This document shows, in pieces, positions 1 to 64,000 of a DNA stretch of 64,000 nt. This DNA comes from Alphaproteobacteria bacterium (GTDB lineage: Bacteria > Pseudomonadota > Alphaproteobacteria > RF32 > CAG-239): assembly GCA_045634545.1 (NCBI GenBank), contig JAZRAL010000052.1, positions 16,580-80,579 on the forward strand. The letters run 5' to 3'. The notes below the pieces were generated by a model. The model ran no database searches. It was not told the origin of the DNA and was given only the letters and a program-made list of their open reading frames with translations. The first letter of the stretch is position 1; the number at the start of each line of letters is the position of its first letter. Made by a program: the position numbers and the translations under genes.

Positions 1-542
1 CAATATTAATAAATGGAGAAGCTATTGACTTAGCCCATATTTATTACAAAAAAGATAATCAATTTATAAATTTAGCAATAGCCTCTAAATGTATATCTGA
101 TGGACAATATAACATAACCGCTACACTTAAAGACCTTCAACTCATCAATAGAAATTCAGAAAAAGACAGAATTGAAGCCCAAAAACAAGCTAAAGAATAT
201 TTTCAAACTTGTTTTAAGGAAAACGCCCCTAATAAAAAACATCTAGCAACAGTAGATATTATAGAAAGAAATTCCTTATACAGAGAATGTATTGTAAGCA
301 AAATAAAAGAAGAAATAAGAAAGAGTTTCACTCTAAAAGAGCAAGAAAGTATAATAAATTCACTAGAAGGAATACAAAAAAACGCGTTTAGTTTTTATTC
401 CAAATTTCATCAAACCAATAAATATTGCACTCCCTCATGTGGTTCTATCTCTCTTATTATGCCATACATTGATGAAGGAAAAGTTTTAGAGAAAATCTTG
501 GAAGATACTATATATTTGAATATATCCAAAGGAGAGTACTAA
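1..542 (+). CDS. C-terminal part of a Cys-containing secreted/periplasmic protein, DUF1311/LprI-like (5' end outside window)
   Basis: Frame 3 is open from the window edge to TAA at 540-542. It is absent from the ORF track because it has no start in the window. The tail NKYCTPSCGSISLIMPY resembles the C-termini of 6409..6906 and 8180..8638. The stop lies 1 nt before the ATG of 544..954. Confidence 0.45.
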   Translation, partial: ILINGEAIDLAHIYYKKDNQFINLAIASKCISDGQYNITATLKDLQLINRNSEKDRIEAQKQAKEYFQTCFKENAPNKKHLATVDIIERNSLYRECIVSKIKEEIRKSFTLKEQESIINSLEGIQKNAFSFYSKFHQTNKYCTPSCGSISLIMPYIDEGKVLEKILEDTIYLNISKGEY

Positions 543-543
543 A

Positions 544-954
544 ATGAAAAAACTAATCACAATTTTCACCATACTTTTAGCCTCTTGCACAACCTTAAAA
601 AAAGACAAATTTGTAAACCCCATTTTTTATAAAACAATGCACCCAATATCAAAAATGGTAGGAGAAACACAAATCACCCCTACATCTTATAGAAGCGATT
701 ATAACGGATATATAACAACAGGAAACTGTATTTTATTAGAAAATGAACAAAACTACATCAAACTAAAATGTGAAATATTATATCCTGGAGAAACCGAACT
801 TCAAACAGAAATTATAAAATATGAACTTTCAACAGATGTGAATCCCTATCTTTATAATGAAAACGAACAAGAAATCGTAGAAACCACACTTAAAAATGAA
901 ACAAATGAAGATTTTTCTTCTAAAGTATGGCTTTATATAAATCTTTTAGAATAA
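544..954 (+). CDS. small lipoprotein of unknown function, convergent with the GH24-type modular muramidase
   Basis: Signal peptide with lipobox LLASC (Cys15). A palindromic hairpin lies at 953-976 after the stop. Confidence 0.6.
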   Translation: MKKLITIFTILLASCTTLKKDKFVNPIFYKTMHPISKMVGETQITPTSYRSDYNGYITTGNCILLENEQNYIKLKCEILYPGETELQTEIIKYELSTDVNPYLYNENEQEIVETTLKNETNEDFSSKVWLYINLLE

Positions 955-1019
955 GGATGATTATATAATCATCCTTATCCTTTCCTATATATTACTTTGT
1001 AAAATATAATATATATTTT

Positions 1020-2306
1020 TTAATATCTTACATTTTTAAGTTTTCTTAACATATCTTGAATTGCTTTATTACGTTCAGGTAATCCATTTCTTTTACTTTC
1101 TTTAATCATTTTACCTACATCTCTATTAGCAACCGCATCCCAAAAACTTGGATATCCTCTAGATTCTCCATCTTTTCCATAAGTTATGATATAGTCAAAT
1201 CTGGTTTGCCCCATATTATACATCATATCCATTAAAACAATTTGCAAAGGTTGAGGTAATTTATGAAAATCAGGAATATTATTTTCCTTTTTAGGGTCTT
1301 TGTTATAACGTTTTATTGTGCTTTGAATATTATTAAAAGCTTCTTTTGCTCTTTTATCATATTCTCTATTTACATACTCACTTGATACACGAAGATTAGT
1401 TTTTTTCTCATAATATTTTGCTACATAATTATTTTTTCTAGTTTTTTTCTCTTTATCATAAGGGAGTTTTTCCTTTTCTTTTTCTAGTTTTAATAATTCC
1501 TCTTTAATTAACCTCAAATCAGCAGGATTATTCTTATCTAAATGACGCAATTCTCCAGTGTCTTGATTTTTATAATACCAATCCATGCTCAATGGATTTT
1601 CATCAATATTTGCCCCAACTCCAATAGTTATAAGACCATTTGTATCAAGATATGGATAATCATATAAACCTTCTTCTTTTTGAATAATAGGTCGCATTGT
1701 TTTATGAATAAAGTTATTTTGATTAAATTTATTATTATCAATTTTTAACTCTTTTTCCTCCTCATCCCTTTCCACATTCGCATCACTTTCCATCCCCCCA
1801 TGTTCATTCTCTGCAATTTTTATCTCCCGATTTGCCTTATCAACCTTTTCTCTTAAAACATCAAGCTCACTTTTCTCTGAATTTTCCCTCTTAGGCTTTG
1901 GTTTCTTAACTCCTTGTTGTTCTCGAAGCGCCCTAATTACTGCTAACTGATTTGTCATATCAAGTCTATCAATTGCCCTCCTTTGCTCATCAGAAAGCTT
2001 TAATCCCTCCAAAGAAAAATCCTCATCATCCGGAAGCAATGAATTAGACTTCTTCACATTTGTTTTTATTTCATCATCACTAGAAGATTGTGGCGCTCTA
2101 TACCCCATACGCCTTTCTTCCAAAACTTCTTCTAATGCACCATCAATTCTTGCAAAATCAAGCTCAAAATTATCTCGCAAATCTCCACTTTGCTCAATTT
2201 CTTCAACACTTCCATACTTATCTAAAAGTTTATGAAGTTTTTTCTTGTTTTCTCTTTTAGTTACCATTTTGCTATCGCCTACTAAGTCCATTAAATTATA
2301 TGTCAT
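1020..2306 (-). CDS. modular muramidase: conserved ~188-aa N-terminal module plus GH24 (T4-lysozyme-like) C-terminal domain
   Basis: QKEEGLYDYPYLDTNGLITIGVG reproduces the T4L E-x8-D-x5-T catalytic spacing, and a later LMDMMYNMG helix fits GH24. The N-terminal 188 aa are near-identical to 8626..9726. No signal peptide. Confidence 0.8.
   Translation of the reverse strand: MTYNLMDLVGDSKMVTKRENKKKLHKLLDKYGSVEEIEQSGDLRDNFELDFARIDGALEEVLEERRMGYRAPQSSSDDEIKTNVKKSNSLLPDDEDFSLEGLKLSDEQRRAIDRLDMTNQLAVIRALREQQGVKKPKPKRENSEKSELDVLREKVDKANREIKIAENEHGGMESDANVERDEEEKELKIDNNKFNQNNFIHKTMRPIIQKEEGLYDYPYLDTNGLITIGVGANIDENPLSMDWYYKNQDTGELRHLDKNNPADLRLIKEELLKLEKEKEKLPYDKEKKTRKNNYVAKYYEKKTNLRVSSEYVNREYDKRAKEAFNNIQSTIKRYNKDPKKENNIPDFHKLPQPLQIVLMDMMYNMGQTRFDYIITYGKDGESRGYPSFWDAVANRDVGKMIKESKRNGLPERNKAIQDMLRKLKNVRY
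1741..2306. repeat. 566-bp dispersed direct repeat, copy 1 (encodes the shared N-terminal module)
   Basis: Aligns without indels to 9161-9726 at a constant offset of 7420 bp. Mismatches are scattered, roughly 90% identity by eye. Similarity stops at the start codon and at the domain junction. Confidence 0.9.
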
Positions 2307-2426
2307 AATTTTATCCTTTCATATAAAAAAGAGCTACAACCTTTCGGTCATAACTCTTTGGTTATTAAAAAGAGCTCCATCAAGGAGCTCTACAAAGTTT
2401 TATATTAAATAACAATATAAAAGCAT

Positions 2427-4565
2427 CTATTTTTTACGATACATTTTTATATCATTCATAACATTTTCAAAGTTTTCACTTTCTTTAATCATCTTAATAT
2501 CATGACTAAGTTTAACTCTCCAGTTAGTATATTCATCAATAGTCCCCGGAGCATTATCCAAAACTCTTTGAGAAAAAATATCACATAATCTTACTAAATA
2601 AAGAGCACTATTTGTCTTTGCACCAAATAAATTAACAGCTCTTTCAATTCCTTGAGGAACAATACATCCATTCTGTGCAGTCTGCTCCATAGAAATTTTT
2701 AGTACTTCATTTAATATACCTTCTTTAGCAAATGCCTTAATCATATTCAATCTATCATTTTTACGTCCTTCAAGATTAGACATATATTGTTCATGATTTA
2801 CATACAATCCACATTGCTTAAATACTTCAATATCTTCATTTCCCCAAAAACCAACAGATGTTGCTTGGTCATGTGTAGAAGATTGAGCCAAAGACATATA
2901 GTCATATTTATTAGGCTCAATAAAACTACCATCTTTTTCCTTTTGCCTAAAGAAAACTTTATATGATAAAAGCCCATGCTCTGCCATATATTCTCTAAAT
3001 CCTTCAGGAACAGTACCTAAGTCTTCACCAATGATTAAACACTTAGCTCTATTACTTTCTATTGCTAAAATTGCCGTCAAAGCTTTCATATCATAATAAA
3101 CATAAGCACCTTGAACAACAGGATTTCCCTCTTCAAAAAATCCCCAAAACAGCCTTAAAAGTCCCATAGCGTGGTCAATTCTAAGAGCCCCAGAATTAAT
3201 CATATTTTCACGAGCAAGCTTAATAAATGGAGCATATCTCTGCTTTCTTAAAACTTGAGGATGATAAGGAGTAAATCCCCAACTTTGTCCCCTTGGTCTC
3301 ATCGGATCGGCTGGAGCACCAATTCCTGCATCCAAAACATAAGCTTTAGTATTTTCCCAAACCTCAGCACCATTAGATGCAGCGCCAATTGGCATATCAG
3401 TATAAAGCCCAACTTTCATCCCTAACTCAACACAAAGATTTTGCAGTTTTCTTAATTGCCTATCAGCAATCCAATGACAATATGCAAACATTTCAATACG
3501 CTTATCATTTTTGTTTGCAAAATCTCTTACTTTTTCAGAATTTATGTCATCTGTTCCATCAATCCAAAAACGCCAAAAAGGAACAACCTTATTTTTTTCA
3601 AGCAATGCCTCAAACAAGCAAAGATTATAAAGCTCACGTCCCTTCTTACTCTTATAGTCATTAAAGTCTTCTTTTCTATCAACACTACCAGACTTTAAGA
3701 ACTCATCAAACATCATAGATAAAAGTCTAAGCTTCAAATGTAAAACTGGAGTATATAAAACTTTATCACTATCATTTAAGCGTTTTATTTCATTAACAAC
3801 AACGCTATCGTTCATAAAGTTCTTAACTTCTTCAGAAGTATTAAAGTCTTCAACAGCCCTCAAATTAATATATGCATAATTCAAAAACAATCTGCTTAAA
3901 GTTCTATAAGGTGAAACATCTCCCTTAAACAAATTTAGCATAGATTGAGGCAAAGTAAACGGACTCATTGCTCCCAATGGACTAAGTCCAACAACATCAC
4001 CGCCATTTTTAGCTGTAAGCTTAATAATTTCCTCTAAATCACCAAAGTCGCCAATACCAATGCTATTTTCAGATCTTAAAGCATACATCATCAAAGAAAC
4101 ACCATATATGTGCTCTTTATTTTTAAGAAATTCCGGCATATAGCAGTACTTAGGCGCATATATTAGAAAACTATTGGCTTTTTCTTCACCTTTTCCATTC
4201 TTTATAATAAGATTATAATACCCAAGTTCTAATCCTGTAATCTCAAAAGCTTCTTTTCCCTTAGCTTTAAGATTTTTAACAACCTTATTTGCCTCATCAA
4301 TTACATCAACATCAAAACTTCCATCACTATCAATAGTAATCTCAATCTTTTCATCATCATAAAAAGCAACTACATCGTCAATAATCCCTTTTTTAGACAC
4401 ATTTTCTAAAGATTCCTCAATCTCTGCACTAGTATACGTATTATACCCCATAGATTTTAAGAAAAATTTACGAACATCGTCAGTTGTTTCATGTTTATTT
4501 CCCACCTTATCAATATAAGACGAAGAAATACCAGCCTTTTCAGCCAAATTAGTCAAAATATCCAT
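2427..4565 (-). CDS. malQ: 4-alpha-glucanotransferase (amylomaltase, GH77)
   Basis: 712 aa. GH77-type motifs LRIDHAMGLLRLFW and GEDLGTVP; length similar to E. coli MalQ. Confidence 0.88.
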   Translation of the reverse strand: MDILTNLAEKAGISSSYIDKVGNKHETTDDVRKFFLKSMGYNTYTSAEIEESLENVSKKGIIDDVVAFYDDEKIEITIDSDGSFDVDVIDEANKVVKNLKAKGKEAFEITGLELGYYNLIIKNGKGEEKANSFLIYAPKYCYMPEFLKNKEHIYGVSLMMYALRSENSIGIGDFGDLEEIIKLTAKNGGDVVGLSPLGAMSPFTLPQSMLNLFKGDVSPYRTLSRLFLNYAYINLRAVEDFNTSEEVKNFMNDSVVVNEIKRLNDSDKVLYTPVLHLKLRLLSMMFDEFLKSGSVDRKEDFNDYKSKKGRELYNLCLFEALLEKNKVVPFWRFWIDGTDDINSEKVRDFANKNDKRIEMFAYCHWIADRQLRKLQNLCVELGMKVGLYTDMPIGAASNGAEVWENTKAYVLDAGIGAPADPMRPRGQSWGFTPYHPQVLRKQRYAPFIKLARENMINSGALRIDHAMGLLRLFWGFFEEGNPVVQGAYVYYDMKALTAILAIESNRAKCLIIGEDLGTVPEGFREYMAEHGLLSYKVFFRQKEKDGSFIEPNKYDYMSLAQSSTHDQATSVGFWGNEDIEVFKQCGLYVNHEQYMSNLEGRKNDRLNMIKAFAKEGILNEVLKISMEQTAQNGCIVPQGIERAVNLFGAKTNSALYLVRLCDIFSQRVLDNAPGTIDEYTNWRVKLSHDIKMIKESENFENVMNDIKMYRKK

Positions 4566-4677
4566 TTTTTCTATCTCCTATTTTTTTCTGAGGATAAAGC
4601 AAAAAGAATCTTTAACAAGTATTTTTTAGTATTATATACACCAATTATAATAAAAAACAAAAATCTAGGAAAAAACA

Positions 4678-6216
4678 ATGAATACTAAAAAAATCATTCA
4701 ATACATTCACCAATGTCGTTGGTGTGATTTCAAAGAAGAAATCGAAAAAAGTCAAGTATCCCGTTTAGAATTAACAGCCCTACCCTTTGATGACAATAAA
4801 AAAGCATTTGTTGTTGGCACTGTTAAGTTTCATGACGATAGAGCAAATAAATTTTTCTCAATGCCTCTTGCTATTAAAGAAACAGCCCCAACTGAAAATA
4901 TCTCTTACATTGAAGATAATGGCAAATTCTATACTGACGCTCTCATTGAGCCAGACTTTTGGCAATCATTTAGCAAATTCTTAAACCAAAACAATGGTCA
5001 AATTGTATTTCCAAACGGTTTAATTTTAGAAAATACAACATTTGGCACTACCAATATGTTTGAAGAGTTGGCTACCGAAGAATCCAAAGCTCTCGGAGTA
5101 GAACAAAGCAATACCACCCTAAAAATTGGTAATGGCAAACTAGCATTCAAGCTTGAGCGTATGTTAGACTTTATTCCTGAAATAAATTCAGAATTAGAAG
5201 TAAACGAAAAGCTTATGAGAGAAAATGCAACATTTATGCCTAAATCATTTGGAGGCCTTGTATGGCGCACACCAGATGGTAGACAATCAGCCGGAGGTAT
5301 TGTTCAAGAATTTGTAACCAACAAAGGCGATATGTGGAATTACCTTCAATCGCTCATCCAAAACAAATTAGAACAAAACTATTTATCTCAAACAGATTTA
5401 ACTCCACAAAACAATCAAGAAATAATGTCTTTGATATCAACTCTTCATAAACGCACACAAGAAATGGGAGAGGTTTTATCAAGACCCGATGAAAATAAAA
5501 GCTTTTCACCTGAACCTGTTGATATGACATTTATTCGCAATTATGAACACAATTTATCTGTACTCTTATATCAAACTAAAAATACAATTGAAGAAAATAT
5601 AAATAAACTTCCTTTAGATATAAGAAGAACTACTGAAAATATGTTAAATAATTGGGATGAATTAACATCTAATTTTGTAACTCCTAAATTAGAAAAGATA
5701 AAATCTTTAGAAGATAAAGGCTCAATCAATCGTGTTCACGGAGATTATCACTTAGGACAAGTTATGGTAACACCAGAAAACGATATAAAAATTATCGATT
5801 TTGGTGGCGAACCAGGGCTTCCAATTAAAGAACGTAAACAAAAATATATCTCTATCAGAGATATCGCTGGCATGTATCGTTCAATAAAAGGATACCTTGG
5901 AGCAGTTGCTGTAGAAGACTTTGCTAAAAAAGCAACAACTCCAGAAGCCGTAAGCGCTCGTAAATCTTGGGGACAAAAGGCTATAAAACCATTAATCAAA
6001 GAAGCAACATCAACTTTCCTTGGAGAGCATAAAGTTTCAGATCCTTGGTTAAGTCTAGAAATTTTACGTAAAAATCTTTATGAAGTAAAATATGAAGTTG
6101 CAGAACGTCCAGAAATGGCTTATGTTCCAATTCAAGGTTTAACAGAATTGTTTGCACAAACTCAATCACAGCATGCAAACGAAAATATCAAATCATCATT
6201 TGATAAAGCTGAATAA
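4678..6216 (+). CDS. maltokinase (Mak/Pep2)-like kinase of the aminoglycoside-phosphotransferase fold
   Basis: RVHGDYHLGQVM catalytic-loop motif followed by IIDFGGEP. Divergent from malQ. Confidence 0.6.
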   Translation: MNTKKIIQYIHQCRWCDFKEEIEKSQVSRLELTALPFDDNKKAFVVGTVKFHDDRANKFFSMPLAIKETAPTENISYIEDNGKFYTDALIEPDFWQSFSKFLNQNNGQIVFPNGLILENTTFGTTNMFEELATEESKALGVEQSNTTLKIGNGKLAFKLERMLDFIPEINSELEVNEKLMRENATFMPKSFGGLVWRTPDGRQSAGGIVQEFVTNKGDMWNYLQSLIQNKLEQNYLSQTDLTPQNNQEIMSLISTLHKRTQEMGEVLSRPDENKSFSPEPVDMTFIRNYEHNLSVLLYQTKNTIEENINKLPLDIRRTTENMLNNWDELTSNFVTPKLEKIKSLEDKGSINRVHGDYHLGQVMVTPENDIKIIDFGGEPGLPIKERKQKYISIRDIAGMYRSIKGYLGAVAVEDFAKKATTPEAVSARKSWGQKAIKPLIKEATSTFLGEHKVSDPWLSLEILRKNLYEVKYEVAERPEMAYVPIQGLTELFAQTQSQHANENIKSSFDKAE

Positions 6217-6223
6217 AAAAACA

Positions 6224-6252
6224 AAGTGCTAGCCTAAAAACTAGCACTTTTT
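6224..6252 (+). terminator. rho-independent terminator after the maltokinase-like gene
   Basis: Stem AAGTGCTAG/CTAGCACTT with an 8-nt loop, followed by a T-run. Confidence 0.6.
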
Positions 6253-6408
6253 ACTTTCAAATATTTCTCTAAAACTATTCTCTCCCCTTCCCAAAAATCT
6301 CTCTATTCTTTTATTGACTTTTCTCTTAAAACATCAAACTCACTTTTTTCTTGCATAATATAATTAAAAGCATAAATTAAGCGTATAATTAAAAAACGGA
6401 GCCACAAA

Positions 6409-6906
6409 ATGAAAAAGTTTTTAATATTTTTCAGTTTTTTTATTTTTATAAAAACATCATCTGTATGTGCAAACAACACATATCATGGTATTGATATTGA
6501 TGAAATATACAACACTAGTGACTGGAATAGTAAAAATGAAATTAAAAATTTAATAGATAATTATATATTATTAACAAAATTAAAAAACAAGTTTTCCAAT
6601 TGTCCAATTAATACACCAGATAGTATAGCTTGCTATGATGAAATAAATCAAAAATTATTACAACATTTTTACATGGATTTTGATGAAAATTTGACAGATT
6701 ATAATAATTATAGAATAACTTTGACGAAAGCATATTTAATTCCTTGTCAACGTATTAAAATGATAGGTATAAGTGGTAAAATGTGTCATATTGATGCCCA
6801 AAATCTTGTTGCAAAAAAACTGAAAGAATATACAAAAACACATATTTATCATATTGATAATATTCTAAGTCAGTATTTTTCTTTTTTGCATAGTATAAAA
6901 CTATAA
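6409..6906 (+). CDS. secreted Cys-containing protein, DUF1311/LprI-like (candidate lysozyme inhibitor/immunity)
   Basis: Signal peptide MKKFLIFFSFFIFIKTSSVCA, paralogous to that of 8180..8638. Cys spacing and a helix pattern like LprI. Convergent with the GH108-type fragment at 6957..7085. Hairpin at 6911-6946. Confidence 0.6.
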   Translation: MKKFLIFFSFFIFIKTSSVCANNTYHGIDIDEIYNTSDWNSKNEIKNLIDNYILLTKLKNKFSNCPINTPDSIACYDEINQKLLQHFYMDFDENLTDYNNYRITLTKAYLIPCQRIKMIGISGKMCHIDAQNLVAKKLKEYTKTHIYHIDNILSQYFSFLHSIKL

Positions 6907-6956
6907 AAAAATATAAGGAGGAAGTCTTATTTAATTTCCTCCTTATTTATAATAAA

Positions 6957-7085
6957 TTATTTTGCTAAATGAGCTCTTTTAGCTCGATCAATCCACCCTG
7001 TTAAAAACTTTTTCTTAGTTGGATCATTTTTTTGATACTCATCTTCAACTGCATTTGCTTTATCAGAAAATATTTTTTTATCTAT
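6957..7085 (-). pseudogene. orphan 3' fragment of a GH108/PG_binding_3-type muramidase gene
   Basis: Translates to IDKKIFSDKANAVEDEYQKNDPTKKKFLTGWIDRAKRAHLAK*. DNA at 7026-7080 is nearly identical to 8686-8740 in the 3' end of 8626..9726. It has no N-terminal part or start codon. Confidence 0.6.
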
Positions 7086-7861
7086 TCAACTTGCTCAATA
7101 AAATCTCCAGCTTCCCCTGTTTCTTTAATATAACTATTAACAGTATCTCTTACCATAGAATAAACACTTGCTGAAACATAATCAGCAATAATCGTTCCTG
7201 TAACATGTCCTTCCATTCCAGAATAAATATCTCTTTGAACATTTGCATAATACTGTATAAAATTTTGCAAATTATCTTTATATTTTTGAGAATTACTAGG
7301 ATGAAATGTATCAAATAACTCAAAAGCAACCTTTACATAACAATCACTAACATCACTCAATCTTTGCCTAACATCTGCATTTTTTATATATTCTTCATCA
7401 TAAATTTCATCATCTTTAACATTTTCACAACTCTCATACCTTTCTTTAATTTTAAAATACTTATCTTTCAAAGTAATAAAACTTAAATCCGGATTTATTT
7501 CTTTAACAAAATCTATTAAAGGAGCTTCACATTCAATAATTATTCCAAGATTTTGATATTTTTCCTTATCATTAAAACGCACAAATAAATCATTTGCTCC
7601 ATAAACACCAAAATTATGAATTTTAAACATTTTAACAAATCCATCATTACCTGCATCATAAAGTGTTTCCTTTATATCATCATATTTAATTATATTAGGT
7701 ATATAAGGATAAGAAAGAAGCACAATTTCTTGCGCTTCTTTCAGTACAGACTTTGCTTTTTCTACCTCTTCTTTTGTAAGATTATTACATCCCCAATACA
7801 TTGCATACGAAGATGTTGCCATAACACAAAAAACAAACAATAGAAAAAACTTTTTCATCAT
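7082..7861 (-). CDS. secreted protein with a DUF1311/LprI-like C-terminal half
   Basis: ATG at 7861 follows a GGAG RBS; the track start at 7873 is TTG. Signal peptide MMKKFFLLFVFCVMATSSYA. The C-terminal segment QNFIQYYANVQRDIYSGMEGHVTG fits the family pattern. Confidence 0.55.
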   Translation of the reverse strand: MMKKFFLLFVFCVMATSSYAMYWGCNNLTKEEVEKAKSVLKEAQEIVLLSYPYIPNIIKYDDIKETLYDAGNDGFVKMFKIHNFGVYGANDLFVRFNDKEKYQNLGIIIECEAPLIDFVKEINPDLSFITLKDKYFKIKERYESCENVKDDEIYDEEYIKNADVRQRLSDVSDCYVKVAFELFDTFHPSNSQKYKDNLQNFIQYYANVQRDIYSGMEGHVTGTIIADYVSASVYSMVRDTVNSYIKETGEAGDFIEQVE

Positions 7862-7936
7862 AAAAAACTCCAATTCAAAATCATACCTTGCAGTATATAT
7901 TTTAGTTTAATAAATTCAAGTACTTTATACTCAAAT

Positions 7937-8149
7937 TTATTTTCTGTTATATCCATATTCGTAAAGGAGTTCTAAAGTTTCACGAGTTTTTTTATTTCTA
8001 CTAGCCAATTCTTTCCCTTCTGAATATCTTTTGCTTTCTTTAATCATATTAGATAAATCACGATTTTCTAGAGCCTTCCAAAAACGTGGATAACCTCTTT
8101 TCTTTCCATCCCTCATCTCTTTCCTATTGACTTTTCCCCTAAAACTCAT
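7937..8149 (-). pseudogene. orphan 3' fragment of a GH24-type modular muramidase gene
   Basis: KKRGYPRFWKALENRDLSNMIKESKR parallels ESRGYPSFWDAVANRDVGKMIKESKR at the C-terminus of 1020..2306. The catalytic and N-terminal parts are missing. Confidence 0.55.
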
Positions 8150-8179
8150 ATCATAACTTAATCACCAAAGGAGCCTTAA

Positions 8180-8638
8180 ATGAAAAAGTTTTTAATTTTT
8201 TTTAGTTTTTTATTTGTTTTTAATGTAGAAAAAGTTAAAGCCAACAATATAGCTAAGCTCGATGAATTAAATAAGAAATTTATTACATGTACAAAAAAAT
8301 TAGAAACATACGAACAAAAATGCCCTGAAAAATGGAAATACAAATGCTATAATATTCTAATGAATGCTAATAATGAAACACAAGAATGTTATATTGATAT
8401 AGCAAAAGAATTATATTTAATTTACTATAAACAAGACTATATATCAACACAAAAAATGTTTAAAGAAATAGCTGATTTTACGTATAAAAAACACTTATTT
8501 ATATATCAAGAAAATAATTACTGTAAAAATTATAACTGTGGCACATCAACATATTTACGCAGTCAACATGCCACAACTCAAACAATTAAAGATTATCTAG
8601 ATAAAACATTTATCACCATAAAAAATTATTTAGAATAG
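8180..8638 (+). CDS. secreted Cys-containing protein, DUF1311/LprI-like (candidate lysozyme inhibitor/immunity)
   Basis: Signal peptide MKKFLIFFSFLFVFNVEKVKA. The C-terminal NYCKNYNCGTSTYLRSQHATTQTIKDYL fits the LprI-like pattern. It overlaps the 3' end of 8626..9726 convergently by 13 nt. Confidence 0.65.
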   Translation: MKKFLIFFSFLFVFNVEKVKANNIAKLDELNKKFITCTKKLETYEQKCPEKWKYKCYNILMNANNETQECYIDIAKELYLIYYKQDYISTQKMFKEIADFTYKKHLFIYQENNYCKNYNCGTSTYLRSQHATTQTIKDYLDKTFITIKNYLE

Positions 8639-9726
8639 CTATTATATCTTTTTCGATGCCCCTTTTCAAATACTTTTTGTGTTGGATCATTTCTTTGATA
8701 CTCATCTTCAACTGCATTTGCTTTATCAGAAAATATTTTTTTAAGTTTCTTATAATTCACACCTCTTAATGCATTAATAGTTTTAGGACCGATTATTCCA
8801 TCTGCTTTAATATTTAAAGCTTTTTGAAGATTTTTTATAGCAGTTGATTGTCCCTGCACAACTGCATTATCAAAAACAATATCTGAAATTTCAATAGGCA
8901 ATGTATTTATCTTATATTTTAACCAATAATCTTTATATAATATCATTGTAGCACGCTCTCGCGTAAGATTTTTTATATCTTCACCAGGATAATATTTTTT
9001 AGTAATTCCCATATTTGTTTCACCTCCTCTATCGTTTTCATGATTAATATAACCTCCTTCGTTTAATTTTGTTCGAACTAAAGCTTTTTGAAAAATTTTA
9101 TCATTTAGCATTTTATCAATAAACTCTCTTGAAAAACCTTTACCATATTTAGAATAATCAATTTTTAACTCTTTTTCCTCCTCATCCCTTTCAACTTCTG
9201 CATCACTCTTTGTTCCTTCATGTTCATTATCCGCGACTTTCAACACCCGATTTGCCTTATCAACCTTTTCTCTTAAAACATCAAGCTCGCTTTTCTCTGA
9301 TTTTTCCTTCTTAGGCTTTGGTTTCTTAACTCCTTGTTGTTCTCGAAGCGCCCTAATTACCGCTAACTGATTTGTCATATCAAGCCTATCAATTGCCCTC
9401 CTTTGCTCATCAGAAAGCTTTAATCCCTCCAAAGAAAAATCCTCATCATCCGGAAGTAAAGAATTTGATTTCTTCACATTTGTTTTTATTTCATCATCAC
9501 TAGAAGATTGTGGCGATCTATATCCCAATTTCCGTTCTTCCAAAACCTCTTCTAATGCACCATCAATTTTTGCAAAATCAAGCTCAAAATTATCTCTCAA
9601 ATCTCCACTTTGCTCAATCTCTTCTACACTTCCATACTTATCTAAAAGTTTATGAAGTTTTCTTTTATTTGCTCTTTTTAAAGCTCTTTCACTATCACCA
9701 ACCAAGTCCATTAAATTATTTTGCAT
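8626..9726 (-). CDS. modular muramidase: conserved ~188-aa N-terminal module plus GH108 domain plus PG_binding_3-like domain
   Basis: NEGGYINHENDRGGETNMGITKKYYP is a GH108 signature and ADGIIGPKTINAL is a PG-binding motif. It has its own GGAGA RBS and follows the portal gene after a hairpin. Confidence 0.8.
   Translation of the reverse strand: MQNNLMDLVGDSERALKRANKRKLHKLLDKYGSVEEIEQSGDLRDNFELDFAKIDGALEEVLEERKLGYRSPQSSSDDEIKTNVKKSNSLLPDDEDFSLEGLKLSDEQRRAIDRLDMTNQLAVIRALREQQGVKKPKPKKEKSEKSELDVLREKVDKANRVLKVADNEHEGTKSDAEVERDEEEKELKIDYSKYGKGFSREFIDKMLNDKIFQKALVRTKLNEGGYINHENDRGGETNMGITKKYYPGEDIKNLTRERATMILYKDYWLKYKINTLPIEISDIVFDNAVVQGQSTAIKNLQKALNIKADGIIGPKTINALRGVNYKKLKKIFSDKANAVEDEYQRNDPTQKVFEKGHRKRYNSYSK
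9161..9726. repeat. 566-bp dispersed direct repeat, copy 2
   Basis: See copy 1 at 1741-2306. Confidence 0.9.
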
Positions 9727-9738
9727 AACATATCTCCA

Positions 9739-9767
9739 TAAAAAAAGCTTACTTTTTAGTAAGCTTT
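9739..9767 (-). terminator. hairpin plus T-run between the portal gene and the GH108 modular muramidase
   Basis: On the minus strand, AAGCTTACT/AGTAAGCTT forms the stem and TTTTTTT follows. Confidence 0.5.
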
Positions 9768-9787
9768 ATCTCATCAACCAATCTATT

Positions 9788-11404
9788 CTATTTAAGCCCC
9801 TTCATCGCACCCAATAACGGATTAGATGCAACTCCCATTAATGCTTGAGCATTTTCAAGTGAAGACCTATATTTCAACATCATAACATCATCTTTTGTTC
9901 TAACAATATCACTTTCAACGCCATGATAATCTGCAATTTTGCGCAAAGCATTTTCCATATCAAAAATATCAAGCACCTGTGGATTTGTTTGAGATAATGT
10001 AATCGCAGCCTCAACTGTTTTATATAATCCCATTATCGAATTTGCATCTTGCATTCTAACTGATGGACTTTCAAATTCAATTGCAATAGACCCTTCATAC
10101 ATCAATTCATCAGGAACCCCTTCTAACATACCATAATTTGTTAAAATATCTAATTCTCTCTCAATATTTCCAGTCAACCACTCAGATGCAATTCTTTCAG
10201 CCATCGGAGCCAAAAGCATAGATTTTTCCATCTCTCTTTTCTCAACTTCCGTTGCTGTCATTTGCTTTGATTGTGTTAAAGATTGAAACAATGGTACCAA
10301 AAACGCTCTTTCAATAGATGCTCTAACCTCTCGTTGCATTTCAACCGTAATAGCAAGATTATTTCCATACTGCATCGAAACCGCCTGAGGTTTACCTTGG
10401 TTATCAAGTCCACCTCTGATCACCGCCCCTGCACTACCTAATTTATTAGTATCAATTAATCCCATATTTGTTAAAATTGGAGGATTAGCCTGTAATTGTC
10501 CTGTACGTAAAATTGTTTTCGCCATTTCATTTGCTGTTAGCATATCATAAAATGCTTGTAGCGCCGGACTATCTCCATATGAACTTCCCGCAATACCCAA
10601 AAATCTAGGCGCCATATATGGATTAGATCTATATCCACTTTCTTGAACAATTCTTTTTCCTAAAACCTCTAAATGAACACTAGCATATTTCATACCACCT
10701 TTATCTTTTTTGCCTATATCATAGTTTTCTTTTTCAAAAACAGCATGAATAAATTTAAACATACGCTGAGGAGTATCACTTAAAGCTCTTTTAATTTCGT
10801 TAGATACCTTATCACCAAATTTTTCAAAAGCATCTTGTGCACTAAGTTCATATTCCCTAATAACAGTATCCAAACATCCTTTATCATTACGTTTAATATA
10901 TGCTTCATTAACAGGAATTGTTTTATATACAATACCATTGCCAATATCATCATCAACCATCCAAAGCGCATGCCCATACACACCAAGCTGATTAAACAAT
11001 AAATCACTTTCACTAGCAAAATTAGATTTTGCCGAATATCTACATCTAAAAAGTAAATCCGTTGCACGCTCAAGATATTTCTTAACCTCTTCATTATCAT
11101 CTAATTTAGGATCAACAGCTTTAAGTCTATGCCATCTAGATGTTGTTGGGACAATCACCGATTTCATACTAGCAGCAAAACAAGTAAGTGCATTACGAGC
11201 AGTGCTATCAAAAACATTTTGCTTATGACGTCCTTTTTCATCTTTACTAAAAAGATTAGAATTTATAGCACACATTTCAGCCGCCTTATTCCACATAGGC
11301 TCCCACTCTTTGCGCTCTTTTTTCATCACTTCAAGTTTTTTTAATACAACCTCTGCTGTAACTTTAGATTTCTTTTCTGTTTTATTTTTCAAAATTTCTT
11401 TCAT
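9788..11404 (-). CDS. phage portal (head-to-tail connector) protein
   Basis: ~538 aa. Sits immediately 3' of the large terminase. GGAGG RBS before the ATG at 11404. Size and sequence character fit T7-type connectors. Confidence 0.7.
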   Translation of the reverse strand: MKEILKNKTEKKSKVTAEVVLKKLEVMKKERKEWEPMWNKAAEMCAINSNLFSKDEKGRHKQNVFDSTARNALTCFAASMKSVIVPTTSRWHRLKAVDPKLDDNEEVKKYLERATDLLFRCRYSAKSNFASESDLLFNQLGVYGHALWMVDDDIGNGIVYKTIPVNEAYIKRNDKGCLDTVIREYELSAQDAFEKFGDKVSNEIKRALSDTPQRMFKFIHAVFEKENYDIGKKDKGGMKYASVHLEVLGKRIVQESGYRSNPYMAPRFLGIAGSSYGDSPALQAFYDMLTANEMAKTILRTGQLQANPPILTNMGLIDTNKLGSAGAVIRGGLDNQGKPQAVSMQYGNNLAITVEMQREVRASIERAFLVPLFQSLTQSKQMTATEVEKREMEKSMLLAPMAERIASEWLTGNIERELDILTNYGMLEGVPDELMYEGSIAIEFESPSVRMQDANSIMGLYKTVEAAITLSQTNPQVLDIFDMENALRKIADYHGVESDIVRTKDDVMMLKYRSSLENAQALMGVASNPLLGAMKGLK

Positions 11405-11462
11405 AAATACCTCCATAAATAAAAAAAGGAGAGCAAGCTCTCCATATTAAAATTTTAAATAA

Positions 11463-12755
11463 TTACCAATAAACATTATCATCAACAAACCCCTGCCCTC
11501 TATTTAACGTTCTTGCTAAAAATTCAACATTTTTAATAGCAAAACTCAAAGCCAACGCATCACCAATATCGGTAGAATGCCCAATGCGTTTTTTTATTTC
11601 AGATTTTGCTTCAAGTTGCAATCTACCCGTTGCATCATACATCTTTAATGGAGCTGTTAAATCCTCAACAATTCCATCAATCTTTGGTAATTTAACCCCT
11701 ACACTAGATTGTAACCACTCTCTAACCCTATCCCACATTTCAGCTCTACGATTAACATATCTTTCAGGATTTTCCGCCTTCTCACCAAAATTAATCGCCA
11801 CAACCTCATTAATAAAACCATTATTAATCAAAATATCATATACCCCTGCCCCACAACCGCCAACATCAATAAACACTTTACTTGGATGATACTCTGCAAT
11901 AATCCCTGACACTTGATGAGCAACTTGCACTATATCCAGTTTTTCAAAGCTCAAAAATTTTTCAACACAACGTCCTCTTCTAAAACAAATAGCAGTCTTA
12001 TCATCACCAAAACGAGCCACATCAACACCAACCACAAGAGGCACATAATTATTTATGTTATCAACTTTTCTCTCCATAGCCTTATAAACATCTTCCCTAC
12101 CAATAAGATGATTACCAGCAAGACGTCTCGGCTCACCTTCCCATACATGAAGATACTCTTCATAATTTTCATTCTTCATTTTTAAAGCAAGCTTTTTCAT
12201 ATTAAGAGGACAATATGGATTATCATAATAATTTACTTTTCTTAACACAACATCACTATCTGGCTTTAGTGCTAAAGCTTTCCAAACAGGATCATTTTCC
12301 TCTTCTCTATTAAGTGATAGCCAAATTTCTGCTCCATTTTTTCTAATAGTAGGATCCAAAATCTCCCACGCTCTAAGCGATATTTTTTGAGCTTCTTCAC
12401 ACCAACAAATATCAACCCCCTCCAAAGATTTTATATTAGATGCATTATGCTCAAGCATTCCTTTAAAAATAAATTTTGATTTATTCTTCAAGTTTACAAT
12501 TTTATCTTCATAAATTTTATATTCACTTAATCCATAAAAATTAATCCTATCAACAATTAGCTTATAAACAGAATCTTTAATAGAATTTTGCACTTCTCTA
12601 ACACAAGCAATCAGCTTTTTTTTACTTGTCGCCTTAATCAATAATGCATCCGCAAAAGCAAAAGATTTACCACCTGCTCTTCCGCCATAATACATTTTAT
12701 ATCTAGCACTACTTGTCAATAAATCTTGAAAAGCTCTAGGTAATTCAACTTTCAT
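11463..12755 (-). CDS. terL: phage terminase large subunit
   Basis: Walker A YYGGRAGGKSF, and the nuclease-domain motif GVDVARFGDDKTA typical of Terminase_3/PBSX-type TerL. The ATG at 12755 has a GGTGGA RBS. Confidence 0.9.
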   Translation of the reverse strand: MKVELPRAFQDLLTSSARYKMYYGGRAGGKSFAFADALLIKATSKKKLIACVREVQNSIKDSVYKLIVDRINFYGLSEYKIYEDKIVNLKNKSKFIFKGMLEHNASNIKSLEGVDICWCEEAQKISLRAWEILDPTIRKNGAEIWLSLNREEENDPVWKALALKPDSDVVLRKVNYYDNPYCPLNMKKLALKMKNENYEEYLHVWEGEPRRLAGNHLIGREDVYKAMERKVDNINNYVPLVVGVDVARFGDDKTAICFRRGRCVEKFLSFEKLDIVQVAHQVSGIIAEYHPSKVFIDVGGCGAGVYDILINNGFINEVVAINFGEKAENPERYVNRRAEMWDRVREWLQSSVGVKLPKIDGIVEDLTAPLKMYDATGRLQLEAKSEIKKRIGHSTDIGDALALSFAIKNVEFLARTLNRGQGFVDDNVYW

Positions 12756-12768
12756 ATTTTCCACCAAA

Positions 12769-13143
12769 TTAAATAAATTTAACCATTATTTCTTTAACAT
12801 CACCATTACTATCATCATTTAAATTAATCTCACCAAGATCACTGTTAGATTTACTAATAAGCCACTTCATGGTTTCAATTAAAAGCTTTGCTGTAGAATT
12901 ATCAATTTCACCTTTTTTCAATTCTTCCACAATCTGTCGAATATCATCCGTACACTTATCCGCATAATCAGAAAGCGCAAGCAAATACTTCTCTTTAAAT
13001 ATTTCATTCTTTGCCAAAACATCATAAAATTCCTTTGTTGAAAAATTAACTTCTAAACATGCCATATAAAGAGATTTTCCTATTCTTATCATATCCAAAA
13101 TCTGATTAATAGCTCCTTCTTTTTTAGATATATATTTTCTCAA
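12769..13143 (-). CDS. small helical protein, candidate terminase small subunit
   Basis: 124 aa, directly upstream of terL and abutting it. Called by position only. Confidence 0.35.
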   Translation of the reverse strand: MRKYISKKEGAINQILDMIRIGKSLYMACLEVNFSTKEFYDVLAKNEIFKEKYLLALSDYADKCTDDIRQIVEELKKGEIDNSTAKLLIETMKWLISKSNSDLGEINLNDDSNGDVKEIMVKFI

Positions 13144-13211
13144 AAACTCTCTCCTAAAAAAAGTGGAGCATTACACTCCACTATTTACATAAACTATTTA
13201 TTGCATTCCAC

Positions 13212-14804
13212 TTAAATAATTTTTTCTAACGCTTGCCAAATCTTCTCATAAGAAGTAAAGAACCCACTAACTTCCTTAAATATACCTGTATTAACAAGGT
13301 CTATGTTGCCTGTCCAATATTCTTGCAAAGTACCATATCCGTTACCAATTCTTACAACAGGTACTTCAAACACAGTATATGGACACTCCGCACCTTTAAG
13401 CCAAGCATCATCTTTTCCAATAAGTCCTAAAGGTAATTCATCAATACTATTGTATGTGCCATCATCCTTTGTATAATAAAGTGTTGTCTGGCTTGGAGTT
13501 TGTTTTACAACCACCCAATATGTAGTATTAAGTTCAATGCTACCACCAGAATATTGACTACCTCTCCAAAATCTCCAAGAGTATCCAGTAGTACCACAAC
13601 CATAATCAGGAGATGCAGGCTTCCAAAAGATATTTCTAGAACCTGTATCACCACCAGTAGTAACCCTAGCAACAAGTACATAGTTTTCACTTGTAGCATT
13701 TGTTATAATCTCTGGAGTTTCTATCCAAGTAGTTTCACTAAAACTCGATGCTTTACCTTTATCATCTAAAGATATTGAACCTGTTTGTGTGAAATCTGTT
13801 AAAAAGATTGGGCTAGGCTCAAACGAAGGTATTACAACTTCGCCAGCCCAAGCATATCCCTCTTTGTCTTGGTCGCTTTGGCTTAATAAGACAACATCAC
13901 CATTTGCAAAAGCATTATAAGTTGTAGCAACACTTGGATTTGCTTTTTCTTCTAATATGCCTACTTCTTCTGCCAAATACTTTGCATTCTTGCCCCATAC
14001 CTCAACACCATTTACAGAGATTGAACACTCATTCAAATCAATAGAGCCGTGCCAAGGTGAATCACCAATATCAATATATCCAATTTGTTGTTGATAGCTA
14101 CCAATCTTTGTATAAGAAACATACGACACATCATTAATATAATCTATTCCATTAAAAGAATATTTTAAATAGTATGTATTTATTGAAGCATCAAAACCTG
14201 CTTTTATCCAATAAGTTGTATCAGCTAGTACAATATGGCTTCCGCTATGTGCAGAAGTGTTAATCCAAGAACTACCACTAGATACTAAAAGTTGCCATCT
14301 GCCCTTTGTCGTTCCAGCTGTACCAATTCTAAAACCTCTTTGGTCGACATTACAACTTATAAAAGGACTTTCTTTAGTTAAATCATTAGCAGAAGTGGTA
14401 ACCTTAAAATTTACTTCCCAACTATTAGTTCCACAATTTATAAATGGCATATTAATATAATTACCTTTGCTAAATCCACTTACAACATTGTTTTGTATTG
14501 TAAGAGAACCTACAATATCATATGCCAAACCTTTTTTAGTTGATAAATATTTTTTTCCCTTAACATACGGAGCTAAAAAACCACCCATCGAAGGACTAAG
14601 TTCACCATTCCAAAGTTTCTTACCTTCAAACCATATGTAGCCATTTTCAAAAGTGTAATCAATACCTTCAAACTTTGTTAGAGTAAAACTTCTTTCCTCG
14701 TTTTCGTTATATACATCCAAGGCGTCTTGATAATAATAGCGAGGTTTACGAATTTTTATACTAACAGGCAAACCCTTAAATGCTTTCTTGTTTAAAGTAG
14801 TCAT
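13212..14804 (-). CDS. tail fibre/receptor-binding protein with two concanavalin/LamG-like domains
   Basis: Two segments have a LamG-like beta-sandwich pattern (RGFRIGTAGTTKGRWQLLVSSG...WHGSIDLNECSI and SWRFWRGSQYSGGSIELNTTYWVVV...WTGNIDLVNTGI). The TAATG stop-start overlap with the upstream gene suggests translational coupling. Confidence 0.5.
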   Translation of the reverse strand: MTTLNKKAFKGLPVSIKIRKPRYYYQDALDVYNENEERSFTLTKFEGIDYTFENGYIWFEGKKLWNGELSPSMGGFLAPYVKGKKYLSTKKGLAYDIVGSLTIQNNVVSGFSKGNYINMPFINCGTNSWEVNFKVTTSANDLTKESPFISCNVDQRGFRIGTAGTTKGRWQLLVSSGSSWINTSAHSGSHIVLADTTYWIKAGFDASINTYYLKYSFNGIDYINDVSYVSYTKIGSYQQQIGYIDIGDSPWHGSIDLNECSISVNGVEVWGKNAKYLAEEVGILEEKANPSVATTYNAFANGDVVLLSQSDQDKEGYAWAGEVVIPSFEPSPIFLTDFTQTGSISLDDKGKASSFSETTWIETPEIITNATSENYVLVARVTTGGDTGSRNIFWKPASPDYGCGTTGYSWRFWRGSQYSGGSIELNTTYWVVVKQTPSQTTLYYTKDDGTYNSIDELPLGLIGKDDAWLKGAECPYTVFEVPVVRIGNGYGTLQEYWTGNIDLVNTGIFKEVSGFFTSYEKIWQALEKII

Positions 14805-16150
14805 TATTTAACTCCTTCAACAACAATTTCATCACTTGCTACATTAACATCTGTTACAATATTTAAGTTTATAGTTTCAGGTAAAACAATATCAACCTCT
14901 ACTTTGCCCTCGCTATCAACATTACCTGTTGCAAATCCTGTAAAAGAGTTTGTAGAATTATAATTAAACTTTTGGTTGCTTACAATTTTCCAACTAGAGC
15001 TACCTAATGTATAAAGTGTAACATCCATAAGATATGTTTCCGACCTAAGTGTTACAAGAGCTTTGCTCATATCAGGAGAAAACGCTAATCTATAACTAAA
15101 ATACTTGTTAGAATTTGCTACTAAATTAAAATCAGTATTCAGTTCTTCAAAACTTTTTGTATCTCTATGATATTTATAAGCATAAACATTATTACGAGTA
15201 CCAACTGTTAGAACATCATTTCTTAAATCAAACTTTGCATAACAATCCTCAACTTGAAAACTCTTAAACATATTATTTTGAAGTTCTAGATATCTTTTGC
15301 CGAGAGTTTCTACAATCTTATATACACGTAAATAGCTATCAGGAATTGCCGTAGTGTTATTTATATAATATCTACTAAAGCAGTTTGTTGCAAAAAATAT
15401 ATAATCACCAACGTCAGCTCCTGTATAACCTACAATCTCTTCATTCTCTTTAACGTTGAGATTAATGTAATTGTTTTCTGTAAATGTTCCGTTTTCATCT
15501 ACATCAAAAAACTGAATACAAGACATACGTGTTACTGTAAACCCTTTACCTGTTTGGCTATCCAAATAACATATTGAACCATTGTTTCCTCCGTGAGAAT
15601 TGGTTAATACTGTATCGCCTAAAGTGTTAGATAGTAGATCATATTTAAAAACTTTTTTATTGTACATATCGTAAGCATAACTTTGTCCGTTATATTCTCC
15701 TAAATACATACCACTAGAAGGTAATTCTATTCTACCATTACTTGTAATTAATGAACTTGGAGTAGATGTGTTAGCGTTTTCACCAAGTCTTATTAGACCA
15801 TTCTTAAAAGTAGTAAAACCACCTGCATTATTACTATACCCCCAAGTGCTGATATCAATTTCAGACCAACTATTGCTAGTAAATACATACTTCCTCATAG
15901 CATTAACAAAGTAAACCAATGCAGTTTCATTATCTGTAAAGATTAAGCCATAATCCCTAATCTCGCTATTTGGTCGTATAGAAAAACCTCTAGATAAGTC
16001 TTGAGGATTAAGTCCCGCATTTACTAAAACCTTATCACCTTTGTTATAAGTAGTACCACTATCATTTGTAACAAAAAATTTGTAACCGCTACCACTTTCA
16101 GAATTATCAATATTTGATATTCCTAAAGCATTTACTCTGCCTTTAACCAT
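14804..16150 (-). CDS. tail fibre/spike-like structural protein
   Basis: 448 aa, rich in Gly/Asn/Thr/Tyr beta-strand-type sequence. Located between the tail tube-like gene and the fibre gene. Confidence 0.4.
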   Translation of the reverse strand: MVKGRVNALGISNIDNSESGSGYKFFVTNDSGTTYNKGDKVLVNAGLNPQDLSRGFSIRPNSEIRDYGLIFTDNETALVYFVNAMRKYVFTSNSWSEIDISTWGYSNNAGGFTTFKNGLIRLGENANTSTPSSLITSNGRIELPSSGMYLGEYNGQSYAYDMYNKKVFKYDLLSNTLGDTVLTNSHGGNNGSICYLDSQTGKGFTVTRMSCIQFFDVDENGTFTENNYINLNVKENEEIVGYTGADVGDYIFFATNCFSRYYINNTTAIPDSYLRVYKIVETLGKRYLELQNNMFKSFQVEDCYAKFDLRNDVLTVGTRNNVYAYKYHRDTKSFEELNTDFNLVANSNKYFSYRLAFSPDMSKALVTLRSETYLMDVTLYTLGSSSWKIVSNQKFNYNSTNSFTGFATGNVDSEGKVEVDIVLPETINLNIVTDVNVASDEIVVEGVK

Positions 16151-16171
16151 TTTATTACCCCTTTCATAAAA

Positions 16172-18298
16172 TTAATTAACATCTATATATGGAATAATCG
16201 CCAATATATTCATTGGTAACGGGCTATCATTTTCAATTAAAATTTGCGCCCCTTTTTCATTAATATTCGTCATTCCATTAAATAAAATTTCTTTATGGCC
16301 AGAAAATAATTCCTGAGATTTATTCATAACTTCATCAACATTTCGATAATAAATATCCTGTAGCATTTTTTCATTCTGGCCTATTTTTCCACCGCCAGAC
16401 ATATATAAAACAAGCAAAACATGATTTATTTTCTGCCTTTGTCCTATTCCACTACCACTTTCATTACCAATAAAAATATACTGCGGAATAAATTGACTTT
16501 TTATAGGAAGTCCAACAACATGCACATTATTTTTAGAAATTTTCACCTTTCCATCAATAACAACTTGTTCATTACAAATAGCCCCATCAGCAAAAATTTT
16601 AACCTTTTCACCTTCCAAATGTTCTAAGCCATCTATAACGTCTATCTCATCACCAACTTTCCTATTAAAATTTATCGCACTATCAAGATAAAGCGCTTGG
16701 TTTTTTATATACTCACCTTCCAATCTCAAACGTTCATCAATATTTTCTTCTCCATAAACACTATCAGGTAAAAATTGAGGAATACCATGCTCCATTTTTT
16801 CAATTGTTCTAACAGTTTTCGAATCAATATTCCTTTTTACTTCAATCCAAACATCATCATGACAATCTTCTAAATTTGGAACTATTGCCAAACTTTCAAC
16901 TTTACCACTAAAATCATGCCTAGAAAAAGCAACAACTTCCTGTTCACTTGAAAACGTCATCCCAATTAATTGCCCATCATTCATTAAGCACCATAATATC
17001 TTATCTGGCACTTCTTGATAACTCATTGCAATCAATCTAGAAGCAAACAAGTGTTTCCCAAATATAGAAATATCTGTTTGATCATACCCTTCATTATAAT
17101 AATCATACATCAAATCTCTTAAAGAAAGCCCGTATCTGTCAGAAAAAAACACATGTTTGCCTACACTAACAGGCATAATAGCTTTACTTCCCACCTGTGA
17201 AATTTGAGATATTTTCACATTATCAGCAGCCATTGCCGCAGATGCTGTCATAGAATCAATATAAAATTCGCTAGCTCCCGTTCCAACAAACAAAACATCT
17301 TTTGCATAAAGCCATTTTCCTTCATTAAATTCATTATTAAGAACAGGAACAGTTATTGCTGTTTCCGCCGTTACCTCCCCTACATCAAGATCCGAAAAAT
17401 TATTATAATCACCAGACATCGACATACAAACATTAGGACCTGTTTCAGTATTTATAAGAAAACAAAATCTGTTCCTAAAAAAAGCACCCGATATTGGGTG
17501 CTTTACTCCTTTGTGAAGCATACCAAGTTCCCAATACTTTGTCCCTTTTTTTATACTATCAGGAAGTCTTGCAATAACCTTTGCTTTCACTTTTTTGCTA
17601 TTAACAAATTCAATAATTTTTACAATACCAATTCCATCATGAATAAACTTCCATCTAACACCTCCATCAGATTTAACCCCAACACTATGAACTGGCTTAA
17701 TTGCACCACTTGTCGCCTCGTTAGTAGAAACATAATATTTATTATCCGAAAAACAAATCTCTCCAATTTCGTATTCTTTTCCACTCACCCAACAATTTGT
17801 GTCATCATCATAGTTACGTAATCTAAGAAGTCGTCCCTCATCATTTTGTAAAAACAAATCTTCAGATGCTGTTAAATTAACTTCTCCTTCAAAAGCATCA
17901 CTACTAATTACACAATCACTAGTATTCATTGCTAAAAAAGGACCATTTTTTATTTCAAGTTCTTCTAATCTCCAATCTATATTTGAATATCTTTTAAGCA
18001 TTGTAATTGGATGATTTTCACTAAATATATAAAGCACATCCGAATGCTGTATGGTTTGCAATCCAAAACATTTTTCATCATCATTCCATAAATCTTCATA
18101 CCCATACGGACTATCAATCAAAAGCTCAGGATATTGAGTTGCTAATAATTCTTCATCATCTACTAGCGCCTCAATTCCACCGTCAGTAACTATCTGATTT
18201 TTAGCAAACAACCTTATTTTTTTATGACTAAATTCCACCACATAAGCAACCCTATGGCTATACTTAAATGGCACTAAAAAACTTCTTTTATATCCCAT
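16172..18298 (-). CDS. large podovirus tail structural protein (tail tubular B/nozzle-like)
   Basis: ~708 aa from the ATG at 18298 (GGGAGAG RBS; the track start at 18325 is GTG). N-terminus is KRSFLVPFKYSHRVAYVVEFSHKKIRLF. Size and position match a T7 gp12-like slot. Confidence 0.45.
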   Translation of the reverse strand: MGYKRSFLVPFKYSHRVAYVVEFSHKKIRLFAKNQIVTDGGIEALVDDEELLATQYPELLIDSPYGYEDLWNDDEKCFGLQTIQHSDVLYIFSENHPITMLKRYSNIDWRLEELEIKNGPFLAMNTSDCVISSDAFEGEVNLTASEDLFLQNDEGRLLRLRNYDDDTNCWVSGKEYEIGEICFSDNKYYVSTNEATSGAIKPVHSVGVKSDGGVRWKFIHDGIGIVKIIEFVNSKKVKAKVIARLPDSIKKGTKYWELGMLHKGVKHPISGAFFRNRFCFLINTETGPNVCMSMSGDYNNFSDLDVGEVTAETAITVPVLNNEFNEGKWLYAKDVLFVGTGASEFYIDSMTASAAMAADNVKISQISQVGSKAIMPVSVGKHVFFSDRYGLSLRDLMYDYYNEGYDQTDISIFGKHLFASRLIAMSYQEVPDKILWCLMNDGQLIGMTFSSEQEVVAFSRHDFSGKVESLAIVPNLEDCHDDVWIEVKRNIDSKTVRTIEKMEHGIPQFLPDSVYGEENIDERLRLEGEYIKNQALYLDSAINFNRKVGDEIDVIDGLEHLEGEKVKIFADGAICNEQVVIDGKVKISKNNVHVVGLPIKSQFIPQYIFIGNESGSGIGQRQKINHVLLVLYMSGGGKIGQNEKMLQDIYYRNVDEVMNKSQELFSGHKEILFNGMTNINEKGAQILIENDSPLPMNILAIIPYIDVN

Positions 18299-18300
18299 AG

Positions 18301-19344
18301 CTAATCTCTCCCTTTTATTGTCCACACCAATGTTCCTTTATAATATATATTAAACACATTTCCTGACACACTTCCATCATATATTTCATAAAATAATGCG
18401 TATTTGCCATTTTCATCTAATTGCCAACCAACAGCTTTTTGAGTTGCACTATCAATAGCCCAAACCAAATTTTGCTCCTTATCTCTATAATAAAGTGCAT
18501 TTGCTCCTTTAGATACAAAACATAATTGATGCTCACCATTTACTTTAGCAACACCATTATACCCTTCTGTAGTATCATAAATAAAAAGATATCTATTAAT
18601 CTCTTCAGGTACAACTAAATTTGCATCAAAAACTATTGGCAAATATCCATTTTCAAATTTAAGCAAAATACATTTTCGTTGTTTTTCAATACTACCCAAA
18701 GCTGTACAATTAACAAACCCAACGGGCGCTCCCCAATCTTCATAAATTGTTTCATCTTCTTCCACCTCATCTTCAACCAAATCTACATAAATGGTCATAT
18801 CTTCTGTAAGCTTTACCACTCCAGATTGCATAACATACCCATCTTTATAAACCATATAAAAGACATCTGTATTTTTATAAAATTCAGCAGAACTTCGTTC
18901 ATATCCTTCAATTTTTATTATTGCATCAGAAGGTGTTGCAACAATATCGATTTTACACATCTCAACCATAGAAACTAAATCAACCACAATTTCCATATCA
19001 TCATTAACATAGCATTCACCAAATTTAGAAGCGTAACCGTCAGCTTTAACTTCATAACTAACCTTATCTCCTCTTGCAACAAAAACACTATTTCTCTCTT
19101 GTCCATCAATAATCACTATAGCATCAACTGGATTGGTAATAACCTTAAACATCACTTCTTGCTCATCTAATGTAAAACTAACAAACCTAGTTCCGCCACG
19201 CCTACGCAAACATCCTTCAGCCAATGGTATAAAATTTCTACATAATTTTGCTGTTTTATCATATTTAGCAATATCCGTACGCCCCTCTAGCCAAGGACTT
19301 AACTCACCGCCATTAAACTGCACTTTTTCAGGCTTAATACTCAT
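18301..19344 (-). CDS. tail structural protein (tail tubular A/adaptor-like) with two PEGA-like inserts
   Basis: The likely start is the ATG at 19344 with a GGAG RBS; the 33 upstream codons in the track are Cys/Phe-rich junk. Two PEGA-like repeats are present (VITNPVDAIVIIDGQERN..., IVATPSDAIIKIEGYERS...). Confidence 0.4.
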   Translation of the reverse strand: MSIKPEKVQFNGGELSPWLEGRTDIAKYDKTAKLCRNFIPLAEGCLRRRGGTRFVSFTLDEQEVMFKVITNPVDAIVIIDGQERNSVFVARGDKVSYEVKADGYASKFGECYVNDDMEIVVDLVSMVEMCKIDIVATPSDAIIKIEGYERSSAEFYKNTDVFYMVYKDGYVMQSGVVKLTEDMTIYVDLVEDEVEEDETIYEDWGAPVGFVNCTALGSIEKQRKCILLKFENGYLPIVFDANLVVPEEINRYLFIYDTTEGYNGVAKVNGEHQLCFVSKGANALYYRDKEQNLVWAIDSATQKAVGWQLDENGKYALFYEIYDGSVSGNVFNIYYKGTLVWTIKGRD

Positions 19345-19624
19345 AAGTTTTCTCCATAAACAAAAAAGGTGTCTAAATAGACACCTTAAATTACAACCAA
19401 ACAAAAATAGCGCTTTCATAAAGAAAACGCTATAAAATGACATTCAATAAAGAACAAACTCCACCACGATAACAACATTAATATCCTATAGTGTCACAAA
19501 AGTCAATACTTTTAGCCTTTTCTATTTAAAAAAAATTATCTTTTATTATCAATTCATTAAAACTAATTGTGCATATTTAACTACCATTATTGACTAATCC
19601 TTTGCAAAATATTAGCCTAAACCT

Positions 19625-21220
19625 ATGACAAATATACTAGAAAAAATCTTAAATTTTAACCTAAAAAGCCACCTGTCGTCATTGATAAAAAAGGCTAATA
19701 CCCCTTTTTTTCTTTCATTCATAACCGTATTTGTTTTATTAAATATCATATTTCTATACCATGGCACACACTTTTTATTTGGCGACCATGACTGGAAATA
19801 TCTAAAATCAGGCATTCCTCTAAATGCAGGTTTATTTGAAGGAAGATTTTCTCAATTCATTCTTGTAAACTTATTTAGCAATTCAGAAATCTACCCCATC
19901 ATAAATAATTTTCTCGGATTTATAGGTTTTTCTTTAGGTATATCAATGCTAGCCAAATACTGGCAAATACCAAACACCAAAACATCATACATCTCTTTTG
20001 GTTTATTTGTCAGCATAACTCCATACATATTGTCATTTATGTACTTTGCATTTTTAGTAATTCCCTGTTTAAGCTGGAATGCTTTTATAATCGGAGCATT
20101 ATTGCTATCCTCAAAAGAAAAAACTTTTTCCATAAAAATAACTCTAGCATCAACCACGCTACTTACTTTAGCATTAGGAGGCTACCCCCCTGTTATAAAT
20201 TTATTTTTAACAGCCCTTACAACCAAAATATTTTTAGACCTATTCTATAAATCCTCAACACTTAAAGATATAATAAAAGATTATCGCTACACTATCATCA
20301 ATTTTATACTCGCCGCTATTTTATATAAATTAATCTTACAATATTTCATAAAAACTGGCGATATAAACTCTAGCTATTACAACCTTCAAACTATTCCTTT
20401 TAGCCAATACCCATCAAAATTTATTCTTATTACTAAAGACTTATTCAAGCAGTTTTTGACAACTCTACCGTTCATAAGCTTATCCTACAAATCAACAACA
20501 CTTGCAATTGTTATATTAGCAACCATTCATCTTATATACAATATTTGCAAAACAAATCAAAAACTCTTAAAATCCCTTGCATATATTGCTATCTTCTACT
20601 CTGCCCTTGTTACATTATTTTTATCACCTTCTCTTAAAGAAACAGAGTTTTCTCCAAGAATAGACTTCTTTGGCTTGCTATATGTTTATGGTGCAACTTT
20701 AGCCATCTGCTTAAAATCTGATAAAAAATACCTAAAAAACCTATCACTCATATTTGCAGTATTTACCATATTTATTAGTACCAATTCCCTATTTGACGCA
20801 CAAAAAGTTTGGAAATTAGGATTTGATACAGAACTAAACTTATATAAACGTATAGAAAAACGTCTAAACACTAATTCCTATTTTAACAAATATGGTCACT
20901 ATATTATTGTTCAAGGAGGCTCGCCAGCATTTCGTAATCGTTTTTATCACAATCCTTACATGATAAAAAGTGATGACTTACTTGATGTTTCATATGTTCC
21001 AGGTATGAATTCAGGTGTTATGCTAAACTATTATACAAACGAAGAATATGCAGATACAACATCTTTTGTTTACACATTTAGGCCAGATACAAAAGCTAAA
21101 GAATTTTTATCCATTGCAAAACCATGGCCATCAAAAGAAAGTATTTCCGTTGGCAATTATTGGATAATGTTAATATTAAATCAATCAGGATTAAACGACT
21201 TACGCTCTCGCTACCTATAA
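19625..21220 (+). CDS. polytopic membrane protein, GtrII/GT-C-like glycosyltransferase candidate
   Basis: 531 aa with more than 10 predicted TM segments. The N-terminal loop FGDHDWKYL...GLFEGRF resembles serotype-conversion glucosyltransferases. It lies on the opposite strand inside the phage block. Confidence 0.35.
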   Translation: MTNILEKILNFNLKSHLSSLIKKANTPFFLSFITVFVLLNIIFLYHGTHFLFGDHDWKYLKSGIPLNAGLFEGRFSQFILVNLFSNSEIYPIINNFLGFIGFSLGISMLAKYWQIPNTKTSYISFGLFVSITPYILSFMYFAFLVIPCLSWNAFIIGALLLSSKEKTFSIKITLASTTLLTLALGGYPPVINLFLTALTTKIFLDLFYKSSTLKDIIKDYRYTIINFILAAILYKLILQYFIKTGDINSSYYNLQTIPFSQYPSKFILITKDLFKQFLTTLPFISLSYKSTTLAIVILATIHLIYNICKTNQKLLKSLAYIAIFYSALVTLFLSPSLKETEFSPRIDFFGLLYVYGATLAICLKSDKKYLKNLSLIFAVFTIFISTNSLFDAQKVWKLGFDTELNLYKRIEKRLNTNSYFNKYGHYIIVQGGSPAFRNRFYHNPYMIKSDDLLDVSYVPGMNSGVMLNYYTNEEYADTTSFVYTFRPDTKAKEFLSIAKPWPSKESISVGNYWIMLILNQSGLNDLRSRYL

Positions 21221-21231
21221 AGAAATAGCTC

Positions 21232-22233
21232 TTAAGAATTATCTTCTAAAAATCCAGCAATCACGCCATCAACTTCTGCTGTATCTTGATTTTTAGAAAT
21301 TCTTTTATGACAAGCTCTTCCCATCTTATCCTTTTTATCATCAGAGCTCTTCTCTATTGCTTTAATTTCATCTTCAGAAATAGATGTTAACTGCGATATA
21401 TCTGCTTTAAATGCTTTATCTAAAATATCATTAGCACTAAGACCAGATGCAAGCAACTTTTCAGCAGTCTTCTCCGCAACAGATTGCACCAAAGTTTTAC
21501 GAAACTCTAAATCAAGTGCTTCGCTCTTTCTCATTTCTTTTTTAGAGCGTTCTTCTGCCATTTTTCGTTGAAAACGAGAAAATTCAGCAGCCACAGGCCC
21601 GCCTCTTTTATAATCTGGTATAGTTACAAGATTATTTTTAATATCCATCAAAGTCCTAATACCATTATTATCAAAAGCTTTATAAATCATCCAGTCTGTA
21701 ACAACTTCTTCATTCATTGCTGCATTAATCGCATCTACAGGAACTTTAGAAAATCTAATTATAGCTTGTCCTTTAGATCCTTTATCTACAAATATATTAC
21801 TTTCAAAAAATTCTCTAGACCAACTATAAGGTGCAGAAGGTGTAACAAGCCTATATGTCACCATAATTCCAACCAATGCAGTTTTTATTTCACTTAAAGC
21901 ATGAAAACCTAAAATAAACGGATTACGTTTAACTTCCGGATAGTGAATAGCTTGTTGGCAAGAAAACAAATATAATCTATAAAACTGTCTATATGTTTCA
22001 TCAGAAACACTAGGAGTAATCTCCATAGGAATACTTATGGCTTTGTTAACAAAGTCTGCAAAAAACATTTTTCTTTTCTTGTTTTGCACCGAAGGAATAT
22101 GCCCAGCTTCTTCATCTTCACGAGCTTCAGCATCAAGTCTCATCTGTTTCCAAATAGTAACAGATAAGCTATTATCAATCTCCTCTAATTTATCTACCAA
22201 TAAGACTTCAGGTATAATTAAATCATTAGCCAT
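21232..22233 (-). CDS. hypothetical protein with a Lys/Glu-rich C-terminal third
   Basis: 333-aa ORF with no motif I can assign. Confidence 0.5.
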   Translation of the reverse strand: MANDLIIPEVLLVDKLEEIDNSLSVTIWKQMRLDAEAREDEEAGHIPSVQNKKRKMFFADFVNKAISIPMEITPSVSDETYRQFYRLYLFSCQQAIHYPEVKRNPFILGFHALSEIKTALVGIMVTYRLVTPSAPYSWSREFFESNIFVDKGSKGQAIIRFSKVPVDAINAAMNEEVVTDWMIYKAFDNNGIRTLMDIKNNLVTIPDYKRGGPVAAEFSRFQRKMAEERSKKEMRKSEALDLEFRKTLVQSVAEKTAEKLLASGLSANDILDKAFKADISQLTSISEDEIKAIEKSSDDKKDKMGRACHKRISKNQDTAEVDGVIAGFLEDNS

Positions 22234-22420
22234 AATCCCTAAACCCTCTTAACTCATATATTTATAATTCATTCTTAACATAAATTCTTACCATAAAACC
22301 CATTTCTTGTCAATATTATTTATCATTTTATATCTTTAAAACATAACATATACACCCCAAAAAAATATCCCAATAGTTTAATTATTATTGGAATATAAAA
22401 AACAAAATTTTAACCTAAAA

Positions 22421-23059
22421 TCAAATACGTTCTTTTGTTTTCTCAATTAACTCATTAAAAACTTCATCAACATTTTTACTTGCATCTATAACAACAAAAC
22501 GTTGTTCATCTTTTTTAGCCATATCAAGGTATCCCTTGCGCAATCTCTCATGAAAAGCTACATCAACATTTTCAAACCTAAGTTCTTTTGTCTCCATTTC
22601 TTGAGATTTTTTAAAGCTTCTCTCTAAACCAATTTTTACATCAACATCTAATAAAACAGTCATATCAGGCTTAAAATCGCCTGCCACAATTTGATACAAC
22701 ATATCCATAATCTTTGTATCACTAAATTTATTAGACCCATAAAATTGATATGCAATCGTTGAATCATTAAACCTATCAGAAAGCACATATTTACCTTCTT
22801 CCAAAGCGGGTTTTATAAGTTTTTCAAGATGAATACGTCTATCCGCATAAAAAAGCAAAATTTCAGTTATCTCATCAAACTTATCTTTATCACCTTCAAC
22901 CAAAAGTCGTCTAATCTCTTTACCAACCTCTGTTCCACCAGGTTCACGAGTTAAAACAACCTCTATTCCTTTAGCCTCCAAATACTCCGCAAACTTCTTC
23001 ATTTGCAAAGATTTACCGGCTCCATCCCCACCTTCAAAGGTAATAAATTTTCCCTTCAT
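22421..23059 (-). CDS. tmk: thymidylate kinase
   Basis: P-loop FITFEGGDGAGKS, the DRF motif (LSDRFNDST) and the expected length. Confidence 0.95.
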   Translation of the reverse strand: MKGKFITFEGGDGAGKSLQMKKFAEYLEAKGIEVVLTREPGGTEVGKEIRRLLVEGDKDKFDEITEILLFYADRRIHLEKLIKPALEEGKYVLSDRFNDSTIAYQFYGSNKFSDTKIMDMLYQIVAGDFKPDMTVLLDVDVKIGLERSFKKSQEMETKELRFENVDVAFHERLRKGYLDMAKKDEQRFVVIDASKNVDEVFNELIEKTKERI

Positions 23060-23062
23060 AAC

Positions 23063-24208
23063 CTACTCCGCACTAAAAAGGAAATATTTTAAATTTTCAA
23101 CAAATCGACTAAATGCACCCATTTTTGCAACACTATCTTTTGCAACTAAAGGATATTTACCAACTACTCTATCTTTATAACTAATAACAACCTCACCAAT
23201 TCTATCACCTTTATAAACAGGTGCTTTAAGAGGTGTATTATAAACAATTTTAGCCGAATATTTGTTTCTATTACTTTTCTTTACTGTTTTTACAATTTCA
23301 TTTTCAACTACTGCATCAACAGTTTCTGTTGCACCATACCAAACAGGAACCTCTGCTAAAATTTGATTTTTATTAAAGAATTTATAATTATCATAATTAG
23401 CAAAACCCCAAGTCATCATACTTTCAGTTTCTTCAAAACGTTCCTTATTACTTTCCAATCCAGCAACAACTTGAATTAAACGTCTATCACCTCTAACAAC
23501 AGATCCAGTCAAGCAATACCCTGCCTCAGAAGTATGACCTGTTTTCAAACCATCTGCACCTTTAAGAGTATACAATAAAGGATTTCTATTGCCTTGTTTA
23601 ATACCATTATAAGTAAATTCCTTTTGCTTAAAGAAGTGATAAAAATCAGGGAACTCTTTTATAATATGACGAGCAAGCTTAGCTAAATCTTCAACTGATA
23701 TCTTATGTTCTGGATGAGGAAGTCCTGTTGCATTTTCAAAATGAGCATTCTCTAGTCCCAATTTTTCAGCTGTTTCATTTAATAATTCAGCAAACTCTTC
23801 TTCACTTCCTGCAATATTTTCAGCCACCACAATACAAGCATCATTACCAGATTGAATAATAATACCTTTAATCAAATCCTCAACACTAACTTCTTGCCCT
23901 ATTTTCAAAAACATTGTTGAGCCACCGCTAGCCGCTCCACCTTTGCGCCAAGCTTTTTCACTAACTAAAAATTTATCATCAAGTGAAATTTCCCCATCAT
24001 TAATTTTAGACAATAACACATAAACTGTCATCAACTTACTCATAGATGCAGGAGCAATCATTTCTTCATGATTTTTAGTAAAAAGATACTCACCTGTATC
24101 ATAATCCATTAAAATTGCATTTTGAGCTTTTGTTTCAAACGCATTAGCTGAACTAATCGCCATAAAAGAAATACCGCAAGCCATTAAAAAGAGTTTATTT
24201 AATTTCAT
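23063..24208 (-). CDS. D-alanyl-D-alanine carboxypeptidase (S11, PBP5/6 family)
   Basis: SMSK active-site motif (PASMSKLMT), SGN (IQSGNDA), KTG (LKTGHT), and a signal peptide. Confidence 0.9.
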   Translation of the reverse strand: MKLNKLFLMACGISFMAISSANAFETKAQNAILMDYDTGEYLFTKNHEEMIAPASMSKLMTVYVLLSKINDGEISLDDKFLVSEKAWRKGGAASGGSTMFLKIGQEVSVEDLIKGIIIQSGNDACIVVAENIAGSEEEFAELLNETAEKLGLENAHFENATGLPHPEHKISVEDLAKLARHIIKEFPDFYHFFKQKEFTYNGIKQGNRNPLLYTLKGADGLKTGHTSEAGYCLTGSVVRGDRRLIQVVAGLESNKERFEETESMMTWGFANYDNYKFFNKNQILAEVPVWYGATETVDAVVENEIVKTVKKSNRNKYSAKIVYNTPLKAPVYKGDRIGEVVISYKDRVVGKYPLVAKDSVAKMGAFSRFVENLKYFLFSAE

Positions 24209-24219
24209 TTGTTTTACTC

Positions 24220-25125
24220 CTAACCTTTTACAATAGAAACATCCGCATGTCCATAATCTAACACACGATCTAAAATTTTCTCTGCTTCGCTACGACTATG
24301 ATATGCACCAAGTCTTACACGATAAACACCATCTTTACTCAAAAATGCTTCAAATATAGAAACATTACCAAATCTCTTCATACTATTAGCCATTTCCTTA
24401 GCTTTTGCATAATCAGAAAAAGCACCAACTTGTACAAAGAACATTCCTTTTTCATCAATTTTAGAAACATCACTATTAACGCTATTAGCAACTTTTACAT
24501 CTTCATTAACAACAAGAGGAGCTCTTTGGGTTTTATTATCAGCTACACTCATCTCATACTTAATAGCGTCATTAAATATTTTAGATTTATTATCTTTAGA
24601 AAGCATCGCTTCTTTTATTGCTCTACTTTCTTTTTCTAAAATCTCAACTCTAACTTTTGCCGTACCTTTATTACGATACCCCAAAAGCTCTGCTCCCTTT
24701 TGAGACACATCAATAATGCGATTCTTTACATAAGGACCTCTATCATTAACTCTTGCAATAATTGAACGACCATTTTCTAAATTAGTTACCTTAACAATAG
24801 AAGGCAAAGGAAGTGTTCTATGAGCAGCCGTAATTGCTCTCATATCATATGTTTCTCCATTTGCTGTACGTTTATTATGAAAATCATCACCATACCAAGA
24901 AGCAATACCAACTTCAGAATAATTATAGTCTTCTTTGGGAGTATAATATTGCCCCAATACCTTATAAGGATTACCAACCTTGTAATATCCACCATCAGCT
25001 TTAATAGCTTCAACTTCTTCACTTAAATTCTCATATTGAAATTCTCTTGGTTCATGCGCACAACCACTAAGCAATACAATCAAAGCACAAACCAATACTT
25101 TCAATTTAATTCTTATAATATTCAT
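24220..25125 (-). CDS. rlpA: septal ring lytic transglycosylase RlpA family lipoprotein with a SPOR domain
   Basis: Lipobox LLSGC, DPBB core (ASWYGDDFHNKRTANGETYD...RVNDRGPY) and a C-terminal SPOR-like FVQVGAFSDYAKA. Confidence 0.9.
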   Translation of the reverse strand: MNIIRIKLKVLVCALIVLLSGCAHEPREFQYENLSEEVEAIKADGGYYKVGNPYKVLGQYYTPKEDYNYSEVGIASWYGDDFHNKRTANGETYDMRAITAAHRTLPLPSIVKVTNLENGRSIIARVNDRGPYVKNRIIDVSQKGAELLGYRNKGTAKVRVEILEKESRAIKEAMLSKDNKSKIFNDAIKYEMSVADNKTQRAPLVVNEDVKVANSVNSDVSKIDEKGMFFVQVGAFSDYAKAKEMANSMKRFGNVSIFEAFLSKDGVYRVRLGAYHSRSEAEKILDRVLDYGHADVSIVKG

Positions 25126-25304
25126 AGTCTCATAACCCTATTAAAAAAACTTTTCTAAAGCTTAGTACATCAAATAATTTTGTAAAGAGCTTTTATTAAG
25201 TTATTGTACACCACTTTTATCTTTACAAAATTTCTTTTTGACAATTATAAAGTTCTTTTCTATTATACCCCTATATTTCTTAACAATTTTATAAGAGGGA
25301 AGAT

Positions 25305-26024
25305 ATGTTAAAGAAACCAAACCTATATTTTAGTATGTTTTTATTTGCTATAGTTTTAAATAGCACCAATACTTACGCATATGATACCATCAAACAAGAA
25401 GATGAAAAATTATTAAAAGATGTTTTATCTTCAGATAAAGTAAATCAAATCCATATTAAAGCAATAGATACTGAAATTGAGGTTTCTCCAGCAATTGTTT
25501 CAAAAAAAGAAATTCAAAAAGCTCCTTACATCTACCCATCCAAAGAAGACATATCTTCTTCAAGACAAGAACAAAAAGAATGGTTTGTACCAAGAACCCA
25601 AGAAATAAAAACCATGCCCTCAGCCCCAAAAGATCCTCTTATAGAAGAAATAAAAGAACAAATACACAATTGCATGGCAAATAAATCTGATGAATTAGAT
25701 GTAGAAAAATCTTTACTAAAACAAGGAAACTTCTACAACAATGTTGCTTATCTTTCTCAAACTTTTGAAGACATAAATACTTGTTATGAAAATATTGGAT
25801 ATGATATTATATCCCTTTACTATAATGACAACCAAAGAGTTCTAAATAATTTTGAAAAAAAGAAAAATTCTTTCTATGTTACAGGAACAACTCCATCATT
25901 TAAGCCTACTCACTGCAAAGAGGATTGCACATTTGATGCTGTTGTAGAAACACAACTTGATAAATTCAAAGAATTTAGAACATATCTATCAGAATTACTC
26001 GCTAATCGTCCTGGAAACATATAA
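25305..26024 (+). CDS. secreted protein with a Cys-containing DUF1311/LprI-like C-terminal region
   Basis: Signal peptide. The C-terminal TCYENIGYDIISLYYND...THCKEDCTFDAVVETQLDKFKEFRTYL follows the same pattern as the 6409 and 8180 proteins. Confidence 0.5.
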   Translation: MLKKPNLYFSMFLFAIVLNSTNTYAYDTIKQEDEKLLKDVLSSDKVNQIHIKAIDTEIEVSPAIVSKKEIQKAPYIYPSKEDISSSRQEQKEWFVPRTQEIKTMPSAPKDPLIEEIKEQIHNCMANKSDELDVEKSLLKQGNFYNNVAYLSQTFEDINTCYENIGYDIISLYYNDNQRVLNNFEKKKNSFYVTGTTPSFKPTHCKEDCTFDAVVETQLDKFKEFRTYLSELLANRPGNI

Positions 26025-26025
26025 A

Positions 26026-27066
26026 ATGCCAAACGAGATTATAAATCCCAATAAAAACACACATCTCATAGGACATGATGAAGCCATAAAATTATTTTTA
26101 ACTGCTTATAATTCAGGTTCCCTACATCATGGCTGGTTAATTACAGGACCAGAAGGTATCGGCAAAGCAACACTTGCATATAAAATTGCAAGATTCCTTC
26201 TAACAGCAGAAGAAAATAAAACCTATAACTCTCTTGATATTTCACCAACCCATCCTGTATTTGGTCAAATAGTTCAAAAATCTCATCCAGATTTCAAAGT
26301 TCTAGAAAGAGATTACACCGAAACAGATAAGAAAAAACTAATCAAAGCCATAAATTCAGGAGATACCGTAGATGAAGAACTTAAACAGTCACTTAAGCGT
26401 TCTTCTGTTATCAAAGTTGAAGATGTAAGAGATGTTGTAACTTTTTTATCAAAAAAATCTTTTAATAATAATTGGCGAGTGGTAATTGTAGATAGTGCTG
26501 ATGAATTAAATACCTCAAGTGCAAATGCTCTTTTAAAAATTTTAGAAGAGCCACCGCTAAAAAGTATTCTTTTACTATTATCACACAACCCAGGAAAACT
26601 ACTTCCAACTATTCGTTCACGTTGTGCCAAACTAGCACTACAACCTTTAAAAGAAGAAAACGTAGCATCTCTAATAAGGCGCTACCTTCCTGACCTTGAC
26701 GAACAATCTGTAAAAGGTCTTGCAAAAATTTCCAAAGGCAGTATCGGAAGAGCTATTAACTATGCAAGTAATAGTGCATTAAGCATCTATGAAGATATAA
26801 AAAAGATATGCTATTCAGGTACTAAATCAGATGGTTCTCTATTATTAGAACTAGCAAACTTTGCATCATCAGATGAAGACTGCTGGGATTTATTTAGCGA
26901 ACTAATCTGCCGTTTCATACGAGATAATATGGCAGACACTCAAAACAAAGCAAAACTATATGAAGCCTATGAAGCTATCCTCAAAATCTTAAACGAAGTT
27001 AATAACTTAAACATGGATAAAAAGCAATCAGCCCTACAAATCTTAAGCCTATTAGCAGAAGTTTAA
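26026..27066 (+). CDS. holB: DNA polymerase III subunit delta'
   Basis: HGWLITGPEGIGKATLA, NALLKILEEPP and PTIRSRC motifs. The ATG at 26026 follows the upstream stop; the track start at 25957 overlaps the previous gene. Confidence 0.88.
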   Translation: MPNEIINPNKNTHLIGHDEAIKLFLTAYNSGSLHHGWLITGPEGIGKATLAYKIARFLLTAEENKTYNSLDISPTHPVFGQIVQKSHPDFKVLERDYTETDKKKLIKAINSGDTVDEELKQSLKRSSVIKVEDVRDVVTFLSKKSFNNNWRVVIVDSADELNTSSANALLKILEEPPLKSILLLLSHNPGKLLPTIRSRCAKLALQPLKEENVASLIRRYLPDLDEQSVKGLAKISKGSIGRAINYASNSALSIYEDIKKICYSGTKSDGSLLLELANFASSDEDCWDLFSELICRFIRDNMADTQNKAKLYEAYEAILKILNEVNNLNMDKKQSALQILSLLAEV

Positions 27067-27182
27067 TATACTATCCACAACACATACCTAAATATTAAAC
27101 ATTTCTCATTTCTTCCTTGCATATTTTTTTATAAATTCGTATCATACAAAAAATATCACTCAATACCTATAGGAGAGTACAG

Positions 27183-27947
27183 ATGAAAAAAGTTTTAATA
27201 GCTACTGCAAGTGTTATTACATTAACAGCCGTAATCGGCTCTACATATTACTTAAACAAAGAAAAAATATACACCACAAAAGAAATCAAATGCGATTTTG
27301 ATGCAGGTATGTGCTATGATCTTAAAGGAAAACCTATAACAGGACGTATCAAAAACTATGATAAAGATATTTTAATTTCCGATATAGAGTACAAAGATGG
27401 TAAAGAAGACGGCGAATTAAGAATATATAAAAATGATGGTAAATTATTCCTTGAAGGCTTATATAAAGAAGGAAAACCAAACGGAGTAGTTAAAGAATAC
27501 AATGAAGATGGCTCATTACTTTCTTATGATGAATTTAAAGATGGACTATTACATGGCCGTTCAATTATCTACTTTGCTCCAAATAAAATCTTAAAAGAGT
27601 GGAACTACAATATGGGTAAAGAAACTGGTACTGGTAAGGTTTATTATCAAAATGGTAACCCTCAACTAGAAATAAATTTCACCTCAGGCGAATTAAAATA
27701 TTTCTATGAAGAAGGCTCTGTTCAAACATTTGCTCATTTTGATGACACAGGTTACAATGGTCTTTGGACAATTTACCAAAAAGACGGTTCTGTAAAAGCA
27801 GAATTAACCTATGACAAAGGCGTTGGAACAACTGGATATTGCATAAAAGAAGATGGTTCAAAACATAAATTTACACAAGAAGACTTTACTTCTTTTGCTC
27901 AAACCAATCTAACTCCTTGTGACACACCTCAAACAACCAACGAATAA
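27183..27947 (+). CDS. MORN-variant repeat protein with an N-terminal membrane anchor/signal
   Basis: Repeated YKDGKxxGxxxxYxxxG units. Confidence 0.6.
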   Translation: MKKVLIATASVITLTAVIGSTYYLNKEKIYTTKEIKCDFDAGMCYDLKGKPITGRIKNYDKDILISDIEYKDGKEDGELRIYKNDGKLFLEGLYKEGKPNGVVKEYNEDGSLLSYDEFKDGLLHGRSIIYFAPNKILKEWNYNMGKETGTGKVYYQNGNPQLEINFTSGELKYFYEEGSVQTFAHFDDTGYNGLWTIYQKDGSVKAELTYDKGVGTTGYCIKEDGSKHKFTQEDFTSFAQTNLTPCDTPQTTNE

Positions 27948-28015
27948 AATACTTTATTCTACTTGATTGTGATAAAACAAATATTATGTTACAAACATAA
28001 CATTAAGAGGAAAAA

Positions 28016-28651
28016 ATGATTAACTTAAACAAAAAAACATTAACATCTGCGTTGCTTATAGCTCTTTGCACATACAGCACAAGTTCTTTTTCTGCAACCA
28101 AAGATGAAGATACCTTAAAAGTAGAAAATTACCTCAACTCAATCAAAACATTACGTGCAAATTTCATCCAAATTGCAAGCAATGGAGAAAAAGTTGAAGG
28201 TCGTATCTACATAGAAAAACCAAATAAAATCAGAATGGAATATAATGCCCCATCAGATATCTTAATTGTCGGTAATGGTGACTATATTGTCTATTATGAT
28301 AAGGAATTAGATCAAATTACAAATATCGATTACGAAGATATTCCAGCAGCTATGATACTTGCAAACACTGTAAATATAGACGGAAAAGAACTTCAAGTAA
28401 CCGATTTTTACCAAGACCCAGGAGTAACTAAAGTAAGTCTAGAATATTCAAAAGATGAATTAGGACCATTTACATTAGTATTTTCAAATACTCCATTTGA
28501 GCTAAAACAATGGAAGGTTATAACACCACAATCAATGGAAGTTTCTTTATCATTATATGACACAGTAACTGATGGTAAACTAGATGATAAGCTTTTTGAA
28601 TTCCGTAAAAACGACGAAACAAGAAAATCTTCATCATCAAGACGCAAATAA
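28016..28651 (+). CDS. lolA: outer-membrane lipoprotein carrier protein
   Basis: Signal peptide plus LRANFIQ...GRIYIEKPNKIRMEY, a typical LolA N-terminal pattern. Confidence 0.8.
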   Translation: MINLNKKTLTSALLIALCTYSTSSFSATKDEDTLKVENYLNSIKTLRANFIQIASNGEKVEGRIYIEKPNKIRMEYNAPSDILIVGNGDYIVYYDKELDQITNIDYEDIPAAMILANTVNIDGKELQVTDFYQDPGVTKVSLEYSKDELGPFTLVFSNTPFELKQWKVITPQSMEVSLSLYDTVTDGKLDDKLFEFRKNDETRKSSSSRRK

Positions 28652-28656
28652 AAAAA

Positions 28657-28686
28657 GGGGGATATTTCCCCCTCTTCTTTTTTTTA
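28657..28686. terminator. bidirectional terminator between lolA and the amidase gene
   Basis: GGGGG/CCCCC stem flanked by an A-run and a T-run. Confidence 0.55.
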
Positions 28687-28695
28687 TAGTCTTTT

Positions 28696-29859
28696 TTATA
28701 TAGAAACTTCAGGATCCTTAAAATATCTATCAACCGCCTTTACCATGTGTTCAGCAATTCTTTTTCTGTACCAAGGTTGTCTTAACTGCTTTTCTTCCGT
28801 ATAGTTAGATAAATATCCCATCTCAAGCAACACAGAAGGAACATCTGGAGCTTTAAGCACTGCAAAACCAGCAAACTTATGCGCATTATTAACCATCTTC
28901 ACATTACGCTTAACTTCATTAACAACATAAGTCGCAAACTTAGATGACTTATTTCTACTATCATTTTGAGAAAGAGAAATCAATACATCATTAATTTCAG
29001 GAGAATTATCAGAGAAATCCATTCCATCAATAATATCAGCTTTATTTTCTCTTTCAGCTAAAGCTTCTGCCTCTTTATCGGATGCTGTTTCAGAAAGAGT
29101 ATAAATAGAAAAACCTTGAGCCTTACGATTAACAGTACTATCTGCATGAATACTAATAAACAAATCAGCATGGTAGCCTCTTGCAATCTGTACTCTTCTT
29201 CTCAAAGGAATAAATATATCTGTAGAGCGAGTCAAATAAACTTTATATCCTTTAGCTTCTAGCATACGTTTTAACTCTTTACCCATAGAAAGAGTAATAT
29301 TCTTCTCATATGTTTTATATGACCTACCAATAGCACCAGGATCTTTACCGCCATGTCCAGGATCAAGAACTACAACTTTTTTAGCTTTAACTCTAGGTCC
29401 GTTATTATTAGTAGCAGAAGTTATCACAACGCCACTATTTGTTGTATTAAGGTCAATGACTAAACGCCAATTCTTTTGAGTTGCATTAGGCTCTAAAATA
29501 AATTTCTTTTTAATATTTGCATTACCATTCAATACAAAAACGATTCGCTTACCTTTCACATTATTAAGCTCGCCAAACCTAATTTCACTAACCAATTTAT
29601 TTTTTGCAATTTTAGGCTTGTCTTTAAGAGTTGCATTTTTAACATCAATTACTAACCTATTAGGATTATCAAGTAAAAACGCATCATAATCAAATTTTTC
29701 ACTACCATCAATTACAAGCCTAACACCATCAGGCTGTTGACCTGTTCTAATATCTTTAATAACATTATTTGCCAAAGCAACATTTGTGCTAAATAATAAG
29801 CACAAAAACATTACCCAAATTCTTTTAACAATTTTATTATAAAACAAGTCCATCATCAT
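28696..29859 (-). CDS. N-acetylmuramoyl-L-alanine amidase (Amidase_3) with an N-terminal AMIN domain
   Basis: VVLDPGHGGKDPGA, SIHADS and LLEMGYLSN motifs. The N-terminus is AMIN-like (VRLVIDGSE...RLVIDV). Confidence 0.88.
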   Translation of the reverse strand: MMMDLFYNKIVKRIWVMFLCLLFSTNVALANNVIKDIRTGQQPDGVRLVIDGSEKFDYDAFLLDNPNRLVIDVKNATLKDKPKIAKNKLVSEIRFGELNNVKGKRIVFVLNGNANIKKKFILEPNATQKNWRLVIDLNTTNSGVVITSATNNNGPRVKAKKVVVLDPGHGGKDPGAIGRSYKTYEKNITLSMGKELKRMLEAKGYKVYLTRSTDIFIPLRRRVQIARGYHADLFISIHADSTVNRKAQGFSIYTLSETASDKEAEALAERENKADIIDGMDFSDNSPEINDVLISLSQNDSRNKSSKFATYVVNEVKRNVKMVNNAHKFAGFAVLKAPDVPSVLLEMGYLSNYTEEKQLRQPWYRKRIAEHMVKAVDRYFKDPEVSI

Positions 29860-30023
29860 AATGTTATAATTAACCTTATACTTTAATGCTTACAACATAT
29901 TTAACAAACTAACTCACAATTTCTTAAAATCCATTTAAAACAAATACCAATAATTAGTTCATATATTTTAACTTTTTTTTCATCAAATCATTTTAGAATA
30001 CAAAATAGCAAAGGAGAAATATC

Positions 30024-30335
30024 ATGTCATTCAGTAAAAAATTAGGAAAAATTGCAGAAAAAATGTTAGACGTAACAAATTCTGCTGTAAAAAAACTTGA
30101 AGACTACGGCGCAAAATCTGCAGCTGAAAATCAAAATGAAAATGCAAAAAAATTAGAAGATGCAATGAAAAAACTATCTCAAAAAATAGAAGAAAATAAA
30201 GAGGCATACGTAAAAAAAGTAGAAGAAAATGCAATTGAAATAGAAAGTTCTTTAAAAGGTTTTTGTAAAGACATAAAAAAAAGAACAAACATTGCTCAAG
30301 AAAAAGCAAATAAAGATACATCAGAAAAAGAATAA
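30024..30335 (+). CDS. Lys/Glu-rich coiled-coil protein, unknown function
   Basis: 103-aa ORF with an AGGAG RBS and a strong terminator after the stop. Confidence 0.45.
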   Translation: MSFSKKLGKIAEKMLDVTNSAVKKLEDYGAKSAAENQNENAKKLEDAMKKLSQKIEENKEAYVKKVEENAIEIESSLKGFCKDIKKRTNIAQEKANKDTSEKE

Positions 30336-30340
30336 AAAAA

Positions 30341-30365
30341 AGCCCCATAGATGTGGGGCTTTCTT
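30341..30365. terminator. bidirectional terminator
   Basis: AGCCCCA/TGGGGCT stem with flanking A- and T-runs, between convergent genes. Confidence 0.6.
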
Positions 30366-30366
30366 A

Positions 30367-32127
30367 TTAAATAAGTTTTTCCAACTCATCAATATAATAC
30401 GCTATCAAATTTAAACCTCCCAGCCAAAATTCCTTATCTTTAGGATTTAACCCAAAAGGTTTAAATATTTCCTCGTAATCACCAATTGCAGTTTTAGATA
30501 ATAACTCTAAATATTTATTCTCAAAATCATCAACTTTATTTTGCATCTTAAGCCAATATAACGAATTCACAACACAATCTGCAAAAGAATACGCATATAC
30601 ATAGAAAGGTAAGAAGAATAAATGGCTAATCTGTCCCCATATATAATCAACACTATCATCAACTACAACAGAAGGGCCAAGACTTGCTTTCATTTCTTCA
30701 ACCCAAATTTCAGATAACCTTTCAGAAGAAATTTCACCTAACTTTCTTTCATCATGCGCTCTTTTCTCAAAAAAATGAAAAGCAATCTGCCTTACAGCCG
30801 TATTAATCATGTCATTAATTTTAACAGTTAACAAAACAATTTTTTCCTCTTTAGTTTTTGCTTTTTTGAGCATAGACTGAAAAACAAGCATCTCTCCAAA
30901 CACAGAAGCAACTTCTTCTGTTGTCAATCTGCAACTTTCATTAAGTTCACCATTATTTCTTCTTAATTGGTGATGACACCCATGTCCTAACTCATGCGCA
31001 AGTGTCAAAACATCATGACGTTTACCTACAAAATTCAAAAATAAAAAAGGATGTTCCTTAACTAATGGTGATGAACAAAAAGCCCCTCCTCTTTTTCCTT
31101 TTTTAGGCGCCACATCAATCCAATCATTTTCAAAAAATTCTTTAGCAATTTCATAAAGTCTAGGAGAAAACTCTTTATACGCATCCAAAACAATCTTAAC
31201 ACTCTCATCCCAATTAAACTCTTTTCCATCTTCAATATCTAAAGGTGCATTTCTATCCCAATAATGAATTTTATCTTTACCCATTAATTTTGCTTTAATC
31301 TTATAAAATCTCCAAGCAATATTCTCATAATTTTCCTTAACACTATTTGCTAAACACTCAACCACCTCATCAGCAACATCTTCAGATAAATTACGAGAAC
31401 TCATTGGCAACTTAAAACCTCTTTTTTCATCCTCAATAGCTTTATCTTTCATTATCATATTGTAGCAAAACGCAAGCATAAACGCATTCTCTTTAGAAAC
31501 TCTATTCATTTCGCGTCCTGCTTTTAATCTTACTTTTTCATCACTAGATGTTGTTAATTTAGACATCTCAGCATCATTATAAGTTTTTCCATCTACTACA
31601 TAATCCAGTCTAGCCATACTCTCTTCATAAAATCTAACCCAAGCTGAACCTGATGTTATATCCTTTTCCAATAAAGTTTTTTCAACATCTTCTGTCAATT
31701 CATACTTTTTATATTTTCTCAATCGTTTAAGGTATGGTGCATACTCATTAAGATTTTTTATCAATTCATTTTGTTTTTTTTCACTTAATTTATTATATTC
31801 CAAACTCCAAAAAACTAAATTAGTCCCAGCTTTAGTGAGCTCTTCCTCTACTTTCTGATTAAGCGCTACAGCTTTACTATCCAGCATATTTGTAGAAAAA
31901 TTAAGATGAGCAAAACCACCTAATCTATGCCCAACATCTCTCATTTTTTCCAAATCATTCAATGCTTTTCTAAATTCTTCTATACTGAGATTTTTTATTC
32001 TTCCTTCATATTTTTTATTAAATTCAACAGCCAACTTTTGATATTTTTTTATATCCTTTTCAATATTAGGATCATCAACCCCTTTATAATATTCACTCAA
32101 ATCCCACACTGGCAATTTTTTACTCAT
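30367..32127 (-). CDS. pepF: oligoendopeptidase F family (M3B) metallopeptidase
   Basis: LAHELGHGCHH zinc motif; 586 aa. Confidence 0.8.
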   Translation of the reverse strand: MSKKLPVWDLSEYYKGVDDPNIEKDIKKYQKLAVEFNKKYEGRIKNLSIEEFRKALNDLEKMRDVGHRLGGFAHLNFSTNMLDSKAVALNQKVEEELTKAGTNLVFWSLEYNKLSEKKQNELIKNLNEYAPYLKRLRKYKKYELTEDVEKTLLEKDITSGSAWVRFYEESMARLDYVVDGKTYNDAEMSKLTTSSDEKVRLKAGREMNRVSKENAFMLAFCYNMIMKDKAIEDEKRGFKLPMSSRNLSEDVADEVVECLANSVKENYENIAWRFYKIKAKLMGKDKIHYWDRNAPLDIEDGKEFNWDESVKIVLDAYKEFSPRLYEIAKEFFENDWIDVAPKKGKRGGAFCSSPLVKEHPFLFLNFVGKRHDVLTLAHELGHGCHHQLRRNNGELNESCRLTTEEVASVFGEMLVFQSMLKKAKTKEEKIVLLTVKINDMINTAVRQIAFHFFEKRAHDERKLGEISSERLSEIWVEEMKASLGPSVVVDDSVDYIWGQISHLFFLPFYVYAYSFADCVVNSLYWLKMQNKVDDFENKYLELLSKTAIGDYEEIFKPFGLNPKDKEFWLGGLNLIAYYIDELEKLI

Positions 32128-32554
32128 CTATACTCTCCTTAACAGAAAAATCAAAAACTCGACCATCTTCATCATTAAGTTTATTTGCTTTTAATAAATC
32201 TTCACTATAAGGTTCAACATCATCATCTTCAAATTCATTAAAATTTTCTTGTTCAAATAAATAGTTTTCCCATGGAGTTTTTTGCTCATTTTTACCCCAT
32301 AAAACAAAACCATTTGCAATAACCCCTATATAACAAACATAGCTTTCTATAATTGCTCTTGCTACACCTAAAATATCTTTTTTTGCACTATATACACTTA
32401 ATTCATTAGCCATATCATAAGTACAACTAGAAAATCCTCTTAATTCTTTATCATTATGAGGAGCTATAGATACAACAAATACAACACCCAATACAAACAA
32501 AGAAAAAATAGCAAGCAAGCAACCAAACCAATATTTTTTTAAAAACTCTACCAA
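32120..32554 (-). CDS. membrane protein with an acidic C-terminal tail, unknown function
   Basis: 144-aa ORF with two TM segments. It overlaps both neighbours by a few nt, consistent with an operon. Confidence 0.5.
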   Translation of the reverse strand: MVEFLKKYWFGCLLAIFSLFVLGVVFVVSIAPHNDKELRGFSSCTYDMANELSVYSAKKDILGVARAIIESYVCYIGVIANGFVLWGKNEQKTPWENYLFEQENFNEFEDDDVEPYSEDLLKANKLNDEDGRVFDFSVKESIDE

Positions 32555-33282
32555 TTTTCTCTATCCTTATAAAAACTTTCAAGCAATTCCAACTCTTCTC
32601 TTGTATTTGCACTCGCTACTTCCTTACAGTTACCTTCAATAGCAGTACACTTAAGCCCCATATCACGAGCAACTTCAACAGCATCTGTTAAATAATACTC
32701 TTTAGAAGCATTATTATTTCCGATTCTATCTAAGATATCAAACAAATATTTTCCATCAAAACCCATACAACCTGAATTACAAAAGCCAATCATCTTTTCT
32801 TCTTCTGTTGCATCTTTAAACTCAACAATAGATTTAAGCTCATCACCCTCCATTTTCAAGCGACCATATCTTGCAGGATCCTTAGGATTAAAACCAAGTA
32901 CTACAACACTAAATCCCCTTTCAATCATATCAACTGTTTTTAAAAAGGTTTTCTTTGTAATAAGAGGAGTATCACCAAAAATTACAAGCACAGGTCCTTC
33001 AAATTTGCCTAACACATCTTTAGCGCATTTAACTGCATGCCCAGTCCCCAATTGCTCTTCTTGAACTGCAGTTTTATAGGGTTTAACTTCATTTTTAACA
33101 AGTTCGCCATCTTTAGAAATAATTGTCACAATTTCCTTTGTTCCCATATCTTCTAACGTATTGATAATATGTTTTATCATAGGTACATTACTAACTTTCA
33201 TCATAACCTTAGGAAGGTCTGATTTCATTCTTGTACCTTTACCTGCACCTAAAATAATTGCTGCAATATTCTTCTTTTCCAT
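32548..33282 (-). CDS. sugar-1-phosphate nucleotidyltransferase resembling only the N-terminal (uridyltransferase) domain of GlmU
   Basis: AAIILGAGKGTRMKSDLPKVM and EQLGTGHAV motifs. ~244 aa with no left-handed beta-helix acetyltransferase domain. The ATG at 33282 has an AAGAGGA RBS. Confidence 0.7.
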   Translation of the reverse strand: MEKKNIAAIILGAGKGTRMKSDLPKVMMKVSNVPMIKHIINTLEDMGTKEIVTIISKDGELVKNEVKPYKTAVQEEQLGTGHAVKCAKDVLGKFEGPVLVIFGDTPLITKKTFLKTVDMIERGFSVVVLGFNPKDPARYGRLKMEGDELKSIVEFKDATEEEKMIGFCNSGCMGFDGKYLFDILDRIGNNNASKEYYLTDAVEVARDMGLKCTAIEGNCKEVASANTREELELLESFYKDRENW

Positions 33283-33385
33283 AGTTATCCTCTTATTCAA
33301 ATTAATTTCTTGAGTTTATTTCTAAATCATAATATAAAAAACAATATATCAATTACTAAAATCACGCAACCCCTAAGGAGAAGAT

Positions 33386-35458
33386 ATGAAGAAGTTTTTT
33401 GTTTGCATATTATCTATTTTTGTATATTTTTCCCAAACTCCTGCATTTTCTGGCATTCAAAGTATCTCAGCACAGCCTTCTTCTAAAGCTGTTAATCCTA
33501 AGAGCTATGATCAACAATTAAAAAAACTATATAAAGAAATACCAAACCTAAATGATAAAAAAGCTGTAGAAAAATATCTAGAAAAGCGCTTAAAAATTAC
33601 TACTCGTGCAAACATCAACCCAAACGAAATATACACCCCAAAATCAACTAATATTATTGATTTAAATGAAAGAGCTAAAAAAATAGAAGAAAATACTCTT
33701 TCTGCTTATGAAAAAATTTACGAGCAAAGTCTAGAAAACGCATCTAAAACAGGAACAATTAATGAAAACCTTGAATTAAAAGGTGTTTTCTTTCGTGAGC
33801 GTAAACCTCAACAACAAGAAAAATTTGTTCCAGATTTTCCTTATGTAACAATAAAACTATCTGAAGATAGAGAAATTATGGCTCCTGCGGAAGAGCATAT
33901 TGCTTACTTATTAACAACAATCAAAATAGAACCAATTGGTTTAATCCGTGTTACTGAAGAATTTGTATTTGTATCAAACAATCAAGGTTTTCCCCAAGGA
34001 TTTTTCAGAATTCTACCTAAATATACTTATTCACGTTTAGGAAAACGTCGCCGTTTAGATTTCACATTAGATAACGTAACAATAAACAATCAGCCATATC
34101 AATACAAGGTTACAGAAGTTGGAAACAATTTATATATAGAACCCAAAACACCGATAAAACTACCTACTGGAGTACATACATATAAATTTAAATATTACAT
34201 AGATCGTACATTTTGGAACTACTCTGACTATGATGAATTTTATTGGGATATAACAGGAAGAACCCTAAAAAATGTTGTAGGTTCAGCCAATGCCCTCATT
34301 ATCTTACCTAAAGGTCAAACATTCCTAGCTCAAAATGCTATTGCTTCTACTAGGCTGGGACTAAATTCTAAACGTGTAACTATAACAACATTAGATAAAA
34401 ACTCTCTTGGTTTTGCAGATACAGAAGCTCTTGGTGTTGGAGAAGATATCCATCTTTTAATAACCCTAAATAAAGGCACATTACTACCACCAAGTACTAC
34501 ACAAAAATATCTTTGGTTTATTCAAGATTTTGGTTCAGAATTTTTTGCCCTCCTTGCCTTGCTTGCAATATTTTTATCATATAAAATTTCTCTAAAGCAA
34601 ATACATAGAAACCAAGACAAAACTAGAGCATCAATAAAAAAATCTCCTAGCACTTGGCGTTTGTTAAACAAAAATATTTTTGATAACCGCTCATTTGGCG
34701 CAGAAATACTAAATTTATGCTCCAAAAATATTTTAGAATTATCCGCAAATAATCAGACTGTAACATTAATTAAAAAAACAGATAATTTAAATGCTCTAAC
34801 CAAATCAGAAAAGACATTCTTATCACATCTTTTCCCTGGCACATCTACTACGCTTTCTTCCACAAAAGAAGCTTCCTTAAGACTCAAAAGAGCATTTTTA
34901 TATTTAAAAACAACAACAAACAAAGAAATTATAATCTACAAGTTTAAGTTAAATATTTTTTATCTCATATTTAGTCTCTCTATGTTAATAGCTGGATTTA
35001 TCGCATCATCAATGTTAGCAACCAATCCTTTACATACATTGTTTGTTATCATGACATGCTCAATAATTATCACTCCATTAGTTCTTTTATGTACAGCAAA
35101 CATAAAAAAACGCTATATTTCATTACTTGTTAAATTACTTTCATTTCTTGCTATCTTATTTGTTGCAAGCTGGTTATCAATTTACACTTCAAAATTTTAT
35201 ACAATATTAGTAATATTAACAATATACGTAATCTTTTCATACAATAAAATGTTCTCTCAAAGAAATGGCTTGTTAAGAAATAAAATCAAAGAAACAGAAA
35301 ACTATAAAAACTATCTACAAAAAAATCCTGAACTTACAATAGATAGTCGTGATTTTGCAACAAAAGCACCATATATTTATGCTTTTGAGCTAGAAAACTT
35401 ATATACACAATCTTCGATATTTACACAAATCACAAAACTTATAAATGCGAAAGGATAA
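33386..35458 (+). CDS. DUF2207-like membrane protein
   Basis: Signal peptide, a large extracytoplasmic domain (IRVTEEFVFVSN...GFFRILP), then several C-terminal TM segments. Confidence 0.55.
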   Translation: MKKFFVCILSIFVYFSQTPAFSGIQSISAQPSSKAVNPKSYDQQLKKLYKEIPNLNDKKAVEKYLEKRLKITTRANINPNEIYTPKSTNIIDLNERAKKIEENTLSAYEKIYEQSLENASKTGTINENLELKGVFFRERKPQQQEKFVPDFPYVTIKLSEDREIMAPAEEHIAYLLTTIKIEPIGLIRVTEEFVFVSNNQGFPQGFFRILPKYTYSRLGKRRRLDFTLDNVTINNQPYQYKVTEVGNNLYIEPKTPIKLPTGVHTYKFKYYIDRTFWNYSDYDEFYWDITGRTLKNVVGSANALIILPKGQTFLAQNAIASTRLGLNSKRVTITTLDKNSLGFADTEALGVGEDIHLLITLNKGTLLPPSTTQKYLWFIQDFGSEFFALLALLAIFLSYKISLKQIHRNQDKTRASIKKSPSTWRLLNKNIFDNRSFGAEILNLCSKNILELSANNQTVTLIKKTDNLNALTKSEKTFLSHLFPGTSTTLSSTKEASLRLKRAFLYLKTTTNKEIIIYKFKLNIFYLIFSLSMLIAGFIASSMLATNPLHTLFVIMTCSIIITPLVLLCTANIKKRYISLLVKLLSFLAILFVASWLSIYTSKFYTILVILTIYVIFSYNKMFSQRNGLLRNKIKETENYKNYLQKNPELTIDSRDFATKAPYIYAFELENLYTQSSIFTQITKLINAKG

Positions 35459-35462
35459 AACA

Positions 35463-36350
35463 ATGAAAGGTATTATTCTTGCTGGTGGAACAGGCTCAAG
35501 ACTATATCCATCAACTCTTTGCACCTCTAAACAACTATTACCTGTATATGATAAACCAATGATATACTACCCTTTGTCTGTACTAATGCTCTTTGGTATA
35601 TCAGAAATACTTATCATTTCAACTAAAGAAGACACCCCAAATATCAAACGCTTATTTGGTGATGGTAGTCAATTTGGCCTAAAATTTGAATATAAGGTTC
35701 AAGACAAACCAAATGGTATTGCCGAAGCATTTATTTTAGGTAAAGATTTTATTGGTAATGATAGAGTTTGCTTAATTCTAGGAGACAACATATTCTACAT
35801 CCAATCACAAATGAAAAACTATCGCAATATAATAAAAGAAAATAACAACTCAGCAACAGTGTTTGGATATCATGTATCTGACCCTGAACGCTTTGGTGTT
35901 ATAGAATTTGATGAAAATAAAAAAGTAATATCCATAGAAGAAAAACCTAAAAAACCAAAATCAAACTACGCAGTAACAGGTTTGTACTTCTACCCAAGTG
36001 ATGTTGTTGAAAAAGCCTCTAACCTAAAACCATCAAAAAGAGGTGAATTAGAAATAACTGACCTAAATCAAAAATACCTAAAAGAAGGTCGTCTAAATGT
36101 AATTCCATTAAAAAGAGGAAATGCTTGGCTTGATGCAGGAACACCAGATAGTTTAATGGAATCATCACAATTTGTTCAAATCATAGAACAACGTCAAGGC
36201 TTAAAACTTGCCTGCATAGAAGAAATTGCATATCGTCAAGGATTTATTACCAAAACCCAAATGGAAGACTTAATAAATTCCTTAAAAGATGGCATTCCAT
36301 ACAAAGAATATTTAAAGAAAGTATACGAGGAACATCATGAACTTTACTAA
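35463..36350 (+). CDS. rfbA: glucose-1-phosphate thymidylyltransferase
   Basis: MKGIILAGGTGSRLYP...SKQLLPVYDKPMIYYPL. Confidence 0.95.
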   Translation: MKGIILAGGTGSRLYPSTLCTSKQLLPVYDKPMIYYPLSVLMLFGISEILIISTKEDTPNIKRLFGDGSQFGLKFEYKVQDKPNGIAEAFILGKDFIGNDRVCLILGDNIFYIQSQMKNYRNIIKENNNSATVFGYHVSDPERFGVIEFDENKKVISIEEKPKKPKSNYAVTGLYFYPSDVVEKASNLKPSKRGELEITDLNQKYLKEGRLNVIPLKRGNAWLDAGTPDSLMESSQFVQIIEQRQGLKLACIEEIAYRQGFITKTQMEDLINSLKDGIPYKEYLKKVYEEHHELY

Positions 36351-36885
36351 AACCAAACTAGATGGTGTATACATCATCACTCCACGTGTATTCAAAGATA
36401 CTCGCGGATACTTTTTCGAAAGTTACAGCAAAAAAGAATTTGAAGAAAATGGCTTATTCTATGACTTTGTTCAAGATAACCAATCATTTTCAAGTTATGG
36501 CACAATAAGAGGTCTTCACTTTCAAAAAGGCGCTTCTGCGCAAGCCAAACTAGTTCGTGTAATAAAAGGTGAAGTTTTAGACGTTGCCGTTGATATTCGT
36601 CGCAATTCCCCAACATACGGACAACACGTTGCCGTACACTTATCCGAAGAAAACGGTCAACAACTTTTAATTCCAAGAGGTTTTGCTCATGGTTTTTCAG
36701 TATTATCAGAAACAGCAATTTTTGCCTATAAGTGCGATAACTTTTATGATAAATCAGCAGAAGGCGGACTTTGTGTAACAGACCCAGATCTTAATATAGA
36801 CTGGAAAATAGACATGACAAAAGCCAACGTATTAGAAAGAGATTTAAATCACCCTAAATTAAAGGATTTAGAGCCATGTTTTTAG
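36337..36885 (+). CDS. rfbC: dTDP-4-dehydrorhamnose 3,5-epimerase
   Basis: FxDxRGxF (KDTRGYFFES) and RGLHFQ motifs. Confidence 0.95.
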   Translation: MNFTKTKLDGVYIITPRVFKDTRGYFFESYSKKEFEENGLFYDFVQDNQSFSSYGTIRGLHFQKGASAQAKLVRVIKGEVLDVAVDIRRNSPTYGQHVAVHLSEENGQQLLIPRGFAHGFSVLSETAIFAYKCDNFYDKSAEGGLCVTDPDLNIDWKIDMTKANVLERDLNHPKLKDLEPCF

Positions 36886-37700
36886 TAACAGGATGTAACG
36901 GACAACTAGGCACTGCCCTACAATCATTATTAGGCAATAATGCTGAATATATAGATGTACAAGACCTAGATTTAACAAACGAGTCTGCCGTAAAAGAATA
37001 TTTTTCAAACCATACTTATGACTTTGTAATCAACTGCGCAGCTTATACTGCAGTAGATAAAGCAGAGCAAGATATTAAAACAGCTCAAAACGTAAACGAG
37101 CTAGCTCCACTATATTTAGCAAAATACGCTAAAAGAGTTGTTCACATATCAACTGACTATGTTTTTGATGGCACTTCGCATAAACCATATACCGAAAACG
37201 ACCCAACAACCCCTCTTTCTGTATATGGCAAAACCAAAAGACAAGGTGAAGAAAACGTACTCAAATATTCAGATACTGCAATTGTTATAAGAACAGCATG
37301 GCTATATTCACCACATGGTTCAAACTTTGTAAAAACAATGCGTAAATTAGGCTCAGAAAGAGATTCTCTAAATGTTGTGTTTGACCAAGTAGGTTCGCCA
37401 ACAAATGCTTATGATTTAGCTCAAGCAATTGTTACAGCCCTCCCACAAATAAAAGATGGCGAAAAAGAAATCTTTCACTTCACAAACGAAGGTGTTTGCT
37501 CATGGTATGACTTTGCTTTAGAAATTATGGAACAATCACAACTTTCTTGCAAAGTAAATCCAATAGAAAGCAAAGATTATCCAACTCCAGCACATCGCCC
37601 ACATTATAGTGTGCTAAACAAAAACAAGATTAAACAACGTTTTAATATTGAAATCCCACATTGGAAGGAAGGCCTAAGAAAATGTCTCAAACAATTTTAG
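36876..37700 (+). CDS. rfbD: dTDP-4-dehydrorhamnose reductase
   Basis: TGCNGQLG Rossmann motif, STDYVFDG and YGKTK. Confidence 0.9.
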   Translation: MFLVTGCNGQLGTALQSLLGNNAEYIDVQDLDLTNESAVKEYFSNHTYDFVINCAAYTAVDKAEQDIKTAQNVNELAPLYLAKYAKRVVHISTDYVFDGTSHKPYTENDPTTPLSVYGKTKRQGEENVLKYSDTAIVIRTAWLYSPHGSNFVKTMRKLGSERDSLNVVFDQVGSPTNAYDLAQAIVTALPQIKDGEKEIFHFTNEGVCSWYDFALEIMEQSQLSCKVNPIESKDYPTPAHRPHYSVLNKNKIKQRFNIEIPHWKEGLRKCLKQF

Positions 37701-38695
37701 TAACTGGAGGAGCTGGCTTTATTGGTGCTAACTTCATCCCATATTTTATGGAAAAACATCCAACATATAAAATTATAAATCTAGATAAATTAACCTATGC
37801 CGGTAATTTAGATAACCTAAAAGAAGTAGAAAATAATCCAAACTACACTTTCATAAAAGGCGACATCTGTGATGAAAGCTTTATCAATGATTTATTTAAT
37901 AAATTTAACATAACAGGTGTAATTCACTTCGCTGCAGAAAGCCATGTAGATAATTCTATCTCAGGTCCAAGAGCATTCATCAATACTAATTTAATCGGCA
38001 CATTTAATTTATTAGAAGCATGTCGCACTCATTGGTATGATGCTCCATTCACACCTAAAACAGGATGTGAAAATTATCGTTTTCACCACATATCAACAGA
38101 TGAAGTATTTGGCACATTAGGTGACACAGGTTTCTTTACAGAAACAACTCCATATGCACCAAATTCCCCATATTCAGCCTCTAAGGCAGGTTCAGACTTT
38201 TTAGTTAGAGCATACAGACACACATTTGGTTTAAATACAACCACATCAAACTGCTCAAACAACTATGGTCCTAAACAACATGGTGAAAAATTAATTCCAA
38301 CCATCATCAGAAACTGCCTAAATCAAAGCCCTATTCCAATTTATGGAAACGGCAAAAATATCAGAGACTGGTTATATGTAACAGACCATGCCAAAGCGAT
38401 TGATATTATATATCACAATGGAGTACTTGGTGAAACATATAATGTTGGTGGACACAATGAACTCACCAATTTAGATATCACACACACAATTTGTGAAATT
38501 CTAGATAACGAGCGCCCTCGTCCAGATGGCAAAAAATATAAAGAGCTCATCACATTCGTAAAAGATAGAGACGGACACGACAAACGTTATGCAATAGACC
38601 CAACAAAAATCGAAACAGAACTATCATACAAACCTGATGAAACATTCAAAACAGGTATCGTTAAAACTGTTAGATGGTACTTAAATAAACAATAA
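37682..38695 (+). CDS. rfbB: dTDP-glucose 4,6-dehydratase
   Basis: VTGGAGFIG, ISTDEVFG and YSASKAGSD motifs. The start is taken at MSQTILV. Confidence 0.95.
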   Translation: MSQTILVTGGAGFIGANFIPYFMEKHPTYKIINLDKLTYAGNLDNLKEVENNPNYTFIKGDICDESFINDLFNKFNITGVIHFAAESHVDNSISGPRAFINTNLIGTFNLLEACRTHWYDAPFTPKTGCENYRFHHISTDEVFGTLGDTGFFTETTPYAPNSPYSASKAGSDFLVRAYRHTFGLNTTTSNCSNNYGPKQHGEKLIPTIIRNCLNQSPIPIYGNGKNIRDWLYVTDHAKAIDIIYHNGVLGETYNVGGHNELTNLDITHTICEILDNERPRPDGKKYKELITFVKDRDGHDKRYAIDPTKIETELSYKPDETFKTGIVKTVRWYLNKQ

Positions 38696-48508: not shown

Positions 48509-49282
48509 TTAAATTTTACCTTTTCCCAAAAAACACTTCTTTACTTTAAAAATCACCGATTTTACTTTTTTATCCTTAACCGCATCAATTATCGCTTTTT
48601 GTGTTTTTTCATCTTTCGCAACCTTAAGAGCAGTAAAACCAACTTTATTTTTTATATTAACATCAGCCCCTTTTTTTATTAGCAACTTAACAATCTCTAC
48701 ATTTCCTTTTTGAGAAGCATACATTAAAGGAGTATATCCAATAGCATCTTGCTGGTTAACCTTCGCCCCATTTTTTATTAAAATCTCTACAATGTCTTTA
48801 TTCTCTTTTTTAATTGCCTTTACTAAAGGAGATATATAAATTTGTGGAAAGACAACTTGTTCATTAACCCTAACTCCATTCTTTATTAAAGTTTCCACAA
48901 CCTCCTTATGCCCATAATCTATAGCCATATTCAAAGGTGTATTAACCGCATTAGGTAACATATTTAAACGAGCCCCCTTTTCTATTAAAAACTCAACAAT
49001 GTCATTATCCCCATTTTGACACGCTAACAAAAGAGGTGTTACACCAAGCCCCGTGATAGTTGTTATATTAACATCCGCCCCGCTTGAAACTAAATACTCA
49101 ATAATTGGCAAATTCCCAACTGCAGTTGCAACCAACAATGCCGATCCATTTTTAACACTTTTAGCATTTACATCCACACCAAGCCTAATAAGCATATCAA
49201 TTTTAGCAAGCTTTATATCATTGCTCATTTCTTTATTTCTTATTATATCAAGCAACTGCAAATGCAAAATATCATCACTCAT
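48509..49282 (-). CDS. ankyrin-repeat protein
   Basis: About 6 tandem ANK repeats (G.TPL..A...G....V..L...GA.VN). Confidence 0.9.
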   Translation of the reverse strand: MSDDILHLQLLDIIRNKEMSNDIKLAKIDMLIRLGVDVNAKSVKNGSALLVATAVGNLPIIEYLVSSGADVNITTITGLGVTPLLLACQNGDNDIVEFLIEKGARLNMLPNAVNTPLNMAIDYGHKEVVETLIKNGVRVNEQVVFPQIYISPLVKAIKKENKDIVEILIKNGAKVNQQDAIGYTPLMYASQKGNVEIVKLLIKKGADVNIKNKVGFTALKVAKDEKTQKAIIDAVKDKKVKSVIFKVKKCFLGKGKI

Positions 49283-49424
49283 TCTAACACCTTTTTTAAT
49301 TAAATTGCACTAAACATATCATATTTTAACATTTGAAGCAATAAATTTTTGCCAAACCAATACCCCCCTATTTTGCATAAAAAAAGAGAGCACTAAGCCC
49401 TCTTTTAACAAACGCTATAAAAAC

Positions 49425-50282
49425 TTACGCAACCTTAAAGTTTGCCATAAGCATAGACAATACTTTATCAACAGTTCCCTTTAGGTCTTTACGTTCAACA
49501 ACAATATCAACCATACCATGCTCTTTCAAATATTCAGCAGTTTGGAAACCTTCTGGTAATTTTTCACGAATAGTCTGTTCAATAACACGCTTACCCGCAA
49601 AACCGATTAAAGAGCCACGTTCTGCAATATGAATATCACCAATCATTGCAAATGAAGCTGAAACACCACCAGTTGTAGGATCAGTAAAGATAGAAATATA
49701 AGGAAGCCCCTTCTCTTTTAGTCTATTAATAGCCGCAGTAGTTCTTGCCATCTGCATTAAAGATAGCATACCTTCCTGCATACGAGCACCACCTGATGCA
49801 CTAGCGATAATAAGAGGACAATTGTGCTCATAAGCATACTCTGCCGCAGCTACAATTCCTTCTCCTACAGCTGTCCCCATAGAACCTCCCATAAAAGAGA
49901 AATCCATAGCAGCAACAACGCTATCAATATCACTAACTTTACCCAAACCAACCTTAATGGCATCAAGCCCACCAGTTTTTTTACGATACACTTTAAGTCT
50001 ATCAGTATAACGTTGTGTATCCTTAAACCTCAAAGGGTCTTCTTTAACCTGAGGTAAAACCATCTCAGAGTAAATACCATTATCAAAAAGTTGCTTCAAA
50101 CGTTTGTCAACATAGAGTCTTAAATGATGATTACATTTTGTACATACATACAAAGACTGCTTTAATTCCTTAGAAAAAAGCATCTGACCACATTCTGGGC
50201 ATTTTACCCATAAATCATCTGCAATTTCTTTAGGAGTTGTCTTTTTTATCTTTGGTCGAACAATATCTGTAAGCCAATTCAT
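49425..50282 (-). CDS. accD: acetyl-CoA carboxylase carboxyltransferase beta subunit
   Basis: N-terminal zinc ribbon CPECGQ...CTKCNHH, and GGARMQEG. Confidence 0.95.
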   Translation of the reverse strand: MNWLTDIVRPKIKKTTPKEIADDLWVKCPECGQMLFSKELKQSLYVCTKCNHHLRLYVDKRLKQLFDNGIYSEMVLPQVKEDPLRFKDTQRYTDRLKVYRKKTGGLDAIKVGLGKVSDIDSVVAAMDFSFMGGSMGTAVGEGIVAAAEYAYEHNCPLIIASASGGARMQEGMLSLMQMARTTAAINRLKEKGLPYISIFTDPTTGGVSASFAMIGDIHIAERGSLIGFAGKRVIEQTIREKLPEGFQTAEYLKEHGMVDIVVERKDLKGTVDKVLSMLMANFKVA

Positions 50283-50303
50283 TACATACCTCGCTTATTA
50301 TTT

Positions 50304-50693
50304 TTATTCATCATTCAAGGGATGAGAAAACCATCCTTTAATTTTTTTATTTAATGAAAAACCAGAACCACCTTTACGATCCACCTCTTCTTGAAGAGAA
50401 TTAACTTGTTGATTTAATTTATCGTGCTCTTGGTTTAATTTTTCATGTTCTTTAGTTAATTGTTTATTTTCCTTTTTCTGTCTGCGAATGGTTGCTCTAA
50501 CTGGAGCATATTGAGACCATGCCACCAATCTACCACACAAATACCCCAAACAAAACAAAATAAAATAAACAATACTAACGGCAATCTTCAAATCAGGAAT
50601 AGGCCACAAAGCAACTAATTCGTTGTTTTGTACTAAAAACATAACAAATAATGTTAATAGTGGAAGTGAAATCAAAACTTTCAAAAGCCACAT
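50304..50693 (-). CDS. LapA-domain (DUF1049) inner-membrane protein with a coiled-coil tail
   Basis: Two TM segments, then KEHEKLNQEHDKLNQQVNSLQEE. Confidence 0.5.
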   Translation of the reverse strand: MWLLKVLISLPLLTLFVMFLVQNNELVALWPIPDLKIAVSIVYFILFCLGYLCGRLVAWSQYAPVRATIRRQKKENKQLTKEHEKLNQEHDKLNQQVNSLQEEVDRKGGSGFSLNKKIKGWFSHPLNDE

Positions 50694-50720
50694 ATCCGTC
50701 TCCTCTGATTAGTTAAACCT

Positions 50721-51002
50721 CTAGTTTTCGTTCAATTTTTCATGCAATTCTTTACCAACTTTGAAATGCACAATATTACGACTACCAATTTTAACTTTAG
50801 CGCCTGTTCTTGGATTTTGCGCAACTCTTGGATCTCTTTTATGAATAGAGAAAACACCAAAACCTCTAAACTCTACCCTATCACCTTTAGCCAAAGCAGC
50901 AGTTACATTTTGAAAAATGATATTAACAATTTTCTCAACTTCGCTAATCAAAAGATTAGGGTTTTTCTTTGCTACACTTTCAATTAATTCAGATCTAGTC
51001 AC
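50721..51002 (-). CDS. ihfB: integration host factor beta subunit
   Basis: RVEFRGFGVFS...RNPRTGAKV HU/IHF core. The probable start is GTG at 51002 (GAGAGG RBS) rather than the longer track ORF. Confidence 0.8.
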   Translation of the reverse strand: MTRSELIESVAKKNPNLLISEVEKIVNIIFQNVTAALAKGDRVEFRGFGVFSIHKRDPRVAQNPRTGAKVKIGSRNIVHFKVGKELHEKLNEN

Positions 51003-51087
51003 AATATACCTCTCATGAAAATATAAACTTATTAATCTCGAACTTGGTACATAACACAAAATTTATAACATAGCTATAATTTTTTGC

Positions 51088-51744
51088 TTATTTTACACAA
51101 GCATCCGCATTTCTTATATACAGTGGTTTTGGAAAATCAAGATTTTTCTCAAAATATTTTTTATATGTTGCCTCAAATAAAGCCTTTGCATTTACCAATT
51201 CTGATAACTCAACATGCTTAATTTGAAGTCCCATAGATTGAGATAACAATCTTTCCACTCCATCACCAATAAAACTAACTTGATGTCCACTAAGCTTTTC
51301 CTTAATTTCTTCACGAGTTAAAGCCAAAGGACCTGTAATTTTATTCATTTGTCCATCAAATAATTGAAAATAAAAGTCTTCTCTCTTAGTTTCAATAACA
51401 ACAGCGTTATAAAAAGCCCTATTCTTTTCGTCTAGCATTCTAGCATAAACATCAAACATAGAAACACCCGTAACCAAAAGTTTAGGACAAGAAAAAGCCA
51501 AAGCTTTCGCAAAAGAAACTCCAGCTCTAACACCTGTAAAAGAACCAGGACCAACTGCAACACCTAACAAATCAACATCTTCAAATAAGATATTTTCATT
51601 ATCAAGCACTTCTTTTACGCCAACAGCCAATTCTTCAGCTTGCCCAAATTCCATAAATTTTTCAATTTTATAACGACATTCCATATCTTTATAAAGAGCT
51701 AAAATAACTCCATTTGCCGTCGTATCAAAAACCAATGTATACAT
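51088..51744 (-). CDS. tsaB: tRNA t6A37 biosynthesis protein TsaB
   Basis: GPGSFTGVRAG motif; 218 aa. Confidence 0.8.
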   Translation of the reverse strand: MYTLVFDTTANGVILALYKDMECRYKIEKFMEFGQAEELAVGVKEVLDNENILFEDVDLLGVAVGPGSFTGVRAGVSFAKALAFSCPKLLVTGVSMFDVYARMLDEKNRAFYNAVVIETKREDFYFQLFDGQMNKITGPLALTREEIKEKLSGHQVSFIGDGVERLLSQSMGLQIKHVELSELVNAKALFEATYKKYFEKNLDFPKPLYIRNADACVK

Positions 51745-51862
51745 AACCTTGTTTACTCTTTCAAATTTTAGTTGCTAACCACTAATAAATACCTTAAGTT
51801 AGTCTATATATTAAAATAAAAAAACAAACAACCCTTATTTTTACTTTTCTGAAAGAAAATCT

Positions 51863-53485
51863 ATGACTATAGAAACAATAACAAAACTCTTATACATCTG
51901 GCTATCAATAAGCCTCATTTTTCCTGCTTTTGCATTCTTTATTATGTATAAAAACAAAAAATTAAAAAGAAGCTTGCAAAAACAAGATATGGCTAATCGC
52001 TATTATGAAGAGATGTTATATGCTTCTCAAGATGGCTACCTAACATATTCAAAATACAAGAATAAAACTTTTGAATATTGTTCAAGACGCCTTGCAACTT
52101 TCCTTAACCTAAAAAAAGGCGAAGAAAGCACCTCTCAAGAAGTTTTTTCTTTATTTTCAGAGAATTACAAAGAAAAGCTAACAAAAAACTTTAACATATT
52201 AATTACACGTGGTATGAGTTTTGAATTAATAGCAAAAACTAAAAACGATAAAATATTTAGTATTATCGGCACAAGAATAAACTCATCCGATTCTGAAATA
52301 AATAGTAATTGTCTTTGGTTTAGAGATATCACTAACTACACACAATATATTGATAAAATTAACAATGATTGCGCAAAATTTACTGAACAAATCAAAAATT
52401 ATCGCATCTTAATAGATAATCTCCCAACCCCAATTTGGTTAAGAGATGAAAACCTAAACATAACTCTACTTAATCGTCCATATTTAAAGCTATTAGGCTT
52501 AAAAAGTTTTCAAGAATTAACTTCAGAAAACAGCATCTTAAAAGATTTAGGCAACACCACAGACCTAAAAGAGCTTGCTAAAACTGCCCAAATTTCAAAC
52601 ACTATGCAAAAAAAGCAAATCAATATCTTAAATTCCGGAGATCTTAGAAAATTTGAGATAACTGAAACCCCTTATCACGATTCTTCCTTAAAAACTACAC
52701 ATATCGTTGGCTCTCTTGTTGATATAACCAATTTTGATGATGCCAAAAGAAACTACCAAATGCACCTAGATTCACATCTAGAGATACTAAGTTCACTTGA
52801 TACCGCCTTTTGCATTATAAATCCTGAGCACAAATTTATCTTTTCAAATTCTGCATTCTTAAATCTATGGAATTTACCTGAAAACTTCACAGATCAAGCC
52901 CCACACTACAACCTATTCTTAGATAAAATAAGAGAGTTAAAAACCCTACCCGAAGTTCCTGATTTCAAACTCTATAAAGAAGAAGAAAACAAGGCATTTG
53001 ATGATTTAAGAGAACCCAAAGAAGACCTGCTCTACATTCCAGATGGCAGAACCTTTAAGCGCATCCGTGCCCCACATTCAGATGGAACATTAATTGCATA
53101 CGAAGACATAACCGATGACTTAGCTATAACACGTAGCCTCAATGATTTAACCAATGTACAACAAGGAATTTTAAACAATCTTCCCGATTCGGTTATAATC
53201 TTCTCACCAAACCTAAAATTAAAAACATATAACCATGCGTTTATAAACCTATTAAAAATAGAAAACAATGACTTATCTATTGATATGAATCTAAAAGATG
53301 TAATAGATTTACACAAAAACGTCTTACCAGAACTAGAAGATTGGAAGTCATTTAGAGAAAATATGATAACCCATATCACCTCAATGAATACTTTTAACTT
53401 AAAACTAAAAAACAAAAAGAACATCACAGTAACTCCAGCAGTTCTGCCTGATACATCATTAATGATAACCTATCACAAGGAGTAA
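51863..53485 (+). CDS. membrane-anchored multi-PAS sensor protein without a recognisable transmitter domain
   Basis: One N-terminal TM segment and three PAS-core-like segments (NRPYLKLLGL, FSNSAFLNLWNL, YNHAFINLLKI). No H-box or HATPase motifs. Confidence 0.55.
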   Translation: MTIETITKLLYIWLSISLIFPAFAFFIMYKNKKLKRSLQKQDMANRYYEEMLYASQDGYLTYSKYKNKTFEYCSRRLATFLNLKKGEESTSQEVFSLFSENYKEKLTKNFNILITRGMSFELIAKTKNDKIFSIIGTRINSSDSEINSNCLWFRDITNYTQYIDKINNDCAKFTEQIKNYRILIDNLPTPIWLRDENLNITLLNRPYLKLLGLKSFQELTSENSILKDLGNTTDLKELAKTAQISNTMQKKQINILNSGDLRKFEITETPYHDSSLKTTHIVGSLVDITNFDDAKRNYQMHLDSHLEILSSLDTAFCIINPEHKFIFSNSAFLNLWNLPENFTDQAPHYNLFLDKIRELKTLPEVPDFKLYKEEENKAFDDLREPKEDLLYIPDGRTFKRIRAPHSDGTLIAYEDITDDLAITRSLNDLTNVQQGILNNLPDSVIIFSPNLKLKTYNHAFINLLKIENNDLSIDMNLKDVIDLHKNVLPELEDWKSFRENMITHITSMNTFNLKLKNKKNITVTPAVLPDTSLMITYHKE

Positions 53486-53486
53486 A

Positions 53487-53921
53487 ATGAAAGTCACACA
53501 ACATTTATCGCCCAAATGTTCAAAGACTATCCAAACCCTACAAAAAAATATCGAAAAAATCTATAATTCAGAAACGCTCACCCTCTTAGAAGAGCAAAGA
53601 GTTGCTTTAGAAGAAGAAAAAAGCCCTACTAACTTTACTAAAAAAACTTTAGAAATCATAAAAGAACAACAAGACTTAACCAAAATCACTATCAAAGACA
53701 ATGCATATCTTATTGCAAAAAAAATAGGCTTAAAAAACAACAAATCAATTGATAGAAAAATATTAAATTCAGCATTATTAAATTTAAAAAAATTAAGACG
53801 TCTAGCCATAAAAGAAAAAATAGAGCGTCCCTTAAAATTAAAAACCAAATTAACCGAAAAAGCTCTAAAAAACTTAAAAACCCTAAAAAAAATCATCAAA
53901 AAACACCTAAACACACATTAG
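53487..53921 (+). CDS. Lys-rich low-complexity ORF, coding status uncertain
   Basis: Starts 1 nt after the PAS gene stop. The antisense frame is also open, and no motif is recognisable. Confidence 0.3.
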   Translation: MKVTQHLSPKCSKTIQTLQKNIEKIYNSETLTLLEEQRVALEEEKSPTNFTKKTLEIIKEQQDLTKITIKDNAYLIAKKIGLKNNKSIDRKILNSALLNLKKLRRLAIKEKIERPLKLKTKLTEKALKNLKTLKKIIKKHLNTH

Positions 53922-53959
53922 CCATTGTTATAACTAGATTTTTTCCTCCTTTATTATTG

Positions 53960-53988
53960 TTGACAGAAACAAAAAATCATGCTATTCT
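53960..53988 (+). promoter_or_regulatory. sigma70-like promoter (TTGACA-17 nt-TATTCT)
   Basis: -35 at 53960-53965 and -10 at 53983-53988. Confidence 0.45.
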
Positions 53989-54027
53989 AGTCCCTGTGAT
54001 TTATAATAATAAAGGTAGAGGACAATT

Positions 54028-54444
54028 ATGGAAAACCAATATTATGCAGTCGTTGAAAAACAAGACTTTTTTGAAATTATAGAAAATAAATTTGGGGAAT
54101 TAGCTATTTTCATTGATGCTCGAGAAGACACCCCATCAACTCCAATCTTAGAATATAACGGTGATACAACAGCAGTACTTCACCGAGATGAAAAAAGAAT
54201 AATAAGACTAGAAGGCATAACCAAAGAAACAAGTTCTACACTAGCAGAAGCAGAAGTTGTGTTATTTGTAGAAACAAATAATGACGTTGTAGTTAGAACT
54301 TATGCAGTTCCAGTAGAAACAGTTGATGAAATTTCATTTAAAGGCCGCCAAGTAAGAGCCGATGAGTATGAACGTTACAAAAGCAAACAAGAAATCATCG
54401 AAGCATTTGGCGCTATAAACATTTGGAGCAATGGAGACAAATAA
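54028..54444 (+). CDS. hypothetical 138-aa protein occupying the slot upstream of EIIA(Man)
   Basis: ORF with a GGTAGAGG RBS. It abuts the EIIA start. Confidence 0.5.
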   Translation: MENQYYAVVEKQDFFEIIENKFGELAIFIDAREDTPSTPILEYNGDTTAVLHRDEKRIIRLEGITKETSSTLAEAEVVLFVETNNDVVVRTYAVPVETVDEISFKGRQVRADEYERYKSKQEIIEAFGAINIWSNGDK

Positions 54445-54843
54445 ATGATAGGTATAGTATTAGTAACTCATGGCAATCTAGCAGATGAATTTTTATCAGC
54501 AATGCAACACGTTGTTGGGCATCAATCACAAATAGCAACAGCATGCATTGGTCCAAATGACGATATGAATGAAAGAAGAGAAGATATTTTAGCCAAAGTA
54601 ACCGAGGTAGATACAGGCGAAGGCGTAATTGTTTTAACAGATATGTTTGGAGGCACACCTTCTAACCTTGCAATTTCAATTATGGATCAAAAAAATGTTG
54701 AAGTAATCGCAGGTATAAACTTGCCAATGCTTGTAAAACTTGCAAATCTTCGCAAAGACATGAACTTAAAAGATGCTGTACATGGCGCTAAGGATGCCGG
54801 TATTAAATACATCACTATTGCATCTGAACTATTAGGAAAATAA
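54445..54843 (+). CDS. PTS EIIA component, mannose/fructose family
   Basis: MIGIVLVTHGNLA with the conserved His, and DMFGGTP. Confidence 0.85.
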   Translation: MIGIVLVTHGNLADEFLSAMQHVVGHQSQIATACIGPNDDMNERREDILAKVTEVDTGEGVIVLTDMFGGTPSNLAISIMDQKNVEVIAGINLPMLVKLANLRKDMNLKDAVHGAKDAGIKYITIASELLGK

Positions 54844-54845
54844 AC

Positions 54846-55124
54846 ATGACAGATGCAATAAAAACCGAACTAAAAATCCAAAATCAGCGAGGCTTACATG
54901 CAAGAGCTGCCGCAAACTTTGTAAAGGCCCTAGATGGCCTAAATGCAGAGGTTGAAGTAGAACGCCTTGGTCAAACAGTCGATGGCTGTTCAATCATGGG
55001 ACTAATGATGCTCGCAGCCTCAATTGGCACTACAATTACTGTTACTGCCAAAGGAACAGATGCTAAAAAAGCTATAGACAATTTAACAAACCTTGTAAAT
55101 AACAAGTTTGGAGAAGAACAATGA
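54846..55124 (+). CDS. ptsH: HPr/NPr phosphocarrier protein
   Basis: NQRGLHARAA (His15 region) and GCSIMGLMML (Ser46 region). Confidence 0.85.
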   Translation: MTDAIKTELKIQNQRGLHARAAANFVKALDGLNAEVEVERLGQTVDGCSIMGLMMLAASIGTTITVTAKGTDAKKAIDNLTNLVNNKFGEEQ

Positions 55125-56053
55125 GTAAAAGTCCTGCTCCTCGTAATAAAACCATATTTTTATCAGATGAGGAGATAGAACTCTACTCTAGCAGAGCTAT
55201 TACGCTCGATAAAAAAGCTAAAATTAGCGACATCTTAGATAAAACAATTTTCCAAGACACATTTGAAGCCCTCCCCAAACTCCCTGCAAACTTTGCAGAT
55301 TTAGTAGTTGTCGACCCACCATATAACTTAACCAAAAAGTTCGGCACCAAAGAATTCAAATCAATGGATTGGAACGAATATAAAAAATGGATGGATAAAT
55401 GGCTAGCTGAAGTATTTATTTCATTAAAACCTAACGGAACACTATACATTTGCTCAGACTGGAACACATCAATTGCAATCCCAGAAATTGCCGGCAAATA
55501 TTTTCTATTAAAAAATCGCATCACCTGGGAACGAGAAAAAGGAAGAAGTGCCGGCAATAACTGGAAAAACTGCATAGAAGATGTATGGTTTTTCACCAAA
55601 TCACCAGAATATACCTTCAACCTTGATGCCGTAAAATTAAAAAGACCAGTTTTAGCCCCATATAAAGACGAACAAGGTCAAGCAAAAGACTGGCAAGAAG
55701 ACGAAGAAAATGATGGAAAAAAATATCGTCTAACCGCACCATCAAATTTATGGACAGACATTTCAATTCCTTTCTGGTCAATGGCAGAAAACACCCCTCA
55801 CCCAACACAAAAACCAGAAAAATTGATTGCAAAATTAATTTTAGCCTCAAGTAATGAAGGAGATGTTGTATTTGACCCATTTTTAGGTTCAGGAACAACC
55901 TCAGTTACAGCCAAAAAATTAGGAAGACACTTTGTCGGTATAGAGCGCGAAAAAGAATATGTTGCTATTGCAGAAAAACGCTTAGAAATGGCAGATGAAA
56001 ACCCGACAATTCAAGGTTATGAAAACGGAGTATTCAAGCTTCGTCACGACTAA
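55121..56053 (+). CDS. beta-class DNA methyltransferase (N6-adenine or N4-cytosine), solitary
   Basis: Motif IV VVDPPYN precedes motif I FDPFLGSGTT. ATGA overlap with ptsH. No restriction gene nearby. Confidence 0.85.
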   Translation: MSKSPAPRNKTIFLSDEEIELYSSRAITLDKKAKISDILDKTIFQDTFEALPKLPANFADLVVVDPPYNLTKKFGTKEFKSMDWNEYKKWMDKWLAEVFISLKPNGTLYICSDWNTSIAIPEIAGKYFLLKNRITWEREKGRSAGNNWKNCIEDVWFFTKSPEYTFNLDAVKLKRPVLAPYKDEQGQAKDWQEDEENDGKKYRLTAPSNLWTDISIPFWSMAENTPHPTQKPEKLIAKLILASSNEGDVVFDPFLGSGTTSVTAKKLGRHFVGIEREKEYVAIAEKRLEMADENPTIQGYENGVFKLRHD

Positions 56054-56078
56054 TCAACACTTATAACCAATAAAAAAA

Positions 56079-56106
56079 CCACCATTTCTGGTGGCTTTTA
56101 TTTTTT
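56079..56106. terminator. bidirectional terminator
   Basis: CCACCA/TGGTGG stem with flanking A- and T-runs. Confidence 0.55.
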
Positions 56107-56114
56107 GAGCCAAA

Positions 56115-56333
56115 TTATTCACTCATATATCCTTTTTTTTCTAAATCCTTATCAGTTTCAGCATGCATAAGAAGATAATAAACACCCAAGAACCCCATAA
56201 CCACACCAAAGGTTATAGTTATCTTAAAAAATGTTTCACCCGAAACAAAATCTCCCCAAACATTAAAAATAACAAATAGCCCATAAAGCCCACAAAGCAT
56301 CAAAATACAGCTTTTAAATGTTCTAAGACTCAT
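56115..56333 (-). CDS. small two-TM membrane protein
   Basis: 72-aa ORF overlapping the upstream gene by 11 nt. Confidence 0.45.
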   Translation of the reverse strand: MSLRTFKSCILMLCGLYGLFVIFNVWGDFVSGETFFKITITFGVVMGFLGVYYLLMHAETDKDLEKKGYMSE

Positions 56334-56547
56334 GTTTATCCCTTTCTAAAATAAAAATAAAAGCTTCTCTAGAAAAAAGAAGAGCGGTACGACGATTTTC
56401 ACGTTCAATTCCTTTAACACACCAACCTTCTTTAGCCTGTTCATTTAGCGCTCTTGTTAATTTAACAGGATTAACCTTTCCTCCATTAAAAAAAATAGAA
56501 GCAAACGCATTTTCTGCATACAAAAATACTTTATACTCTTTCATCAC
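56323..56547 (-). CDS. DUF4177-like small protein
   Basis: YKVF...LNEQAKEGWCVKGI pattern. Confidence 0.4.
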   Translation of the reverse strand: MMKEYKVFLYAENAFASIFFNGGKVNPVKLTRALNEQAKEGWCVKGIERENRRTALLFSREAFIFILERDKHES

Positions 56548-56638
56548 ATAGTCCTTTCCAAATATTAAGCACTAATAATTTATTCTAATCACATTAAAAA
56601 AAAGTTAAAAAAAACCACCCTCAAAGGGTGGTTTTAAT

Positions 56639-57031
56639 TCAAGAGTTACGATGCGGTCCATCAAAAACGATAACATCACCATATTTAACAGTAGGAAGCT
56701 TTGCTTCTTTCATGTGGAAATACCCCCAACACAAAAGCCCCAAAATAAGCAAACCGAATGTGCAACCAAAAGCGATATCCACACTTACATCAAGCATCTT
56801 ACAAATAATAATAGAAGCCATAAAAACTCCCACTGTTATAATAGATATTGCAACCTTCTTAGTAAAAAAGTGCGCAACATTCTTATATGCTACAAGTGTT
56901 TCCTCGTCTTTGCAAAAAACGACATCTCCGTCAACAACATCAACAACTGGCAACCCATACTCAACATGGGATTTTTTGAATTCTTGCTCGAATTCTAAAA
57001 TTTTTCTCTTTAATAACTCTTCATTTGTCAT
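56639..57031 (-). CDS. membrane protein, unknown function
   Basis: 130-aa ORF with two TM segments. The terminator ACCACCC/GGGTGGT lies at 56613-56633. Confidence 0.45.
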   Translation of the reverse strand: MTNEELLKRKILEFEQEFKKSHVEYGLPVVDVVDGDVVFCKDEETLVAYKNVAHFFTKKVAISIITVGVFMASIIICKMLDVSVDIAFGCTFGLLILGLLCWGYFHMKEAKLPTVKYGDVIVFDGPHRNS

Positions 57032-57227
57032 AATACATATCTATTTTTTTACATAATAATAAATTTTAGAAAAAAAGCGTATTATATCACCCCGTAAAAG
57101 TCAAGAATTTTATTACTTTACCATATTTCGTAATACTCAATATTAAAAAGCTTGCACATTTCATATAATTCTGATATACTAACTATATCTTTATAATATT
57201 AAAGCAAAAGAGGAGCAACTAAATACC

Positions 57228-57806
57228 ATGGACAAACTACTATCTAAAATAAGAGAAAAACTTAGTCTAAAAAAAACACTACCTGCACTTACTTTAAGCT
57301 TATTGTCCTCTTGCTCACCATCTCAAGAATCAATTCAAAAAATGATTGATGATGTCCCTCAAAAACAACAACATTCTCTAGTTATAAACTATGATAAATC
57401 ACTATTACATAACATAGACAGTTTAGCTAATTCTGGTCACACACTTGAAGATGCTATTGAAAAAAGTCACGATATCACTTGGGATAAAGCCTTAAAAAGT
57501 ATGCCCAAAAAAATATCAGAATGGACTGGTGAAAACTGGATTATTAAATCAGAAGCCCAAAAACAATTGGAAGCATCTCGACAAACAAAAACTAGAATGG
57601 TTATGAGACCAATGCCCCAAAGAATTGGAAACGTAACAAGTTATCGTCTAACACCAATGCCTGAAGCTTATCACATATATCAACCAGAATATAGAGACCA
57701 ACTAGAAAACGAAATAAAAACCAAAGAAACCTCATTAGAAAAAAATAAAACCAATCTCAAGCTAGATATTGCTAGCCTAAAAGAAATGCAACAGCAAAAC
57801 TATTAA
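57228..57806 (+). CDS. lipoprotein, unknown function
   Basis: Lipobox LLSSC. Promoter-like TTGCAC-17 nt-TATACT at 57152-57180. Terminator hairpin at 57815-57838. Confidence 0.6.
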   Translation: MDKLLSKIREKLSLKKTLPALTLSLLSSCSPSQESIQKMIDDVPQKQQHSLVINYDKSLLHNIDSLANSGHTLEDAIEKSHDITWDKALKSMPKKISEWTGENWIIKSEAQKQLEASRQTKTRMVMRPMPQRIGNVTSYRLTPMPEAYHIYQPEYRDQLENEIKTKETSLEKNKTNLKLDIASLKEMQQQNY

Positions 57807-57875
57807 AAACACTAAAACCCTAGATTTCTCTAGGGTTTGAAGCTGGTGCCGATTGGGAGATTCGAACTCCCGACC
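57767..57875. repeat. 109-bp perfect direct repeat, copy 1 (gene 3' end, terminator and tRNA acceptor/T-arm)
   Basis: Identical to 59206-59314. Confidence 0.95.
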
Positions 57876-57884
57876 TGCGCATTA
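57844..57884 (-). tRNA. truncated tRNA, 3' half only (anticodon position reads GGT, Thr-like); not a functional gene
   Basis: The minus strand reads GGTAA-TGCGC-AGGTC-GGGAG-TTCGAAT-CTCCC-AATCGGC-A-CCA. No complementary 5' acceptor strand or D-arm lies upstream. Confidence 0.6.
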
Positions 57885-58209
57885 CCTCTGTCTATAAAGT
57901 TTATTACCTACTCTATTTTTTCCGTGTGGTTCTTTTATTTGACATCCGTAAAAATGCTTTAGAATAAAAATAAACACCTCTTTGGGGATTAAAAGGGGGA
58001 GCTTAAATATTTTTTTATCATTATTCACCCCATAATAAAAATCATTAGCAGTAACCTTGCCTTGTGTGTAATTAACTATCTTTTGCATATTTTCTTTGTT
58101 TGAGATTTTCTTTCCATACTCCCAAGAGCAATACACATCCAAGGATACTTCAAAGAAATCTGCTATTTGTTTTTGTGTTTTGTTTTTTTCTAAATTCTAA
58201 AAGCTTCAT
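57882..58209 (-). pseudogene. cI/XRE-family HTH repressor gene disrupted by a frameshift in a homopolymer
   Basis: The ATG at 58209 gives MKLLEFRKKQN and then stops. The next frame continues KTQKQIADFFEVSLDVYCSWEYGKKIS (HTH). The two frames join across the T7 run at 58181-58187. Confidence 0.55.
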
Positions 58210-58234
58210 TATTTACATCTCTATTTCCCTAAAT

Positions 58235-58337
58235 AGTACTAATAATACTAATTATCAATAATAAAAATATAACTATTAGTACTTTTTATTGTTTTTGATA
58301 TTAAATTATTTGATTTGTGTTTTTTTTGTGGTATAAT
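58235..58337. promoter_or_regulatory. divergent switch region: 9-bp inverted repeat operators and an extended -10 promoter
   Basis: AGTACTAAT at 58235-58243 and ATTAGTACT at 58275-58283. TGgTATAAT at 58329-58337 faces the XRE gene. Confidence 0.4.
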
Positions 58338-58345
58338 AATAAAAG

Positions 58346-58651
58346 ATGGTCAGAGTATGTGATATGGAAAGCAGTATAAAAGAAATTCGTAAACGTAAAG
58401 GTATAACTCAAGTTCAATTAGCCCAAATGTTAGGCATTACTCAAAGTGGAGTACAAAAACTTGAGAGCGGTATAAATGATTTAACTACCAAAATGATGAA
58501 AAAACTAGCAGAAGTTTTAGATGTTGAGCCTTGGGAATTATTACCTAAAGATATGCAACCAAACATTTCCCCAGAAGAACAAGAGATTTTACGAACTATC
58601 CGTAAAGTAAAATCATCTAATGATATATCATCAACCACCAAAGCCAGCTAA
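58346..58651 (+). CDS. XRE-family HTH transcriptional regulator (Cro/CI-type)
   Basis: IKEIRKRKGITQVQLAQMLGITQSGVQKLESG. Confidence 0.8.
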   Translation: MVRVCDMESSIKEIRKRKGITQVQLAQMLGITQSGVQKLESGINDLTTKMMKKLAEVLDVEPWELLPKDMQPNISPEEQEILRTIRKVKSSNDISSTTKAS

Positions 58652-58663
58652 TGGAGGTGATAA

Positions 58664-59098
58664 ATGAGAAAGTTTTTTAAAATACTAGCAAAATACTTTG
58701 ATGACTTTTTAAATTTACTTGATTATTCTTTGTATTTAATAAAAACTATAATATCATATATTATACCACGCAATAAAGAAAAAACTATTGAAATAATGGC
58801 TCAAACTATAATCTATCTTATTTATTTAGTAATATTATGGATAATAATTGCATTTATTTATTTAGTAATATTATGGATAACAATTGCATTGTTTGGATGG
58901 GAACCTATTATATGCTTAGCTATAATGGGATTTCTTGTTTACTTATATTATAAAATAAGCCCTAAAATAAAAGAATATGTTTGCAAAATTACAACAAATA
59001 AATTTATACAAAATAAAATATATGATATGATATTTTGTTTAATATTTTTTTTACTAGAAATTCTACTAATTTTCTTGGCTATATATTTTCAAACTTAA
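58664..59098 (+). CDS. hydrophobic membrane protein with an internal 12-aa tandem duplication
   Basis: IYLVILWIIIAF/IYLVILWITIAL are encoded by a 36-bp tandem repeat at 58820-58891. Confidence 0.5.
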   Translation: MRKFFKILAKYFDDFLNLLDYSLYLIKTIISYIIPRNKEKTIEIMAQTIIYLIYLVILWIIIAFIYLVILWITIALFGWEPIICLAIMGFLVYLYYKISPKIKEYVCKITTNKFIQNKIYDMIFCLIFFLLEILLIFLAIYFQT

Positions 59099-59205
59099 AG
59101 AAGCAGATGAGATATGAAAAAATTTATATACCCTATAATCGTTTTTTTTTACTTGGTTTTATTTTAGGAAACTATGACTTTTTAATAAAACAAGCTGATG
59201 CTAGT

Positions 59206-59314
59206 TATTGCTAGCCTAAAAGAAATGCAACAGCAAAACTATTAAAAACACTAAAACCCTAGATTTCTCTAGGGTTTGAAGCTGGTGCCGATTGGGAGAT
59301 TCGAACTCCCGACC
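59206..59314. repeat. 109-bp perfect direct repeat, copy 2
   Basis: Identical to 57767-57875. Confidence 0.95.
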
Positions 59315-59332
59315 CCCCCATTACGAATGAGT
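59283..59332 (-). tRNA. truncated tRNA, 3' half only (anticodon loop TTCGTAA, Thr-CGT-like); not a functional gene
   Basis: The minus strand reads ACTCA-TTCGTAA-TGGGG-GGGTC-GGGAG-TTCGAAT-CTCCC-AATCGGC-A-CCA. An A/T-run sits where the D-arm and 5' acceptor strand should be. Confidence 0.6.
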
Positions 59333-59511
59333 ACCTTTTTAAAAAAAAAATGTAATTATTTTTGTTGAAATGTGTTCTATATATTGTAGATACCACAGGC
59401 ATTTATCCCATTACTAAATAACACTTGTGATGATTTACATTAATATATTTTAATTTAAAATCTGGGATAAATTTGGGATAAAATTTGTCCCTTAATATAA
59501 GGACGCATGAG

Positions 59512-60735
59512 ATGAAAAGATTTAGATCAAAAAATTATACAGGTGTATATTATAAAGAACACGAAATAAGAAAAAATGGTGTTAAACCAGATAGATATTA
59601 CACAATTAGATATACAAAGAATGGAAAATCAAAAGAAGAAGGTTTAGGTTGGGCATCAAATGGTATGACTGAACTGAAAGCAATGCAAATTCTTGGTGAA
59701 ATCAAAACAAATATTAGACTTGCAAATGGTGAACCAACATCATTGAGTGAAAAACGTGAATTAGAAATAAGAAAAAATAGTGAAAATATGACCTTTCGAG
59801 AATGGTTCTTGGGAGGATATACAGATACTTATCTTTGCTTGAAAAGTTATAAGAAAAGAAAACAAGAAATTTATGATTTTAATACATATTTTGATAAATT
59901 TTTTGGTAATATTCCTTTAAAAAAGGTTACATCAAATTATTTACAAAAAGTAAAAGTTGCTATGAAGAAAAAAAGATTAGCAGAAGCAACTATTAAAAAA
60001 ACTTTATGTGTTATGTCATGTGTTTTTAATAAAGCTAAGGAAGCTGGCGTATTGGTTGGAGAAAACCCATGTGAAAGAATGGAAAAAATATCAATAAATA
60101 ACAATAGAGTGCGCTTTTTAACATCTGATGAAGCCAATAAACTCTTAAACGAAATAAAAATAAGTAGTAAACAATTATATGAAATGTCTATTTTTGCACT
60201 CCATATGGGGCTTCGTGCCGGAGAAATCTTTAATATTGTTGGTGAAGATGTAAATATGGAAATGAAACAAATAACAATTCGTAATCCTAAAAATAAATCA
60301 GATCGTTTTGCTTATATGACTAATGAAGTGTATAGTATTTTAAAAACAAAATCACTCCAAAACGGAGAGTATGTATTTAAATCCACAAAGGGCACAAAAA
60401 TAAATGGAGTATCATCAACATATAGTAGAATAGTTGAGCGTTTAGGTTTTAATAATGGTATTAAAGATGCTAAAAATAAAGTTGTTTTTCATACACTTCG
60501 CCATACTTATGCAAGTTGGTTAGTTCAATCTGGTGTCGATTTATATAGAGTACAAAGATTGATGGGACATAAAAGTATAAAGATGACTGAACGTTATGCT
60601 CATTTGGCTCCAAATAATTTGTCAGATTCTGTAAATATTTTAAATAAAATAAATGATGCAGATATTTTCGCTAATATTGCGGAGACAAAATTAAATGATA
60701 ATGTTAATACTAATATAGATGATATAGTAGCATAA
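59512..60735 (+). CDS. int: tyrosine site-specific integrase
   Basis: HTLRHTYASW and ERYAHL catalytic boxes. The ATG at 59512 has an AAGGA RBS; the track start is TTG. Confidence 0.9.
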   Translation: MKRFRSKNYTGVYYKEHEIRKNGVKPDRYYTIRYTKNGKSKEEGLGWASNGMTELKAMQILGEIKTNIRLANGEPTSLSEKRELEIRKNSENMTFREWFLGGYTDTYLCLKSYKKRKQEIYDFNTYFDKFFGNIPLKKVTSNYLQKVKVAMKKKRLAEATIKKTLCVMSCVFNKAKEAGVLVGENPCERMEKISINNNRVRFLTSDEANKLLNEIKISSKQLYEMSIFALHMGLRAGEIFNIVGEDVNMEMKQITIRNPKNKSDRFAYMTNEVYSILKTKSLQNGEYVFKSTKGTKINGVSSTYSRIVERLGFNNGIKDAKNKVVFHTLRHTYASWLVQSGVDLYRVQRLMGHKSIKMTERYAHLAPNNLSDSVNILNKINDADIFANIAETKLNDNVNTNIDDIVA

Positions 60736-60752
60736 AAAGTTGATATAATTTA

Positions 60753-60785
60753 AGCCCAGAAATTGAGATATTTCTGGGCTTTTTA
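60753..60785. terminator. bidirectional terminator between int and the AlpA-like gene
   Basis: 11-bp stem AGCCCAGAAAT/ATTTCTGGGCT followed by TTTT. Confidence 0.65.
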
Positions 60786-60806
60786 TTGTACTTGATTATA
60801 TGCTTC

Positions 60807-61058
60807 TTAATCAATAATTATCCTATTTATAATCCAATTAATTAATTCTTCACGCGTATATGCAACTCTTCCTCGAACTCCATCTTCAGAACTAAATTTA
60901 ATTGGATTTGATATACCTAATCCTCTACTATCGTATGATGATAAAGTTGAACGTTTAACAAGTCCGCCCGTTAATTTTTCGACTTCTGATCTGGCAATAA
61001 TCGGTGGAAGTGTTTCTATTAAAAATTCGCGCATCTCATCAATTTTACTTTTTTTCAT
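60807..61058 (-). CDS. AlpA/excisionase-like small DNA-binding protein
   Basis: RSEVEKLTGGLVKRSTL...GRVAYTREELINWI matches the AlpA/Xis HTH pattern. Confidence 0.5.
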   Translation of the reverse strand: MKKSKIDEMREFLIETLPPIIARSEVEKLTGGLVKRSTLSSYDSRGLGISNPIKFSSEDGVRGRVAYTREELINWIINRIIID

Positions 61059-61213
61059 TCTAAAAATTCCTTATATTTTAATATTTCTATTGATTTATGC
61101 ATATCTGTTTTAAAGTATGCATATATTTTAGAACTAAAAAAATTAAAAACGAGAAAAATTTTTATTTATTTTTCTATATTGGTGATTTTTTTTTATAATT
61201 TTGCTAAATAAAA

Positions 61214-62266
61214 CTACTTTTTTAGTGTATAATAAACACCTTTGGTTGAGCCTTGTTTTTCTAAAATATCTTTTTTCACAAGATTTTGAACATTCTTTTT
61301 GATGGTTTCGTTGTTTTTATTAAGTTCTTGAGCTATCTCTAATACACTCCAAGATGACTTTTCATCAAATAAAGCAATTATACTTTCTTCTGTTTTATTA
61401 TATCTTGTTGTGCCAGATACTTTGGTAATTTTCTCTTCTAAATGACGTTTTTGTTTTTGTAATGAGGTAATAAAAAATGTTAGCCAAGGTTCATAATTAA
61501 CCTTATCTGTCCAAATTGTTTTTTGAGTTGCTCTTAAAGCCCTATAATAACCTTCTTTGTTTGCTTCTATAATTGATTCCATAGATGCATATGGCATATA
61601 ATTATATCCGTTTTTAAGCAATAACATTGTTGTTAATGCTCGTGATAAGCGCCCATTACCATCTGTAAATGGGTGTATTGATAAAAAGTGAACAACAAAT
61701 ACACCTATTGTGATAATAGGATGAAAGTACCCATCATTAAAATTAACATTAGTCCAATCAACTAACTCTTGCATCAAACGAGGAGTATCAAATGGAGTAG
61801 CTGTTTCAAATATTGTACCTATTTCATTACCATCTGCATCAAAAGCAGCAACTCTATTTGAATCTTTCTTATACTCACCTCTATGACGCTCATCTTTTGT
61901 TGAGTAACTTAATAAAATTTTGTGTAATTGACGAATGTAGTTCTCTGATAAAGGGATATCTTGGTAACTATCAAAGATTGTAGCTAGTAAATCTGCATAT
62001 CCTGCAACTTCTTGCTCATCACGTGTTTGAAAAGATTTTTTTGTTATATTGTTAAATACTGTTTCAACATCTATATCGTTTAATTTATTACCCTCTATAC
62101 GATTAGATGAACCAATGGACTCAATGGTAGCAATTCTTTTCATTGTCTTTAATTGCTCTGGTTCAATTTTTATACCACCGCTATTCCACGAACCCTTAAA
62201 TGTATCTATTTCAGCTATTTTACGAAGAATATCAGGTGTAATCACTATATCACTCATATTAGGCAT
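61214..62266 (-). CDS. Fic-family protein with an N-terminal inhibitory motif and a C-terminal winged-helix domain
   Basis: HPFTDGNGRLSR Fic motif, SSNRIEGN (S/TxxxE(G/N) inhibitory motif) and a C-terminal wHTH-like tail. The ATG at 62266 has an AAAGGA RBS. Confidence 0.85.
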   Translation of the reverse strand: MPNMSDIVITPDILRKIAEIDTFKGSWNSGGIKIEPEQLKTMKRIATIESIGSSNRIEGNKLNDIDVETVFNNITKKSFQTRDEQEVAGYADLLATIFDSYQDIPLSENYIRQLHKILLSYSTKDERHRGEYKKDSNRVAAFDADGNEIGTIFETATPFDTPRLMQELVDWTNVNFNDGYFHPIITIGVFVVHFLSIHPFTDGNGRLSRALTTMLLLKNGYNYMPYASMESIIEANKEGYYRALRATQKTIWTDKVNYEPWLTFFITSLQKQKRHLEEKITKVSGTTRYNKTEESIIALFDEKSSWSVLEIAQELNKNNETIKKNVQNLVKKDILEKQGSTKGVYYTLKK

Positions 62267-62288
62267 AACTAATCCTTTCAAATTAAAT

Positions 62289-62360
62289 TTACCGGAATAT
62301 TACCGGATATTTGCCTAAATATTACCGAATAATTACCGAAAAAGCAAGTAAAATTTACCG
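62289..62360. repeat. iteron-like array: five TTACCG(G/A)A repeats phased at 11-bp multiples
   Basis: TTACCG occurs at 62289, 62300, 62322, 62333 and 62355, with a degenerate TTGCCT at 62311. Confidence 0.8.
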
Positions 62361-62719
62361 AAAAATGTAATATTTTTATACTAAGAGAATAAACTATTTA
62401 TAAGATATAGTTAATTAATGTGTTTTATCTTTGATTGTTCTATAAATGTTCTTTTTTTAGTGATAATTAGTGTATTAAGGCGCTTTACATATAGATAAAA
62501 TATAGGTATTTAATATCCACTAATTAAATATTTTAAGCTACATTACTTCATTTTTTCAACTCGGAAATTTTTCCGAGTAATTTTTTTTGCAAATCATAGT
62601 TCTACTACATTGTAATGTACGGTAAATCCTCTTTACAAGCTCTACTTATAGGAAGATTTCTCTTCCTATAATAGGGTTCTTTTACTCAAAATCATATTCA
62701 CATATAAAGGTTAAACAAT

Positions 62720-63439
62720 ATGCTCATTAATAAAATAACACTAGCTGAACTTATACGAGAAGAACAAGAAACTTGTAGTAGACCTTATAATACAGATAAA
62801 TACACTACAGATACATACACCCTTAAAAAAGATGGTGTAAAACTATACTCTTATGATACTCGTTTAGAGCATACCCAAGGATTAAATTCAAATAAATCTA
62901 GTAAACCTATATTTAAGAAAATAAAAAAATCAATTAATCAATCATTTTTAAAGTTACGTAATGATGATCAATTATGTTGGTTTAATGGTAAATATATTCG
63001 CAATAAGTGTAGTTATTATCTAGAATTCGATGATCGCTTTTCGACTATATATGATTTTTATATTACTATCACCCCACCTTTTGAAAGCAAAAATACAGAA
63101 CAAGACTTACTTAATTTAACTAAGATATCTTTTCGACAAGCTCAATACTATATCAATCCGGATAATAGACATAAATTAAGAGATAAAACAACATTACCTC
63201 AAGTTACTATAAATGTATGTAAGGAGGCATATACTTATACGCACCTTCATATTATAATTTATGATACATCTATAAGAGATTTTTTGGTATTACTGTATCA
63301 TTTATATCATATATTCCGTGCGAATTATAGTGATGTAAACATAGAGTACCATAATTTGATATCTACTGAACATACAGAAATTTATACGGATAAACAGGTC
63401 GTGCGCACGTTATTTACTGCAGATATTTTTGGTTTGTGA
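62720..63439 (+). CDS. hypothetical protein with HUH-endonuclease-like motifs (candidate rolling-circle Rep)
   Basis: FYITITPP (motif I-like), YTHLHIIIY (HUH-like) and EIYTDKQ (YxxK-like), in the canonical order. Confidence 0.4.
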   Translation: MLINKITLAELIREEQETCSRPYNTDKYTTDTYTLKKDGVKLYSYDTRLEHTQGLNSNKSSKPIFKKIKKSINQSFLKLRNDDQLCWFNGKYIRNKCSYYLEFDDRFSTIYDFYITITPPFESKNTEQDLLNLTKISFRQAQYYINPDNRHKLRDKTTLPQVTINVCKEAYTYTHLHIIIYDTSIRDFLVLLYHLYHIFRANYSDVNIEYHNLISTEHTEIYTDKQVVRTLFTADIFGL

Positions 63440-63458
63440 TTATGCTAGATATAGAGAT

Positions 63459-63689
63459 ATGTTGGTTAAAGAGATTACAAAAACTCTTGAAAGTCAAAAA
63501 AGTAAGGAGAAAAGTAAGGAGAAAATTCTTCAAGCCATAGCAAATAATCCTTATATAACTACCGCTGAATTATCTCAATTAACTGGTCTTAGCATAAGTG
63601 GTATAGAAAAGAATTTAAGACAATTAAAAGAGCAGAATAAAATCAAACGTATTGGACCAGATAAAGGTGGTCATTGGGAAGTAGTCTAA
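63459..63689 (+). CDS. small winged-helix DNA-binding protein
   Basis: ILQAIANNPYITTAELSQLTGLSISGIEKNLRQLKEQNKIKRIG. The start is taken at the ATG at 63459. A hairpin and T-run follow the stop. Confidence 0.55.
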   Translation: MLVKEITKTLESQKSKEKSKEKILQAIANNPYITTAELSQLTGLSISGIEKNLRQLKEQNKIKRIGPDKGGHWEVV

Positions 63690-63943
63690 CAATAATCTTC
63701 AGCTGGTTACAATTTTTAACCGGTTGTTTTTTTGTTTAAAATAGAGTTTTTTACCTACAAATGATTTGTGGAGTGGGCAATTCCAGTTTCGATTGGTTTT
63801 GATATATCAATAAAACTGCTCATAAAATGCAAAACAAAAGATTTTTGTGATTCAATATTGTAAATACTTGCAACATCTTTATTGGGTTTATAAAATATAA
63901 CTATTAGATTTAATTTGAAGAAAGAAGTAAAATATGGATAGAG

Positions 63944-64000
63944 TTATAAATAATCGTATTCCTGAAACAATAAAGTTTATAAAAGAAAAAGATTTTAAAT
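63944..64000 (+). CDS. 5' end of an ORF running off the window
   Basis: ATG at 63944, open to the window edge (MDRVINNRIPETIKFIKEKDFK). Confidence 0.25.

Follow-up and report, generated by a model that had tools for sequence, protein, structure and literature searches.

The window, i.e. the whole 64,000-nucleotide stretch of alphaproteobacterial DNA that was analysed, carries two lysin genes, LYS1 (428 aa) and LYS2 (366 aa), accompanied by genes for small exported proteins, lysin remnants and the head and tail genes of a prophage. Both lysin genes lie on the minus strand, a point in which the preliminary description of this DNA is corrected. The features are the following:

1..543 (+): 3' part of the gene for a 247-aa exported protein, cut by the window edge; partner of GH108b-type lysins elsewhere
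544..954 (+): lipo136, a lipoprotein of 136 aa with the lipobox LLASC, transcribed towards LYS1; the constant partner of C-termini of the GH24a type
1020..2306 (-): LYS1; N-module at about 1780-2306, modelled T4-lysozyme-fold domain with a ~70-aa insert at 1023-1721
2328..2359 (-): terminator-like hairpin before LYS1, 21 nt before the start codon; 14-bp stem, GAAA loop, U-run
6409..6906 (+): sec165, an intact 165-aa signal-peptide protein; partner of GH108d-type lysins, its own lysin decayed here
6966..7079 (-): orphan end of a GH108a/d-type lysin, a remnant
7082..7873 (-): signal-peptide protein of 263 aa, with 35-39% identity to the SIG44 protein that partners a GH108c-type lysin
7937..8149 (-): orphan end of a GH24a-type lysin (tblastn match 7973-8113)
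8180..8638 (+): sec152, a 152-aa signal-peptide protein with 6 Cys, convergent with LYS2 (13-nt overlap); partner of GH108a-type C-termini
8626..9726 (-): LYS2, directly 3' of the portal gene; N-module in codons 1-175 (about 9202-9726), GH108 and PG_binding_3 at about 8629-9141
9744..9767 (-): terminator-like hairpin before LYS2, between the portal stop and the LYS2 start; sequence unlike that of the LYS1 hairpin, same design
9788..11416 (-): T7/BPP-1-type portal (PF12236, E=2e-99), ending 61 nt before LYS2
11463..12767 (-): large terminase, within the terminase block 11463..13143
12769..13143 (-): Sf6-type small terminase, within the same block
13212..19443 (-): tail genes of the same prophage; their products are the nozzle (phrog_376, E=4e-145) and three further proteins of 530 aa (fibre-like), 448 aa and 380 aa (with a head-fibre domain)

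LYS1 and LYS2 share their first ~175 residues, here called the N-module, at 82-88% identity (BLASTP: 175/214 identical, 82%, E=1e-98), the likeness ending near residue 190, and at the DNA level 1727-2026 is 91% identical to 9147-9446. Near-identical, co-linear N-termini of ~188 residues, unrelated C-termini and the lack of a signal peptide had all been proposed from the letters, and they are borne out, a hydrophobic segment being absent from the start of both proteins. Their N-modules have a pI of ~5.2 and 41% charged residues.

LYS2 ends in a Glyco_hydro_108 domain (PF05838, E=5e-19; 68.9 bits, cut-off 21.2) with the segment NEGGY, which contains the EGGY catalytic motif and places it in GH108, followed by a borderline PG_binding_3 match (E=4e-5, 24.3 bits, just below the 24.6-bit gathering cut-off); it also matches the endolysin family phrog_315 (E=2e-39). 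The PHROG matches of the GH108-PG_binding_3 and T4-lysozyme-like domains are phrog_315 and phrog_7. Concerning LYS1, the Pfam scan of its C-terminus gave no match above threshold, Phage_lysozyme not being significant, and a profile of its relatives aligns the E-x8-D-x5-T/S segment weakly to T4 lysozyme residues 5-37 (E~0.03-0.1). E22 and D31 are invariant in eight relatives and are followed by T/S. The AlphaFold model of this C-terminus has a pLDDT of 88.8, and in Foldseek T4 lysozyme makes up nearly all of its top 50 matches (prob 1.00, TM on target 0.60-0.64). As modelled, the domain is a T4-lysozyme-like fold of the GH24 type with about 70 inserted residues. Both assignments coincide with the earlier reading, in which one C-terminus was a GH24/T4-type lysozyme interrupted by an insert and the other a GH108 domain followed by a PG_binding_3-like one.

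The N-module is a new, narrow family: a search of 5.8e9 clusters gave 54 matches and one of 1.84e9 representatives 79, every one of them in MAGs of gut or rumen Alphaproteobacteria; no gene for it was found among the 2.9 million viral contigs of IMG/VR. It had been noted to resemble none of the recognised delivery domains, and the searches agree: Pfam (E<=0.01), PHROGs, the PDB by profile and a fold search gave no match anywhere, and no homology was found to MuF, scaffold or any ejection protein. It is a constant, highly charged, cysteine-free segment of ~175 aa that ends in the motif NE(H/Y)xGxKSD and has near its start, at residues 5-9, a short conserved LxDLV that is not diagnostic of a TonB box. 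Its structure model is poor (pLDDT 62), with no globular domain predicted. Cysteine is almost absent from the whole lysin family, across unrelated folds (9 Cys in 11,784 aa, against a background of 1.08%).

Relatives of the N-module are fused to at least nine C-terminal types, as typed by Pfam and BLAST, plus unknown ones. The identified ones are hydrolases of the peptidoglycan glycan strand and include two GH24-like domains, five GH108 variants, T6SS_VgrG3-like_C (PF21277) and one SLT-like domain, and one type has a weak match to the Pesticin family (E=0.003). Every C-terminal type is accompanied by a gene of its own for a signal-peptide protein or lipoprotein, its partner. GH24a is paired with lipo136 in the window and in loci L003, L011 and L028 (partner only 57% identical in the last), and the pairing also occurs as an orphan in L009; GH108a goes with sec152 (window, L012, L022), GH108b with sec247 (L003, L013), GH108d with sec165 (L024, L011 and the remnant in the window), GH108e with sec164 (L017, L019), the VgrG3-like domain with a 154/156-aa protein (L011, L009) and SLTb with sec214 (L001, L010). 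The partners carry a signal peptide or lipobox and 2-6 Cys, have a common promoter-like 5' flank, lie mostly on the strand opposite to the lysin and match no known inhibitor or immunity family. The lysin neighbours being mostly convergent exported proteins with their own promoter, the arrangement is not that of a holin-endolysin-spanin cassette.

The exchange of C-termini can be followed between the window and SIG44, a sister strain whose portal is 99.7% identical and which carries different C-termini on both lysin genes, GH108c in place of GH108a and a VgrG3-like domain in place of GH24a. The flanks are 94% identical in DNA, homology ends at codon ~175 in both lysin genes, and in these two independent swaps the junction falls exactly after the motif NEHxGTKSD. 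At the level of sequence, the strain comparison demonstrates cassette exchange between near-identical strains. The variable pair is bracketed by conserved flanks, with the N-module on one side and the promoter and signal-peptide segment of the partner on the other, hence homologous recombination can swap enzyme and partner together, and such a joint replacement has taken place between these two strains. The dN/dS ratio ranges from 0.15 to 0.3 in lysin domains and from 0.04 to 0.5 in partners, and the portal has a value of 0.04.

Intact partners also persist beside decayed lysins. The sec165 of the window differs by 1 aa from the copy in L011 (dN/dS 0.04), the partner fragment at 1..543 matches L003 and L011 at 98% DNA identity, and locus L031 is an island of 6-7 partner genes only. 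The preliminary description had seen here a constant N-module with swappable C-termini, cassette exchange, orphan C-terminal cassettes and linked small secreted proteins. This holds throughout, with at least nine types instead of two, with the swaps described above, with remnants at 7973-8113 (-, GH24a-like) and 6966-7079 (-, GH108-like), and with neighbouring ORFs that start with Sec-type or lipobox signals and are type-specific across loci. According to Zhang et al. 2012, as cited in PMC5576092, polymorphic toxins are recognised by a constant trafficking region, a sharp junction, exchangeable tips, tips that occur as orphans, and immunity genes both linked and orphan. Sharp junction, exchangeable tips, orphan tips and orphan partners are all present in these loci, whose architecture is that of a polymorphic toxin system.

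A terminator-like hairpin precedes every lysin copy, and that of the LYS1 type is conserved ahead of the lysin gene in 11 loci. In the alignment 96.7% of the cells are paired, compared to 40-64% in slid controls, with 3 compensated pairs (z = -5.3).

The lysin gene has a syntenic place among the head genes of a BPP-1/BcepC6B-like podovirus, where it stands between the portal and a scaffold-like gene. The portal shares 34% identity with BcepC6B gp05, and a nozzle, an adaptor and internal virion proteins are encoded as well. The claim that one lysin copy sits immediately 3' of a portal gene stands, with 61 nt between the two, and the order recurs in SIG44 and in the diverged locus L027 (portal 72% identical, N-terminal head of the lysin 37%). 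Past the lysin array, SIG44 and L022 continue with a gp07-like, a capsid-like and a tail gene and with internal virion proteins. The prophage does not lack its head genes; in SIG44 a scaffold-like and a capsid-like gene are found on the far side of the second lysin gene. The lysin of L011 comes after the block of internal virion proteins, which are without a wall-hydrolase domain, and no hydrolase domain was found in the large internal proteins of these prophages. Of the 11-12 distinct locus groups whose flanks could be used, about 5-6 lack any recognisable structural gene of a phage within ~10 kb. Such stand-alone chromosomal copies adjoin, e.g., uvrB, dnaJ or a retron, and they are intact and under purifying selection, as would be expected of a weapon owned by the host more than of an entry tool of a phage. 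Secretion-system genes were absent from the about 45 window ORFs scanned, consistent with the earlier statement that the window holds no T5SS, T6SS or T7SS; in ~20 related loci (up to 20 kb) nothing was seen beyond one HlyD-family gene and an autotransporter, neither of them adjacent. Neither a T6SS cluster nor a carrier domain of the VgrG, PAAR, MIX or Rhs kind was found in the window or related loci, and the lysins are not classed with the Tge/VgrG3-type effectors.

The reading that we favour, and to which we give about an even chance, is that these loci are cassettes of a phage-associated polymorphic system of lysins and periplasmic inhibitors. The N-module would recruit the enzyme as cargo that sits in or on the phage particle in association with the portal or the ejectosome, a role that has been proposed for MuF, and the periplasm of the attacked cell would receive it from the particle, the wall being cut there. 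The partners would be periplasmic inhibitors, made from their own promoters by lysogens and other cells, that neutralise an incoming lysin of the matching type, as Spackle does with the gp5 lysozyme or an immunity protein with its toxin. The terminator hairpin may hold lysin expression off until late, antiterminated phage transcription. Inhibitor carriage would select for lysin replacement, and such selection would explain the turnover of types, the orphan inhibitors and the inhibitor-only islands. Several results weigh against this reading: the N-module is poorly modelled and unlike MuF, scaffold or ejection proteins, it is missing from the IMG/VR contigs, the partners match no known inhibitor or immunity family, and the stand-alone copies suit a weapon of the host better. 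In addition, the wall-hydrolase domain of T7 gp16 is dispensable under most conditions, so that blocking a wall hydrolase may be a weak form of exclusion. The two possibilities raised in the preliminary description, a particle-loaded interbacterial toxin or a virion lysin diversifying by cassette exchange, both survive, and the architecture it described has held.

A bolder version, which we regard as doubtful, takes podovirus particles as the protein-delivery route of a host-maintained arsenal, that is, a phage-dependent secretion system for polymorphic toxins acting in the periplasm. Chromosomal and prophage lysins share the N-module and the terminator gate, and phage antitermination would turn all of them on at induction; the portal-linked N-module would load them into heads for injection into the periplasm of competitors, and kin would survive through their arrays of periplasmic inhibitors.

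Apart from the cassette system of lysins and inhibitors, it should be considered whether these are bacteriocin-type toxins, cytoplasmic and freed by prophage-induced lysis of some cells, which the N-module would take across the outer membrane of the target, much as translocation and receptor domains do for pesticin or colicin M, while the partners give kin periplasmic immunity. We think this unlikely. The lysins have no signal peptide and almost no cysteine, as is the case for colicins, several intact paralogues per genome lie outside phage contexts, and the partners are convergent, exported and under their own promoters, as they are at pesticin and colicin M loci. One C-type has the weak Pesticin match and others are VgrG3-like. 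The islands of orphan partners resemble orphan-immunity arrays (PMC12247911), the VgrG3-like domain is known from interbacterial toxins (PMC3390615, PMC9927483) and, as pure speculation, the LxDLV could act as a TonB/Tol-box-like element. However, an N-module of only ~175 aa, 41% charged and poorly ordered, has no predicted globular receptor-binding domain, the position right after the portal in diverged phages is left unexplained, and a lysis or release gene was not identified.

That same recurring portal adjacency speaks against conventional effectors of a secretion system (T6SS, T4SS or other) encoded elsewhere, with the N-module as recognition or adaptor part, partners of the Tgi/TsiV3 kind and an incidental link to phages. 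A muramidase effector coupled to periplasmic immunity is characteristic of T6SS Tge/Tgi pairs, as is the VgrG3-like_C domain (PMC9620997, PMC9927483), and stand-alone chromosomal copies would also suit such effectors, but there is no secretion gene in the 64-kb window or adjacent in the ~20 related loci, nor do the lysins bear a PAAR, MIX, Rhs, VgrG, LXG or XVIPCD signature; we hold this reading to be improbable. Little probability is likewise left to ordinary prophage endolysins with an odd N-terminal accessory or regulatory domain, their exported neighbours being morons or spanin-like and the copies old prophage relics. GH108 with PG_binding_3 and the T4-lysozyme-like fold are classic endolysin domains, no other endolysin was seen within the prophage parts scanned, and the terminator just 5' of the gene recalls lambda tR', which stands ahead of the lysis genes. 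Yet spanins would not co-vary one-to-one with the catalytic type or survive alone in islands, most partners are encoded opposite to the lysin and have a promoter of their own, no holin-like gene or small multi-TM ORF adjoins, and the slot between portal and scaffold is not the position of a lysis cassette. Nor would this reading account for the avoidance of cysteine in unrelated folds or for the purifying selection that acts on multiple paralogues.

Among the closest known systems are the MuF toxins, whose genes directly follow portal genes and come with immunity genes (PMC5576092, PMC11699363). As in MuF (Jamet et al. 2017, PMC5576092; Bxa family, PMC11699363), a conserved N-domain is joined to variable toxic C-domains, and the gene is directly 3' of the portal in the packaging/head module, which holds for the window, SIG44 and L027 and not for the stand-alone copies. 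An adjacent small gene is the proposed immunity gene, here a putative one, type-specific for at least nine C-types. Both occur in prophages of gut bacteria, and particle delivery is a proposal for both. In contrast, the N-module is shorter, largely non-globular and without detectable similarity to PF04233/PF06152, and with no Pfam match at E<=0.01 and no PDB match for its profile the lysins are not placed in the MuF superfamily. Of the muf genes, ~87% have a portal or terminase gene nearby, whereas many copies here stand alone in the chromosome. MuF payloads are nucleases, ADP-ribosyltransferases, peptidases and RelA-like domains with cytoplasmic targets, no lysozyme or peptidoglycan being mentioned (PMC5576092), while the payloads here are wall hydrolases for the periplasm, with exported partners.

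Spackle inhibits a virion lysozyme in the periplasm, and the T4 gp5/Spackle pair may offer the functional parallel, i.e. a phage-delivered lysozyme of the T4 fold that acts from the periplasm and is inhibited by a phage-encoded exported protein, leading to superinfection exclusion (PMC7677548). However, gp5 is the baseplate spike of a myovirus and the lysin a small portal-adjacent protein, T4 has one fixed pair without cassette polymorphism, and Spackle shows no sequence similarity to the partners. The lysozyme-type or wall-targeting bacteriocins pesticin/Pim and colicin M/Cmi (PMC3390615) likewise have an N-terminal delivery part followed by a C-terminal T4-lysozyme-like muramidase, no signal peptide, and immunity acting in the periplasm (delivery and immunity being putative here), but their receptor-binding/translocation domain is not recognisable here, and they are plasmid-borne, while the lysins are phage-embedded and of many more catalytic types. 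With T6SS VgrG3-type effectors and their Tgi/TsiV3 immunity (PMC9927483, PMC9620997) the loci share PF21277 among the cassettes, adjacent periplasmic immunity genes (putative here) and orphan immunity arrays (PMC12247911), but no T6SS gene or targeting domain is seen and the N-module is unrelated. Finally, the podovirus internal virion proteins (T7 gp16; BcepC6B gp16, annotated 'endolysin') belong to the same phage lineage and open the wall at entry, the function proposed here, but there the hydrolase is a domain of a core protein of 700-1300 aa and here it is a separate protein of 320-460 aa with its own N-module.

The system is thus analogous to MuF toxins and to T4 gp5/Spackle and a member of neither; in this uncultured gut alphaproteobacterium with its podovirus-like prophage, the pattern looks like an arms race of toxin and immunity or of entry enzyme and blocker. 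To our knowledge, the polymorphic toxins so far described from phages are those of the MuF family, for which delivery has yet to be demonstrated. The loci yield about ten new candidate families of lysozyme inhibitors, several new cysteine-free muramidase scaffolds and one candidate capsid-targeting tag. If the partners are inhibitors, this would be a lysin-inhibitor arms race of the Spackle type with exchangeable cassettes, and a new kind of superinfection exclusion or interbacterial immunity. The system follows the same logic as MuF, built independently with an unrelated N-module, in Gram-negative gut bacteria and with payloads that act on the wall and exported partners that would neutralise them.

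Both open reading frames that the preliminary description had presented as muramidases with a common N-terminal module exist, on the minus strand:
1020..2306 (-), LYS1, 428 aa
8626..9726 (-), LYS2, 366 aa
The common part is borne out by BLASTP (E=1e-98), in which the first ~190 residues are 82% identical, with no similarity beyond, and the N-module DNA of the two genes is 91% identical across 300 nt; as had been claimed, the N-modules lack a signal peptide. Concerning the C-termini, that of LYS2 is indeed GH108 (PF05838, E=5e-19), and its proposed PG_binding_3-like region gave a borderline Pfam match. LYS1 yielded no significant Pfam match, and a profile built from relatives of its C-terminal domain matches T4 lysozyme weakly and in the catalytic segment only. 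AlphaFold modelled residues 191-428 with confidence (pLDDT 88.8), T4 lysozyme accounts for nearly all of the best Foldseek matches to this model (prob 1.00, target TM 0.60-0.64), and Glu22 and Asp31 of the domain are invariant among relatives; therefore, the reading of this C-terminus as a GH24 domain with an insert holds at the level of the fold.

The N-module is 41% charged, with a pI of ~5.2, and had been described as unlike known delivery domains. This agrees with searches of Pfam, PHROGs and PDB sequences (single sequence and profile), a tblastn search of 50,697 phage genomes and a Foldseek search with its AlphaFold model, all negative, the model being poor (pLDDT 62); hhalign detects no similarity to gp06 of the podovirus BcepC6B, which occupies the corresponding slot. 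The N-module is a real, though narrow, family, its members making up 54 of 5.8 billion clusters and 79 of 1.84 billion representatives, with just 4 further loci from a scan of metagenome contigs, and all named sources are uncultured 'Alphaproteobacteria bacterium' MAGs from animal or human gut. Distant members retain two elements only, a head of ~75 aa (KKKLHxLLDKYG...F.YMFA...DEVLEER) and the junction motif NE(H/Y)xGxKSD.

Right after this motif the sequences switch to one of at least nine C-terminal types among the relatives, so that the swappable C-termini proposed behind a constant module are found:
T4L-like, two groups, one with a weak Pesticin match
GH108, five subgroups
T6SS_VgrG3-like_C (PF21277, E~1e-27)
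SLT-like, named from our own reading of an E-S...GKYQ motif pattern, its fold confirmed neither by Pfam nor by PDB profile search
C-termini without recognised type, at least two
The strongest evidence of polymorphism comes from the sister strain MAG SIG44 (locus L009), whose portal fragment differs from that of the window in 1 of 313 residues and whose malQ is 97% identical. The lysin behind the portal is of type GH108a in the window and GH108c in SIG44, the one behind malQ T4L-like and VgrG3-like, respectively, and in both genes nucleotide homology ends at codon ~175, directly behind the motif. The lysin family is hence polymorphic, with cassette replacement at a fixed junction. C-termini without recognisable fold occur at L029 3590-4543(-), a related locus, and in family members P0085, P0105, P0123, P0084 and P0122, therefore payloads may extend beyond lysozymes. 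One of them, the X1-type C-terminus, is again convergent with an exported-protein gene (L029 2676-3188(+)), whose product is distantly related to the 165-aa partner.

Behind each lysin gene and each decayed lysin tip, -46 to +69 nt away, comes a partner gene whose product carries a lipobox or a signal peptide of Sec type, the exception in spacing being L011, where one partner gene is interposed. The linked small secreted proteins of the preliminary description are thus present throughout, and its orphan C-terminal cassettes are recognised in two window remnants, both adjoining intact partner genes:
7973-8113, decayed lysin tip
6966-7079, decayed lysin tip
The partner family tracks the catalytic type of the lysin, with seven pairs repeated independently; the pair of T4L-type lysin and 136-aa lipoprotein recurs in five loci with partner identity as low as 57%. 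Partners contain 2-6 cysteines and have no Pfam match, and the family of the 136-aa lipoprotein is unnamed and restricted to the same clade. Partner genes of different families have in common the signal peptide MKKFLIFFSF and a promoter-like 5' flank in two variants (TTGCAT..TAAATT and TTGACT..TATCAT), followed by a strong GGAG ribosome-binding site:
window 8100-8225, partner 5' flank
window 6330-6450, partner 5' flank
window 480-545, partner 5' flank
related loci L003 and L009-L013, partner 5' flanks
This flank is the second conserved border of the cassette. Since the majority of partners converge with their lysin, a conserved segment lies on either side of the part that varies, which consists of the catalytic domain and the mature partner; this explains how the two can be exchanged together. 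At L031 (9525-13198), six or seven partner genes of different families stand in a row with mere crumbs of lysin genes, adjoining the cell-division (dcw) cluster mraY-ftsW-murB-ftsQAZ. Type-specific exported partners thus persist also as orphans, and the decayed tips with intact partners, together with this island, indicate that partners are useful alone.

A terminator-like hairpin with a U-run lies ~20 nt upstream of every lysin gene, ahead of the ribosome-binding site:
2328-2359 (-), hairpin ahead of LYS1
9744-9767 (-), hairpin ahead of LYS2
related loci L001, L003, L009-L014 and L016, hairpins
Across 11 loci, 96.7% of cells are paired, compared with 40-64% in slid controls, three pairs show compensatory change among loci, and the region ahead of LYS1 has a folding energy of -32.9 kcal/mol (z = -5.3). 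Since there is no promoter space between this terminator gate and the lysin gene, transcription has to read through the hairpin, which suggests antitermination-type control. The lysins are also depleted in cysteine, with 9 in 11,784 residues (LYS1, LYS2 and 32 relatives) against 1.08% in the other long ORFs of the window, a depletion common to unrelated catalytic folds. Proteins that pass through envelopes in the unfolded state, colicins for example, typically have this near-absence of cysteine.

The prophage segment of the window encodes:
380-aa protein with head-fibre domain
nozzle protein
448-aa protein and fibre-like 530-aa protein
small and large terminase
T7/BPP-1-type portal
The closest portals are those of BcepC6B-like, Pelagibacter and Liberibacter podoviruses (~30-37% identity). 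The portal adjacency noted earlier recurs in L027, where a portal 72% identical to that of the window is followed by an N-head gene just 37% identical. The lysin slot is equivalent to gp06 in the BcepC6B order portal-gp06-gp07-capsid, the sequences being dissimilar. The prophage does not lack head genes: in SIG44 the second lysin gene is followed by a gene similar to gp07 of BcepC6B (E=2e-6), then by capsid-like and tail genes, by two genes for internal virion proteins and by others for large core proteins; L022 has the identical head-gene order after its lysin array, and in L011 the array follows the internal-virion-protein block, none of whose proteins has a wall-hydrolase domain. The lysin gene is syntenic with the phage head module. 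A GTA-like particle, one of the delivery settings first envisaged, was rejected on account of the capsid-like gene of SIG44, as was a capsid-less element. For the same reason we dropped the 333-aa ORF 21232-22233 and the 448-aa ORF 14804-16150 as candidates for the missing capsid, neither of which shows PDB, PHROG, phage or BcepC6B-capsid similarity. Between window and SIG44 the portal has a dN/dS of 0.04 and a dS of 0.06, whereas malQ has a dS of 0.31. The genes of the phage are thus functional, and the two strains came to share them at a later time than their core genome; all parts are under purifying selection.

It should be noted that the prophage order is unusual (window 9788-22233; SIG44 11170-20540), with tail and fibre genes ahead of terS-terL-portal and scaffold-like, capsid-like and internal-virion genes beyond a stretch comprising malQ, a 512-aa gene and the lysin arrays; such an order could have arisen by recombination between N-modules in direct repeat. 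That conserved 512-aa gene, 4678-6216(+), adjoins malQ in synteny in three genomes, and the name 'maltokinase' is unsupported, its Pfam search giving no match. Inside the tail region, on the opposite strand, a GtrII-like membrane glucosyltransferase gene (19625-21220(+), PF14264) may be a surface-modification (serotype-conversion) moron; its neighbour, the 333-aa ORF, has no match anywhere searched. Further away, a 138-nt direct repeat (57748-57885 and 59187-59324, 94% identical) that immediately precedes a tyrosine integrase gene (59485-60735), followed by a Fic-domain gene (61214-62281) in a low-GC stretch (26-29%), is probably a separate integrated element.

Intact lysin copies also occur where phage structural genes are absent within ~10 kb, their neighbours being uvrB, dnaJ or a retron, and these copies, together with an IMG/VR scan that found no N-module, count against a purely phage role. 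A stand-alone lysin/partner cassette in L012 is immediately preceded by a reverse transcriptase and a PRTase-CE gene (6424-9162), which together form a retron-like pair for defence.

We propose that the N-module would carry the enzyme into or onto the phage particle in the manner of MuF proteins, which adjoin portals (PMC5576092), that the enzyme would cut the attacked cell's wall from the periplasm, and that partners would inhibit the enzyme of matching type, as T4 Spackle inhibits gp5 (PMC7677548) or as Tgi/Pim immunity proteins act (PMC3390615, PMC9927483). The enzyme could mainly serve entry, its partners then acting in exclusion, or mainly be a weapon, against which the partners confer immunity. 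Bacteriocins released by lysis are an unlikely alternative; no colicin delivery feature was found. Less probable still are effectors of a secretion system encoded out of view, no T6SS delivery feature having been found in the window or related loci, and, to the same small degree, plain endolysins, because partners that persist alone are expected if they are inhibitors or confer immunity, but not if they are spanins.

The family is restricted to one small clade of uncultured bacteria, and its key functional steps are those we infer; it is new and cleanly organised, and makes particle delivery of polymorphic proteins, so far an untested idea, directly testable. Among known systems, MuF polymorphic toxins work similarly, but the MuF domain test on the N-module was negative, so it is not a member; likewise, the gp5/Spackle pair is similar in its workings, but no partner resembles Spackle. 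We rate the system as belonging with the phage-associated polymorphic toxins, to which it adds periplasm-acting payloads and exported partners.
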